Shown here: positions 1-64,000 of the stretch, piece after piece
How the letters are laid out: each line of letters starts with the position of its first letter
How positions within the stretch are numbered: position 1 is the stretch's first letter
NCBI GenBank assembly: GCA_030704615.1
Contig: CM060732.1
Location: forward strand, 25,110,001 to 25,174,000
Direction: 5' to 3'
From: Takakia lepidozioides
Taxonomy: Eukaryota; Plantae; Bryophyta
Length of the DNA: 64,000 bases
Made by a program: the position numbers and the translations under genes
The notes under the pieces: generated by a model
The model's database searches: none
Told to the model about the DNA's origin: nothing
The model's input: only the letters and a program-made list of their open reading frames with translations

Positions 1-536
1 GAGTGCGAGCAACTAAACGGGTGAGTGCAAGACAGCCGACACCACAGACAGCCGCCATCACCAAGAAAGTGGACCTGAAGCACATCCCTGTTTTATTAGG
101 AGTCTCATCTATCTTGGTAAACCTATCTGGAAGTCACAATATAATCTACGGTTTCAGCTGTCACTCTCTGTCCCTCCTTCAACTATTTCCTATCTTTTTT
201 CACAAAGGGACAAGTGACAATACTGGCAAACATGACCAACTAACCTGAAACACTGGGGTCCCACGCACTTGTGAGGCCCAGTCAATGCTTGCCCAGCTGC
301 TAATGCCACAGCTTGAGCAGCCACAACTTGTCCATCATATATGTAACCCGCAAGTTTTACTGAGAGCAGGTATGAGCCAACTGTCGCGGAGATGCTGCCA
401 ACAAAAATACAACTCAACTCAGAACAACAAACCTGGATCAGGAACTTGCTGGCCTTAAAAGACACTTGGAGAAGCCACAGGGTTGGTGGAGAAAGACATA
501 CTATACAGACCTTATAAACCAACAGACCGTACAACA

Positions 537-580
<44 letters not shown>

Positions 581-2032
581 TGTACTCATAAGACGTTGTT
601 TACTGTAGCCTAGTGGCCATTGACCCCGCAACCAGTTTGAGCGGAACACAAAGGGACAGAACCTACCTTTGTCAGGGGCTGACGCCGGTAGTAAGACTTA
701 CCTTGGAATAAACAATTGTTCCGGGTTTTCCAGATATCCTCTAGAAATCCCTCTACACAAGCGTCAAACTGCTGTGTGTGGTTTGCCCAATAACTGGGCT
801 CAAAAAGGGCCTGGGCTTTTGGCTCAGCCTCGAGACTTTCAAAGTTGGTAAACAGAGGTACAGGCACAATTCCCTTGATAGATTTGAAGAGAGCATCTCT
901 CTGGTGAGATAACCCCGGACAATGAATCAGAAAATGAATATTGTCTTCAGGTTGCCGGCACAACGGGCAATTGCACTCTCCCTTTCCTCTCTGCTTCTGT
1001 TTGCTGTTCAAAGGCAGGCTTCCCACCCTAAGTTTAAATTTCAGTCTAGTGCCGAGAGTGGGTAGACCCTTGAGGTCATCCAGGATGGCCTCCCCCATGT
1101 CACAGACTGGAAACAAGTTCAGGGAAGTTTTCTGCCTAACTTCATTTTCATCAGACAATTTCCTGGCAATAGACATGGCTTTGGACACAACAGCCTGTAA
1201 GTCAGATTTATCCAGCAGGGTCAAGACTTGCGGAGATCCTTGAGGATCTCTTCTACTCTCTTCCACCAGGAGTTAGCCTGTTTGACAGGGCGATCCTGTT
1301 TACAAGATATAGAGTCGATTAACTTAGGATATCTGATGTTGGACAAAGTTGCAGCTGACCCCACCACCTGACCTTGAATTCATCTTGTCAGGAGCTTAAG
1401 GCAGGGATGCCAAACTCACCCCGAACAGCCACATTGGCTGTTTTGGAGCAAGCTGATATGCACTCCTTCCGCACCCCTACTTGAACAGATTCTAGAGACT
1501 TGGCCTGGTTGGAGTTATCACCCCATATGGCAGATGCGTACTCCGAGGCAGGTCTAAAAATGCGACAAAGTATAGTTTTCTTGACCTCAGAGGTGATCCA
1601 TCTGTAGTGAAAAATTTAGTGAGACCCAGCGCTTTGCGCTTGCCAGTTTGAACAACTTTCTGAATATGTGCATCCTCATTACAGTTGGAGGAAAACTCAA
1701 CGCCAAGGTATGTGTAGGAAGGGAGGACTGGAATCTCTTGGCTTCCCACTGCCACTTGAGATCACCTCCTCCCTCTCCTCGGTCGTTGAATGCCACCACT
1801 GCACATTTACTGACATAAGCCTCTAGCCCCTAAAGGTCAAAGTATCTCTTCGCGCAATCAATCAACTCCTGGAGATTGGAAGGAGTCTCCCCTATGCCTG
1901 CGAAGTCATCCGCAAACATAAGGGCTGGTATGGTGGCATCACCCACCCTTAACCCAAATCCATCACTTTCCACATCCTCGAGGAGTTGATTGATGAGAAC
2001 ATTGAAGAGCAGAGGGGAGAGGGTACATCCTT

Positions 2033-2063
<31 letters not shown>

Positions 2064-5000
2064 CTCATAAGACGTTGTTTGCCGTAGCCTTGTGGCCATT
2101 GAGAGAGAGAGAGAGAGAGAGAGGAGACCTGAGGGTGTTGTAAAGGGCCCCAAAATGCTTCAGGCCAAACAACTCAGAGGAAGTGGCCACCATTAGAGTC
2201 CAATGAGCTCCATGTGCCAGCCCCACAAGTATGGATGCCACATAGAGCATTCCTGGCACTATCCCCAAGAAGACCACCCCCTAGTTCAATGTTACTTAAA
2301 AGTACCAACATGACAGCATATATTGTGCCATCTAAATCATACACACCCACACTTACACAATTACACCTGTGTTAAGTTGGCTCCGATATCACAAATAGAG
2401 CTGAATAGCCATTTCGCTAATTTCACTAATTTGCGGACATGTTAGTTGTGGTCAAATCTTTTGGAGATGCTTGGTGGCACACCCTAGAAACTTGGATGAA
2501 AACACGAAGATATCAAGTATATTTAAGCACCAAAATGTGTGACCCACAGCTTTGCATATAAAAAATCTAAGCATTTGAACATCTCCACAATAACAGATTT
2601 TCATACCTGAACAAAAACACTCTTGGTCAATACTAGGAATTATTCTGGAGGTAACACTTAGACTTACAGATGCCAAAGCAAAGAACGGATATTGAAGTAG
2701 CCACAAACTCAACACTGACAGGAGTGAAGTTCTTTAACCTTAAGGTTACCTGCAGATGCAAATAGAAGATGCGCCAATGCCATAACAGCTTGCACAAAGA
2801 AGAGGAACAGAGGCCGTGGAGTAGCATATTGTTTCATGTAATACTCTGATACATATCTGCAATTTGACTTGTAGAATATTAGACAATATCAGGCAACAGC
2901 TTACACAAGACTTAATCATGCTGTTTCCCTGAAGCCTATTGAGGCAACTATGACAACCTTGTCTGGGCACAATTGCAAGCTTGAGACACATACCCAGAGC
3001 CCATTCTCCCAAGAAAATTCCACACACTAACCAACGCCACAAAAGCTCCTATGCTCCGAGAACCAAGAGATTCTGCCATCTGCACAAAAGCCACAGAGGA
3101 GTACTGTTGTAGGCTTGCAAAAGTAGACCATCTGCCGGATTAGATGAATGTGAAACACTCAATTGAAACAGACAGTGGCCGGAGAGAAGAATGCTAGGAT
3201 AGAATGACGGTTAGGACATGTACTTCTTTTTATACTGCCTATAGACGTGTTAGTTTATCTATTTTGTAAATGTAGGTAGTTCCATACCTGTTAACAGCAT
3301 ACTGCGCAAGCACATAGAGCACTAGAAGCGACTGCATGGAGCAAAGTTTAATAATCACCTGCGCAAGGTTGTTGATAGCAGTTAATCCACTCCCAGTACC
3401 ACAGCCCATGGCAAAAAACAGCAGCCTGCACTAGCAGAGGGACAAAGGAACTCTAAAGAATTATGGATTATGTCATTCTCACTTTCCAGTCAATATTTAA
3501 CTGCAGCAAGCTGTCTACCAATAACACATGTGAGAAAATGAACTCTTACCATCAACAAAAATGCCAAGCTACTGTTGCTAGGGTGGAAGTGACGAGAGTG
3601 GCAAGCAGATCCCAATGATGTCAAATTTGATTGTAGAAATAGGGCCAAAAACAAAACAAGTGAAACCGCAGTGTTTCTTGACAGTTGCCTATGCATTCTG
3701 CCATGCAGAACAACATGGGGAAAAGTGGCTAGTAGTACTTTGACATACAATCGAAAAGATATTTGTAGTGACTAACCCAGAAGTTTGGTTGCTCTAAAAA
3801 ACTGCAACATACCAATAATCTTCAGTGGTGGCTGCCTGCCAGAGTGTGTGATCATGCCCAAGCTTCACCTTCCGCTTTGATGGCGTCTCTGGATTCAGAG
3901 CTTTTGCAGCATCCATGAGCAGCTCTAAGCCCTTGGGAGCCACATCAATGGTAGTTGCTGTCTTCACCTGGAGCAATGGTGACTTACGCTCAACTGATTG
4001 CTTGCTGTAGCCTCGGTCTGCTGTAGGCGAGGACACTAAATGCACCTCTGTAGGGAGTGAACTATAACCCTTTTGTTGCACCCCTGCACTCAGCTGCCAC
4101 TGCCCAGTTACACACCACCAACGGTTTCAGGAAGGTTAAAATAATGATCCTTCCAAATTCCAGCCATGACCAATAGATAAATCATCACAACAACACAATA
4201 TCAAGACCTTGTCCAATTCAGAGGAGTTCAAGCAGCAGGCTGAACCACATGCACATAACACAGGGCACCTTCCCCTTGGAGAGGTGGCAGATCAATGCGA
4301 GGGGTACTAAAACTCCCAGAGCCAGTTATCGGGAATCAGACTGAAACCTCTCAGCCATGTATATGAAACTCAATATTGAAATTGCCACAACGTTAGCATA
4401 CAGCAGACAACCGATCTGGTTTTCACAGAGATGAAGTAAAATTGTGTATTCAATGGCATCGTCATCATATTGGACAATGTGAGGTGGATTCCACCCTGGT
4501 TAGTGCTTTAGAAACAGGAATGACAAATGAGGCTGTGGTTACACCTTTGGTCACACTGCTAAAAAAGACACGCAAAAAAGACGGAGGACAAATGAGCAGT
4601 TTTACAGCCACAGAGGGCTAGAGGGTTTAAAAGTAGGGGGGGAAGAGGATGAGGGCTTACAGGTATGACGCCTGGGAGAAGCAGGATAACTAGCATGAGT
4701 GTCATGAACAAGCGACTGACAGTCTTACTTATCACAAACATATCCTGCACCCCCACCATCCACCTTTATATCCATGTGGACTAAAAGTTATAACAACCGC
4801 CAAAACCAGAGAGTAGTTAAATGCCCAAGAAGTCCATTGGGTTTAAGAAGCCATGGAAAGGTAGAGTAATGAGCATAATCAGCGTGCAGCATTTTTTCCA
4901 TGACTTTGGAGCTCAAAAATGGAATTGGGTCTGAGGAAAAAGCAGAGGACTCGCCTGGATGAGAATGACAGCCAAGAGGTAGAAAGCTAGTACAAGCCCC

Positions 5001-6817
5001 ACTATCTGCACATCATCATCAAGTCCCCATAATGATGACAGACAGAACTCATGATTCACTGTCCTTGTACCTGTTGAAATAATAGAGAATGAAGTACAAA
5101 CAAATCTTCATCACAAGAGACCTGACTTAACGTTGTCAAAAAGAAACTTTTCGAATCTCCACTTACATACAAGATCGAGAATTTGGACTTGTCAGATTCA
5201 TCTTTTCGCTTAGGGGACTCCACAGGGCGAATGACCACCATGGATACCAATGCCACCACTGGGGGCACTGTTGCACACAGCAAGAGAAATGGGCCTGTAT
5301 GTGGGGCATACACTGCTGTATAGACCTGTAAATTAACCTCAATTGTGTCAATAATATGAATACGTGCTGGGTTCCTGATGATGGGTGCATATGAACATAC
5401 AGTAAACGTTTTCAGATGTCTTGATCCAGTCCACCTCATAGCCATTTTGGTGGAACAAATTCTTGAGCTAGGACAACTCTGTGAAAGCAAAGGCAGGAAA
5501 CAAGCACAGAATATAATTCATGCTTTGAGCAACTGCGTACCTGTGTAAAGATGGCTCCACTAAGGCCAATGAAGCCCTTGAGAAGGCCAACCACAACTCC
5601 CCTGTCTGAGGGGAAGTTACGCATGCTGAGGAACCCAACAATATACCTCAGTATCTTTAATCTTACTGAGATTTAGCAAGAAAACACCTGCTGATAGATT
5701 CTCAAAATAACATAAGCCAGATCTCACGTAACATCTGAGCTGCGGTCTCTTGCATAATTTCACACACTAGCTAGAAAGAAGAGATAAATATAGGGAACAG
5801 GTGAGAAGAATACCAAGTAACAAGAACAGCTGTGTTGAACCAAGAGGCGCCATTAGTACCGAGCATAATAATTGCACACATCTACAACCAGGTTAACAGA
5901 GGCAACCTTTTAGTAGAGGATGTAAGATTTCATTTCAAAACATTTAACTGATCTGGATCAGGTGCACAAAACGAAACATGAAAAGCCAGTTGTAGAAGAG
6001 GGAAAAAGAGAACTTATTAAATCCACAGGAGGCCAATAGAAGGGTCCGTAAGAATGTCCAAAAAGAAACAGAAGTAATGATTACCGGATGCATCTCACAA
6101 GCTTCTATATCATCACAGCAGTACCTGCCAGTAAGATGGCGAGATTTGGCCTGTGGCTGCTAAGTACAGCTGCACAAAAGTAGTATATACATTTGACAAT
6201 CAGTACAACTAGTGTTTGAAGTCAACAACCATAAAATTTAAGCAGAAGTAATGCCTTTGATAGACATTCAGGTGAGTCCCAAGCATCCAGCAGCATGACT
6301 AGGTGTGCGCTGAAATCCAAATTAAGTTAGGATGAGCTTGTCTTGAACCAAACTCAAACAATGACTTTCTAGAGACTGAGGATCCCATGTCCCTGTCCCC
6401 AGAACCTTCAAGGGTACTTGACAGGTTGGGCAACCAGCAGGAACACCCACCAATAGCCAAATGCAATCTGTGCACTGACGGGAACTAATTAAAGTGAAAA
6501 TCTCTGCAGTTGCACACAGTCTAGTGAAGCCTTACCAAGGAATAGAAGAAGCAGTGCATAGATCCACCAATGAGGAGCACAAACCAGGCAGACGTGAGGT
6601 CAATCAAAAGGCCAGGAATTATGCCCACATTGCCACCAATATCCTTTGAAGTGCCCAGGCCATCAATCATTTCTTGATTATAGCCCAATGTATGCTTAAG
6701 ATCAGCAGAGTAGAGAGAAAATACATATGAAATTCCGCCGCAGGCTTGCATCCACATGCCAAGACACAACCCTAACCACTTGTCATTCAGAAATTTCTTT
6801 ACCCTCAACCCCCTCAT
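1..6817 (-). CDS. Nodulin-like / NFD4-type major facilitator superfamily membrane protein, multi-exon, 3' end runs off the window
   Basis: Exons read by eye with splice sites: 6817-6536, 6169-6125, 5881-5814, 5625-5541, 5325-5167, 5005-4955, 4744-4661, (one short exon unresolved), 4083-3813, 3425-3359, 3079-2994, 2856-2750, 2258-2129, 394-245, 74-1. Family motifs: WMQACGGISYVFSLYS..LGYNQ, NFPSDRGVVVGLLKGFIGLSGAIFTQ, GSGLTAINNLAQ, SELFGLKHFGALYN, CVGPQCFR. Confidence 0.9.
541..575. repeat. (GA)n microsatellite; further runs at 2033-2058 and 2101-2122
   Basis: Direct reading of the sequence. Confidence 0.95.
576..2032 (-). mobile_element. 5'-truncated, degenerate non-LTR retrotransposon (LINE) in an intron
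   Basis: RT motifs QGCTLSPLLFNVLI and ALMFADD (1830-2032), YTYLGV (1492-1755), C-terminal CCHC knuckle CPLC..EDNIHFLIHC (610-1266), very short 3' UTR. Flanked by (GA)n on both sides. Confidence 0.85.
2059..2100 (-). mobile_element. About 42-bp 3' stub of the same LINE family
   Basis: tgtactcataagacgttgtttgccgtagccttgtggccatt nearly matches 581-621 and sits between (GA)n runs 2033-2058 and 2101-2122. Confidence 0.8.
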
Positions 6818-9607
6818 TTCTCAAATAGGCTATCACCCACTACAGCTTGATTGTCAGGTCTCTGGCATCATCTGTAAATAGAATGCTGACCCTGCGCATA
6901 CCCCTGGCTCATTTTTATTCCTTCATCCGTTGAACACCATCAGCAAAGCTTTTTGCCTTTCAGAGGTTGATTGGGTGTCTTCTTTGCTTGTCAAGGCCCA
7001 CCATTACATTTCTTGGCATGCCATTTGGAAATCCCACCAAATAATCCTCAATGATTCCGCGTTGTAGGACCTCCAGAAGAAGCTGTTGGCCCTTCACAAG
7101 GGAACAATGGAACCATCGAGCAGAGAGAAGGTTCCTGCGGCTGCAACTACACAGTACCAGCTCGCCTTCAAAAGTAAGTTTGCCAACCTCCAGTGGCACT
7201 ATATCTCTGCACCTGCTTGTCCAGTGACCTTTGCAATCGCCTGTTGCACTTGCCCACCCCCACAGATGTTGTTTATCTCCCCTGCAAGACAGTATGTATT
7301 TTCTCAGGTCAGAGCTAAGTCAACATTCAATACAATGCTAGCTGGCCTACTCGTTTCCTTTCTCACTAGTTGCAGTGGGCCCAAGTTAAAACTTCCTAGA
7401 ACAGTTCCATATGGTCACAGGGTGGTCAGTGGTCATTTCTGAAGGATCAATATTGATATTACATGAGTCTCAAGTACAAATGCACAAACAATGTGCAAAC
7501 TGCAGCCTATCTAGATCCATTCTGCCTAAACGTTGATACTTAATTTTTACCCTACTCAGCATTTGCTCTATCAATTCATCGGCTCCACCAAACATTTGTC
7601 TTCACAATTTCCTGGATATGCCAAACTTTTGCCATTATGCACAGCAGTGGATTATACGGATTCACGTGTACAATAATATTTGCCCTATCCATCCTTCAAC
7701 TTCATCAAATGTCTTTGCCACAACTGATCACCAGCTGCTGTCTTCCAACCTTTTCCAAGATCTGAACTGGAACGGAGTTCTGTGGATAGGTATCAGTAAA
7801 CTAAAATTCGGTTGACTAAACACCGAGGCATAAAAAAATGACCTCTGAAGACTGAGCCGTCCAGAGAGGTTATGGCGCCGGAGACCAACTCATAGCTACG
7901 CAACTCAACGGACTAATAAGCTCCAAAGTGTTGAGACAGCTCTCTGCTAGTTCGAATCCTTCCACTCCCCAGGCAGGTTGAGTACAATTCACAGTGCTCA
8001 CATCAGTGTTGCAACATCATTCCACCCGCACCTTTTAGAATGGTAAACGTTTAGTCTGAAATGTTTTGCGGGAGACAGGAAGGGAGGGAAGAAAAGAGGG
8101 GGAGAACAAGAAGAGACAGATGGGTGTGAAGGATATTAACTCATTGTTCGAGTACAATCTCTCAATTAGGATGGATCACAGCTTCTCAAGTATCAGGAAT
8201 CCATCCAACAGTTCCTTGCTGACTCACAAGCTATATAATGGGACCAAATCCTTGCTCTAGATAAAAACCAGGTGATGAGAACAAATGTGTGTATTATCTG
8301 AGTAAAATGCAGATCGAATCTAAGTTCTCCTACTACTTGGCACTGAGAATGCTACGATCTTCAATGCTGGAGATCATACTTGGCAGTCCAGACTCATACC
8401 GGACATTGGACCTCGTCAACCCCTGAGCCCGGTTTTATCAGCAAGAACCTCAAAGGCTACAACTAGAACCTATTCCTGAGAGGACCAGCTGTAGGCGGAT
8501 GAGACAAACCAAGACAAAAGCCGAGGGAGAGGACTGGCATTACCAATCAGGCTGCTCACTACATTCCCCCCATCAACAAGAACTCCTCCCAACCCCTGAC
8601 AACTTCAATCGGAACAAGAGAACAAGAGCTCCAAGGGCCAGTGCCAGGATGCCCTTCACAAACTTGTATGCCATCAGGAACAAGAACAGCTCACATCTCC
8701 AATCAACTTAAACTGCACAAAACTCCAACGCATCACAACTGAGAAGCACTACGAACAGAACCATCACTGGCATCAAAATCACCTTCATGCACTCTCTCGT
8801 GTCCGGAAGATTGCGAAGAGAACAGCTCCCGATCCGCGGCACGCCAACCTCTGGGCCACCACTCGCAACACCTCTCTGTAAAGGAGCGTATGTGTTCTTG
8901 TTGCTGGCGTGGCGGTGCATTATTGGGCATAACTGCAGCACAAAGTCTGATCAGTGACATGGCGTTTCAGCACTGGCTTACTATTTTTATTACTAGAGAG
9001 ACAAGCAGTCACGTCCAGCTCAGCCGCCACACTGACAAATCCTGCTCACACACTTTTCTTTTCTTGTTAATTAGCTGAGATGTGATCGTTGTCATCAGAT
9101 CCGATCAGATCAGTGGTGCAGATTCTATCTCAGACTCTGCGCTTAACAGAGTGGCTAATACCTTTACACTTGTAGGTCGACTCAAAATCTCAAACTAGTC
9201 TCCGCTTCTCTGACTTGATGGGAACGATGGTGAGGTCGATGGTTTCAGGGCCTTACCACACGAGCGGCACTGGAAGTCACCGCAACATGCTGCCAAAGGC
9301 CTGTCGATTGGTTGATGGATCGTAAACTGACACCCTCACCTACCACACAGGAGGAACGGCAGCGAGAAGACAATGTGACGTGGTGCTTATGTGGAGCCTC
9401 TCCGCGAAAGTAGGATTTCCAGGGACCATTGCCTGGAAATCCAAAATCTTAGGGAACTTCTTTGTCGCGATCTCCCTCCTTCTCGTCGTGGCCCTCATCT
9501 GAGTCATTCATTTTTGCTTCTCAACGATCTGTTTTCGTGCCCGACTGCCATCATGTGGTAGCGTTGGTTTGTTTTTGCTGATATGGGCCTACTCTCCATA
9601 ACATACA

Positions 9608-10560
9608 GGGGGGAATGCTAGATCGTGAGCCCAGAGCCTTGAGCCTGTGAGCCCAGCCAGGCTCACCCCATGTCATGTGTTAATTTCGAACATACAGGAC
9701 GTATTTCCGCGGGATGTTTCTATTTCCGCGGAATGAATTGCCCTTTTATAGTCATTGCAGACGTCACTTTTATCATCCATCCCACCCCTGAAGTCTGAAA
9801 TGTCTGGCAAGGAGCTGAGAACTCGGTCTTTGTGGCACGACACATCAGGAGAAATGAATGCACAGACACTTGCCAATGAAAATCCGCACACCATTTTCAA
9901 GGGATATTATTTTGTATACGACTTCTCTGCAGTCTGCCCGTCCCACACACATTTTTTTATTTTTTATTTTTATTTTTGCAGATGCCCTGAAAGTGGTGTG
10001 CGGTCTTCTATGCACGACTTCTCTACAGCTGCCCATCTTTTTTTCTTTTCTTTTTTCATTCCCACGCAGATGCCCTGAAAGTAGTGTGCGGTGCCGCAAC
10101 TATTTTCAGGGCATCTGCGGTGCACGTTTTCTCTGCAGCTGCTCATTCTTCCCCTACACACGTTTTATTTATTATTTATCTTTCGTTCCCACGCAGATGC
10201 CTTGAAAGTAGTGTGCGGTGCACGTTTTCTCTGCTGCCTATTCTTCCCATATATATATATATATATTTTCGTTCCCACGCAGACGCCCTGAAAATAGTGT
10301 GCGGCACCGCACATTACTTTCAGGATCTGCGGTGCACGTTTTCTCTGCAACTGCCCATTCCAAACACGTTTTTTTTTTTTTTTTTTTTTAAATTTTTTTT
10401 TGTTTTTTTTCTGTTCCCACGCAGATGCCCTGAAAGTAGTGTGTGGGATGCCCGAAAGTAGTGTGCGGCACCGCACTCTACTTTCAGGGCATCTGTGGTG
10501 CACGTTTTTGGAGCAGCTGCCTATCCCACACACTGCTCGTATGCTTTCCTGAAATCCCAC
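9608..10560. mobile_element. Non-coding DNA-transposon-like element with tandem and inverted repeat array; right boundary approximate
   Basis: Starts GGGGGGAATGC..GTGAGCC like the element at 11018. Shares ctatttccgYggaatg..tagtcattgcaga with 11213-11253. Repeated gatgccctgaaagtagtgtgcgg unit occurs in both orientations. Confidence 0.55.
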
Positions 10561-11017
10561 TTTTGATTACGCAAAGATTGTTGTGTTGGTGAGAGGGTTT
10601 GGCCCCATATGGCTTGCAACAGCTATCCATAGCCTCCGGAAGGTGCTTAATGCACCGCCGCAGGCCGTTCACATAAAGGCAAAGAGCATGTGATGTGTGT
10701 GTCCAAGGAGTTGAGACAGCTCAATGTAAGGGCTGTTACTTTTGTGGTTATCTGTCTTGTTGGCGGCGGGCTGTAATTTTATGTAATGAGAAGTTGCTTA
10801 AAGTTGGTCAGGGTGGTTGATGAAACTACCTGCAATTCTGTAACGAAGTGTGATCACTCATGTTAAGTGTGTGGGATGCATTCCATTTGAGCTATTGGTG
10901 CAATTTGACAGAGGTCAAGCTTTAAGGTGTTTGATTCAGTAAGTGTTTTCGGTACTCAGGGCAACAATTGTGACTTGCATGGAAAAATGCGTGTGAATTT
11001 GGACTCGGTACAAGTTT

Positions 11018-13000
11018 GGGGGGAATGCCTCCGCGTGAGCCTGGCCGCGTGAGCGTGTGAGCAAGTGAGCGCAGTCAGGCTCACGCCACGTCAGCAATTG
11101 TCGCCACGTTGGTTCACGGGTATCACGGCACGTCAGCAGTCCTCGCCAGCGTGATTGACGCCACGTCATTTCCAAATGCACGGACCTATAACCGCGGATA
11201 GAAGGTAGGTGCCTATTTCCGTGGAATGGTTTACCTTTTCTAGTCATTGCAGATTACATCTTTAACATCCAGCCAATCGATTGGATGAATATAGGATGGA
11301 TGAATGCAGAATGGATGAATGTAGCATGGAGGAATATGACTTGGATGAGTGCAAACAATGTGAATGATTCATGAAATGCAGGATGGATGAATGTATAATG
11401 GATGAATGTAAGGGGAATGAGTGCGAACACTTCGATGGATTGATGTAGTTTTTTTTCTGAAAGCAATTTCGAACTTTATTGGATTTCCCTTCTTTCAATA
11501 TCATGAGGGACCATGTCAACCCGTGAATATGTGTTTTGTAATTAGTCATTCCATTCGTACTTGGGACAAATGAACAGTCGCAACAAGTCCAAAAACTTTT
11601 ATGAGGATGAAGAAAGAGTACACATAAACTTTGAAGGTCAATCTGACTCGGACTCATCATAACATATCCCCGCATCCTCTGCATCCAAGTCCAAAAATTT
11701 CATAACTCCGGATCTGGGATGTCTACTCCCGCGTGCAGACATTCTGGGATCAGGTGATGGAGCCTCGGACATGCGAAGTGTCATTTCTTCCACATACATA
11801 AGAAGCAAAAAATTGGGCAGGGGGCTGTCGAATACGGAATCGGTTTGTGATCCCAAACGAGGATCCGACCACATGTCGAGATAATCAGGGACACCGCTCA
11901 AATGTTTTCCCTGCATGAGCACATATTTTGTGTACTTGCAAACTCGCAAACCCAATGCAATTCCCAACATGTCAATTCACAAAACATGAGAATGTGATGA
12001 TCGGCGGCGATCATTACATTCCCTACATAGAGTGAGTGCTAATGGAATTCTACTACCTCACAAGTACCACCCTGAAGAAGGTCTAAATGTGATGATCACC
12101 GCCGATCATCACATTTTCTTGAAGATTTCAGTTTCAATCAGAGAAAGGCATATGACTGAAACACGAAAGCAAAACGATGCAATTCACATTTTTGGGCGAA
12201 ATGAAGATTTCTCTGCAAAAGCACACAACAGTTTGAGTGATGATCGGTGCTGATCATCACTTCCTTCCAGCCCTAAGATCATGTTTTGATGGACAACTAA
12301 CTTTGCAAGGGACAAAAGATGCAAAACTCAAACACGAAAGCAAAACAATGTGAACCACATTTCTGGCCGAAATGAAAAATACTTTGCAAAATCTTGAAGC
12401 ACTGTAAGTGATGATCGGCACCGATCATCACTTCTGCTCTGTTTTTTTTTTGGTATTGTTCCAAAAATAAATAAATAATTGCTCTGGTTGACATTTTGGT
12501 AGAGGTCGTGATGATCGTCGACGATCATCACTTCTGTTTTGTTTTGGCATTTGGCGTGTGCTCTATGTCGTAAGTTCTTAAAACTCATGCAATATGGTAC
12601 CTTTGGACGTCAAGATGGTTTCTCATGGTCTTCCCGTGGCAGCCTTTATGGTACTCACGTTGTGAGGTTATTTTGTCGTCCTTGTAATTGTAATAGTGAA
12701 ACTTACAATTTTAATTGCACAATGTTGTGGAATGGATGCCACAGTTGTAGGCTTATTTCCCATTTCGGGTGTTTGATGGTAGTCTTCATTGTATTCAGCC
12801 AACGATTGCCTGGATTAATCCCACGATCATAGGACCATCATCGGATATACAGGCTGACATGATGCCGCATATTTATGCTGACGTGACGCAGCGCCACGTT
12901 AGCATTTGTCGCCATGTCAGCCTGCTGACATCACGCTCATGCCACGTCACTCCTACGTGAGCGTACGCTCATGCGCAAGGCTCACACCGTTGCGTCGTTG
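11018..13000 (-). mobile_element. Internally deleted relative of the methyltransferase-bearing element at 43785-58900
   Basis: Left end matches 43785-43960; GGATGAAT repeats. ORF 11638-11970 joins YTKYVLMQGKHLSGVPDYLDMWSDP (cf. 57.9 kb) to SVFDSPL..LDLDAEDAG..SESD (cf. 44.5 kb). Possible 8-9 bp TSD caagtttg(g) at 11011 / caaatttg(g) at 13001. Confidence 0.75.
11994..12531. repeat. Array of five 24-bp palindromes GTGATGATCG-N4-CGATCATCAC
   Basis: Copies start at 11994, 12089, 12237, 12408 and 12508. Confidence 0.9.
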
Positions 13001-13624
13001 CAAATTTGGTAGACATACCGCAAAAATGTCAATAATCCGACATATATGATGATGTGTTGAACAAACCTAAAAGGAATTGGCCATGCTCTTATACTCACTT
13101 TTGTCAGATATGTTTGTAGTCATGAAGAGAGATTAACCTGCCTGTATAGAATCGCACATCACAAAGGGACATTTGTTGTTGGAGCTAGCTTTGTTTTAAC
13201 ATAGCCAGTTGATAACATATGTTTTGGAAGCTGTTTCTGGAAGGTAAAGGAACTACTACAGAGATGAGAGTTTTCAGGACTACGGCTTTTGCGGAGTCAT
13301 AAAAACGACATTAGGTACACGTCTACAGAACGCTGAAATGCGTTGCAGTCATAGTTTTATCACTCTGTAATAATGGATATCACTACATGACCTCCGGAAA
13401 GGTGGTCAAACATTGTTTATCACGATGATAGGGATGGTTTATATGACTCACGTCATATGGAGGACTACACGTGGATGAATTTCCTAGAATCGTATGATTT
13501 CATGATTGAATTTGGTTTCACAGCTCTAATTATACGACTGCATCACTACACGTGTCATTTTGAAGACACATACACGAATGTATTCAACCATCGGGTAAGT
13601 TCATTCATCAATGATCAAAGTGCA

Positions 13625-14470
13625 AAATGTTAAAAAAATTCAAAAAATTGCTTATAGGGTTGCCCATTAGGGTGCCAGCCGTGAACAGAGGGATGGGATT
13701 TGGCCTCCTTTTGGGCTTTTTTTTGTCTCCCGCCACACCATATGTTTTCTTAGTATCCACGAGCCTAGAGCATGGAACGCGATGATCGCAGGATGTACAG
13801 GGGCGTGGGATGGAGGCTTTGCAGACCTATTCTTGAGCAAATGATGCAGGAAGGGGCAAGGATAGGCACAGCGAGGCACTACAACACACTATGGTTTTTA
13901 GCACCGTCGGTATTTCACTATGAATATCACTATTTGTCACTTTTCACTATTTCTAGCACCACGTAGTGAAATGTGCTGATATTAATAAAACAATTCACTA
14001 CAACTATCAAAAGTTTCACTACAGAGTCCTTTATTCTACCACCCCTAAGTCAAACATTGACAGTTGTAATTATGAAAATATAATTTGTAATATATATTTC
14101 AATTTCAATAACTCAAAGTGAAAGTTTCTACTATAACTTTACTAACAAATGTTCAAACCAGCCCAATGGTAATATATTTTACTACCACTATCAAATGTTT
14201 GTCTACGTGGTGTTTTGGTTTTCTAGACAAGCCTGGTAGGAGGATTTTAGCCTCTGACCTAGAATGAATCAAACTGTAAAAGGTTGAAAAGTCAAAAAAT
14301 TATTAATAAGGTTGCCCATTAGGGTAATCGTGAATACAAAGGAGGGCTGGGACTTGGCGTTTTTTTGTCTCCTGCGCCACACCATCTAGCCGAGGGATGG
14401 AACGCGATATTGATCGCAAAATATGCAGGGGCGTGGGATGGAGACGTTGAGCAAATGATGTAGGAAGGAG
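13625..14470 (+). repeat. Diverged direct duplication (about 13625-13860 and 14285-14470) ending in PPR-derived sequence
   Basis: Both copies share ggttgcccattagggt...tttttgtctcc...atggaacgcgat...caggggcgtgggatggag...gagcaaatgatg; the tail matches the PPR units at 15030-15090. Confidence 0.7.
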
Positions 14471-14754
14471 AAGAGGAGGAGGAGATGAGACGAGGAGAAG
14501 CTCGCAACATTCTTGCGAGCTCGCCGTTCTTGGGAGAGTCAGCTTGGTCTTAGCAAGCCGTGTTTCAATCTCTGTCTACTCAGCTGCACCGTGGTGGTTC
14601 GATCTCATAGACCAATCCGACATTACCTGACTACAGACACAAGCAGCACACACAAGAGGTCCTTTTGGGTTTGATGGTCGGTCGAGTCATGACACAAGCT
14701 CAAGGACAATGCGGTGAGGGCACCTTCTTTTTTGACCTTTTTCAGCCTGTTTTG

Positions 14755-17341
14755 CCCTCTCACATCATGTTTGTGTGCATTGCAATGCTTGTGCAAGCCT
14801 GGCAGCCCTTGAGAAGGGCAAAGAGATGCATGGGGATGTCATCAAAGCTGGAATTGTACCTAATGTCATTCTAAACAGTCTCCTGTCCATTCCTTTATGC
14901 TTCATACCCCAGGACGGCCCAGAAACAGGAATTGTACCAGATGTCATCCTAAACTGACAGGTTTGTCAAATGTGGGTGCATTCAAGATGCGAAGGGAGTA
15001 TTCCACACTCTGACTGAACGAGATGTGGTATCGTGGAACGCGATGCTTGCAGGGGCAGGGGATGGAGGCTTTAGAGACCTATGAGCAAATGATGTGGGAA
15101 GGGTGAAGCCCGACCACATCAGGTTTGTGTTTGCAGTGTGTGTGCAAGCCTGGCAGCCCTAGAAAAGGGCAAAGAGGTGCATGGTTGCATCGCCAAAGCT
15201 GGAATTGTACCAGATGTGATTCCCTGTGGATCAATAGCTACAAGAAACCTGCATGGATAGATGGTCAACTAAAGGTTGCAGCTGCAGCGGCACAGTTGAT
15301 AAGACCCATGACCACAACTTTTGAAAGAGGATCAAGAGAGGGAGTCCACAATGCCTCTTCTGGCTGCACTTCTGGGCATGTGAAGATGCTTTGCGGTAGG
15401 CAGACTGATAGAGGCTCTACAGACTTTAGACCAATGAGGCATTTCAGCAGATTCAGGTACGTATGTCTGTCTCTTGCTTAAATGCATCAAGATGGAAGGT
15501 CTGGAAGCTGGAAAGCAGGAGCACACTTATATTATCCAAAGTGGATTCACACCAAATGTTTTTCTACTCAACACCTTAAGTACGGGAGCATCATGGATGC
15601 TCACCAAGTATTTAACAGAATGCCTCAACGATCTTTGATCACGTGGAATATAATGTTGGCAGGATTTACCAAGCATGAGTGTGGTAGGAATGCTTTGGAG
15701 ACCTATGAGCAAATGTTGCGCAAAGGGGTGAAGCCCAACACATTTGTTTGTGTTTGCAATGCATGTGCAAGCATGGGAACTCTGGAAAAGGGAAAAGAGA
15801 TCCATGGTGACATCGTCAACGCTGGAATTGTACCAGATGTCATTCTGAACACTACCCTGGTGGACATGTATGCCAAATGTGGGTGCATTAAGGATGAGAA
15901 GGGAATTTTCAACACTATGGCTGAACAATTTGTGGTGTCATGGAACGCGATGCTTGCAGGGTATGCACAGCAGGGACATGGTATGGAGGCTTTGGAGACC
16001 TATGATCGAATGATGGGGGAAGGGGTGAAGCCCACTAACCACATCATGTTTGTGTGCATTTGCAATGATTCTGCAAACCTGGCAGCCCTGGAAAAAGGCA
16101 AAGAGGTCCATGGTGACATTTTCAGAGTTGGATTGTACCCGATGTCATTATGAACAATATCCTGGTGGATATGTATACAAAATATGGGTGCATCGAGGAT
16201 GCAAAGGGAGTGTTCGACAGTATGGCTGAACAAGATATGGTGTCATGTAATGCCATGCTTGCAGGAGATGCACAGCAGGGGCGCGGGATGGAGGCCTTAG
16301 AGACCTATGATGGGGGAAGGGGTGAAGTGTAACCAGATCACGTTTGTGTGTGTTTGCAATGCTTGTGCAAGCTTGGCAGCCCTGGAAAAGGGCAAAGAAA
16401 TCCATGGTGACATCATCAAATCTGGAATTGCACCTGATGTCATTCTGAACACTGCCCTGGTGGACATGTATGCCAAATGTGGGTGCAGTGAGGATGCAAA
16501 GGGAGTGTTCGACAGTATGGCTGAACGACATGTGGTGTCGTGGAGTGTGATGATTGCAGGATATGCACAACAAGGGCGCGAGATGGAGGCTTTGGAGACC
16601 TAGGGGCAAATGACGAGGAGAAGCTGTTGAATGAATACTTTTCTAACCCAGTCAATGGTGGGACAATCGAGGCAAGAAGGTGAACGTCTGTTGGATTATA
16701 GAGAGTAGCAGATGCAATTGATCATAGGAACTAGTGTGATAAGTAGGGTTGGGGTGTTTGCTGGAACAATTCTAGGCTGTCATTGTCAGCTGCTAGCAGC
16801 AAGGCGGGGATGTATGCATGATTTGTGCAGAGGCATGGATAGCCGAAGGAGCAGGGATAGATTGTGGGTCCATATTCATCCAAGGCCGAATTTCATGCTC
16901 CAGATTACCTATAATTCGTTGTGGAAGGATAGGTACAAGAAACCTGCATGGATAGATGGTCAATTGGAAGCCACAGCACAGCGACACAATTGATCAAATC
17001 AGGCACTGTTAATCAAGGCACATTCTTCAACACATTTCACCTTGTTTTTCCCTCTTATCAAAATCGGCCCTCAATTTTCATTATGATTTGCAAGTTAGCT
17101 GGTTGAGTGAACCTTTGATAGTTTGGAGTGACTTTGACATGAAATTGCCAACCTGACAACAGGAAAGTATCCAAAAACAGGTAACAGAGATGAGGAGAAG
17201 TTGTGGAACTTTTTTGACCCTAGTCAATGGTGGGACAATCGAGGTTGATGAGTTGCAGGGATGTCTCTCCATCTCGCGAAGAATCGGGTGTGTGGTGACT
17301 GCCACACTGCCATCAAGTTTGTTTCGGAGTTGTTGGCCAAA
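14755..17341 (+). pseudogene. PLS-class PPR-DYW (organellar RNA editing factor) pseudogene
   Basis: About 300-bp repeated P-L-S triplets (WNAMLAGYAQQG, FVCVCNACASLAALEKGKEIHG, LVDMYAKCG) with frameshifts and stops. DYW remnant KNRVCGDCHTAIKFVSELLAK at about 17279-17341, cut off by an insertion. Confidence 0.85.
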
Positions 17342-18094
17342 TGTAGTCACTACTACGTTTAGGGGGGGGTTAGCGACGCTGGGACCCCGAGTGCGCCGGA
17401 CGCGCCGACCCCCCTGCGACTGCAGCGTCGCGTAGGCGCCCGGCCCGGGACTTGCGACGTCGGGGCATCACAACGCCGACGCTCGGACGACGTTGTGGCA
17501 TCTTGCGATGCCATGCCGTCGCCGGAAAGGGGCCTGACCCCATTCCCCCACCAACGCGTTGGGGGGGTTGCGACGCCTTGGCATGGCAACAATTCGCTGC
17601 GACGCCCCCGGGATGCTGCGACGTCGGGGAATCGCAACGAGATGTCGTGCGCATACACCTCGCTACACAACTACATCGCTGTCCAAACCACACAACATGT
17701 ATATACACACAAATCAGTCTACCACAATGATTAATAAAAACTAGACACCATCACTCATGCATTACGAGTCAAGCCAAGCACATCCCAAAAGCTATGGGGA
17801 ATCTGCACTACGCGCGCCATAGCTGATGCGGGAGGCTCAACTCGAGAGAGATGAGCCTCACCGCGCGTTCACCGTGAAGATAAGCCACGCCCAGGGGCCA
17901 ACAAATATCTTGACCCCTGGGTTGACACTTGGATCAAGCCCAAGTGTCATATATAAAAACTAGTTATTTATTGGCTAGTTTCATACTACTTGTAAACTTT
18001 ACTTGACAGCTGTCGTGCGCATACACCTCGCTACACAACTACATCGCTGTCCAAACCACACAACATGTACATACACACAAATCAGTCTACCACA
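17342..18094 (-). repeat. Probable 3' LTR of the DNMT3/PHD Gypsy element
   Basis: TGTAGT...ACCACA ends; adjacent polypurine tract (minus-strand AGTTAGAGGGGCG, 18097-18109); begins where the DYW homology stops. No partner LTR found. Confidence 0.5.
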
Positions 18095-18355
18095 ATCGCC
18101 CCTCTAACTGGTGGTTAGGTCGCTCTAACTCCAGATAGCTACAAGAGGTAATAGCCACAGCCTCACTAAGTCTTTTATCACTGTCCCTATTGTACTCAAA
18201 CTCCATAGACCAAGAGGCCGGGTACACGAGTAGCCCCATCGTTATTCGCCGTCTTGCAGTCTGTGAACTTGAGCCAGAGATCTAGTGTATTGGTCCCATA
18301 GTAGCTTGGCCTTGTGGTTCTTGTTAGTCTCCTATGGTTGTATCCATTGCCACTA

Positions 18356-18500
18356 TTAAATGCAGCGTGGACACAACCAATCCCCATCAGGAACCATATC
18401 AAGAGGTGGTGTCAAACATCCCATGTGCCAACCTCTTGAGCATCGATCACACACCAGCATGGTGGATGCCCCTCTGGCAGACCCACACAGCATGCACCGC
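18356..18500 (-). pseudogene. PHD finger at the end of the retroelement integrase
   Basis: CMLC..MLVCDRCSRGWHMGCLTPPLDMVPDGDWLCPRC is a complete C4HC3 pattern. Confidence 0.9.
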
Positions 18501-19929
18501 AAACCTGCAGGTACCACCGCCAAGTTTGGGTCAACCCTTCCATCAACATTTGGAAGGTGACATGACGCGCAATTTACGCACATGGTCCTTCCAAGTCATG
18601 CCATCCTGACCCTCCAAGATCATGACTCCTGAGGGCAACACCTCTCGAACCCTCAAAATAGTACGTCTTGTAGTCACATCCAGGGTCATAGGAGCAGTCT
18701 GCTGCAGATAAACATAGTCACCAGGGTTAAATCTCCGAACCCCATGACGATAGCCCCTTGCAATGGTAAGGTTCTCGAAAGCCATGGGCATGACTTTCTT
18801 GAACAACTCTGCACGCTGATCACATGCACGTGCCCACATGTCCGGATCATCAAGGTTGAGAACTACCCTCAAGCGCTCAAATACCACCTGAAGGTGTCTC
18901 TCATGCTCCTCCACCGTAGCACTAAAGATGATGATGTCATCTATGTAGCACCGAGCAAACTCTACCCCTGCTAGAATCCTGTCCATGACTCTCTGAAACT
19001 CTGCAGGAGTGTAAGAACCGCCACTGGTATAGGTAATCCTTCCCGTGCTCATTGATCCCCCAGAATGCCGTCTTCTACTTATCCGCCTCCTTGATCGGCA
19101 ACTGGTGATATCCGGATCGTAAATCCAAAGTGCTAAAGACCTTAGCATGCCCAATGGCATCAAAGATCTCCTATGGTGTTGGCATGGCATACCTATCGGA
19201 CTTGGTCTGACGATTTACAGGCCGGTAATCACCGCACATACGTCTCTCCGTCCAATTGCCATAGACATCTTTCTTGGCTGGCATCACTGTGGCTGAAGCA
19301 TATTCTCCTCCAAATAGCTCCACCAAACCAGCCTCCCAGAGGTCCTGAGTCCTCATCTGAATCAAGGACCTCTCCATGTCACTATATCTATAGGGTCTCC
19401 GAAAGATTGGCGTGTCAGTGGTCAATTCAATGCGACTCTCTTGACCCTTCAGTGCTCCCAAGTCCTTAAAACTGAAGGCAAAGCAGTTCCTGTAAGCCCT
19501 CAAGAACCGCCGTATACGTCATCTCTCTCCTCCGGTGACTATGGGTCCAACATCAGGCTCTCAGTTGTCCTCCGTGACTGCAACCTTGAGTCCAGCAGGC
19601 TTAGAGGTAGAACACGCGTCCCGTGGTTGCTATGCTGCAACCTCTTGAGCAGTAACCACTACTTGCTCTGTCAGTGACAATGCCTCATCCTGCCCCATCA
19701 TCTCATCCTTGATGACCTCCTCAACTCGAGAAAAATTCCCAACCTCATCCATCACCACCGCCTTGGCTGCCAACTCCTTCCGAACCTCGAGCATCTCCCA
19801 CGTGTGCTATGGATGCGGCCTGCACCTTGTGGTCCGCACCTGTTTGCCCCCACTCGCTGCCTGTACCGTCTCGGTAGGTAGAGAGACTATCAAGGGAAGT
19901 GTACTCCGTACTTTGCGCTGCTCAGCCAT

Positions 19930-20440
19930 AGCCAAGCTGATAATCCAGGTCAAGCAATTGAGATCCATTGCTTGCCCCAACACCTGACGACGTGATGCCT
20001 CAGAAGGAGATGGCACCGCCGTGGTACCAATGGTAAAACCCATCGCTCGCTCGTGCTTGTCAGCATTGGGCTCCACTAACTACTGCAACTGGCTATCCCA
20101 CAAGAGGCCAGGTCCACCATCTCGGAAAGCATGAGATCCTGGAAAGCTGAGCAGTGTAGGCAATGCTGCTCGTGGGTGACCCACCTTATTGACCACTGCC
20201 AAAGGTGCTCAATCATCGTGTCTCACACGCTGAGACTGCCTGCCTATGTCCAAATGCTATCCACCATCAGGTTTGGTGGCCGCTGCACCCCATCAAATGT
20301 ATGCTTGGTCCACCATAGTCGTGGGGATGAGCCCGTGACCCCACTGTAGCTGCATCCAGCAACACTGCTAAACCAAGCCAAGACCGCACTTGATGCACAC
20401 TGGCCATCACCTTGGCCCGAGAATCATCCAGCAATGGCAC
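19930..20440 (-). pseudogene. DNMT3-like methyltransferase domain, C-terminal half (motifs VIII-X)
   Basis: Continues in frame after ENVP once the insertion is removed: LDAATVGSRAH/PRLWWT (1-nt frameshift), then ERAMGF..SEASRRQVLGQAMDL, paralleling DNMT3 AHRARYFWGN and ERVFGF..RQRLLGRSW. Confidence 0.85.
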
Positions 20441-23400
20441 TGTCGCGCACCTCACTTCGGTAAACTCCCCTTCAAGTCATAGTTACTCGCTTTGATGCGC
20501 GCGCCTGACTCCCAACCTGGCCGCCGGGCCAACTTGGAGCTTCGGCTGCTCACCGGGACATAACGGTCCCCCTTCGCTCCCCCACTAAACCCTCCACCTA
20601 TTTGGGCCTAGTGGAATTCCCTTTGGTAGATGGCAGTCCGGAACAGCTCCCCACTCTTTGGTCGCTTTCCGGCACGCTCGCTCACTCACTAGTTTTTGGT
20701 CACCAACGGGCTTGCACCGTTCTCGGGGTTACTACTCCCTATATATACTTCTGTAGCTGTCCGCGGGGGTTTCACAACCAGCCATGCCATTTTATGGCGA
20801 ACCACCACGAAAACCATCGACTCCCGGTGATGAGTCGCGGTGAGTCTTGGCCCACTCATCACGGCCCCTATGGACCGTGATGAGTCCCAAGACTCCCCAC
20901 GACTCCCACCACGAGGTCTCCGCCCCCATGGTGAATCCTATGCCACCCCCACTAAGTTCCGCTAAGCTACCACCACCCCTTGTGGAGCCACCCCCACCGC
21001 AACCCGGTGTGCGGGGCTCCACCTAGTGAGCGCCTCCGCCTCCTTGAGTGCCTTGGGCACTCAAGGGTGCTTCAGCCCCCCATACCTACCGCTGCTGCTG
21101 CCCCCACCACAGGGGCAGCCCCTCATGTGTCCCGACCCCTTGCCCTCAAGGCAAAGGGCCGCGACACACACCCCTACCAACAGGGAGTCGATGTCCTCAT
21201 CGTCTTGTCCATTTTGTAGAAACGAACATCCAAGTTGTGGCGTCCCACATCAAGGAGTTTGTTTCCGTACCATGGCGTCCCATGGCAAAGAACCAAACCC
21301 CACACTTGACTCTACTCTCCACTAGCTAGTTCGGCCGACTTCCTCCAAGTCCCGGCCAAGGGTGGAGCCTCTCAAGCTCCTCCCAGTGCACTCTTCTTGG
21401 CCTACTTCAAGGCCAAGGAACGATCCTCCCCGAGGATCGAATCGCCTTACTGCAACAACATTGCTTGCGACCGCTCTTGATGCCGCTTTTGGCATCACCT
21501 TGAGCAAGGGTTCACCTGGAACCCTCTTTGACTAGGAAGATAACCTGGAACCAACCGTGCGCCCCAATCACTACAATTGGGTCCGCCTTGGAATGCTGGC
21601 CTGAGGTACGGGAACACGCCGAAGCCGCACTACGACTTCGTCCCGAGGCTACACGATTATAGTACGTGAACGGAAGCACGTAGCTTCCGCGTTAGCCCGC
21701 ACTACAAGGCAACCCTCTCGGTAGCGCAGTTATAGTACGCGCACGCGCCAGGTGCGCACTAGCACGTGAACTCCCAAAGAAGACACAAGTTTCCTTGCCC
21801 CTTGGATGGGGGTCACCCGATTTCGGCACTACGCAAACATACGATTAACCCAATTTACCTCTCCCACTTTTATAAGCTGGCATGCATTCTACACACTAGC
21901 CAACCATACCATGCATCAACATTCCAAACAAAATAGGACGCACAATATTTGGAAGCCATTTCATTTATAGCACGTTTTGTACAATACAAGTTTTTGCAAT
22001 CGGATTCCTAAGCTAGCTAAGCTGGGCTAAGCATGCATTTCCTCCCCCACGCTCCAAGGTTGATGTCCCCATCAATGCTTCTTCCGCTTTTGAGGTCACC
22101 CTTCGAAAACTGCAACCGCCTCGGATGCGTTTCCCATTTCTGAGGCACGCACCCAAGATGCCTCCACATGATGATAGCCCTTCCATTTGACGAGATACTC
22201 CGTTTCTCAGTTCTTGAACCTCCTCGACTTAAGTATTGCCTCCACCTCGTACTCAGGTTCATTTTCATGATCCAATAGCATAGGTGGCGGACGCAACACT
22301 TGATGCCGATTCGGACGCACTTCGTCTTTGAAGTAAGGCTTCAAAAGGGAGACATGGAATACTGGGTGCACCTTGCTGTTTGCCGGCAGCTCCAATTCAT
22401 ACACATCCTCATTCATAACCTTCCGAATGCGAAAGGGTCCCGCATACGGAGGTACGAACTTCGGACTCACTTCCGGAGGTAGTCGGAAATTCTTGATGTT
22501 CAACCAGACCTCCGTGCCTGCCTCAAACTTCACTTCCCTCCGCTTCCGATTCGCCTGCCTTTCATACCGTTTCCTAGCTTTGGCAATGTTGTACTTTGCG
22601 AGCTTCAACAAACGCTCGCGTTCTTTTAGTACCTCCGCTACTGCCGGTTCCTCAACGTCCTGGGCGGCCCAACTTGTCGGCACCAGAGGTGCTTTTCCAT
22701 AGACCAATACGAAAGGGGAAACTCCCGTTGCGGAGTGTTTTGTGTTATTATAACAGAACTCTGCCGCATCTAAGTGTTCCATCCAGTCTGATTGGTCTGC
22801 CGACACGTAATTCCGCAAGAATTGCTTCACTACGGAATTCACTCTTTCCGTTTGGCCGTCCGTCGTAGGTCGGAAGGCGGTGCTCATCTTCAGCCTCGTC
22901 CCCATCTTCTTCCAAAGTGTCCTCCAAAATTTACTGGTAAACTTTGGATCGCGGTCCGAGACAATATCCTTCGGGACTCCATGATGCTTTAAGACGTGGG
23001 CAAAGTAAAGTCGCCCTGTCTCCTGCGCCGTTGCCGTCTCCTTGGTGGGGATGAAATGGCCCATTTTACTGAACCTATCCACCACCACCATGATTGCATC
23101 GAATCTTTTTGACAGCGGCATAGCAGTCATGAAATCCATCGAGACGCTTTCCCAAGTCCCCTCTGGAATCGGCAAGGGTTGTAACAGCCCCGCTTGCTTT
23201 TTGTACTCGCTCCGGTTTTGTTGGCATGTGGTGCATGTCTTGACATACTCCTCTGCCTCCTCCCTCAGTTTGGGCCAGAAATACTCTTTCTTCAAGAGTG
23301 CCGCAGTGCGCTTGGCTCCGCCGTGGCCCGCAAGCGGGCTATCATGGCATTCTCTTAAGAGACTATCCCTGATCCCTCCCTTCGGCACGTAGAGACGCTT

Positions 23401-26400
23401 TTGCTTATACCGGAGCAGTCCATTTTGCAAGTGGAACTGCGATTTAACCCCCATCCTCAAGTCATGCATCACGGACTTTGCAAGCTCATCCTTCCGGCAA
23501 GCCTTCCGGATCTTCCTTTGGAGCGCCGTCTCGCCCCTGTGCACTAACAAGAGCTACTGCTTTCTACTTAAAGCATCGGCTACCACGTTGTCTCGTCCCG
23601 GTTTGTACTGGATATCCACGTCAAACACTGCCAAAGTATCTTGCCACCTAAGTTGTTTTGGGGACAACTTGGGCTGCGTGGCAAAATACTTCACCGTGAC
23701 ATTGTCCGTGAACACCTTCACTGGGTTGGAACCAACATAGTGGCGCCAGAGCTCAAGGCAATGCACCACCGCCTTCATCTCTTTTTCGTGTGTCGGCCAC
23801 CGTCGCTCCACTTCATTCAGTTTCTTACTTTCGTAAGCCACTGGACGTCCATCTTGCATAAGTACACCCCCAATCGCGAAGTCCGATGCATCTGTATGAA
23901 TCTCAAACGGACGATCGAACTCGGGGATTTTCAAGACTGGAGCTTCCGCCATCCACTGCTTCAATTCAGCAAAAGCTTGGCCACAAAAAGTGTTCCATGC
24001 CCAGACTTTGGATTTACACAGAAGGTCGGACAGCGGCCCCGCGATCTTGGCGAAATTTCTCACATACTTCCGGTAATAGGAGGCGAGTCCTAGGAAGGAT
24101 CGCACTCCCGGGACCGAAGTCGGAGGCTCCCAGTCCAAGATCGCCCTCACCTTTCTGTCATCCATTTTGATCCCATCCTGTGTAATCACATGCCCCAAGA
24201 ACTCCACTTTCGTGACCCCGAATTCGCACTTTGAAGCTTTGGCGTACAGCTTCCCTTCCCGCAATTTTGGGAATACCCTTTTGAGGTGCTCCAGGTGCTC
24301 CTCCTTTGTTTTCGAGTACACCAAGATGTCGTCGATGTACACGATCACAAAGTCATCCAACCACTCCTGAAAAAGGCTGTTCATTAGCGTGCTAAAGGTC
24401 GCGGGTGCATTGGTGAGCCCAAAAGGCATCATCAAAAACTCGTATGAACCATACCTTGTCCTGCACGCGGTCTTCTCCTCATCTCCTTCCGCCACTCGAA
24501 TTTGATGATAGCCGGAGCGCAGATCGATCCGGCTGAAATACTTCGCTCCTGCCAACCGATCAAAAAAGGTCGTCGATCATTGGCAAAGGGTACCGATTTT
24601 TGATAGTCACCTTATTTAGAGCCCTGTAGTCGACACACATCCGCAGCGTCCCATCCTTTTTATCTGCAAATAGCACCGGGGCTCCGTAAGGTGACTTACT
24701 CGGCCGGATGTACCCCTTTGACATTAGATCTTTGAGCTGAGTCTTCAGCTCGACCAACTCTCTGTGGCTCAACCGGTAGGGCGCCTTGGCAGGCGGTTCC
24801 GATCCTGGTATCACCTCAATCTTGTGGTCAACTCCTCTTCGCGGTGGCAAGCCGCTTGGCAAATCCTCCGGCATCACATCATGGTATTTCTCCAAAATCC
24901 CCTTGATCCAATCTGGGCTCGGCTCTCCATCGCCTTCTCCCTTCACTTCCCTAATGTAGAGCAAAAACTGGGGCTCGTGTGCCTCCTCCACGGCCCACTC
25001 CCTCTGATAGAAGGTTTATTCGCCCTCCCACGGGTTTGGGCGTTTCCGAAACTCGTAAGACCTCGCCACCATTCCAACATGGCAGCGTGACTACCCTCTT
25101 GCGGCCATCTATGACCGCTCCAGATTTGCTCAAAAAGGTCATCCCCAAAATGAGATCCACTCCATCAATCTCGCAGACTGTGAAGTTCTCACGTCCCTCC
25201 CAACTCCCCAGTTGAAGAGGAACATCGAACGCCAACCTCGTCGCCAATTGCGGTTCTCCTTTGGCAAAACGCACCTCAATAGAGGCCCCTACGTAAGTTG
25301 TCGGGAGTCCCAGCTTTTGTGCCGTTGCCGATGTCATGAAGGAGTGCGACGCTCCTGTGTCCACCAACAATGACACGTTAGTTCCGGATATTATCCCATC
25401 CACGAACAATAAGTGACTCCCTTTATGCAATGCGCTAGTTTCCTGATACAACTCACAAGAATATTTGCCTACCTTGCAAGTCCTGGCGACCACCGCTTCC
25501 ACCAAGCGACTGATGGTATCTTCCGACAGTTCTGTGGTCGCCCGAGTCATGTTCAATTGCCGGGGCTTCGTGCACTTCTTGGCCATGTGCCCGGGCTCCC
25601 CACAATTGAAACACACTCCATCAAAGGTTGCCTTCTGTCCGCCATAGGCCGCTCCACCCGCTTTTCCTTTTGAAGCACCGGGTGCCGCCTTGACTTGTGA
25701 TGGCCCTCCCTTTGATTTCCACATGCTGTTGTCGCCGCGTGGCCTATCCCACTTCTTTTCCGGTCGGAAGGAGTCACCTTCCCGCCGGGTCTTCTTGTGG
25801 TTCAGCTCCGTACGGCCTTGTCTTTCACCCCTAGGGACATCTGAGAAACATTCAGCCCTCTCAATTGCCTCGTTCAAAGTCTTAGGTGGCTTCTCCTCCA
25901 ACTTCCGCCTGGCCCATGGGGCCAACCCCGCCACAAAGTTGAAGACCATTTCTGGTTCCGCCATATCCGCGACTTCGAGCAACAGCACATTGAAAGCCTG
26001 GACATATCCCCGAATGTCATCTGTTTGCTTCAAATTCCTCATCTTGTCCCGGGCAAGCCAGGACGCATTAAGGGGCACAAACTGTCTATTCATCAATTCC
26101 TTGAACCCATTCCAGTTCAAGGTTTCCGGACTTGGACCTCGGTCGTGAAGGCGTTTCTGCCACCATTGTTGAGCATAGCCCTTCAAATAGGTGGGAGCCA
26201 CTTCCACCCGATCCTCGTCACTCAACTTGGCCGCCCGGAAGTACTGCTCTAGCTCCAGGAGCCAGGTGTTGAGTGCCTTCCGATTTCGGACGCCCTCGAA
26301 GGTGCCGGGTTCCTTAGGCTTCACCTTAAACTTTGCCTTAGTGGAAGTGGCATTAGCCGCCTTCAACACGTCTTTCAACGTCCCGCCAAACTGCGCCAAC

Positions 26401-27415
26401 AACCCTTCCCAAAAGGCTGCCGGCATGGGAGGCATCTCTTGGTTTGTCGGAGCTCTCAAGGATTCCTCGGGCTCCGACTCCTCGGATTCCTCCCGCTCTT
26501 GAGCGGCCTCGTTTTCGGAAACATGCATCGCTTCCTCAAACGGCCGCCTCGGTGACACGTCGCCCCCATCGGGCTCACCAGGATCATCATCTTTTGGGCC
26601 GTTCCGCTTTCGCTTTGGCTTGCCCGACCCCATGATGAGGCCAATCCCAAGGACGATCGCGTACTGAACTCTAAGCTCTGATACCAAGTGTCGCGCACCT
26701 CACTTCGGTAAACTCCCCTTCAAGTCATAGTTACTCGCTTTGATGCGCGCGCCTGACTCCCAACCTGGCCGCCGGGCCAACTTGGAGCTTCGGCTGCTCA
26801 CCAGGACATAACGGTCCCCCTTCGCTCCCCCACTAAACCCTCCACCTATTTGGGCCTAGTGGAATTCCCTTTGGTAGATGGCAGTCCGGAACAGCTCCCC
26901 ACTCTTTGGTCGCTTTCCGGCACGCTCACTCACTCACTAGTTTTTGGTCACCAACGGGCTTGCACCGTTCTCGGGGTTACTACTCCCTATATATACTTCT
27001 GTAGCTGTCCGCGGGGGTTTCACAACCAGCCATGCCATTTTATGGCGAACCACCACGAAAACCCTCGACTCCCGGTGATGAGTCGCGGTGAGTCTTGGCC
27101 CACTCATCACGGCCCCTATGGACCGTGATGAGTCCCAAGACTCCCCACGACTCCCACCACGAGGTCTCCGCCCCCATGGTGAGTCCTATGCCACCCCCAC
27201 TAAGTCCCGCTAAGCTACCACCACCTCTTGTGGAGCCACCCCCACCGCAACCCGGTGTGCGGGGCTCCACCTAGTGAGCGCCTCCGCCTCCTTGAATGCC
27301 TTGGGGCACTCAAGGGTGCTTCAGCCCCCCATACCTACCGCTGCCGCTGCCCCCACCACAGGGGCAGCCCCTCATGTGTCCCGACCCCCTGCCCTCAAGG
27401 CAAAGGGTCGCGACA
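20441..27415 (-). mobile_element. Full-length chromovirus (Ty3/Gypsy) with disabled ORFs
   Basis: LTRs 20441-21166 and 26689-27415 (TG..CA, about 11 differences by eye), TSD GGCAC (20436-20440 / 27416-27420), tRNA-iMet PBS TGGTATCAGAGC 26675-26686, PPT 21167-21178. Confidence 0.97.
22068..26687 (-). pseudogene. Chromovirus gag-pol: gag, CCHC, protease, RT, RNase H, integrase, chromodomain
   Basis: CFNCGEPGHMAKKC, LVDTGAS, YIDD, HTDASD, HDSPLAGH..CTTC, GPF, EYEVEAIL..YLVKWKGY..SW. Two frameshifts (about 24995 and 24560) and in-frame stops at 23554 and 22207. Confidence 0.93.
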
Positions 27416-27420
27416 GGCAC

Positions 27421-27909
27421 ATTCTCCAAGATATATGCGGGGGAGTCTATCTGCTGAAGCTGTAAATAGCGCAGGACCCTCAACATCTCCCAAAACAGGC
27501 GTGACCTTGAGTCTTGTAATCCATTGCCATGCCCGGCTGATGAGTGCCCTTGGCAGGGCCAACCTGCCACTACCAAGTGAATAAGGCCAACCCGCTCCAA
27601 ATCATGCGCCCCCAGCAAAGAGATGTCTGCTGGCAAGGCTTGTTGGTATCCACGAACTGCAGACACTGGCAACAAATCATGGTACTGCTGCACCAACTGA
27701 GCAACATGGTGCAGTGAGATGCGTCGTGAAGTCTCATCCCTCTCCACATACAGATAACGTCGAACTTGTACACCTGCTTGCAGTACTGCAGCCAATGCAG
27801 TGCTGATCCCGCCAAACAAGTCCAGAAGGCATATGCCTTCATCCGGGCACTGCCATACAAGAGGTGTGGTGTCCAATGGTGACAACTGAGGTGGTCCTGG
27901 TGCAATCAC
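27421..27909 (-). pseudogene. DNMT3-like C5 cytosine methyltransferase domain, N-terminal half (motifs I-VI)
   Basis: LLDLFGGI (I), YVERD (II), DI (III), VAGWPCQG (IV, catalytic PC), SRLFWE (V), ILENVP (VI). Confidence 0.9.
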
Positions 27910-30900
27910 TGCACTCTCCTCCTCTCCTGACAGTACAAAGGCCTCTACCCAGGCTTATTGCACCCGTCTATCAGCAGCCTGCTGCAAATCCTTGTTCGTA
28001 CCCCACAATGGAGTGTGAGCAACCATGGCAGACAACTCCGCCATACCATGCATGTCATCTTGCTTTGCTGGAGATGGCACATCCTCTACATGGGCATTGC
28101 CCTCCAGCAACTCTCCAGGCCAACTAACTGCAGCTGTGAAAGCTGCTAGTGTTGGCATCTTGCCCCGCTGGGTAGCAGCAACACCCCCAATGAATGTCAT
28201 AGGGAGCTGTACACGACGACCATCACCTGACTGCCATCCAGGCCTATAGGATGCTGACTCCTCCCAAAAATCCAGGGTGAAGCCCATGGGATATAACACT
28301 GCCCCACCAACGAGGACATCGTAAGAGACCGCATCTGTCACAATGGCCTTGGCTCACATCACTGAGCCATCTATAGGATGATCCGGTTGTAGTCTAATGG
28401 CCAACTCACGCCGTGTCATGCCCCAAGCCCGCTCTGATCCTCCCAGAGATGTCTGTATCTGGAAAAGACAAGGCTCCATATCCGCCTCCATGAGGCCCAA
28501 ACCTGCAATAGCAGCTCTGCCCAACATCAATGACTGAGCTCCCGAGTCCAACAAGACCCGCAGTGGCCGGTACGTCTTGCCTGCCGGTCCACTCAAAGAG
28601 AAAATGTCATCCTGGTTGTCTAACAAGACAACTTCATGTGTCACCATGGCGCGCTCAAAGGCTGGCCTAGCTGGTAGTTCCGTCAACCTGACAGCTGCAA
28701 CTTGCCATGGCGCAGCCGTGACAGCCTTGACCCTCAAATCCAAGGATCCCTCTACCACTACACCTTCCACTAACTCCGCAGAAGATGAAGTGACATCCCC
28801 ACTCTCACAGAGTGTTGCTGTTAGTCTGAGTACTGCAGCTGGTCTTACCCCCGACGTTGCAATCATGGTTGCCGAGAACAGTGGGGCCTGACACACCGAG
28901 GTGGCCACCCCCAACAGCACACTGGCTGCACTAGCCTTGGCAGCAGGTGTCGGCGCTGCATGTGTAGCTCTCCCCAATGGCACAATAACCTATGCCTCGG
29001 TATCCGTGGGGCGAGAACTAGGTGCCATGGATGGCGTCGACACTGTCTCCGCCAAGATGAATGATTGAGGCAACCTAGCTTGACGGCTTGCCTCCCCACG
29101 CTGTGGATCCAACTCCACCTCTACACCTCATGGCTCAGGAACTCGTGCTGCTCCTCGAGTGACGGCTGCAGCAGACTCCACCTGCACTAGTGGTAGTGCT
29201 GCCCCACACATAAATCTCATGCCTCCCATGTCTCTTCCGTCAGGATGACGCTACTGAGGAGGAACAAGAGGTGGACCCTCAGGTCTTGGAGCTGGTACCA
29301 CCTGAGCTGTGGCCATGGCAGCAAGCCTTTGCTCTAGTTGCTGAAGCCGGTTGGCCATGCCTTGGTCAACGCCCTGACCTCCACGTCCTTGACCATACTG
29401 TGCTTGCCCTCGTCCTGCACCTCATGCCTGACCACCTCGTCCTCTCTGAGGTGCTCCACCTTGCCCTCGGCCACCATTTTTCTCTTGGAACTGGCCTCGC
29501 CGCAACTCAGGATGCAAGTCATAACATTGGGCATCTCTATGCTCATACTTGCTACAATGCCCACACTGCAACTGTGCAGGCTGTGCTTGTGCCGGCCCTT
29601 TGCCACTCTCTGGGCAATCTTTCTTGACATAGGATCTTCTACATGTCCAACATACCACCCCTGGTTGCTGTTGGCCTGCAAAAGATGCTACTGGCCTCTG
29701 CACCTGAGGTCCCCTGTAAGCTCCATAGAATTTGGGTTGGGCAACCTTGCCCCCCTGACCACGCTGTTGGGCAGTCCCTTGTGCCTATTGGCTGACAGCT
29801 GCGCCTCGTGCAGACATGTCCTTGCCAAATCCAATGGTAATAACTTGCTCCTCCACCATGTTGAGCTCAATCCGCTCAGCCAGCAGAAACACATCTGCTA
29901 ATGTGGGTTGGGCCGCTTGTAACAGGGTTGCATCCCGCACCCTTCTCCTGAGCTCCTTGTCCAAAATTCCATACCAGAACTGGACTGCCTGAGCTTCAGT
30001 AACCCCTTGGGTCACACTTATCAAGCGCCTCATACGAGTGTAGGCCTCTTGCAAGCTTTCACTGGATTTGCGCTAGAAGTCTTGCAAACTTCGCAGTTTC
30101 TCTGTCCGTACGCCTTGATAGTTCCTCCGCAACTCCTGGAAGAACTCCACCACCGGGTTGAATTTAGGTACATATGTTGTAGTCATGGCAGGAGGAGTAG
30201 TAGCACCTTTTGAACTGGTACCACCTGCAGAAGTACCGGTACTACTTGTTCCACTACTAGTGCTGGTAGTGGGACATATTGGTGCTGATGCAGCTACTGG
30301 TCGCGTCGTGCCTCGAGTAATAGAGACGTAGTCAGGTGACCAATACATCCTCCACTCCTCAATCTCTGCTTCATGTCCTCGCCTGAACTCGTGGTAATCG
30401 TCCATAGGCGGGTCTTCCAAATGCTGGAACAGTCCCTTCCACACCATGAATGGGGTGAACACCTGTGGATTGCGCAGCTACTGCAAATCACACCAGCTGT
30501 CGAACTCCTGGATAAAGTCATCCAGCTCGATTGTGCCCACAGCTCCAGAGTACCTACGAGGCCCCTTGGTAGCTCCATACACCTCCTCCATGTCGTCCCA
30601 CAATAATGGCGAAGAAAACTGCATACCTGTTGATGAAACCTCCGAGTCTGTGTCAGACTCTACACTAGTTGAGAGTGGAGGTGAAGGTGGTCTAAACCGA
30701 ACACCTCGTCTTGTGACCCCACTCTCACTTCTACTGCCTGTAGCCGTACTCCCCTCAAAACCCTTGGGTAACTCCGTGATGACACTCACAACCCGCACCT
30801 CCCCCACGTGACACTATAAGGCTCTAGTACTAATTCTAATAGTGATACGGTGGGGCACCTGTTGCAGTTTAAGGGTCATATCCCAGTGGCTCAGGGCACC

Positions 30901-31495
30901 TGCACCTGCATCCACCGCAAGAACTCCTATGGTTGGCTGGTCATCAACCCAGTCTCACCATAGAAGAAACACTGGTGGTTTTGCTGGTCATCACTCCAGC
31001 CTCACCACCGACAGCATACTCTAGGATTGACCGGTGATCAAATCCGGCCTAATCCCTATGAAAGCAAGCGCCCACACAAAACCAACATGGCGCACAGTCA
31101 AGCATGCAGGTATTGGGGGGGATCCAAACACAAGAAATCAAAACATCAACACCCCCACACCAAAATCCCTCCGCAATACTGCTCCTGCAGAATACCCCAG
31201 CCCTGGACTGACTCTTGCCTCCACCTATGGAAAGGTTTTGGCCTATCGAGAGGGTGGAAAGCTATGGGGAGGAGAGACTAAAGCAATTCCTAAACCCGGC
31301 ATGCCCTCATCCCGACACTCTCCATTTCCTCTCTAGCCATACACTAATGTCAAAGAGTGACAGGTGTGTTACAAATAGAAAGTTAAGTGATCATCCCTGA
31401 CTTACCAATGACTTTGAATTGTGCAAGTATTTCCATCCTTCATGTCCCTTAAAGAAAATATCGTCAGGGCCGAATTTTTGCGTTGACAAATTGTT

Positions 31496-34400
31496 CTAGG
31501 CCGCATGAAACCATGAACAAATTTGAGAATCTTTTTGCATCATAACTTTTGCTTCATATAGGTACATATGAGGTGGCACTGAAGGTAAGACCCAATGATC
31601 CCCACTGGAATAACCCAAAAAGTGCGATTGCATTTTGTGCTGCTCAATGTGGTAACGTACCAGAAAACAAGCAGCGTAGTATACCCCACAGCCCATGACA
31701 ATACTTGCTACCTCCTTGGTCTTGGTATAAATGAATCCATGTACAACTTGGAAGGCAATTAATTCCTTCAACATGGTACTTGCCTCATGCCAGTACTACG
31801 CAAAGTGATGATCCTCAATGGATCGATTGTTTGGAAGAACCTTAGTTCTAGTTGCCACTGGCAGCCAAATGCGCATGATTTGATAGTAATGTGCCAATGA
31901 TTGCGGAGGACTAAATTCTTTCCAAGCCAAATCCAACACAATGGGAATTTGGTTGAAGGGCATAATCATAGCCCTACTGTACTCCCTTGCAGCTGGAGTT
32001 TTAGGTGGGTTAAAAGCAGCATTCCCCCATACCTCAGGCTGTGGTGTGGTTGTAGTAACAACAGGGTCAGCTCTTGGCATAGTGACTTGTTGTGGTGTTG
32101 GTGGCACTGGCTCTTGTACCATTGGCATCTCCTGCACCTCCTGTGAAGAAGACTGAAAAGCCAAAGTTCTCGCTTTTAAATAAGAAGCCATTAGCTGTTC
32201 CTCAGGTACACAGACTCTGTTGTCGATATTTGAAGTGAGGTCCTCCACTTGAGTCTGCAGTCCGTCTACATCCTCCTGTAACTCCGCTATTCTACTATAG
32301 ACATTGTCTATAGTAGTTGTGGCAATGTTCTGCACTTGCAGTCTGAGCTCATTTATCTCGCTTTGGGTGAGCTTTCGTGGTGTTTTGCCCTCCACTGGCC
32401 CTTGTGCTAACCAGACCTGCATAAGGTGGTTATCCACTAAGTTGCTTGTGGTACCTCTGAGAGTTTGCTCCTCTCTGAGTTTGTACATATCTAACTGCTG
32501 TTGTAAAGCCTCCATGCGCTTTGCATGAGGTTCAACCAAATTCGCATAGGCAGCAAACAGATTATTGGTTTCCTTCCAAGCCTTGTTAGTGACAGAGATT
32601 TCATTTCTATTGGCCATGATTATTTGTTGCAACTCCAGTATGTGTCTCTCTTGGTCAACTTCAACCTGTCTGTATTGCTTGAAAGTATCCTCATTGCGAC
32701 AGATTGTATTCTTCATATCGACAATGAGTTTCACTTGCTCAACATTTTCTCCCTCTGCCTTCGTACATCTTTCCGCTTGACTGTTTATTTCTGTTGTAGA
32801 TTGGTCAAGCATAGTTGTGAGTGTAGCACATTGGATGGCCATCCTGTCATGCAATGTCTGCAACTCCGTATGTAGTGCATTCACTTGTTGCAACTTGCTT
32901 TCATGCTTCACTTGCATTTGGTATAGATGTTGCTTATGTGCTTCGTGCAACTGGTCTTGCGCGAGGCCTGCCTCAATCAATTGTTCCTTGGCCAATTGCA
33001 AAGCCGCTTCTGTACTCTCCAAGTCTGGCTGCATCTTGAGAGTGACCTCTTCATCGACCTTATTTGCACACTCTGTGGCAAGTCGAGCCTCAAACTCCTT
33101 CCTGAGTTCCTCCCTCAAAGCTGCCAATTGAGTAGTGGGAACATGTGATTTGACATAAGTACCCAACAAATTAAGTGTCTTGTTTATGGAACTCATAAGC
33201 ATCGCTTGTTGAGGGTCATCTTGGTGAGCTTGCTGCTATTCTCCCTGATCCTCAACATTGTGATGCCTTACGAACCACTCAGGCCATTGCCCCACCAGAT
33301 TTTCTTCCTGAACCACTCCATCCGTCACTAGTGCTGCAGTGTCTTGGCATTCTTCCTGTGGTACCTCCGTCACAGGTGTGTGTATTATATGCGCCGCAGG
33401 GTTTCCCCTGGACAACCGTGGCACCTCCGGAATCATTGTGTCCTTGACCATACCAGAATATTCATAGAGAAGGTCCCCCTTCTCAATTTCTGCCACCACC
33501 TGTTCTGTAGTGGGAATATCTAACCATTCTTTTTCTAAATCAATTATTTCTGGTTGAACTGCATGGACAACTTGTGGTAACTTTGTGACAAGCCGATCAT
33601 CTGGCTGTGATGGCTGTGATACTGAAGTAACTTCCTCTTCCCTCTCTGAAGGTCCTGCTTCCAGTAATAGCAGTTCTATGTGCTGCTGTGCCCCTTCCTG
33701 CACAAGAGCTTGGGAAACATTATCATGTGGATTCCGTGAAGCCAGTGGATCCGCCACTACAGTCTTTCCCCGTCTCTGTCTCTTAGTCTCGGGTTGCCCT
33801 GCCAGTCCACCCTCACTGTGTGAAGAGCCTTGCTCTTCCATTGCAGTGGTTTCTGGCTCAAACACTCCCATCTCCTTTCTTTCTCGCGCATCAAGTATGC
33901 CAGAATCAAGAATTATTTGAGCAATGATTGGGCCAGACACTATGATAGGAGACTTTGCGGCAGTACCCTGTAATCTTTTCATCTCCTCTACCAGTGCGTT
34001 GTACATTATGTCCGCCCATTCTACCTCTTCTCCTCTCAGGGCTTTGAGTATTTCTTCTGTGAAGGATATGCTCAAATACTGTTGGTTCTGTTTCATGGCA
34101 AACAGAACGTTCAATACCTGGCCTACCTCCCTTAGCCCTGGGTACACGGCCTTGGTACAAGCATAACCCTGAGTTTTAAAGAAACTCCCTTCTTGGAATA
34201 AGTCCCCTATTTGCAGTCTTGCCCTGTGCTCCTCCACATGCACCTGGCCTGCTGGCAATCGAAACAATTGCTGTAGGTATAGGGGAGTAATTAGTAATTC
34301 AACTCCCTTCACCGTTGTTGCTCCTGTCCTTGGCTCAAAGTTCTGCAAGAATTGTAACATGTACTGTCTATGGTGCAATGTCCAATCTTTGCTTTGCAAT

Positions 34401-35014
34401 CCTTCCAATCGCAGCTCTTTCAGTAACTTCACCGCCTGTGGAGTAGCAATCGTTTGTTTCTGCAGTATTGTGGTGCTCTTCACCCTGATTTCTTCCATTC
34501 CTCTCACTCTCTTCATTCTAGACACACAGAAATATTTTGGCTGTAACAATTGAAGAAATGCCTATAATGCACAAAGCATAAACGTATGGTTGCCACAAAA
34601 AGCTATGGGTAATTTCTTGTAATCCTCCGGGGCTTGCAAGCATCGATCAAGAGAAAAAATCCGTTCTGTTCTTTCGTCCCTATGCCACTGCGTAAGTAAT
34701 ATTGCAAGCGTATAGTCTGTTAGTTCCTCCATAGCTTCAAAGCTATCGCATTGATGGTTTGTCCCGTCGCGACGCCCGTTACTTAGAACGACGCCGACTC
34801 TTGCGCTTAATTTCCCTCCAATTTCTTGATCCCTTCTCTGGCTTTCGATTGGCTGTAACCGCTGTGACTGGATTTTAGATTTAATTTTCTTTAGTGGACT
34901 TTCCCTGCTGGACTGTCCACTAGGATAACACATGTGACAAGAATTTCGCTTTTCTGTACTTGTTGTTTGTTCTGTTGCCCCTTTTCTGTATTCATTAATG
35001 GGCCCGCCATTCAT
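31496..35014 (-). pseudogene. Extra 3' ORF of about 1170 codons: plant-transposon-type N-terminal domain, acidic linker, coiled coil
   Basis: ORFs 34562-35014, 33236-34549, 31796-33202 and 31496-31774 share one frame and are separated only by TAG stops; copy 3 has Gln at the first stop. Confidence 0.75.
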
Positions 35015-35224
35015 CCAAATTGACGCGCTGATTAGGTATTTTGACGTCTTGTCCTCTTTCTTGATGAGATCTGTTCTTGCACTTCCTTCTCAGCTGTGTG
35101 TTGCGCCCTGACTTCCACGTGTCCCTTTCTAAACTGACTTCCGTCCTTTCTTCCGCCGGCCATTTCCCTGAAGTTATCCTACGTCCACCTGTCACTGATT
35201 CTATGGATTGTGTAACCCTAGTAG

Positions 35225-35430
35225 GCTGTATTAAGCTGTGACAGGCTGTGTCATACTGTGGTATGCCGTGATAGGTTGTGATACACTGTGGTAAGTTGTG
35301 ATAGGCTGTGACACGCTGGGGTAGGTTGTGATATGCTCTGTCGCGCCTTGATGGGCTGTGATAGGCTGTGTCGTGCCTTGATGGGCTGTGATAGGCTGTG
35401 TCGCGCCTTGATGGGCTGTGATAGGCTGTG
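35225..35430. repeat. GGCTGTGATA-based 10/30-bp tandem repeat; related runs at 42410-42650 and 40684-40805
   Basis: Direct reading; translates as RDTAYHSPS repeats in the integrase tail. Confidence 0.9.
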
Positions 35431-37995
35431 TCGCGCTTGTTCTGCCCGCCCCGGTCATATATGCTCGGCCTAGCGACAAGTGCTCCATATTCCGTTGGTA
35501 ACACTGGCGCAGCCCGTGACGGCTTTTGCGTTTCAACATGCAAATCATGCTGTAATGGTTTGTCATGGATACCACTGTACCCCTTCAACTTATTGGCATT
35601 GACTCTTCCCAACATTTCTTTGTTAATGGTTTGTAACATGGCGGTGTTGTTATCATACATCTTTTGTATGACATAAGGTCCTTTCCATGGTGATTTAAGC
35701 TTAGAAGCTTTAATCTTTCCCTTCTTCTGCAACCATAGAACCAAATTTCCCGTTTTAAAAGTCTTTAACTTGCCTTCATTAAACTGTTCCTTCCTCTTCA
35801 TCTGAATTCTGGTCATATTATCAGCTGCATCAGCACGTACTTCTTCCACATGGTATAATTTATGTGTCCTGACCTTAATGGAATCTTGCAATTCCATTCT
35901 CTTTCCCCATTCCGTTCTCATGGTAGGTAACAGGAATTCCACTGGAAGTAAAGCTTCCATACCATAAACTAATTAGAATGGTGTATACTTAGTGGTGACT
36001 TTATATGAAGTCATGTATGACCACAAAGCTGTCAGCAGCTTTGTATCCCAATCCGTTTTGTTTGCATTGACTATCTTAGCCAAGATAATACATAGTATTT
36101 TGTTGGTAGCCTCTGCCTGCCCATTACCCTGTGGGTAATATGTTGTACTCTTCCTATGCACAATCATGAACTCTTTAGTCAATAATTCAATGGTCTCATT
36201 AATGAAGTGACTTCCCTGATCACTGATAAATTCCAAGGGACAGCCAAATCGTGTAAGTATGTTCTCATACATGAACCTTGTTGTGGACTTGGCTGTGTTG
36301 TCCCTCAAAGCTTTAGCTTCCACCCACTCCATAGTATAATCAGTGGCTGTAATTATGTACTTGTTCTGTGTATTCTTGGCTGGTGGGTTAATTGGTCCAA
36401 CAAAGTCTAGTCCCCATTTCTGAAATGGTTCGGTAGGCATTGTAGGATGCAAAGCCATCTTCCCAGATCTCTGCAAAGGTCCTAGCCTCTGACATTCATC
36501 ACAACTCTGACAATACTTGTGTACATCTTTGAACAAAGTAGGCCACCAGAAACCTGCATGTAGTATTTTCCTGCTGGTAGTCTCTTCTCCAAAATGACCT
36601 CCTGCCACTCATTTATGAACTTCCTCCAAAACTTTATTAACTTCATGGTGGTATAAGCATCGCTTCAGCACTCCATCTGGTCCTAGCTTATACATTTTGC
36701 TCCCTACCATAGTGTAAGGTAGAGCCTTGATAGCAATTCTCTTTCTCTGCTCCTTTCCATAACTTGGTGGGTACTGACCATGAGCAAGGTAGTATCTGAT
36801 TGGCCACTGCCAATCTAACCAGTCATCTGCACTTCCCTGCACCTTCACTGCAAATAGACTCGCATCTAGTAATTGATCATCTACTCCCGTGGCTGGTTCT
36901 CCTGTTGATAACCGTGACAAGTGATCCGCCACAAGATGCAGCCTCCCAGGCTTGTAAACAACCTCGAACTCAAACTCGTGCAAGATTATCAACCATTATC
37001 AGATGTTTGTTTACCAGGTATATCAGAGCCTAGTGATCCACATAGAACATAAACTTCTTGCCCAACAGGTAATGCCTGAATTTCTTCACTGCATAGATCA
37101 TTGCCAATGCTTCTCTTTCCGTTGTGCTATAATTTCTTTCGGCATTGTTCATCAATCGGCTAGCATAGTACACAGGTGAATCTATCCTTCCTGTTACATT
37201 TTGGGCTAACACTGCTCCTAGTGCTTCTCCAGAAGCATCACAGTGAACATGAAATATTTCCTGCCAGTGAGGACTAATCAGCACAGATGTAGTTGTTACT
37301 GACAATGTAAGTTCCTCAAAAGCCTGTTGACATTCAGGTGTCCATGCAAACACTGGATCTTTCTTCAAAAGTTTGCTCAATGGTGCTGCTATCTGTGCAT
37401 ACCGTCTGAAAAATCTTCTGTAATAGCTTGTTTGTCCAAGGAATCTCCTTAGACTCTTAACATTCACTGGTGGTGGAGAGGCTTTCATGGCCTCTGTTTT
37501 CCTGGGATCCACAAGAAGTCCCCTCTTACACACAATGTGTCCCAGAAACACCCCTGAGTTCACACATAAAGTACACTTCTTTGGATTCAGGCCTAGACCT
37601 CTCATCCTGCATCAGGCCAGACATAACTCCAATTTATGCAAGTGCTCATTCTTAGAGCTGTACACACTGAAATCATCCAAGAATACCTGCATGAAATCAT
37701 CCAGATAATCATGAAAAGATTCACTTATCACTCTCTGAAAGGTCGCTGGTGCATTACAAAGTCCAAAGGGCATGACTTTGTATGCATAAGCACCCAAGTC
37801 TGTGATGAAAGCCGTCTTTCCCTGGTCTTCTTCTGCCACTTGCACTTGATTATAACCATTGAAGCCATCCATGAATGAGTACATCTCATGGCCTGCCACA
37901 GTGTCTAATACTGCTTCTGTGAATGGCAAAGGGAAAGGATCTTTCTTCGTACAAGCATTCAGCTTCTTGTAGTTCACACAAACTCTTAGTCTTAA

Positions 37996-40098
37996 CCAGG
38001 GTCAGTACCAATCAAACAGGCAAGGTACAGAATGAATCCCAACTATGCACAGAAGGTTGGAGAAGAGATCAAGAAGTTGGCTGAGGCTAAGTTTATATAC
38101 CCAATAGAGTATACAACTTGGTTGTCACCCATTGTGATAGTTCCCAAGAAGAATGGTAAACTGAGAGTTTGTGTGAACTATAAGAAGATGAATGCTTGCA
38201 CGAAGAAAGATCCATTCCCTTTGCCATTCACAGAAGCAGTATTAGACACTGTGGCAGGCCATGAGATGTACTCATTCATGGATGGCTTCAATGGTTATAA
38301 TCAAGTGCAAGTGGCAGAAGAAGACCAGGGAAAGACGGCTTTCATCACAGACTCGGGTGCTTATGCATACAAAGTCATGCCCTTTGGACTTTGTAATGCA
38401 CCAGCAACCTTTCAGAGAGTGATAAGTAAATCTTTTCATGAGTATCTCGATGATTTCATGCAGGTGTTCTTGGATGATTTCAGTGTGTACAGCTCTAAGA
38501 ATGAGCACTTGCATAAATTGGAGTTATGTTTGGCCAGATGCAGAATGAGAGGTCTGGGCCTGAATCCAGAGAAGTGTACTTTTTGTGTGAACTCAGGGGT
38601 GCTAAGGAGATTCCTTGGCCAAACCAGTTATTACAGAAGATTTGTCAAAAGGTATGCACAGATAGCAGCACCATTGAGCAAGCTTCTGAAGAAAGATGTA
38701 GTCTTTGCATGGACAGCTGAATGTCAACAGGCTTTTGAGGAACTTACATTGTCAATAACAACTACACCTGTGCTGATTAACCCTCACTGGCATGTAGTAT
38801 TTCATGTTCGCTGTGATGCCTCAGGAGAAGCGTTGGGAGCTGTGTTAGCTCAAAATATTACAGGAAATATAGATTCACCTGTGTACTATGCGAGCAGGTT
38901 AATGAACAGTGCTGAAAGGAACTATAGCACAACTGAAAGAGAAGCACTGGCAATGATTTATGCAGTCAAGAAATTCAGGCATTACCTATTGGGAAGAAAG
39001 TTTATGTTTTACGTGGATCACCAGGCTCTGATATATTTGGTGAACAAACCTTTGATAAGTGGAAGGATAGCGAGGTGGTTAATAATCTTGCACGAGTTTG
39101 AGTTCAAAGTTGTTTACAAGCCTGGCCGTTTGCATCTTGTGGTAGATCATTTGTCACGCCTAACAACAGGAGAGGCCGCCACAGGAGTAGACGACCAATT
39201 GCCTGATGCGAGTTTATTTGCAATGGAGGTGCAAGGAAGTGCAGATGAATGGTTAGATTGGCAATGGCCAATCAGATGTGCCCACCTAGTTATGGTAAAG
39301 AGTAGAGGAAGAGAATCGCTATCAAGGCTTTACCTTATACTATGGTAGGGGGCAGAATGTATAAGCTAGGACCTGATGGAGTACTTAAACGATGCATGTA
39401 CCACCATGAAGTAAATAAAGTTTTGGAGGAAGTTCATAAAGGAGTGGCTGGAGGTCATTTTGGAGAAGAGACTACCAGTAGGAAGATACTACTTGCAGGA
39501 TACCGGTGGCCTACTTTGTTCAAAGATGTACACAAGTATTGTCAGAGTTGTGATGAATGTCAGAGGCTAGGACCTTTGCAGAGATCTGGGAAGATGGCTT
39601 TGCATCCTACGATGCCTACCGAACCATTTCAGAAATGGGGACTAGACTTTGTTGGATCAATTAACCCACCGGCCAAGAATACACAGAACAAGTACATAAT
39701 TACAGCCACTGATTATACTACGAAGTGGGTGGAAGCTAAAGCTTTGAGGGACAACACAGCCAGGTCCACAGCAAGGTTCCTGTATGAGAACATACTTACA
39801 CGATTTGGCTGTCCTTTGGAATTTATCAGTGACCAGGGAAGTCACTTCATTAATGAGACCATTGATCTATTGACTAAAGAGTTCATGATTGTGCATAGGA
39901 AGAGTACAACGTATTACCCACAAGGTGATGGGCAGGCAGAGGCTACCAACAAAATACTATGTACTATCTTGGCTAAGATAGTCAATGCAAACAGAACGGA
40001 TTGGGATACAAAGCTGCTGACAGCTTTGTGGTCATACAGGACTTCATATAAAGTCACCACTAAGTATACACCATTCCAATTAGTTTATGGTATGGAAG
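37996..40098 (+). mobile_element. Ty3/Gypsy fragment (family C, copy 2), inverted relative to copies 1 and 3
   Basis: ORFs 38032-39348 (RT-RNase H) and 39342-40157 (integrase) are near-identical in protein to the copy 1 ORFs. Confidence 0.92.
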
Positions 40099-40927
40099 TG
40101 TCACGCGGCTTTTGCTCACCCATCCCTTCGCTATCCGAGGCGGAAACTCCAAGATAGAAGAGTTGGAATCTCTAAGCACTCAGCCCGCTCAAAACAATCA
40201 GTCATGACCTACAGCTAGTGTATCATGGGGGTGTTTCCTATTTGTTTTCCTTCTCACATTCATGTTAGCTAGTTACCTTACTGTTGGTAATTAAGTATCA
40301 GTTTGCTTCAGCAATCTATCGGATCCCATCAACTCATCCATTCATTCCACAGCTTCACTCGGATCTCTCTACACAGTGTGAGTATGAAGTATGTATCAGA
40401 TTAATATCTATCGAGTATCAAGCTGAAGCCATGGAGTTTCTAATCTGCTCTACATTACAACTCTACAGATCGCCCTCCTCCTACTCTGTGCTCTCCCCCT
40501 TCTCCCAGATTTCCCCAAGAAGTCCCCCCTTCCTTTCCTCGCTCCTGGCTTTATCTTCCTACCCGTTGTTCTAACCGTTTCCCTCACTAACCGTCGGCAT
40601 CCGTGTACTAACATGTTCCATTCGCAGATGTTGTTCCCCAAAGTCGGTCCTTGTCCTGCTATCCGTTCCCTATGGTCGTGACAGCTGTGTCAAGCTGTGA
40701 CTGGCTGTGCGACTGTGTCTGGCTGTGTCTGGCTGTGTCGGCTGTGTCGGACTGTGACGGGCTGAGTTGGCTGTGATGGGCTGTGTTGGCTGTGACGGGC
40801 TGTGTAACCCCCCTCTAAAGTGCGCTGTTGTCACCCCTAAGGCTCCTGTTGGTCTCAGTCTGTGCAAAAATTAAGGGTACCCCACATATCCCGTATAAGT
40901 GTCTAAGTCCCAGACAGTCCTCTAACA
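40099..40927 (-). repeat. Probable 3' LTR of family C copy 3
   Basis: TGT...ACA ends; followed by ttaccccttcccctctc (minus-strand PPT); starts where copy 2 integrase homology stops. Confidence 0.65.
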
Positions 40928-43776
40928 TTACCCCTTCCCCTCTCAAAAAGTCGTGTCCTCACGGTTTACTGATTGGGATTAGAAAACCTTTGTGAGCGAG
41001 TACCTTTCTGACGTTGAGAGTCTCGTGAAGGACTCTATGTACGAGCCCGAGGTCTGCCACTGGTTGACGGAGATGATTGAACACTACCTGGATATGTGAG
41101 GCCCTCTGGAGGCTGATATGGAGGTAACCTTTCAGGCATAGGAGACCCCCGTCGCTTCTTCTCTGCCATCTGAATTGCATAGTCTTCTCCCATGTCAAAA
41201 GAGTCCGCTGAAGAAACAGTTGTATCAGAATCCTCATCTCCTCTCAGGTGTTTTAACTGTCGAACTTTTTGTGGAATCCTTTGGGGCATACAATGTTGTC
41301 CTACCATGTCTGGAAGTTTAAATTTTAAAACTTGCTGCAAACGCTGAATGGCAAAATTGGTGAAGACCCTAACTACAGTCTTGCCCTGTGCTCATCCACA
41401 TCCACATGTCCTGATGGCAAATCAAACAATTGCTGCAGGTACTGGGGAGTATTTCTATATCTACTCCCCTCATCTGAGTAACTCCTGTCCGAGGCTCAAT
41501 GTTTTGAAGAAATTGTATCATGAACTGCCGATGATGCAAGGATCAGTCCTTGCGTAGCAATCCCTCCAATCGCAGCTCCTTCAATAGCTGCACCGCTTGT
41601 GGTGCAGCAATCGTTTGCTTCTGTAAGATTGTGGTGCTCTTCACCCTGATATCCTCCATTCCTCTCACTCTCTTCATTCTAGACAAACAGAAAGGTTTTG
41701 GTTGCAACAACTGAAGAAACGTCTGCAGGGCACAAAGCATAAAAGTATGGTTGGCGCAGAATGAAATGGGTAAGTGCTTGTAAGCCTGTGGGGCTTGCAA
41801 GTATCGGTTTAGAGAAAAGATACTCTGCGTTCGCCCGTCCTTGTGCCACTGCGTAAGTAATAATGCGAGAGTGTAGTCTGTTATTTCCGCCATAGCTTCA
41901 AAGCTATAGCTTTGATTGTCTCTCCTGACGAGACGCCCGTTACTTGGAACGACGCCGACTCTTGCGCTCAGAATCCCTCTCAATTCTTGATTTTGCTTCT
42001 TGGAAAATACCCTGTGCAGGTAATTCTGGCTCATGATTGGCTGTTGGCTCTGTGATTGGTTTTGTAATTTAATTCCCTTCCATGGATTTCCCCCCCTGGA
42101 CTGTCCACTAGGATAGCACATGTGACATGGATTTCGCTTTTCGGTACTTGTAAAGGGTTCCGTTACCCTTTCCCTGTATGCATTAATGGGCCCATAATAA
42201 GTTAATGTGTCGGGTAGATACTTTGACGGCCAATTTTGTCTTCTTTCTTGATGACACTTGCTCTTGCAATCCATGTCCGGCTGTGTGTCTCGCCCTGGCG
42301 TCCGCGTGTCCATTTCTAAACCTACCTCCGTCCACTTTTCCTCCGGCCATTCTTCGGATGTTAACCCACGTCCACCTGTCACTGATCCTATGGACTGTGT
42401 AACCCCGGTAGGCTGTGTTGAGTTGTGATAGGCTGTGTGGCACTGTGGTAAGCTGTGATAGGCTGTGACATGTTGTGATAGGCTGTGATAGGCTGTGTGA
42501 CACTGTGATGGGCTGTGATAGGCTGTGTGACACTGTGGTAAGCTGTGATAGGCTGTGATATGCTGTGATGGGCTGTGATAGGCTGTGTGACACTATGATA
42601 AGCTGTGATAGGCTGTGACATGTTGTGATGGGCTGTGATAGGCTGTGTCACGTTTGTACTGCCCGCCCTGGTCATATACGCTCGGCTTAGCGACAAGTGC
42701 TCCATACTCCGTTGGTATCACTGGCGCAGCCCGTGACTACTTTTGCATTTCAACATGCAAATCGTGCTGCAATGGTTTGTCATGGATACCACTGTACCCC
42801 TTCAACTTATTGGCATTGACTCTTCCCAGCATCTCTTTGTTAATGGTTTGTAACATGGCGGTGTTGTTATCATACATCTTCTGTATGACATAAGGTCCTT
42901 TCCATGGTGATTTAAGCTTAGAAGCTTTAATCTTCCCCTTCTTCTGCAACCAGAGAACCAAATCTCCCGTTTTAAAAGTCTTTAACTTGCCTTCATCAAA
43001 CTGTTCCTTCCTCTTCATCTGAATTCTGGTCATGTTATCAGTTGCATCAGCACGTACTTCTTCCACATGGTATAATTCATGTTTCCTGACCTTAATTGAA
43101 TCTTCCAATTCCATTCTCTTTCCCCATTCCGTTCTCATGGTAGGTAACAGGAATTCCACTGGAAGTAAAGCTTCCATACCATAAACTAATTGGAATGGTG
43201 TATACTTAGTGGTGACTTTATATGAAGTCCTGTATGACCACAAAGCTGTCAGCAGCTTTGTATCCCAATCCGTTCTGTTTGCATTGACTATCTTAGCAAA
43301 GATAGTACATAGTATTTTGTTGGTAGCCTCTGCCTGCCCATCACCTTGTGGGTAATACGTTGTACTCTTCCTATGCACAATCATGAACTCTTTAGTCAAT
43401 AGATCAATGGTCTCATTAATGAAGTGACTTCCCTGGTCACTGATAAATTCCAAGGGACAGCCAAATCGTGTAAGTATGTTCTCATACAGGAACCTTGCTG
43501 TGGACCTGGCTGTGTTGTCCCTCAAAGCTTTAGCTTCCACCCACTTCGTAGTATAATCAGTGGCTGTAATTATGTACTTGTTCTGTGTATTCTTGGCCGG
43601 TGGGTTAATTGGTCCTAGTCCCCATTTCTGAAATGGTTCGGTAGGCATTGTAGGATGCAAAGCCATCTTCCCAGATCTCTGCAAAGGTCCTAGCCTCTGA
43701 CATTCATCACAACTCTGATAATACTTGTGTACATCTTTGAACAAAGTAGGCCACCAGTATCCTGCAAGTAGTATCT
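40928..43776 (-). mobile_element. Ty3/Gypsy fragment (family C, copy 3): integrase, tandem repeat, internally deleted extra ORF
   Basis: ORFs 42737-43744 and 41543-42382 parallel 34995-36608 and 34400-35014. Confidence 0.9.
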
Positions 43777-46700
43777 GCCTACCAGGGATGCCTCGGCGTG
43801 AGCCTGGTCACGTGAGCGCAACAGCACTCACGCCACGTCACCTTGCGCAAATGCCACGTCACGGGGCTCACTCCACGTTATCACACGTGAAGGCCGCGTC
43901 ACCACGTGCCTGGAAAGAAGTGGAGTGTATTCCCGCGGATTGGCACCCTTTACCGCGGAAACAAGCTGGACGACATAATAAAAGGCATTGAATAAAGGAT
44001 GGATGAATGTACAGTTGGATGATAAACAGATGGATGAGTGTGAAAAATGAATGTAGATGGATGAATGAGGGATGGATAAGAGTAAAATGGATGAATGTAT
44101 AATGGATGTTGAGGAATGACAAAAATTCATGACATGAAGATGCGTGACCAAAACTTTTGACGAATGCACAACGTATATGAAATGAGTGTGGAAGGTTTGT
44201 GGGGTGGATTAAAGAGTACAGAGGATGAATGTACAATGGATGTTGAACAAAGGAAAAAATTCATGAATGGAACACGCATGAATACACTGTAGATGAATGC
44301 ACAATGGATATGAGAAGAGTCAGGGAGGTTTGCGAGATGGATTCATACATATTGCAATTTAAATGAAAGTTGATTATGTGATTATTATTTGTTCTAAAGG
44401 AACAACTACGGTGGAGGAAGGGGATTCAACGTTTTCCAGATAGTATGAAAATGAATATTAAAAGAATAGTCTGACTCAGAGTCAGTACAATGTATCCCCG
44501 CTTCCTCTGCATCTAAGTCTAAGTATTTTAGAACACCGGATCCACGCTGGATACACCTACAGCTGGCCACTAAAAAGTCAGGGGATAGGGACTCGGCCGC
44601 GTGAAGTGCCATTGCTTCGGCATAAACAGGAAGCAGAAAATTGGAAAGGGGGCTGTCGAAAACAGACTCGCCAGAAATGACTGTATCTCCTGAAGATCCA
44701 CCGCTGCCTTTCCTGAAAGACAGCCTGAAAAAGTTATTACTGTAACTTTGATGTTATTGAGAAATTGAGTATGGCTCCCAAAGAGGGTTTAGCACTTACT
44801 CACATGAAAAGTCGTTGTCGACCTGCTTATCTTCGGGATCGTCATCATTTCGAATTTGAATCCGATCAGTCTGTGTGCTTGAAGTGGAGCCAGACAAAAG
44901 GGGGAGGAGCACTATGTTGTAGAGGTCAGAATCACCCTCCATGCCAAAAAGGCTTCTTCCGCCTGCCTTGCATGCATGGTAAGTTGCTCCTGCACCAGAC
45001 AGGAGGACATGAACAGTTTGGTGGGGGGGATTTAAGCAGATGAAACTGTTGAAAGAAAACCAATTCGGAAGGGAAAGAACGAACCTGTGGACACAGAAAG
45101 ATCGACCACCCGTGCAGAGCGGTGGCTGCATGACTCCAGCAGTATTTGCATGAACGCTGGGGACTTTTCCTTTGCACCTCTCCAGGGAGTGCCATCTGGT
45201 CTCTTCAGAGTCTGACTGGACTGCATGAAGTTGTACAAAATGTCATCGACATGGGGCTCATAGGGGGGGTTGACGAAACAACCCTGGTCAGAAATCTCAA
45301 AGCTGCGGATGGAGGATGGTGTCTTTGAGGTGCGAATCCTCCGCAGGCAGATCGCCTCGAACATCCTCGTCTGCCAAAGATAGCACGTTAGTGTGGTAAA
45401 CACAATCTATAGTGGAAGTGTGTACTGTAGTGTGAAAAGAAGGGGCGTGAATCCCCTTCTGTGCAAGTCTAGTTGTGCTCTTCCCTAGGTCAATCGGAGG
45501 GAAGGAAAGGAGCTCTCCCTCTCAGCTGATCCAACCATCGTCACTCGGTGTGGGTTTCCATCAGGTCCTTCGTGATCAGAGTTCGCACAATCCTCATCCA
45601 CGCCGCAGCGGAAGAGAAGACATGGATGGGGAGTCTGTATTGTTTTCACCCGTGGTTCTACTTCTACACGACATCCTTTCCCTGATACACTGCACCAGCC
45701 ATGTTACCATGCGGTCTTCAGTGATGCAACCAGCCCTACGTCAGTGATGACCACTGCCCTTGTGGGCAGCTCTCTTGGTCAACAATACGTGGAATCCCCT
45801 TTGTAACAAGATCACGATTTGGAAGGCGGCAACGCAGATCTGCCATGAGTTTGCAGGCCCACCAGTTTGGCCCTTCATGGGTTCATGCTTTCTTTATCTT
45901 ACCTCCCCAATCATCCATTCCTCATCATAACCTCTTGCTGGTCAACTCTCTCCCTTGTGTCCTTTTCTCTCTCCCTCTCTCTTTCTTTCAGGATAAGTGG
46001 GTTCCTCACTCTTTCCACTGTAACATGCCTATGATGCAATGCAATGCGCATTCAGCCAAGCATCCAGTGCACCCAGCATTGAAATCAACCTTGGTCACAC
46101 AAGATATAATCAGCCCTTTTATCAGTCCCTCTCTTGCCAATGACAGATGCTTCACACTCCACTTTTCCCAGGTATAACCATTGCCCAAGACAGCTCTCAA
46201 CCCTTCAACAGGTCTCAATTTACACACCCTGACAGCTCTCTTTTTCCCATCAGCTGTGAACCTCAGTGGTTCATGGGCTGAGAGCACTCTGAGAATCAGA
46301 TCCAAACCCAAACAGATGCTGGTTTTTCTGCCCCATCCACATCATCCCTTCTTGTTGTTTCCAAACAGTTCTATCTAACCCTCTCTGGTTTCCTCTACCT
46401 ACTAAGCTAGTTCCACATTGGCTGCAATGTGTCAACATCCCAGGCTAGATTGTTTGTACAAGCTCATGACGTTGAAACAAGGAACAAGAATACAACAACA
46501 GTAACCATTCTGTCCCAGCAACGAGTCTACCCTGTTTCCATTCATTTTCCTACTGTACAATGTAATAGCAGGTGCATCCATCTCCAGCCCATCCTGGTTT
46601 GAAGTCCAGTGTCTTCATTCCATTTACAAAGCTCTTTTTCTTCCTCACATGTCAGTGTCTCTTACTACATACAAGAGACAGTTCAAACTTCACAAAGCGA

Positions 46701-47772
46701 TTTCTAAGCAACCAAAAACCAAAAAGGGGGCCTACACTCCTCGAACTTATCTGTCTTATACTCCTTGAAGTGGTGGGTCTGCCTGTCAAGAAGGCACCTT
46801 ATCCTCTCCCTCGTCAGCCATCTCCGACGTTTCTTCTTATCGTGATTCCAGTCCTCATTAAGGCATGACGGCTCTGCTTCAGCTGCTGGCACATCCTTGT
46901 GCCTGCCAACCTCTACCCTATCCTTCTACATGTGCATTTCCTCCCTATGAGGTGATCTGGTCCTACAGCCCTTAAGACAGAGAGCAGATACATAACTTAT
47001 TTATAGATAGCTTAAGCGCCATACACACCAGAAGGCGGCACCGCTTCCTCTTGCACAGAAAGCCAAGCCAGATCCCTCAACGTCACTCTTTAAGGCAAGC
47101 TGATTCCCTTACAAAGTGATCTGGTCCTACAGCTCAAAAACAGACAGCAGCTACAAGATTTGATCACTGACAACCTGAGGCGATAATACACACCAGCCTG
47201 CATTTCTCATCCCCCAACACCTGCTGAGCCACTCCATCTCCTCATTAATGTGCTCACAAATACCATGGCGACAGCAGTGGTGCACCGCCCTTATCACAAA
47301 CCCGATCCCTCAGGTTTGATCATTGCTTACGAAGAAGGCGGCACCGCTTCTTCTTGCACAGAAAGCCAAGCAGGAGTTCTTAACATTTCTCTTAAAAGCA
47401 AGCTGATACCCTTTGCGTAGGTGGAACCTTCTCAGATATCCTGTGCTGCCAACACCACTGCAGCAGCTGCGAAAAGATCCACGCACTCTTCCCCTTCGAA
47501 TTTCACATCCCGCTTCTAGGGTTCAACATCATGGATGAAAATCATTCATCCTAGGGATGAAAAAGGTGCATGTCATAACTTAGCCATATTTTGTTCTTGG
47601 CAGATAAATAGCATAGTCCTTCCATGGAATTACCTCAAGTTATGGTCAATTCCTCCCCTTCATTAGCACGAAGGGTACTCCCTTTGTAGTAGTGCCGAAA
47701 CCTGATGCCAAACACAAACTTGAGATTTTTACTCCCTGCATTCACACTACATATGTAGTGTGTCTCCTTTTT

Positions 47773-50022
47773 TTAAGTGTCAGGGTCCTCACTGACCACC
47801 TTTAACGGCTGAACACCTATTGGTGGTATGAAGGGTTTTAAATCCCTCCTACTTCTTACCCATTCCTTGTCTGCTCCATCTCTCAACCTGCATCTTCGTG
47901 CAGCTTCTCCAGTCTTGGTTGTGCTTCCTGCGTCCTTGTATCCCAAAAAGTCATAGGGTCCCTCCCATGGAGATGTCATGGAAGACCTCTTTCCAGGTCT
48001 CAACATCATTACCTTGCTGTTCTCCATCAACGTGCAGTAAGTATGCCCTGTTTGATGCCTTCTTTCATAATCTCTTGCCTGTTGACGCTGCCCTTTCTTC
48101 ACACTCTTTCGCAGCTTTGCCTTCATCTCTGTGAGAAGCTGGATTTTCTGCTGCATCATAAGTGTGACTTCTGCTACAGATCCATCAGAATTTACTGGTG
48201 TTGTAAGAAAATGCAACCTGTTGTCAATTCCCAGCCTGGGAATTCTACCAGTAAGTACCTGAAAAGGTGAGAACCCAGTGGAAGCATGGACACCCATTCT
48301 GTAACCAAACAGGGCCTTATAGAGATTCTGATCCCACTCAGTGTCGTTTCCAACTCCTAGGGTGGTGATGCTCTGTTTGATGGACTTAATGACTCTTTCC
48401 ACCATACCGTTACACTGAGGCCAGTAGGGGGCACTATGCTCCCTCTTTATACCGTATTCGTGGCATGTATCTTCAAACTCACCTCCCCACTCTGTGCCAT
48501 TGTCAGTGAGCAACGTATGTGGGCAGCCATACCTGTCAATTACTTCTTCCTCAAGAAAGCGGGCAGCAAGGGCTGCTGTATGATCTGCCACTGGTGCAGC
48601 TTCTATCCATTTTGAGAAGTGATCGATTGCCACCAGAAAGTACTGATTGCCCCTGCTGGTTATAGGTAATGGTCCTGCCGTGTCAATTGCAACTCTGAAA
48701 AACAGATCCACTACTGGAATGCTATGAAGTTTTGAGCTACCTGAGCGCAACACTCCGTTCTGTTTGGCCATCTGACATTTACCACAGCCCTTGAGTACTT
48801 GCCTGATGAGTTTTGTTCTATCATGCCAGAAATAACGTCGGCATATCTCCTCTTGTGTTCTTCTGACTCCAAAGTGGCCAGTGGTTTCATGTACTTCAGT
48901 GATTATTGCCCCTCTGTCAGTCTTTGGTGGAACTACCCTTCCATCAAAGTAGACCTCACCTTTGAGATAGGAGTACTGCCTTGCCCGCCTCTTGACTCTC
49001 TTGCTCTCCTCCTTTGTCAGGTAGTCATTGACTTCTCCAAAACATAAGAGGTGCATGACCTCCACATCATCAAGCACATCAGGTTGCCTTTCCTCCCTAC
49101 CAGCTGCTGTATGAAGGTCAGAGCTGAGTAGAGAGCTTTTCCCACATCTTTCAGCCTCACGTAATAATGACATCTGAGTAGCTTTGGTGGGTGTGGTCCA
49201 TGGTACCCAGTCCGCTTCATCAATCTTGTTGCAAGAAGAAGTGTCTTGTTCTGAACCACTTGTTCCATCACTGTCTGAAGAACAAAACGTCTTGGTGGAA
49301 CACTCACCCCCCATGTTTTTCTTGGCTGGGCATTCTGATGAGGAAGTCACCCGCGTTCTTCTTGTTGTTGGAGTGCTTGTCAAGTGTTGAAGGAATGGTG
49401 TCCCTTGCAAGCTTTCCTTTTCATTGTTCAATCTCTCTTCCACAAGTTCACAGGCTGGATGTACCTCGCTCAGCTGCTTATCACGAGCACAAGATCCTCG
49501 GGTAATCACATGGATGGTGGGACAAGAGGGCATCAGATGCTCCTTTTCCTTGTTGCTGATTGCAGTAGCCTCTATCCTTCCTGCACCCTTATCCTTCCAA
49601 ATACCCTCCCTCACCAGATTGACAGAGCTTGATTGATCAATACCCTTTCCTTGTTTTTTTTTTGTAGCAAAAGTCTGTGCAGCAAAAGTCACCCTCTTTC
49701 CTTCTCCATCTGGCATTATGCCTGGTTTCAGTTCTCCTTTCAATATGCCATGATCCTTGGTCAACATTCCACCTGTGGAAGATCTTACTATACCCGGAAC
49801 GAACTCAAATGAAAAATCACCAAGTAAGTCTATGCCTATGTGGTGCTCTGAGTATAGCCACCAATATGGATCTAGATCTGTTTCTAAAGAAAAATGACTT
49901 CCCAACAGTATTTCCTTGAAGTGCCAAAGGCCCCATACACATGCATAGTACTCTTCTCTTTTGCAAATCATCTCCCCTTTTTCACTGCTATACCCTACTT
50001 GCCTATGAGCTTCTTCTCTCAA
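47773..50022 (-). CDS. Integrase ORF with degenerate RNase H-like N-terminus, 749 aa
   Basis: HETTGHFG..CGKC, AIDTAGP, TDNGTE, NGMVER, WEGPY; N-terminal EYYACVWGLWHFKEILLGSHFSLETD. Start codon uncertain. Confidence 0.85.
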   Translation of the reverse strand: MREEAHRQVGYSSEKGEMICKREEYYACVWGLWHFKEILLGSHFSLETDLDPYWWLYSEHHIGIDLLGDFSFEFVPGIVRSSTGGMLTKDHGILKGELKPGIMPDGEGKRVTFAAQTFATKKKQGKGIDQSSSVNLVREGIWKDKGAGRIEATAISNKEKEHLMPSCPTIHVITRGSCARDKQLSEVHPACELVEERLNNEKESLQGTPFLQHLTSTPTTRRTRVTSSSECPAKKNMGGECSTKTFCSSDSDGTSGSEQDTSSCNKIDEADWVPWTTPTKATQMSLLREAERCGKSSLLSSDLHTAAGREERQPDVLDDVEVMHLLCFGEVNDYLTKEESKRVKRRARQYSYLKGEVYFDGRVVPPKTDRGAIITEVHETTGHFGVRRTQEEICRRYFWHDRTKLIRQVLKGCGKCQMAKQNGVLRSGSSKLHSIPVVDLFFRVAIDTAGPLPITSRGNQYFLVAIDHFSKWIEAAPVADHTAALAARFLEEEVIDRYGCPHTLLTDNGTEWGGEFEDTCHEYGIKREHSAPYWPQCNGMVERVIKSIKQSITTLGVGNDTEWDQNLYKALFGYRMGVHASTGFSPFQVLTGRIPRLGIDNRLHFLTTPVNSDGSVAEVTLMMQQKIQLLTEMKAKLRKSVKKGQRQQARDYERRHQTGHTYCTLMENSKVMMLRPGKRSSMTSPWEGPYDFLGYKDAGSTTKTGEAARRCRLRDGADKEWVRSRRDLKPFIPPIGVQPLKVVSEDPDT

Positions 50023-50080
50023 CTCCTCCTTCCCTCCTTAAATTGAAATAATGAAGCATTGATGGCACCCCTATCCCAAG

Positions 50081-53000
50081 CTAACTTAAGAAGATAGGCT
50101 CCATCCCTCTTTCTCCCTTCTCTTTTCTGACTGTACAGAGAAGTAGAGTATACCTCGATTTCCTCGGTTTCTCAGCTGGTCCCACTGGATACCTGCTTAG
50201 TGCATCTACGTTAGCATGCCTAGCACCTGCTCTGTGAACAATTTTAAACTCAAAATCTTGTAACATCATGATCCATCTACCCCTGCGTCCATATGCGTCA
50301 CTTACCGTTGCCAACCATTCCAGTGGTTTGTGATCAGTCCTGATTACAAAAGGGGTTCCATACAGGTACTGTCGAAAATGTAATACTCCCCACACCAGTG
50401 CATAGCATTCACCCTCCATAGGGTGATATTTGCGCTGAGCATCAGATAGTACCTTACTGGCGTATGCAATGACCCTCTCCTTTTTATACTCCTTTTGTGA
50501 CAAGACTGCCCCTACTCCTTTGATGGACCAGTCAACATCCAAGACGAACGGTCTTGAGAAATCTGGTCTTGCCAGGATGGGAGCAGTTACCAACTTCACC
50601 TGTAAGGTAGAAAAAGCGTTTTGTGCCTCTGCACTCCAGATAAACTTTACATCCTTCTTGGTTAGAGTGAACAAGGGTACTGCCACTCCAGCATATCCTT
50701 TGACATAGGGCCTATAGTACCCTGTCATGCCTAAGTAGCTTTTGAGAGCAGTGTGGTTTTTGGGCAAGGGAAACCTTTCAATAGCAGCTATCTTATCTGG
50801 ATCAGGCCACGTTCCTTCTTCAGAGATCACATGCCCAAGGAATACCAACTGTAAGTTGGCAAAGTAACACTTGTCCGGATTGAGCCTAAGATTGGCCTTT
50901 CTAACCTTGCTCAATACTCTCTTTATATGTCCCACGTGATCTCCCCAGTCCTTGCTATGGATATTGACGTCATCTACAAACACCTTAGCGCAATCTTTGA
51001 TTTCTTCCTTGAGCACTCTATTCATTGTTCTCTGAAAGGTAGCAGTGGCATTTTTTAGCCCGAATGGCATGACCAGCCATTCATACAATCCCTTCTTTGT
51101 GATCACCGCTGTTTTGCCTATGTCTCGGTCGTCCATTTTGATCTGCCAAAAACCAGATTGTAAATCCAGCGCAGAAAACCACTTGGCTTTCCCCAACTGG
51201 TTTAAAACATCCTGAATTAATGGCATAGGGTAAGAGTCCCTTCTGGTCAAACGGTTTACTGGCCTAAAATCACCACAAAACCGCTTGGATCCATCCTTTT
51301 TTGGTGGAAGGGTAACTGGACACGACCATTCTGAACTACTCTCTCTCATCTTGCCTTGTGAGATCAAAGTCTCAATTTGTCCTTGGACCTCGTCTTCCTC
51401 CCATTCTGATAGGCGGCTGGGACGACTTCTGCAAGGGGGAAAACCTTGTGTGTCAATTGTGTGTTCTACCTCACTGCAGTATCCCAAGTCAGCCTTGCTA
51501 AGAGCAAAGCATTCCTGGTTTGCTTTCAGCTCTTGCTCAAGCTCTATCCTATGTTCTGGGGCCAGTTCTGGGTTGATGTGCAGTCTGGATTTCAGACTTC
51601 TCCAACGACTCTCCATTTCTTCCTCTTGACTGGGTTCCCAATTCTTTCCCTCCACCTGGCTTACAGAGTTAGCCATTCTCTGTCGTTCCTCTTGTGTGAC
51701 AACCTGATTCCAATCATGGAAGTCATCCTCTATTTCTAGGTTGTTGTTCCCTAGTTCACCATTCCAAGCTTTCTGATAAGCTTCCTGTATTATGGCAGCA
51801 GCCATGCTCTTATGGGTCTCTTCCTGAAGGAGTTCAGACATCCCTTGGTCCTCGAACAAGTCCTCCCCTAGGTTGACATCGTCTATTATTTCCTCAACAT
51901 CCCTCAGTGCTGTTTCTACCTCCTTACTCTCCTCAGAGCCTCCCATCTCCTCATCTTTATCAGATTTAGAGGTGTCAGAACCTGAGGATGCTTCCTCCGT
52001 GTCCTCATATTCTTCCTCTGGTTTTCTTTTCTTCTCCCACAAGCCTAGGTACTGTTCATCTGACGTCAGGGTTAGGACATTACCTGCTGACGTACTGCTT
52101 GCATATCTCATTCTACTCTCGACCCCTCTATGGTAGGCTGTTTTGGTAACTGCAGGCTCATTATAATTGATGGTGTGCAAAGGGAAGTGAGCAAAATCCT
52201 TTCCTGGCCCATAGCGTACGCGAATTGTTTCAGCTTCGGTGTCCACTACAGCGCCAAACTTTTTGAGAAAGTCCAATCCTAGCAGCATGTGATATGTATC
52301 CGTGTTCACCACCATAAAGGACAAACGATTGGTTAGTTCTCCTACTTTGACCTTGATGTCCTCAAGTCTGCCCATTGCAGTCTCAAGAGCACCTGAGGCT
52401 ACTCTGTAATTCACATCCTTACTAGTAATGACAGATCCCATCAAACCCAGATCCCTGACTGTACTAGCTGATATTACAGAAAGCATGGCACCAGTGTCAA
52501 TCTGGCCTAATACTTGGTAATCTCCCATTGTAATCATTACATGAAGCGCTTTAACCTTACCAGTATAAGCATACGAGATCGTGGGCTCAGCGTGTGCTGA
52601 GTACAAAGGCCTTGGTACATCCTTCACAACTTCTACACTGTGAGTTGTCTCCCTTTGTTGTACCATTGCTCTTTCCACCACTTTGACCAGCCCTTTCAAT
52701 TTGTCTAGCTCTCCGGGCACAGTCATGATCAGGTCCATGGGCGACAACGATATTCTCCCTTTGTAGAAGTGGTTCAAGATTCTGGATTTCGTACCTCCTT
52801 CTATAGCATTCTTGAAATTGTTCTTTGGGTAGATTTCACTCTTGGTCTTGCTTGGCTGTTCACTGCTCTCACTATTCCTTTCTGGTGACCCTGTAGGTTC
52901 AACAATCGGACTCTGGACAGGTATGCGTGTCCTTGGAAGTCTGACTTCATTGATACTATTTCGTGACATCAGATCTGTCATCTCTGCGAGTACATCATCC

Positions 53001-53890
53001 TCATCATCATAGAACACGTCTACAAAGTTAGTTCCCGGAGTTCCCATCATAGTTTGGTCGAGTTTTCTACTGCACTCACTCTCCGTATGCCCGAGTAGCT
53101 TGCAAAAGTTGCATCTCACACCACACATTTCCGTGGAATGCCCGAACCGGTGACATTTGTCACACTTAGCTGGGGTTCTTCCTTCAGGACAATATGCAGC
53201 TATGTGACCTTCTTTGTGACAAACATTACAAAGGCGAACACGAGGTGGTGTTCTAGATCCCGAGCTTTCTCCTATGACTGGTCCCCTATCAAAGTACTTC
53301 TGTAGGGTAGTGTTCAGCTGATCAAGTCTTCTGTCCACAGGGTTGACAAACACAACTGACTCATCTGTATCATCTCCTTCCAATGGTTCTAGAGGTATTT
53401 CCCCTAACTTTCCCAGGCCCCTTTCAATCTCAATGGCTGTGTCAAGTGCTTCCTCTACATCAAGGAAGCGCCTGCCCAGCATTACTCTTGCTATTTCTGG
53501 TCTCAAACCTGCTGCAAATCTACGTCTCTGTTCCAAATCAGACGCCCCACTTCTTATAAATAACCGGTTCAACCTATCGAAGTATGTTTGAACCCTTTGT
53601 CTACTCTCCTGTTTAATGGTATCCATTCTTAGCCTAATTTCTGCCAAGTCAACGATACCAAACTTGGCTGAAATTGCTGCCCTGAAGTCCACCCAGTTGT
53701 TTGGTCTAGGGTTTTGTTTACGGTACCATTCATCAGCCTTGGCTCTCAGGTTGAGCCTTGCTACCTTGAAAGTCTTGTCCTCATTCAAATCCCTGACATC
53801 TGCCTCCATCTGAATTCTCTCCAGCCAGTCATTTACATCCTCACTATTCCTACCATGATAAGGCGCATCTATGCTGGTTGGACTGGTCAT
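50081..53890 (-). CDS. Gag-protease-RT-RNase H polyprotein, 1269 aa
   Basis: Uninterrupted ORF with three CCHC knuckles, QIDTGA, LDLQSGFWQ, FVDD, LDVDWS, TDHKPL. Confidence 0.93.
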   Translation of the reverse strand: MTSPTSIDAPYHGRNSEDVNDWLERIQMEADVRDLNEDKTFKVARLNLRAKADEWYRKQNPRPNNWVDFRAAISAKFGIVDLAEIRLRMDTIKQESRQRVQTYFDRLNRLFIRSGASDLEQRRRFAAGLRPEIARVMLGRRFLDVEEALDTAIEIERGLGKLGEIPLEPLEGDDTDESVVFVNPVDRRLDQLNTTLQKYFDRGPVIGESSGSRTPPRVRLCNVCHKEGHIAAYCPEGRTPAKCDKCHRFGHSTEMCGVRCNFCKLLGHTESECSRKLDQTMMGTPGTNFVDVFYDDEDDVLAEMTDLMSRNSINEVRLPRTRIPVQSPIVEPTGSPERNSESSEQPSKTKSEIYPKNNFKNAIEGGTKSRILNHFYKGRISLSPMDLIMTVPGELDKLKGLVKVVERAMVQQRETTHSVEVVKDVPRPLYSAHAEPTISYAYTGKVKALHVMITMGDYQVLGQIDTGAMLSVISASTVRDLGLMGSVITSKDVNYRVASGALETAMGRLEDIKVKVGELTNRLSFMVVNTDTYHMLLGLDFLKKFGAVVDTEAETIRVRYGPGKDFAHFPLHTINYNEPAVTKTAYHRGVESRMRYASSTSAGNVLTLTSDEQYLGLWEKKRKPEEEYEDTEEASSGSDTSKSDKDEEMGGSEESKEVETALRDVEEIIDDVNLGEDLFEDQGMSELLQEETHKSMAAAIIQEAYQKAWNGELGNNNLEIEDDFHDWNQVVTQEERQRMANSVSQVEGKNWEPSQEEEMESRWRSLKSRLHINPELAPEHRIELEQELKANQECFALSKADLGYCSEVEHTIDTQGFPPCRSRPSRLSEWEEDEVQGQIETLISQGKMRESSSEWSCPVTLPPKKDGSKRFCGDFRPVNRLTRRDSYPMPLIQDVLNQLGKAKWFSALDLQSGFWQIKMDDRDIGKTAVITKKGLYEWLVMPFGLKNATATFQRTMNRVLKEEIKDCAKVFVDDVNIHSKDWGDHVGHIKRVLSKVRKANLRLNPDKCYFANLQLVFLGHVISEEGTWPDPDKIAAIERFPLPKNHTALKSYLGMTGYYRPYVKGYAGVAVPLFTLTKKDVKFIWSAEAQNAFSTLQVKLVTAPILARPDFSRPFVLDVDWSIKGVGAVLSQKEYKKERVIAYASKVLSDAQRKYHPMEGECYALVWGVLHFRQYLYGTPFVIRTDHKPLEWLATVSDAYGRRGRWIMMLQDFEFKIVHRAGARHANVDALSRYPVGPAEKPRKSRYTLLLCTVRKEKGERGMEPIFLS

Positions 53891-56800
53891 CCTTCTATTC
53901 TCTAATCAAAGTTCAAACTGTTTCAACACCTAATTCTGACTCTAATTTTTCCGCAACTCCCTTAATGTTGACCTCTATACCACTCCCACTGTCCATTTCG
54001 CAACATCTCTACTCTACCTCCCCATGTCACCTCTCGTGCCATGGTATTTATCTTCACCCACCTTCCTAACTCTCTTATCCAAAGTGCTATGGTTGTTCTT
54101 CCACCAGTATGAATCACTCTAAGACATAAATCACCATTGGCTATTCTCCAAGCAGGGTTGAAGAAGTACAAACAAGGGTCTGCGTGTGCATTTGGTGTGC
54201 GTCTGCTGAAGCAAATCAGCACATCTCCAATGCTTGGTTCATCAGGAATCAGTGTGTGGTCTCTTCCTGCCATCAAACCATCCAATACCAGTCAAGATCC
54301 CTAGCTAGTAGAAATCAAGATTTAACATCCTAAGCTCTGATACCAAAAGAAGGGGCGTGAATCCCCTTCTGTGCAAGTCTAGTTGTGCTCTTCCCTAGGT
54401 CAATCGGAGGGAAGGAAAGGAGCTCTCCCTCTCAGCTGATCCAACCATCGTCACTCGGTGTGGGTTTCCATCAGGTCCTTCGTGATCAGAGTTCGCACAA
54501 TCCTCATCCACGCCGCAGCGGAAGAGAAGACATGGATGGGGAGTCTGTATTGTTTTCACCCGTGGTTCTACTTCTACACGACATCCTTTCCCTGATACAC
54601 TGCACCAGCCATGTTACCATGCGGTCTTCAGTGATGCAACCAGCCCTACGTCAGTGATGACCACTGCCCTTGTGGGCAGCTCTCTTGGTCAACAATACGT
54701 GGAATCCCCTTTGTAACAAGATCACGATTTGGAAGGCGGCAACGCAGATCTGCCATGAGTTTGCAGGCCCACCAGTTTGGCCCTTCATGGTTTCATGCTT
54801 TCTTTATCTTACCTCCCCAATCATCCATTCCTCATCATAACCTCTTGCTGGTCAACTCTCTCCCTTGTGTCCTTTTCTCTCTCCCTCTCTCTTTCTTTCA
54901 GGATAAGTGGGTTCCTCACTCTTTCCACTGTAACATGCCTATGATGCAATGCAATGCGCATTCAGCCAAGCATCCAGTGCACCCAGCATTGAAATCAACC
55001 TTGGTCACACAAGATATAATCAGCCCTTTTATCAGTCCCTCTCTTGCCAATGACAGATGCTTCACACTCCACTTTTCCCAGGTATAACCATTGCCCAAGA
55101 CAGCTCTCAACCCTTCAACAGGTCTCAATTTACACACCCTGACAGCTCTCTTTTTCCCATCAGCTGTGAACCTCAGTGGTTCATGGGCTGAGAGCACTCT
55201 GAGAATCAGATCCAAACCCAAACAGATGCTGGTTTTTCTGCCCCATCCACATCATCCCTTCTTGTTGTTTCCAAACAGTTCTATCTAACCCTCTCTGGTT
55301 TCCTCTACCTACTAAGCTAGTTCCACATTGGCTGCAATGTGTCAACATCCCAGGCTAGATTGTTTGTACAAGCTCATGACGTTGAAACAAGGAACAAGAA
55401 TACAACAACAGTAACCATTCTGTCCCAGCAACGAGTCTACCCTGTTTCCATTCATTTTCCTACTGTACAATGTAATAGCAGGTGCATCCATCTCCAGCCC
55501 ATCCTGGTTTGAAGTCCAGTGTCTTCATTCCATTTACAAAGCTCTTTTTCTTCCTCACATGTCAGTGTCTCTTACTACATACAAGAGACAGTTCAAACTT
55601 CACAAAGCGATTTCTAAGCAACCAAAAACCAAAAAGGGGGCCTACACTCCTCGAACTTATCTGTCTTATACTCCTTGAAGTGGTGGGTCTGCCTGTCAAG
55701 AAGGCACCTTATCCTCTCCCTCGTCAGCCATCTCCGACGTTTCTTCTTATCGTGATTCCAGTCCTCATTAAGGCATGACGGCTCTGCTTCAGCTGCTGGC
55801 ACATCCTTGTGCCTGCCAACCTCTACCCTATCCTTCTACATGTGCATTTCCTCCCTATGAGGTGATCTGGTCCTACAGCCCTTAAGACAGAGAGCAGATA
55901 CATAACTTATTTATAGATAGCTTAAGCGCCATACACACCAGAAGGCGGCACCGCTTCCTCTTGCACAGAAAGCCAAGCCAGATCCCTCAACGTCACTCTT
56001 TAAGGCAAGCTGATTCCCTTACAAAGTGATCTGGTCCTACAGCTCAAAAACAGACAGCAGCTACAAGATTTGATCACTGACAACCTGAGGCGATAATACA
56101 CACCAGCCTGCATTTCTCATCCCCCAACACCTGCTGAGCCACTCCATCTCCTCATTAATGTGCTCACAAATACCATGGCGACAGCAGTGGTGCACCGCCC
56201 TTATCACAAACCCGATCCCTCAGGTTTGATCATTGCTTACGAAGAAGGCGGCACCGCTTCTTCTTGCACAGAAAGCCAAGCAGGAGTTCTTAACATTTCT
56301 CTTAAAAGCAAGCTGATACCCTTTGCGTAGGTGGAACCTTCTCAGATATCCTGTGCTGCCAACACCACTGCAGCAGCTGCGAAAAGATCCACGCACTCTT
56401 CCCCTTCGAATTTCACATCCCGCTTCTAGGGTTCAACATCATGGATGAAAATCATTCATCCTAGGGATGAAAAAGGTGCATGTCATAACTTAGCCATATT
56501 TTGTTCTTGGCAGATAAATAGCATAGTCCTTCCATGGAATTACCTCAAGTTATGGTCAATTCCTCCCCTTCATTAGCACGAAGGGTACTCCCTTTGTAGT
56601 AGTGCCGAAACCTGATGCCAAACACAAACTTGAGATTTTTACTCCCTGCATTCACACTACAGTACATCGGCTGTTCAGAACTCAGACACAATAAAATCAT
56701 TTTTATCACGAATCGGTGATGATCGGTGTCGTAACAGATTCTACTAGAGTGGAGCTGCAGAGAACATTGAAACTCATCATGAAAGCACAAGCAGAAGGGA

Positions 56801-58055
56801 GACGGCATACCAGCTGACCAGGGAAACCCCCTTTCACAAGGTAGAGGCTGTTCACACAATTCCATGTGCGCAAAACTTCAAACCCTGAAGACTTGAGGTA
56901 TGATGCCAATGCCCGATGACTATCATTGTCACATGACTGAAAAAGCAGAAGTGTCCCTGCATCAGAGAGGAAGTTATTACAGAACCTGAACACCCAACTC
57001 CAGTAGTTGTCCTCGAATTTGTTCCAACCTGACGTCTTGCCCTTTGGAAGAACTTCTGGCACAGCCTGGCCATCCGGGATGTCGAGAATGACAATGTCGG
57101 CCGCATAAGTTTTCTGCACACCGCACACGAAGGTGGGACCTGTGCTCACCTGCAACAGACATGTTTTTATAAGAACGATGGCAAGAATGTTTTCAAAGAA
57201 CGAGACTGAAATACTGCCAACGAAACTTTCAGAGAAAAAGGAAAGAAACTGGAATTCTCACCAGATTGAGGAATAAGATTATATTGTCCCAGGTAGGCGA
57301 AGGCACCCCAGTGTATCCTCTCTTTCGACTCTGCATCATCGACAGCCAACCCTCATTAACAATTTTCATCTCTCCTGCCGAATCAGAACGGGAAGGGTGT
57401 GGCTTGGCATCAAATACGCACTGAACAGTGCGGGTATATTTTCCAGCAGTAAAGTCATGCCCACTCTCCATCTCCTTTTCTTTCTCCTTCCCCTTGTCCT
57501 TTTCCCTCTCTTTGGACTTGTCTTTGTCCTTTGGCTTTGCTGGTGAGATGGCTATGACATCAACAGCCTTGTCTTTTGGTTTGCGGCCCGCCTTCTTTCC
57601 CTTCTGCGGCGTTCCCTGAGCATCAGGCTCCTTGGCAGCCAATGTTGCTATGTTTCGTTGGTACTCTTCGTCAGTCAAAGGCGCCAGCATCTCAGCGTTA
57701 TTGTTCAAGTATTTCATATGCTGTTCTTTGAAAGGTCGTGTGCTCCGGTGGGCAGTCAAGGTACCACCCACAGTCTCTGAAGTGAGAAGGACTCCAGTCC
57801 TTCAATATCCCTGCAGTATACATGGTTGGATCGTTTGCAGGGTCCGACCACATGTCAAGATAGTCTGGAATTCCGCTCAGGTGATTTCCTTCCATGAGCA
57901 CATATTTCGTGTACCTGAAAAAAAGGAGATAAATCCCAACCCACAAAAGCGCTCAGTGAGTAAGATGCAAGTAGAACAGAATGAAAAAAACATAGATTGA
58001 AATGGCTCTCAGAACTGCTCCAAGGACCTTTCAGGACCACACGACTGCTCCAGAT

Positions 58056-58797
58056 GTGAATGTCGTCAACGCCATTCAAAACATTCCATTCAATGATACT
58101 GTAAATACACCCTAATCCAGGTGAATGCAAACTATCGTTTTGGAATGACACAGACATAGAAGTGAATGTCATCAACGACATTCACTTTGGATTTGTGAAT
58201 ACACTCGTAATCAAGCCTAATTATTCCTCAAATGAAGCAAAATCACAGGATGGAAATCATAAACTCGAGTAAGGAACCCTCCCGGAAAACTCAATGCACA
58301 TTCATAACGAACATATCACTGAGGACCTCACAACAACACTGTATGTGAATGGCGTCAACGCCATTCACAAAAATACCAACAAGGAACCAATTACTTAGCT
58401 CCCAATCCATGTAAATTCAAATTGTCACTGGTAAATAATACAGACACAGAAGTGAATGTCGTCAACGACATTCACTTTGGATTTCTCATAAAAGAGCTTA
58501 TCAAGCCTTCAGATTCCTCGCAAGAGGCAAAAACAATGCAGAACAACTGAATGTCTGCATTGACATTCAGCAAAATGAAGTGAGGAACCCTCACTGTAAC
58601 CTCTATGGACATTACAAAAATTTACATAACTCTGAGGACCTCTCAACAACTCCGGTTGTGAATGTCGTCAACGCCATTCAAGGACATTATCAATTCTAAT
58701 CATGGACACTATAATTACACCCTTAGAACCAGGTGAATTCATATACTCGCTTAAGAATGACTCAGACAAAAAAGTGAATGTCGTCAATGACATTCAA
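58056..58797. repeat. Array of seven 24-bp palindromes GTGAATGTCG-N4-CGACATTCAC within a roughly 300-bp higher-order repeat
   Basis: Copies start at 58056, 58162, 58345, 58452, 58547, 58658 and 58774. Confidence 0.9.
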
Positions 58798-58900
58798 TCT
58801 GGATCTATGATTGCAATCCTTATGAAGCCACATTTTTTCCTAAAAAAAGCAGTAGAGTTTCAAGTATGACATTGCACCTGTAAACAACTCGCATCATGGC

Positions 58901-59007
58901 TGTTAGAGGACTGCCAGGGACTTAGACATTTTTACGGGATCTGAGGAGTACCCTTAATTTTTGCACAGACTGAGACCAACATGAGCCTTAGGGATGATAA
59001 CAGCGCA
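58901..59007 (+). repeat. Truncated family C LTR end
   Basis: Diverged reverse complement of 40821-40927, beginning at the LTR terminus TGTTAGAGGA. Confidence 0.8.
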
Positions 59008-59853
59008 CGAGGTTTACTATTTCATGAGCAGAAACCATGAGCCATGAGCCATGAGCCGCATGAGCCGCATGAGCGGTGAGCCGAAGTCTAAGATACGCGG
59101 ATTTCATGAGCGGACTCCTCCAAATTTGGAAATGCGGCAGATTAAACAAGTATTAAAATGATAGTTTTTTATTTGACCTTGCCGTTTTTGGACGTTCCAG
59201 ATCATGTAATGCGGCGAAGATATGTCGTCAGTAACAAGTCCGCTCATGGTTTTATAGATCCGCTCATGGAAATAAGTGACCGTGCAACGGGAAATCCAGT
59301 ATACCACTGCAAAAGGACGTCGCATACTGGCCTGTATAGAGTATTCCGCGGTTTTACATGCCTTAACATTGGAATGAAGCTGACCCTTTTGCCGCGATTG
59401 AACCAATGGAGTCTGCACCAATACAGTCTGCAGTACTTCACAATTCTGTCTTCTTCGGGTATTCGGCGGGAAAGGTTTGCAACTGAACTGGGAAATAGGG
59501 TGCCGCATTAGGGTTCGCACGTGCGAAATTTCGGAGCGGTTTGGTGTTGGCGAAGGCCGCCTCTGGGGGTACCTACGACGATACTTGGAAATTCGGCGCC
59601 GCATTTCCTTGTCGGAGGTCGAATGAGGAGAGCAAGTTTTCGGAAAGCAGAAAAACATGAACCCTCCAACATACAAAAATACATGCACGTGGAAACAAGT
59701 GAACGATATAGTAATATCTTAGTTCGATCAAAACAGGTTACTGGTAGGCAAGACATATGTCGGACCTTTGTGTGGCCAGAGTCTGAGGTACTGGCAGCAG
59801 TACAGTTCTACTATCCGATGGGCGTACCATTGTATGTGGACCGCAAGCCAAGC

Positions 59854-61023
59854 TCACTGGTCCCCTGGATCCATATTCAGAAGAGTGTGAACCTCCTGGG
59901 GGCTCAACCCTGGTGCATGTATGAAGTGATGAGTTGTGGAATTACGACGGAGTCTCTTTAGGTACACGTAGTACAAATGCTTGCAAGGGCAGTATGATGC
60001 CCCCTTGTTCGCCATGATCTGGAAGTCGGTGCAATTGCAGGTGGGTAATTCTGAAATGGTGATGGTGTACACCTCATTGCGAACAGCTGAGCCCGCCGTG
60101 GCCATCTGATACACACGCCCGAATCCTGGTGGGGGCACTTCTGTCGAGCTCTGGATTGTACAGTTCATCCGAAGTGCATTCCCCATCCTTGTCTCGTTCA
60201 CTTTTGAGGGAGGTCGCCGCCTCTTCGGTTTCCCCCAACGGTGTGTAGGATGCTTAGAGCTGTCGTGTCCCATTGTTCTTGCTCTCACAGGGGTCGGTGG
60301 TGGAGGCTGTGGAAGCGGAAATGGTTGTCTGGGCACGTCAGTGCGCTGCACCATCCGAAATCCTGCGGCGGTAAGGGCGTCGGCCTCAACCTGACTCAGA
60401 TCGCAGCCTGGTTCCACCGGCCACACCGGGGGAGCCTCTGGCATTGTCTGTATGCCGTACTTGGGCTTTCCATACACGCAAGTCATAATGTCGTGCCTGC
60501 AGAACCAGAACTGGGTGGTTGTCGCCTCCGCAAACTTTGCATGGACAAATCTTCCTGTAAAAGTAGGAGCAGGGACAGCCCCATCTGGATTCCTCCTTAT
60601 CATCTCTAAACAACGTTGCCGTGTATCCACACGAATTGCGGAACACCTTCCTCGAAACGACGGCTTTGTGCGAGCAATTCTCCACTGTGAGGCAGACACA
60701 GTCGTCTCCACAATGGCTTGGCCATACTGCATAACAGCGGGCGGAATGTGGGGCAAGGGAGCGGTGGGAATTTGTTGCACGAAATCCCCGGTTGAAGGCG
60801 ACGGCGATCTGGAATTTCTTGGGCTTCCACTGCTGGAAGACACATTGTGCGGCAACATGACGGGACCTCGAGGTGCTGTCCGAATGTTCCTGTCGGATCT
60901 CCAGGAATCCTCTTCGCACCCGGGTTCCTCTTCAATCCTCCGCCTGACAGGGCGAGTCCGGACGTCCCCCTCTAGGTGTTCACCTCTGCGGTGCAGAGGC
61001 GTCCCTTTGATCTTCTCTCGCAA
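59854..61023 (-). CDS. SWIM zinc-finger protein, probably transposon-associated; 5' end lost in the gap
   Basis: 389-codon open frame ending YTITISELPTCNCTDF..CPCKHLYYV (CxC..CxH SWIM pattern). Confidence 0.75.
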   Translation of the reverse strand: MREKIKGTPLHRRGEHLEGDVRTRPVRRRIEEEPGCEEDSWRSDRNIRTAPRGPVMLPHNVSSSSGSPRNSRSPSPSTGDFVQQIPTAPLPHIPPAVMQYGQAIVETTVSASQWRIARTKPSFRGRCSAIRVDTRQRCLEMIRRNPDGAVPAPTFTGRFVHAKFAEATTTQFWFCRHDIMTCVYGKPKYGIQTMPEAPPVWPVEPGCDLSQVEADALTAAGFRMVQRTDVPRQPFPLPQPPPPTPVRARTMGHDSSKHPTHRWGKPKRRRPPSKVNETRMGNALRMNCTIQSSTEVPPPGFGRVYQMATAGSAVRNEVYTITISELPTCNCTDFQIMANKGASYCPCKHLYYVYLKRLRRNSTTHHFIHAPGLSPQEVHTLLNMDPGDQ

Positions 61024-61039
61024 TGTTGTCGCCCATTTC

Positions 61040-61539
61040 NNNNNNNNNNNNNNNNNNNNNNNNNNNNNNNNNNNNNNNNNNNNNNNNNNNNNNNNNNNNN
61101 NNNNNNNNNNNNNNNNNNNNNNNNNNNNNNNNNNNNNNNNNNNNNNNNNNNNNNNNNNNNNNNNNNNNNNNNNNNNNNNNNNNNNNNNNNNNNNNNNNNN
61201 NNNNNNNNNNNNNNNNNNNNNNNNNNNNNNNNNNNNNNNNNNNNNNNNNNNNNNNNNNNNNNNNNNNNNNNNNNNNNNNNNNNNNNNNNNNNNNNNNNNN
61301 NNNNNNNNNNNNNNNNNNNNNNNNNNNNNNNNNNNNNNNNNNNNNNNNNNNNNNNNNNNNNNNNNNNNNNNNNNNNNNNNNNNNNNNNNNNNNNNNNNNN
61401 NNNNNNNNNNNNNNNNNNNNNNNNNNNNNNNNNNNNNNNNNNNNNNNNNNNNNNNNNNNNNNNNNNNNNNNNNNNNNNNNNNNNNNNNNNNNNNNNNNNN
61501 NNNNNNNNNNNNNNNNNNNNNNNNNNNNNNNNNNNNNNN
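61040..61539. other. Assembly gap (500 N)
   Basis: Run of N. Confidence 1.
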
Positions 61540-61882
61540 TATTCAAGCTCTCCGCCCCGTTCGCTATTAACCGGCCCTCCGGAACTGACCCCCCCAAAAA
61601 AAACAAAAAAAACAAGTATGATATAGAGAGGATGTGAGTGGGAGGTTCTTCTACTCCGGGCCACCATGCCAAAGGCACAAACATAATCATGTATGGTATC
61701 AACAAACAAGGGTTTTTAGCCCATACCACATAGCTTGTGTTTCGGGTAAAGAACAGGCGTGGGCGGATATAAAAATATTGAAAGTGGAGGAGAGGGTGGT
61801 GGGGAGGGGAAGGAGGGGGCGGGCGGGGGGGGGCAGAGAGAAAACGTTTTGGAAAAAGAGGGGGCAAGCAGGCAGCTCCGCG

Positions 61883-62001
61883 TGGGTGCAGCATCGGGAC
61901 TTCCCGAGAGGTCACCCATCCCAGTACTATTCCGGCCCAAAGGCGCTTAACTTCAAAGTTCTGATGGGATCTGGTGTAGTAGCCTTGGTATGACCACACC
62001 A
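61883..62001 (-). rRNA. 5S rRNA gene copy, probably a pseudogene
   Basis: GGTCATACCAAGGCTACTACACCAGATCCCATCAGAAC..GTTAAGCG..AGTACTGGGATGGGTGACC..GGAAGTCCC, 119 bp. A few apparent transition changes versus the bryophyte 5S sequence as I recall it; TATA-like motif about 27 bp upstream; T5 run about 25 bp downstream. Confidence 0.93.
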
Positions 62002-62374
62002 CAACATCAAGTCTCAGCGCTTGCTACTTATAAAGGACCCTCCTGCTTTATTCAACCCCTCCCATTCCTTCTCTTCATTTTGCCCGTTCGTGTTATATTT
62101 GTTGGAGGGCCAAGAGATGCCTCTTGCTATTTTATTCAAGCTCTCCGCCCTCGTTCGCTATTAACCGGCCTCCGGAACTGCCCCCCCCCAAAAAAAAAAA
62201 AAAAAACAACCACGTTTGGTACCATGCCAATGATACATTCATCCATCAGCCTCCTAGTTCATCACTTGTCTGCAAATCTAAGAGTTTTATGGGACCAGTC
62301 TTACCCTTACAGTCTGCTCGTCACTTATTCGTGTATTGGCAAACTTAACCGGGGGGAAGAAAAAACGCGGCGGT

Positions 62375-63060
62375 GATTCCCTTGGTGTGAGGCAAGAGCT
62401 CCAAGCCCAAAACCGTATGCCACGACTATGGCCTCAAGAAGATGGTGTGGACATGAACAATGTTCCCATGTGGAAGTATAGGGCGCCAATTGGGACATGG
62501 ACAAAGGAGGAATACAAGCAAGTCCGAACCACAATACGAGGTATCCGGACCCCAACCAGTTATGGCGCTCTCTACACAACAAATTTGAGGATGCCACCAC
62601 TATCCGTGGTTTGAAGTCTCATGACTACAACAACATTTTTCAAGACATCCTTCCCATTGCAATACGAGGGACACTACATGAGGGCATGAGGGCATGAGGG
62701 CATGAGGGCATTCGGAAAGCCGTCTATCGATTGGGGGATTTGTTCCGATGGATTTGCACAAAAGAGATGAAAGAGAAATATTTCAAACGAATGAAAGTGG
62801 AGGCGGCCACGGTGTTGTGTATGTTGTAGATGCATCTTCCTCCTTCATTCTTTGACCTCCAAGTGCACTGGTAGGCATTGGTGGAGGAGGCCGAGATTGC
62901 CGGTCCGGTCCATGCTCGTTGGATGTACTTTCTTGAGTGCTATATGAAGGACTTGAAAGCACATGTGCGACAAAGGGCGCATCCCGAGGATAGTATGGCG
63001 GAGGGGTACACCTTGCATGAGGCTATGGTTCTATGTTTGGAGTACATGAAGAGGGTGGAC
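62375..63060 (+). pseudogene. CACTA/En-Spm transposase fragment (DUF4218-type region)
   Basis: GLKSHDY..QDILPIAIRG, LPPSFFD.QVH, GPVHARWMY..E.YMK.LK..VR.RAHPE.SMAEGY, with stops, frameshifts and an expanded GAGGGCAT 8-mer. Confidence 0.88.
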
Positions 63061-64000
63061 AAACCATTTTCCCCAATCCATTGGCCATCCCATTTGTTTT
63101 GAAGGTGGCAATGGCTGAACATGGCACAATAGGCTTTATTGGCTGTATATTGGAAGAAATGGTTTGGGAATCAGGAAAATGCCAGTGCCATTTACTTGGG
63201 TCAACCTAAAGACCCATGGGCAATTCTACCTCAATCCAAAAGAATGAATTGCTTACCAGCCAAGTCGTTAGTGGTACAGTATGCTTGCAGGGTCCAAATC
63301 GGGTTAATTTCATTTGAAGTGGAAGATAATATGGAGCCTATCACTATAGAGATAATTGATATATGTTAGGTTAGACATAACATGTTGCTTGTAGTGTTGT
63401 TGTGAAAATATGGCAGGCCGAGGAGATGCAAGGCATGGGCTTTTAGTATGTACATATTGTAATTGGTTTTCATGAAGCATATCACAGTGACCTTGCACTA
63501 GCATGGTTGTGGGCCCAATGCCAGGGTGATTTTCCATGGAGTCTGGATGGATTGGACGAGCAAGTTGTATCCATGTAGGTTTGTCTTGTGCGTCCCTACA
63601 ATTCACCGATTTCATCATATACTAAAAAAAATTCTCATGTGTTTTGAAGTTTATTGAACTGAGATCAGCTGATCTTAACGTCCAAAGGGTCGTTTGGAAT
63701 GCACTATAGAGAATGACATGAGATCTTTGAAGTTTGATGGCCATGGAAATGACATGTGAAATCTCACACTACATCTTCAGTGGAGGTTTGTTCTTCCTCA
63801 AGATTATAAGTTGACATGTGTCACAAAATTCTATCGGAAAACTTAATGCAATCTCAAGACAAAATGAAATATACAAAAGCAACCCCGGCTTATAAGAAGC
63901 AACAATCAAATACGAAAATATGTGGTCTCTTTAAGAATGTTGCGTGCTATGAGGTGCGAGCAGCTTGCTCCTGTAAAAGCTTTACCCTGGGACTCTTATG

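Follow-up and report, generated by a model that had tools for sequence, protein, structure and literature searches.

Retrotransposons that carry a DNMT3-type cytosine methyltransferase (DNMT) are described for algae, and we found none described for land plants in the literature; a 2019 review, in the available part of its text, has methylase-encoding transposons absent from land plants (PMC6338049). The nearest described element is KnitGypsy-Dnmt3 of Klebsormidium nitens (de Mendoza et al. 2018, PMC5890265), a Gypsy element with an intronless, unrearranged DNMT3 within its RT-RNase H ORF, described as under purifying selection and as having DIRS-like A-coding-B-A-B repeats; no methylation by its domain was seen in yeast, a result its authors deem inconclusive. 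The same paper reports SymbioDIRS-Dnmt3 of Symbiodinium, a retroelement with split direct repeats, two domain orders per family and a tyrosine recombinase, whose DNMT3 domains gave de novo CG methylation in yeast. The EpiLTRs of Cymbomonas and Euglena (bioRxiv 10.64898/2026.05.21.726589) are LTR elements with a chromatin reader and a cytosine methyltransferase sister to DNMT4, accompanied by a DAM domain and a chromodomain. Among host genes of non-flowering plants, PpDNMT3a/b (Yaari et al. 2019, PMC6453930) have an unrearranged DNMT3 catalytic domain, lie outside any gag-pol, and bear the DUF3444 that marks the host DNMT3s of plants. The Phygy/Selgy non-chromoviruses of mosses and clubmosses (Neumann et al. 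2019, PMC6317226) are short Gypsy elements with no chromodomain, for which the available text mentions no methyltransferase.

The family represented in a 64,000-nucleotide stretch of Takakia lepidozioides DNA (the whole stretch analysed, hereafter the window) resembles KnitGypsy-Dnmt3 in its intronless unrearranged DNMT3, its repeat plan and the selection on its DNMT, but its hosts are land plants rather than an alga and its DNMT closes the Gag ORF. The PHD finger, 4-bp target-site duplication (TSD), palindromic repeat junction and self-priming signal described below go unmentioned in the available text of PMC5890265 (its main text and the available supplements give 0 matches to 'PHD'). The family shares split repeats and two domain orders with SymbioDIRS-Dnmt3, but it has a DDE integrase and an unrelated RT. 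It differs from the EpiLTRs in combining a DNMT3-type domain with a PHD finger, with no DAM domain seen, and from Phygy in its target sites: Phygy favours NCGN, which is found in 0/8 TSDs here.

A chromovirus inserted within a DNMT3-type domain

The insertion, its target duplication and the domain that it splits are arranged as follows.

17643..31200, minus strand: outer DNMT3-bearing Ty3/Gypsy-type element, dead (tblastn/tblastx collinearity with relatives, end structure, read depth)
20441..27415, minus strand: nested chromovirus with stops (gag-PR-RT-RH-INT-chromo, LTR pair, TSD)
20436..20440 and 27416..27420: left and right copies of the GGCAC target-site duplication
27421..27837, minus strand: DNMT3-type domain, stop-free half with motifs I, IV (catalytic PC) and VI (ENV) (PF00145, PDB, Marchantia ORFs)
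19942..20435, minus strand: DNMT3-type domain, motifs VIII, IX and X (collinear with relatives)

The nested element is 6,975 bp long, begins with TG and finishes with CA, and has 727-bp LTRs (20441-21166 and 26689-27415) that are 98.5% alike. A chromodomain follows its integrase (PF00385, 33.1 bits, cut-off 25.1), and this together with the LTR pair and TSD identifies it as a chromovirus; a tRNA-Met-type primer binding site (PBS) was read by eye. As a preliminary description of this DNA had proposed, the insertion interrupts the DNMT3-type domain of the outer element. The intact Marchantia protein P0005 is collinear with both halves, matching up to residue 1021 at 27412 and restarting at residue 1018 at 20443, and the unsplit junction is present in reads of the same organism label, in contigs (29 in one sequencing run, 2 in another) that exit the window at 20440 and continue as 27421 onward.

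The methyltransferase motifs listed in the preliminary description are all on the minus strand, and their order (I-IV-VI-VIII-IX-X) is linear, unlike the DRM permutation, with the catalytic PC and the ENV present. By itself, segment 27421-27951(-) scores 35.3 bits against PF00145, above the cut-off of 22, and 7/7 relatives score 32-46 bits. The top PDB matches of the stop-free half are DNMT3A, and it is 76% identical to Marchantia ORFs; in the PDB profile search DNMT3A (75.9 bits) ranks above DNMT3C/B (60-67), DRM (34-43) and HaeIII/HhaI (26-28). The predicted fold of the relative P0001 (pLDDT 92) has DNMT3A/B as its top Foldseek matches (E 7e-19, TM 0.84 by target), and all of the top matches are DNMT3. 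By profile and by predicted structure the domain is of the DNMT3 type first suggested for it, nearer to DNMT3 than to DRM, DNMT1/CMT, DNMT2 or bacterial methyltransferases. The half at 19942..20435 is damaged: motif VIII is frameshifted, ~25 nt are deleted and two stops are present. Judged by their sequences, full-length relatives mostly keep the catalytic motifs intact: among long PR-DNMT proteins all six motifs are complete in 41/63, PC is found in 52/63 and the ENV-type motif in 63/63. This retention of SAM-binding and catalytic motifs in bryophyte and algal copies makes it improbable that the domain is kept for binding DNA or RNA and is catalytically minor, as the inactivity of the Klebsormidium domain in yeast might suggest (PMC5890265); of the roles considered here for a domain under selection, we rate this one lowest.

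Organization and decay of the outer element

The remaining coding parts of the outer element were placed by comparison with relatives, L060 in particular.

29500..30735, minus strand: Gag-like region that opens ORF1 and has two Cys/His knuckle motifs (blocks 60-77% identical to relatives)
28180..28710, minus strand: aspartic protease with LLDSGA (Pfam E 0.012, below cut-off; 52-53% identity to L060)
19630..19632, minus strand: in-frame TAG followed by CAA CCA, closing ORF1 (Gag-PR-DNMT; conserved across loci)
18867..19582, minus strand: reverse transcriptase through YIDD, truncated by an internal deletion (69-73% identity to L060)
18863..18867, minus strand: deletion junction, ~1.8 kb gone (end of RT, RNase H, integrase core; versus L060)
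18576..18863, minus strand: integrase C-terminal remnant (68-69% identity to L060)
18362..18496, minus strand: PHD finger at the end of integrase (PF00628, 46.9 bits, cut-off 24)

The family order is Gag-PR-DNMT-RT-RH-INT-PHD, of which the window copy is a decayed example. Pfam gave no gag family match in the window copy of the outer element, and a Toxin_16 match in its gag region (E 0.04, below cut-off) is taken as chance; relatives have zf-CCHC above cut-off (P0178) and a weak Retrotrans_gag match (P0215, E 0.005). The protease of the relative P0245 matches Asp_protease_2 above cut-off, and the YIDD piece of the window RT matches PF00078 at 30.3 bits.

The earlier judgment that this copy is dead holds: it is inactivated by 16 premature stops (two frames counted), frameshifts, the nested chromovirus and the 1.8-kb deletion. 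Positions 6026 to 7840 of L060 are without counterpart in it, and this deletion is private to the window copy, other contigs exiting the window at 18864/18868. The element had been thought to extend over 17342..31373, but these ends are unsupported and were rejected, as they have neither an LTR pair nor a common flank duplication. From the end structure of the family the 3' terminus is 17643, with a distinct GC-rich piece occupying 17342-17642; the 5' terminus lies at about 31200-31362, with family-level read depth dropping near 31200. A TGTCA at 31362 is plausible by eye as a 5' A repeat, but is at shuffle level against moss A (z 0.1) and A2 (z 1.3). CG O/E is 0.41-0.56 in the outer element versus 0.34-0.42 in neighbouring elements without a DNMT; since these neighbours are at least as depleted, CG/CHG depletion was dropped as a distinguishing mark.

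Relatives in bryophytes and algae

Elements with the same seven-domain order are found in Marchantia, Calypogeia and Sphagnum as named proteins, and the nearest named relatives are all bryophytes. All seven domains are in order at 15/80 loci, and among loci long enough to tell, PR is upstream of DNMT in 55/61 and RT downstream in 50/56, in agreement with the position between protease and RT originally reported; in chlorophyte relatives the DNMT is positioned between RNase H and integrase. These loci were retrieved through the DNMT and so cannot reveal members that lack it. The sequences thus point to a bryophyte-wide family of which the window holds a decayed copy, consistent with the earlier suggestion of a lineage resident in bryophytes.

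The recurrence of this order, in named bryophyte genomes too, bears on whether the arrangement arose once, when the cDNA of a host DNMT3 was captured, or by chance, when nesting or misassembly brought the parts together. The window copy is fragmentary and without matched ends, as such an accident could leave it, but the identical order at other loci and the unsplit junction in reads both argue against such an origin. Nor was DUF3444 found by Pfam in the window copy or the relatives examined, whereas plant host DNMT3s have it (PMC6453930), and we regard either accident as very hard to credit.

Window and family DNMTs diverge mainly at synonymous sites: against 7 close loci, dN is 0.21-0.27 and pS 0.70-0.77 (saturated), and dN is 0.54 against an eighth, L062. 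Low dN with saturated synonymous sites indicates, at the level of sequence, that the DNMT has been under long purifying selection. A bryophyte clade including the window copy is recovered in both trees, with SH-aLRT 99 for DNMT and 100 for RT. Both were quick searches without bootstrap; the DNMT tree used 83/206 domains after thinning plus the window, all element domains with host DNMT3 left out, and the RT tree 39 rows with an outgroup of three DNMT-less RTs, too few for proof of a single origin. Protein searches and cluster look-ups gave no match named as Klebsormidium or as a host DNMT3.

A conserved stop between DNMT and RT

The DNMT had been placed inside one polyprotein with RT. The two do share a frame in the window copy, which runs from the DNMT tail through to RT, but the stop at 19632-19630 falls between them. 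A stop is found at this site in 59/60 loci (41 TAG, 18 TAA), and the codon following is CAA in 60/60, over 25 distinct contexts. Predicted ORF1 proteins from many clusters terminate 70-162 residues past motif X in 44/45 of those listed, whereas the unnamed relatives P0245-P0247 have DNMT and RT in a single ORF with no stop between. The DNMT is thus the end of the Gag ORF, with RT likely expressed by readthrough. UAG-CAR-YYA is a readthrough context, and we found no literature joining the CARYYA context, readthrough and a retrotransposon. The sequence context makes it likely that RT-RH-INT-PHD is produced by readthrough of this conserved stop. In moss-type loci an ATG lies two codons past the stop, so that re-initiation or a shorter transcript could substitute; the window copy is without such an ATG.

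A DNMT at the end of ORF1, before a probably leaky stop, would be present in the particle at Gag-like numbers, with UAG-CAA readthrough yielding the rarer RT-RH-INT-PHD fusion. The protease could then release the DNMT within the particle, where it would methylate cytosines of the new cDNA before insertion, in CG as does SymbioDIRS-Dnmt3 or possibly in CHH as does moss PpDNMT3b. A new insertion would then resemble old host heterochromatin, and the PHD finger might guide integrase toward a chromatin state. The preliminary description had likewise raised methylation of cDNA or of the insertion site. Points against the scheme are the lack of methylation by the KnitGypsy-Dnmt3 domain in yeast and a CG depletion of the outer element that does not exceed that of its DNMT-less neighbours. 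We favour this scheme as somewhat better than an even prospect, and regard cDNA methylation by the element's own DNMT as likely by analogy with SymbioDIRS-Dnmt3, for which CG methylation in yeast is reported (PMC5890265). Alternatively, the DNMT could act mostly in trans, with abundant Gag-PR-DNMT product methylating the chromatin of the host, competing elements or the element's copies in the genome and so limiting copy number or damage. The ORF1 position would supply far more enzyme than a single cDNA requires, several open ORF1 copies are retained in Marchantia, and self-limitation is raised in PMC5890265; fusion behind Gag and protease suggests a particle, however, and the family is very abundant in this host (read depth 3e5-1e6 versus 4e3 in the least covered bin, which is not a copy number). 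Action in trans is consequently unlikely in our view, though the least unlikely of the alternatives to cDNA methylation.

Terminal repeats and integration

The 3' end of the window copy retains part of an unusual repeat system.

18097..18109, minus strand: polypurine tract (PPT) adjoining B1 (arrangement also in relatives)
18011..18096, minus strand: repeat B1, 86 bp, with a CA end (1 difference versus B2; 74-76% alike to B of relatives)
18004..18015: B1/A2 junction palindrome GACA-GC-TGTC (L023 and L060 share it; L036, L056 and L071 have variants)
17729..18008, minus strand: segment A2, 280 bp (end-structure comparison)
17643..17728, minus strand: repeat B2, whose CA at 17643 is the 3' end of the element (end structure)

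No LTR pair for the outer element was found in the window, no TSD around the window copy, and no A1 matching A2 at its 5' end; A2 has a weak likeness to moss-type A (z 3.1, under the best shuffle). Relatives have the plan A-coding-PPT-B-A-B or A-coding-B, with no canonical LTR pair; A-coding-B-A-B is complete in L036, L056 and L060, and its 3' portion is present in L023, L071 and the window copy. Their termini are TG...CA, and of ten loci with both ends eight have a perfect 4-bp TSD, one matches at 3/4 positions and one is unclear. By its enzymes the outer element is accordingly a Gypsy, but its structure departs from that of a canonical LTR element, and finders of LTR pairs would likely miss the family.

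At the A2/B2 boundary the PBS-side end of A is joined to the PPT-side start of B. In the scheme that we favour, the integrated form would be a two-LTR cDNA (LTR = B+A) in circularly permuted order, with integrase opening the inner palindrome. From a symmetric circle with two LTRs the form A-B-A-coding-B would be expected as well; it was found in 0/23 loci with a 5' A, and this counts against the circle model. An origin of A-coding-B from one-LTR circles was dropped, because L025 (A...B) has the same flanks as L070/L071 (A...B-A-B); collapse or B-by-B recombination explains it instead. The presence of one of the two possible permutations and the absence of the other would fit a DNMT that serves end chemistry, binding or methylating the B/A palindrome (which holds CAG/CTG) or an RNA/DNA intermediate and so choosing the junction that integrase opens. 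Split repeats do occur in DIRS-like elements without a cytosine methyltransferase, which counts against such a role. Split repeats and DNMT3 nevertheless occur together in Klebsormidium, SymbioDIRS-Dnmt3 and the window family (PMC5890265), and we place this reading a little below action in trans.

Relatives have no TGG-type tRNA PBS after A1. The 20 nt past A1 can pair with a stretch inside A over 9-17 complementary bases in 13/21 loci (control maximum 8), and the match, missing from the window copy, is one arm of a hairpin within A. Priming may therefore be by Tf1-like self-priming rather than by tRNA. Taken as a whole, a lineage as old as the green plants, with two domain orders and a PHD finger at its tip, that self-primes, opens a circle at its palindrome, carries an active DNMT3 at Gag stoichiometry and has insertions that are born methylated is a tentative picture, less probable than particle packaging and cDNA methylation by themselves.

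Copies in Marchantia

At least four open Marchantia polymorpha ORF1 copies have all six motifs (Mp_4g09160, Mp_Vg00370, Mp_5g06330 and Mp_5g06860), each annotated as a hypothetical protein. M. polymorpha, for which five DNA methyltransferases are counted in the literature (PMC5784723), serves as a genetic model, and the family may confound counts of DNMT genes in bryophytes. The known hosts of retrotransposon DNMTs, dinoflagellates and Klebsormidium, are hard to work with, which has hindered assigning these enzymes a role; with the intact-motif Marchantia copies, the activity of the enzyme, its sequence context and the methylation of cDNA can be tested directly. If the proposed activity is real, de novo methylation in bryophytes would have a mobile source that has so far gone unrecognised.

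Elsewhere in the window, PPR repeats (Pfam) and 5S rRNA are present; like the bryophyte affiliation of the nearest named relatives, they are indirect signs that make a land-plant genome likely. A DYW-like motif immediately to the left of 17342 was noted by eye and has no Pfam match.

An interrupted methyltransferase frame

We consider the DNMT-bearing Ty3/Gypsy-type element in the window to be real. It lies on the minus strand and is interrupted within its DNMT by a second retrotransposon, with gag, protease, RT, RNase H, integrase and a chromodomain:

20441-27415: nested chromovirus, TG...CA termini, 727-bp LTRs with 98.5% identity, GGCAC flanking both sides

These limits and the GGCAC duplication are those of the preliminary description, and its proposal that excision rejoins ILENVP to LLDDSRAK in frame also holds. 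The outer frame reaches the insertion point with ...AYILENVP and resumes beyond the nested element with LLDDSRAK..., and an intact Marchantia protein aligned to the window spans the break without loss (residue 1021 at 27412, residue 1018 at 20443). Contigs from two sequencing runs with the same organism label (29 from X1, 2 from X5) depart from the window at 20440 and proceed with the letters from 27421 onward, so unsplit copies exist in the Takakia host.

The 27421-27951 half alone passes the suggested PF00145 check (35.3 bits, cut-off 22), and its closest solved structures are DNMT3A/B. A DNMT profile of 11 relatives searched against the PDB (56 matches) scores 69-76 bits with DNMT3A, 60-67 with DNMT3C/B, 34-43 with DRM and 25-28 with HaeIII/HhaI; the motifs are linearly ordered, and the domain is therefore not a DRM. 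The predicted structure of P0001, an intact relative (52-row alignment, pLDDT 92), best matches DNMT3A/B (E 7e-19, TM 0.84 by target), and all six DNMT motifs are kept in 41 of 63 long PR-DNMT proteins. The window copy is dead, as had been supposed: the single frame 30735-27421 contains nine stops and 20253-19012 another eight, of which one is the stop conserved in the family; DNMT motif VIII and RT are frameshifted, and 1.8 kb has been deleted, taking the RT end, RNase H and the integrase core. At 203 positions it has T where X1 reads have C, or A where they have G; differences in the opposite sense number 107, the bias expected from decay of methylated DNA.

Family and descent

An initial protein search returned 46 proteins, and every organism-named one is from Marchantia polymorpha, Calypogeia fissa or Sphagnum; a protein cluster of close similarity also includes Sphagnum members. 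Two family copies with open ORF1 bear Marchantia V-chromosome gene names (P0215, Mp_Vg00370; P0216, Mp_Vg00540). Among the family loci, the best 80 of 97 metagenome loci (62 distinct at 98%), protease lies upstream of the DNMT in 55/61 and RT downstream in 50/56 of sufficient length, and 15 of the best 80 have gag, PR, DNMT, RT, RH, INT and PHD all in order. This shared order and the bryophyte-named proteins refute a one-off capture of the DNMT, the alternative raised in the preliminary description. Loci chosen via the DNMT are uninformative on members lacking it; host read depth in the same-label runs is of one order over gag, PR, DNMT and RT, a weak hint that most host copies carry the DNMT.

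In quick trees the window's DNMT falls among Marchantia, Calypogeia and one row of Sphagnum type, in a clade of seven rows (SH-aLRT 99); its RT belongs to a clade of the same size together with Marchantia and four loci (SH-aLRT 100). Branching within the DNMT clade disagrees with the host tree, the Sphagnum-type row grouping with Marchantia (support 90), so that old paralogues or bryophyte-to-bryophyte transfer could each explain it. Compared with close loci, the window has dN of 0.10-0.16 in RT and, for seven loci, 0.21-0.27 in the DNMT half, where pS is 0.70-0.77; such saturation at synonymous sites argues against recent transfer between the Takakia host and the mosses.

HMMER yields 269 clusters at 50% identity (E up to 1e-30), and a second protein search extended to chlorophytes:

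P0108, P0259: Haematococcus
P0131, P0137: Chromochloris
P0152: Cymbomonas

Here the related DNMT follows RNase H and precedes integrase, and a PHD stands at the end; this RT-RH-DNMT-INT-PHD order was counted in 46 proteins. The chlorophyte elements form their own clade in both DNMT and RT trees. The relevant passages of PMC12344493 and bioRxiv 10.64898/2026.05.21.726589 name Gypsy-DNMT3 for streptophytes only, in just that word and citing the 2018 study (PMC5890265); bryophyte sequences could be among their supplementary data.

A conserved stop after the DNMT

The site after the DNMT is a stop in 59 of 60 loci (41 TAG, 18 TAA; the remaining locus has TAC). The next codon is CAA at every one of the 60, and the codon after that is CCC in 57. 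The window has TAG CAA CCA at 19632, sharing the frame of the DNMT tail and RT, and 44 of 45 listed predicted ORF1 proteins, from many clusters, stop 70-162 residues past motif X. UAG followed by CAR-YYA is a known leaky stop context; a literature search for its use in retrotransposons gave no paper. ORF1 is therefore Gag-knuckle-PR-DNMT, and Pol probably requires readthrough. Moss-type loci have an ATG two codons beyond the stop, which makes re-initiation a possible alternative. A few more distant relatives without organism name (P0245-P0247) have a single ORF, the state reported for the Klebsormidium element in the pertinent section of PMC5890265.

What the data show is the anatomy of the element, its conservation and the fold of the DNMT; readthrough, packaging, the substrate and any benefit are inferred. 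Most likely it would be made along with Gag, packed into the particle and freed by the protease to methylate the element's cDNA, and the PHD finger would direct integration. Sections of PMC5890265 bear on cDNA methylation both ways: SymbioDIRS-Dnmt3 domains, the Symbiodinium counterpart, methylate CG, whereas yeast gave no methylation with the Klebsormidium domain, a result termed inconclusive. CG depletion does not set the DNMT element apart, which also counts against cDNA methylation. Alternatively, the DNMT could act in trans, or could bind without catalysis.

Element ends, integration and priming

The window contains no LTR pair for the outer element. Relatives follow the plan TG-A(~340 bp)-coding-PPT-B(~115 bp)-GC-A-B-CA, where A and B are split terminal repeats and PPT a polypurine tract (complete in loci L036, L056 and L060), with a perfect 4-bp TSD in 8 of 10 loci having both ends. 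KnitGypsy-Dnmt3, the Klebsormidium Gypsy with DNMT3, has the same A-coding-B-A-B plan. The window retains PPT-B1-A2-B2, ending at 17643, with 86-bp B copies differing at one position; its 5' end has neither a match to A2 nor a TSD, and the copy is likely recombinant or truncated.

The B/A junction is a palindrome, GACA-GC-TGTC, in relatives and in the window. Taking the LTR as B+A, we read the integrated form as a permuted circle with two LTRs that was opened where the inner palindrome lies. Cutting at palindromic junctions of circles is reported for retroviral integrases (in parts of PMC1180852 and PMC1905944). A further rival to cDNA methylation is that the DNMT has a role at the B/A palindrome. 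The mirror form A-B-A-coding-B was seen in 0/23 loci, which counts against circle permutation. One insertion site occurs both as A-coding-B and as A...B-A-B (L025 versus L070/L071), which shows that collapse or recombination can yield the short form.

No tRNA-type PBS was found after A1 in relatives. Among 21 loci, 13 have a stretch within A, mostly just past a TATA-like box, that shows 9-17 bases of complementarity to the 20 nt after A1, against a control maximum of 8. This resembles Tf1-type self-priming; the stretch within A doubles as a hairpin arm. The window copy has no such match.

Relation to described elements

Judged from its description, KnitGypsy-Dnmt3 has like functions and shares two odd traits with the Takakia family, but differs in host and in the conserved stop, present here. 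Literature searches, with most subscription journals and repeat databases outside their scope, found neither a described DNMT-bearing Gypsy in land plants nor a paper on split-repeat Gypsy. The passage concerned in PMC6338049 states that methylase-encoding transposons are absent from land plants, and the methyltransferase listings in PMC5784723, PMC10952607 and PMC9477723, where consulted, cover host enzymes only.

Neighbouring features

Decayed PPR gene pieces lie at 14700-17340 (+) (PF13041, with PLS-/DYW-like motifs by eye); their X1 read cover of 5e5-1.4e6 equals retrotransposons in depth, and they would belong to a PPR family that has expanded enormously or to a mobile element carrying PPR sequence. 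A 300-bp GC-rich piece (17342-17642), separate from the DNMT element and without CG depletion (O/E 1.21), has short subterminal repeats and a CACTA motif starting at 17348; it may be one end of a CACTA-type transposon. More Gypsy-like elements occupy 31796-44000 in inverted and direct arrangement; ORFs at 31796-35972 and 41543-42592 have no above-cut-off Pfam match, and a 30-bp tandem repeat occurs at 35196-35555 and 42413-42772. At 45435-56323 is a young Gypsy element whose long LTRs are almost identical. Its two ORFs are both open, one of 1274 aa encoding gag-PR-RT-RH and one of 754 aa that includes integrase. A 5S rRNA gene at 61883-62001 (-) (98.5 bits) lies beside a 500-N assembly gap (61040-61539).

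Follow-up and report, generated by a model that had tools for sequence, protein, structure and literature searches.

A central rule for retroviruses and LTR retrotransposons holds that integration proceeds from linear DNA, 2-LTR circles being by-products. For retroviruses, the excerpt of PMC11054761 that we used likewise names linear DNA as the precursor and describes the circle model of 1984 as abandoned. Palindromic junctions can be processed in some systems: foamy virus integrase cleaves both strands of such a junction after CA, leaving 2-nt overhangs (PMC1180852, in extract), and in HIV-1 a linearised 2-LTR circle can go on to integrate (PMC4372172, in extract). In Drosophila, 2-LTR circles are rare, at 1 of 73 circle reads in the excerpted part of bioRxiv 10.1101/2022.09.25.509424.

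Here we describe an element in a window of Takakia lepidozioides DNA, the window being the whole 64-kb stretch analysed. The element (45422..56665, minus strand) is a young Ty3/gypsy LTR retrotransposon. It shares with yeast Ty3 and other Ty3/gypsy elements (Metaviridae) the Gag-PR-RT-RH-IN order, a DDE integrase, a tRNA primer binding site (PBS), a polypurine tract (PPT), TG...CA termini and a target site duplication (TSD). In contrast, the LTRs of its lineage are unequal, the 5' LTR lacking the terminal attachment site (att); the PPT lies 9–11 nt from the TG; the integrase has D-x34-E and not D-x35-E spacing; and no CA would be expected at the right end of the linear cDNA. A published description of this end layout was not found in searches of open-access literature, and the excerpt of PMC7466625 contains nothing on element ends.

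The likeness to the circle systems is partial. With prototype foamy virus the lineage shares a palindromic junction, a 2-nt spacer, cutting after CA on both strands and the loss of just 2 nt at integration, features that here are predicted from geometry; foamy virus LTRs, however, are complete, and its circle route is optional and debated (extract of PMC1180852). Here U5 carries no right att, which would make joining of the ends obligatory. As proposed in 1984 by Panganiban and Temin and as seen with HIV-1 2-LTR circles, integrase would linearise a palindromic LTR-LTR junction and integrate the product. In HIV-1, however, this is a minor path under inhibitor block, with no permuted proviral ends in the excerpt of PMC4372172, and the 1984 model, no longer followed for retroviruses (excerpt of PMC11054761), yields a provirus whose ends are not permuted. 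The alt-EJ-dependent circles of HMS-Beagle, mdg4 and IAP resemble the route proposed here in that the LTR cycle draws on host repair and passes through a circle, but there the circle serves second-strand synthesis and arises at the PBS, linear 2-LTR DNA integrates, and 2-LTR circles are by-products (same bioRxiv extract).

Results

Ends of the Takakia element

All features below are read on the minus strand. The 5' TSD, GTAC, occupies 56662..56665, and the 5' LTR (54346..56661) starts with TGTAGTGTG at 56661 and ends ...CCCCTTCTTT at 54346, a pyrimidine tract without CA. It abuts the PBS TGGTATCAGAGC (54334..54345), which we take to be of the initiator tRNA-Met type. The PPT AAAAAAAGGAGA (47763..47774) is followed by a perfect 20-bp palindrome (47743..47762), which consists of the stored right-end segment CACACTACA (47762–47754), the spacer TA (47753–47752) and the LTR start TGTAGTGTG (47751–47743), so that the PPT-to-TG distance is 11 nt. 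The 3' LTR body (45435..47751) equals the 5' LTR extended by the first base of the PBS, in a gapless alignment with one mismatch in 2317 nt, the T at 45435 included. Its right end reads ...CCCCTTCTTT-T-CACACTACA and then the 3' TSD, GTAC (45422..45425); the terminal 9-mer (45426..45434) is missing from the 5' LTR and identical to 47762–47754. A first-pass annotation had described the 5' LTR abutting the PBS without CA, the displaced 9-mer within the palindrome, the near-identical LTRs, the 4-bp TSD and an extra T at the right end, and all of these held. That T pairs with PBS base 1 (54345), and is therefore the first base of the PBS.

The chance of a specific 9-mer at a set position is ~4e-6. 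Perfect palindromes with arms of at least 8 nt occur at 7 places in the 64-kb window, and with arms of at least 10 nt at 2, so the palindrome by itself is only moderately unusual and its placement is what matters. The closest run of N lies at 61040–61539, and the palindrome had no alternative letters among the listed variants of four public runs. An uninterrupted site with a single GTAC joins 45425 to 56674 in contigs of public run X3, with loose ends at 45425 in X1 and X5, which supports the 4-bp TSD; these contigs may represent other copies of a host repeat instead of an empty allele. The element departs from canonical LTR replication, in which the 5' LTR ends in CA and equals the 3' LTR and the integrase is D-x35-E. 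The window also contains a canonical gypsy element that shares this PBS; its 5' LTR is complete and ends in CA, and its TSD is 5 bp.

Coding frames and classification

Pfam matches in the element followed the order Gag-PR-RT-RH-IN. A 1274-aa frame (50081..53905, minus strand) encodes Gag with zinc knuckles, aspartic protease, RT and RNase H, with a stop ahead of integrase in the window copy. A 754-aa frame (47773..50037, minus strand) encodes a linker, an H2C2 zinc-binding domain and an rve integrase core with D-x34-E spacing. The C-terminal half of RNase H recurs as a degenerate second copy (49798..49953, minus strand; 40% identity over 58 aa), which was not found in relatives. Gag homology extends across the clade, and the nearest solved structures are Ty3 RT (E 2e-71) and the Ty3 Gag-Pol integrase (E 7e-23). 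The D-x34-E spacing, one residue shorter than D-x35-E, was found in the window element and in all 85 scored clade proteins (7 of 92 were unscored), whereas outside the clade it occurred in 1 of 12 and in 0 of 68 proteins scored.

Known lineages were considered as homes for the element. Chromoviruses were rejected on the absence of a Pfam chromodomain match in the window element and on a clade position apart from named flowering-plant and algal RTs, which carry no lineage labels. Tat/Athila (OTA) was rejected because no aRH-type Pfam match was found, the integrase ends beside the PPT and the extra RNase H piece duplicates part of the RNase H already in the element; the rve integrase and 4-bp TSD rule out DIRS and other tyrosine-recombinase retroelements. 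Phygy, a moss non-chromovirus lineage in REXdb, is described in the excerpt of PMC6317226 as having a 4-bp TSD, a size of 7.7–10.0 kb, a tRNA-Trp PBS (81%) and NCGN targets, and that excerpt describes no end asymmetry. Our elements resemble Phygy in TSD length and in having no chromodomain and no extra ORF, and 11 full relatives measured 7.5–8.7 kb. Two of the described features, however, speak against Phygy membership: the PBS here is TGGTATCAGAGC and not tRNA-Trp, and NCGN right flanks occurred in 0 of 31 cases. A 4-bp TSD is also known for Selgy and TatI.

The same layout in related elements

Relatives came from short-read assemblies, where the best 80 of 568 matching stretches were used; in all, 82 related loci were examined. 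They share 42–47% integrase identity with the window element, and the lineage with asymmetric ends spans 60–64% RT identity. Named long proteins reached 33–44% identity, and no close named relative was found; a search of viral contigs matched L081 and L082 only, and one of genome contigs gave four matches, all weak. Loci L022, L059 and L069, which read PPT-LTR-PBS, were treated as likely assembly collapse and not as tandem arrays or 1-LTR circles, as were L033, L081 and L082, with terminal repeats of 98–123 nt; L014, L020 and L077 had no recognisable U5 end.

Results showed that 77 of the 82 loci carried PPT-GG-NNACA-NN-TG after integrase, with TA as the spacer in 75 of these 77; the other five ended or were interrupted before the PPT-adjacent site. 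The relatives' stored segment is 7 nt long and differs in sequence from the window's 9-mer. A CA within 7 nt upstream of the PBS occurred in none of 24 junctions (23 distinct) within this sample. The PBS was of the GGTATCAGAG type in all 24, under a search pattern restricted to that type. Copies with the 9-mer restored between 5' LTR and PBS, which would have spoken against the first-pass reading, were likewise absent among the 12 of 579 indels listed for the window's own family. The layout recurs, in other assemblies, in every distinct relative with both U5 ends (15 of 15). The TSD in 11 full relatives was an exact 4 bp in eight, had one mismatch in two and was unclear in one. The relatives' PBS starts GGTATCA, which resembles the true terminus GGTTACA; LTR finders would thus likely set the 5' LTR end inside the PBS, masking the asymmetry.

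The right terminus tracks the segment beside the PPT

We counted 31 distinct right termini after removing same-insertion duplicates (L021, L041, L056, L062, L080). The terminus equalled the element's own PPT-adjacent 7-mer in 27 of 31, the inverted LTR start in 1 of 31 and the PBS 7-mer in 0 of 31, and we rejected the last two as sources of the terminus. At the variable dinucleotide, PPT segment and terminus agreed in 30 of 31 elements, a value reached in 0 of 100000 shuffles that ignored kinship. The discordant element was L052 (CT at the PPT, TT at the terminus); three further termini were one base off, and those of L018 and L047 had lost one G of the transferred segment. In the tree, TG variants fell in 3–4 separate places, each mirrored at the terminus, and one was nested inside a TT clade with support of 100/100. 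The arms differed in composition: C17, T12 and T10 were present in 100%, 97% and 94% of left arms (n = 31) and in 68%, 87% and 100% of right arms, versus 0%, 0% and 0% of PPT arms.

Extra bases at the joint and searches for junction molecules

Compared with the PBS junction, the joint was 1–2 nt longer in 7 of 15 elements and shorter in none, versus a length gain in 1 of 33 control homopolymer runs (Fisher p 6e-4). The added bases vary from copy to copy, bases other than T having been added in 3 of 31 termini, and are likely an end-joining scar. Loss of U5 bases at the joint was seen in 0 of 15 elements. Host end joining is usually less clean than this, a point against ligation, though integration itself selects for intact joints.

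An intact head-to-tail junction was found neither in 698 kb of the relatives' loci nor among the 20 of 36 loose ends listed for the window's family, in contigs, which drop rare forms. Apparent matches in the loci were the PPT palindrome on the opposite strand or an integrase-coding look-alike. The tandem-LTR permuted copies anticipated by the first-pass annotation did not appear: 0 of 77 loci were cut at the internal PPT palindrome. The circle model would therefore need an integrase preference for the junction copy.

Discussion

On textbook replication, the tRNA would prime at the PBS abutting U5 and RNase H would leave its last A, so that the right end of the linear cDNA would read ...CCCCTTCTTT-T, without CA. 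Plus-strand synthesis from the PPT would give a left end of CACACTACA-TA-TG.... The two ends would then be joined, at times with 1–2 untemplated bases, and integrase would cut both strands after CA, drop the TA and insert with a 4-bp stagger, making the 9-mer the right LTR end. The second palindrome, at the PPT, would escape cutting, and may be spared because its outer arm is purine-rich while both true ends are pyrimidine-rich. We consider it probable that integrase cuts a head-to-tail junction of some kind, whether formed as a ligated circle or by an RT template jump. We read the right terminus as a copy of the segment between PPT and 3' LTR; the narrower proposal, that the element integrates from a ligated 2-LTR circle cut at CA/TA/TG, is the one we favour, at about even odds. 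The first-pass claim that a circularised cDNA is cut in this way finds support in the tracking of the PPT-adjacent segment and in the extra bases at the joint, which call for a head-to-tail junction but fit a ligated 2-LTR circle, a nicked circle from an RT jump and a concatemer alike.

The junction might instead be built by RT, a possibility to which we give somewhat less weight. The plus-strand 3' end would jump at the right end onto the minus-strand 3' end at the left end, of the same or another cDNA, and copy through the palindrome. The product, a nicked circle or a concatemer, would be opened by integrase at CA/TA/TG, and no host ligation would be needed. Such a jump predicts a provirus identical to that from a ligated circle. 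RT adds untemplated bases at blunt ends, and the joints, exact or longer but never shorter, and the non-T additions are consistent with this. 2-LTR circles are rare in Drosophila and abandoned as precursors in retroviruses, so an obligate host-ligation route would need unusual efficiency here; a jump takes place within the particle, which would account for that efficiency. Against it, the joint in the window's family lacks microhomology (T then CACAC), routine end-to-end jumping by Ty3/gypsy RT was not found in the literature examined, and the G lost in L018 and L047 also fits trimming of ends before ligation.

Routes without a head-to-tail junction fared worse. A linear cDNA might acquire its right end if integrase transferred a left-end oligomer or if an extended primer supplied the 9-mer, and the absence of junction molecules from the loci and listed loose ends, together with the unusual integrase core of the clade, agrees with this. 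We think it improbable, however, because a self-primer from the RNA 5' end predicts the inverted LTR start and a retained tRNA copy predicts the PBS 7-mer, which fit one and none of the 31 termini, and because it leaves unexplained both the TA spacer and why the site at the PPT is two-fold symmetric. Still less credible is a terminal segment that is inherited independently, whether by compensatory selection, by gene conversion or through read-through RNA, and that has no more than a likeness to the PPT-adjacent one. Related elements do share both segments through descent, and L052 is discordant, but in standard reverse transcription the 3' U5 is copied from the 5' LTR, which does not contain the segment; at least four separate lineages pair a changed PPT segment with a matching change at the terminus; and the extra joint bases vary among copies. 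That the layout stems from misassembly, or from a 5' LTR deletion private to this copy, is extremely unlikely, and for the clade it is refuted: the window's family was read via contigs (12 of 579 indels, 20 of 36 loose ends), but the layout recurs in all 15 distinct relatives with both U5 ends, from other assemblies and with another segment length and sequence, and the palindrome is unchanged among the variants listed for the four runs.

Returning to joined ends, we suggest, from sequence comparison, that an old plant Ty3/gypsy lineage has probably abandoned linear-cDNA integration. Its right att would be stored beside the PPT, its ends joined head to tail in each cycle, and its D-x34-E integrase would act as a site-specific endonuclease, opening the junction but leaving the second palindrome uncut. 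On this reading the lineage would supply the first natural case of an LTR element with the circle-precursor model of 1984 as its obligatory route, and each genomic copy would carry the proof. The ends of the lineage cannot be made by ordinary reverse transcription, and the old precursor question becomes directly testable in a lineage whose integrase likely reads a 20-bp symmetric sequence. If the circle reading is true, the junctions in eccDNA from these elements would be intermediates on the productive path.

Structure of the element and its neighbours

We re-read the Ty3/gypsy element at 45422–56665 (minus strand) from the window's coordinates and sequence, and the end layout described in the first-pass annotation was borne out. 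On the minus strand, the left side reads GTAC, TGTAGTGTG (LTR start, 56661) through to CCCCTTCTTT, then the PBS TGGTATCAGAGC (54345–54334). After gag-pol come the PPT AAAAAAAGGAGA (47774–47763), CACACTACA, TA, and the TGTAGTGTG that opens the 3' LTR at 47751. The right end is CCCCTTCTTT-T-CACACTACA, ending at 45426 and followed by GTAC. The two LTRs differ by one mismatch in 2317 nt, gap-free; thus, the insertion is young. GTAC was single in the uninterrupted site (contigs of public runs). For the palindrome at 47743–47762, no other letter was listed for the window's own family in contigs of four runs (at most two samples), even where subfamily LTRs diverge immediately outside. The host site (45330–45425, 56666–56760) is a repeat of much higher copy number, and summed contig depth near 45386 was ~10x that of the element.

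A 1274-aa frame encodes protease, RT and RNase H, and a 754-aa frame encodes H2C2 and rve integrase (Pfam); the pol frame of the window copy is broken between RNase H and integrase. This interval also contains (49798–49953, minus) a degenerate duplicate of the C-terminal half of the element's RNase H (40% over 58 aa); RNase H matches in relatives were single.

A second gypsy element (about 20441–27415, minus) served as a control. Its PBS is identical to that of the studied element, its 5' LTR is complete and ends in CA, the PBS lies 2 nt further on, and the TSD is 5 bp. Either side of it, in GC-rich surroundings, lie a C-5 cytosine methyltransferase fragment (Pfam, E 7e-10) and RT fragments (27414–27606 and 18840–19551, minus), possibly one retroelement, equipped with a DNA methylase, that the gypsy insertion cut in two; the neighbouring ORFs had no Pfam match. 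Elsewhere, 34205–43807 contains pieces of another gypsy family, nested or rearranged on both strands, with canonical D-x35-E integrases, and 14761–16994 is a tandem PPR-repeat coding region, which points to a land plant as the likely host.

Layout across the clade

The closest solved relative is Ty3. Integrase relatives (42–55% identity) numbered 92 proteins ahead of a sharp score drop, and RT relatives showed 55–66% identity. An RT-RH tree of 44 rows placed the window element and 13 relatives in one clade (SH-aLRT 100, stem 0.62), separate from the named sequences of plants, algae, fungi and animals that it included. The second catalytic D to E spacing of integrase was one residue shorter than usual in 85/85 scored clade members; outside the clade it was shortened in 1/12 and 0/68 scored.

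Using an integrase alignment, we retrieved 82 related loci: the 80 best among 568 stretches that matched in metagenome contigs, plus two from viral contigs. The counts for relatives given below refer to this set. The PPT and GG-NNACA-NN-TG followed the integrase in 77/82 loci, with TA as spacer in 75 of the 77; of the other five, two ended and three were interrupted short of the motif. The transferred segment is a 7-mer in relatives (GG-TTACA, GG-TGACA or GG-CTACA) and a 9-mer in the window's family, and only ACA-TA-TGT is common to both. Every one of 24 PBS junctions (23 distinct) showed a T-run and then GGTAT. None had CA within 7 nt 5' of the PBS. In the first-pass annotation, the terminal segment standing between 5' LTR and PBS in other copies would speak against its reading; the 23 distinct junctions of the relatives do not show this. 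Forty-two loci extended 800 nt or more beyond the LTR start. The right terminus was present in 36 of them (31 distinct once five duplicates were dropped); the LTR passed into a PBS in three others, and three lacked the U5 end. The 4 bp TSD of 11 full relatives was exact in eight, had one mismatch in two and was unclear in one. Judged from these sequences, the layout is an inherited feature of the clade as a whole.

Three loci (L022, L059, L069) have an LTR with the PPT palindrome at left and the PBS at right, and are either tandem arrays with a shared LTR or assembly collapse. The viral-contig members, L081 and L082, carry terminal repeats (98 and 123 nt) suggestive of assembly collapse. Target bias was weak: TSD position 2 was T in 18/31 right flanks, and A or T stood two bases past the TSD in 29/31.

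Source of the right terminus and a probable scar at the joint

Because its palindrome is perfect, the window's 9-mer allows two readings, a copied PPT-adjacent segment or an inverted LTR start. The terminus equalled the element's own PPT-adjacent 7-mer in 27/31 distinct relatives; an inverted LTR start fitted only 1/31, and the PBS 7-mer 0/31. The variable dinucleotide was the same at both places in 30/31, L052 being discordant. On the tree, the TG variants (L008, L019, L044/L075, L050) and the CT variant (L060) were all mirrored at the terminus, and L008 (TG) was nested with the TT elements L030 and L074 (support 100/100). Judged by this placement, the agreement is not due to kinship alone.

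Fifteen distinct elements retained both U5 ends. The stretch ahead of the transferred segment was 1–2 nt longer than that ahead of the PBS in 7/15 and shorter in none, whereas other homopolymer runs of the same LTR pairs differed in 1/33 (Fisher p 6e-4). The added bases were mainly T, the single C case being L075; L019 and L060 have A at this position, with the 5' LTR for comparison absent. The extra bases indicate that two ends come together at the joint in every cycle. Since they lie between the T-run and GG, the break falls there, and GG derives from the left end.

How the ends may be formed

In reverse transcription, cDNA begins at the PPT primer end and stops at the tRNA primer start, and the 5' LTR supplies the sequence of the 3' U5. 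Applied here, this scheme yields a cDNA with an 11-nt left extension and without CA at right. If the cDNA ends were then joined head to tail and cut after CA on both strands, with loss of TA, exactly the observed provirus would result; the extra T, ascribed earlier to a retained tRNA 3' A, is accounted for.

We give a ligated 2-LTR circle roughly an even chance of being the intermediate. An end-to-end jump by RT, giving a nicked circle or concatemer, seems less likely; the genomic copies are compatible with both. No intact head-to-tail junction was found in the relatives' loci, or for the window's family among 20 of 36 loose ends listed (contigs only), which counts against joining. Two points from known systems also count against the circle: a linear precursor replaced the circle model in retroviruses (PMC11054761), and among Drosophila elements 2-LTR circles are uncommon (bioRxiv 10.1101/2022.09.25.509424). 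In foamy virus, integrase cleaves both strands of its palindromic junction after CA (PMC1180852), and 2-LTR circles are usable as a reserve in HIV-1 (PMC4372172), but there the LTRs are complete and the circle route is optional. Phygy, compared by its published description (PMC6317226), matches the clade in TSD length and size but differs in PBS and in its NCGN target. We found no LTR retrotransposon with this end structure described in the open-access literature searched.

A 2-LTR circle would contain the palindrome twice, and permuted copies had been suggested as something to look for; 0/77 loci ended at the PPT copy. We compared the arms beside the LTR start (left), the right terminus (right) and the PPT side of the internal palindrome (PPT) in the 31 distinct relatives. 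At the left arm's conserved positions (C17, T12, T10 from the end), right arms matched and PPT arms never did. The pyrimidine share at positions 8–12 was 0.99 (right), 0.79 (left) and 0.00 (PPT), and the left arm was nearer to its own right arm than to its PPT arm in 28/31. The window element's arms follow the same pattern. These differences offer a candidate reason why no ends lie at the PPT copy; the U5 tract could also be retained for other reasons. The U5 pyrimidine tract (54346–54356) is roughly complementary to the PPT (47763–47774), as in L031, L038, L063 and L074, and such pairing in genomic RNA could bring PBS and PPT together.

We concluded that the end layout is real and clade-wide and that ordinary reverse transcription does not explain it; on the sequence comparisons made here, the end-forming step of this clade likely needs a head-to-tail junction.
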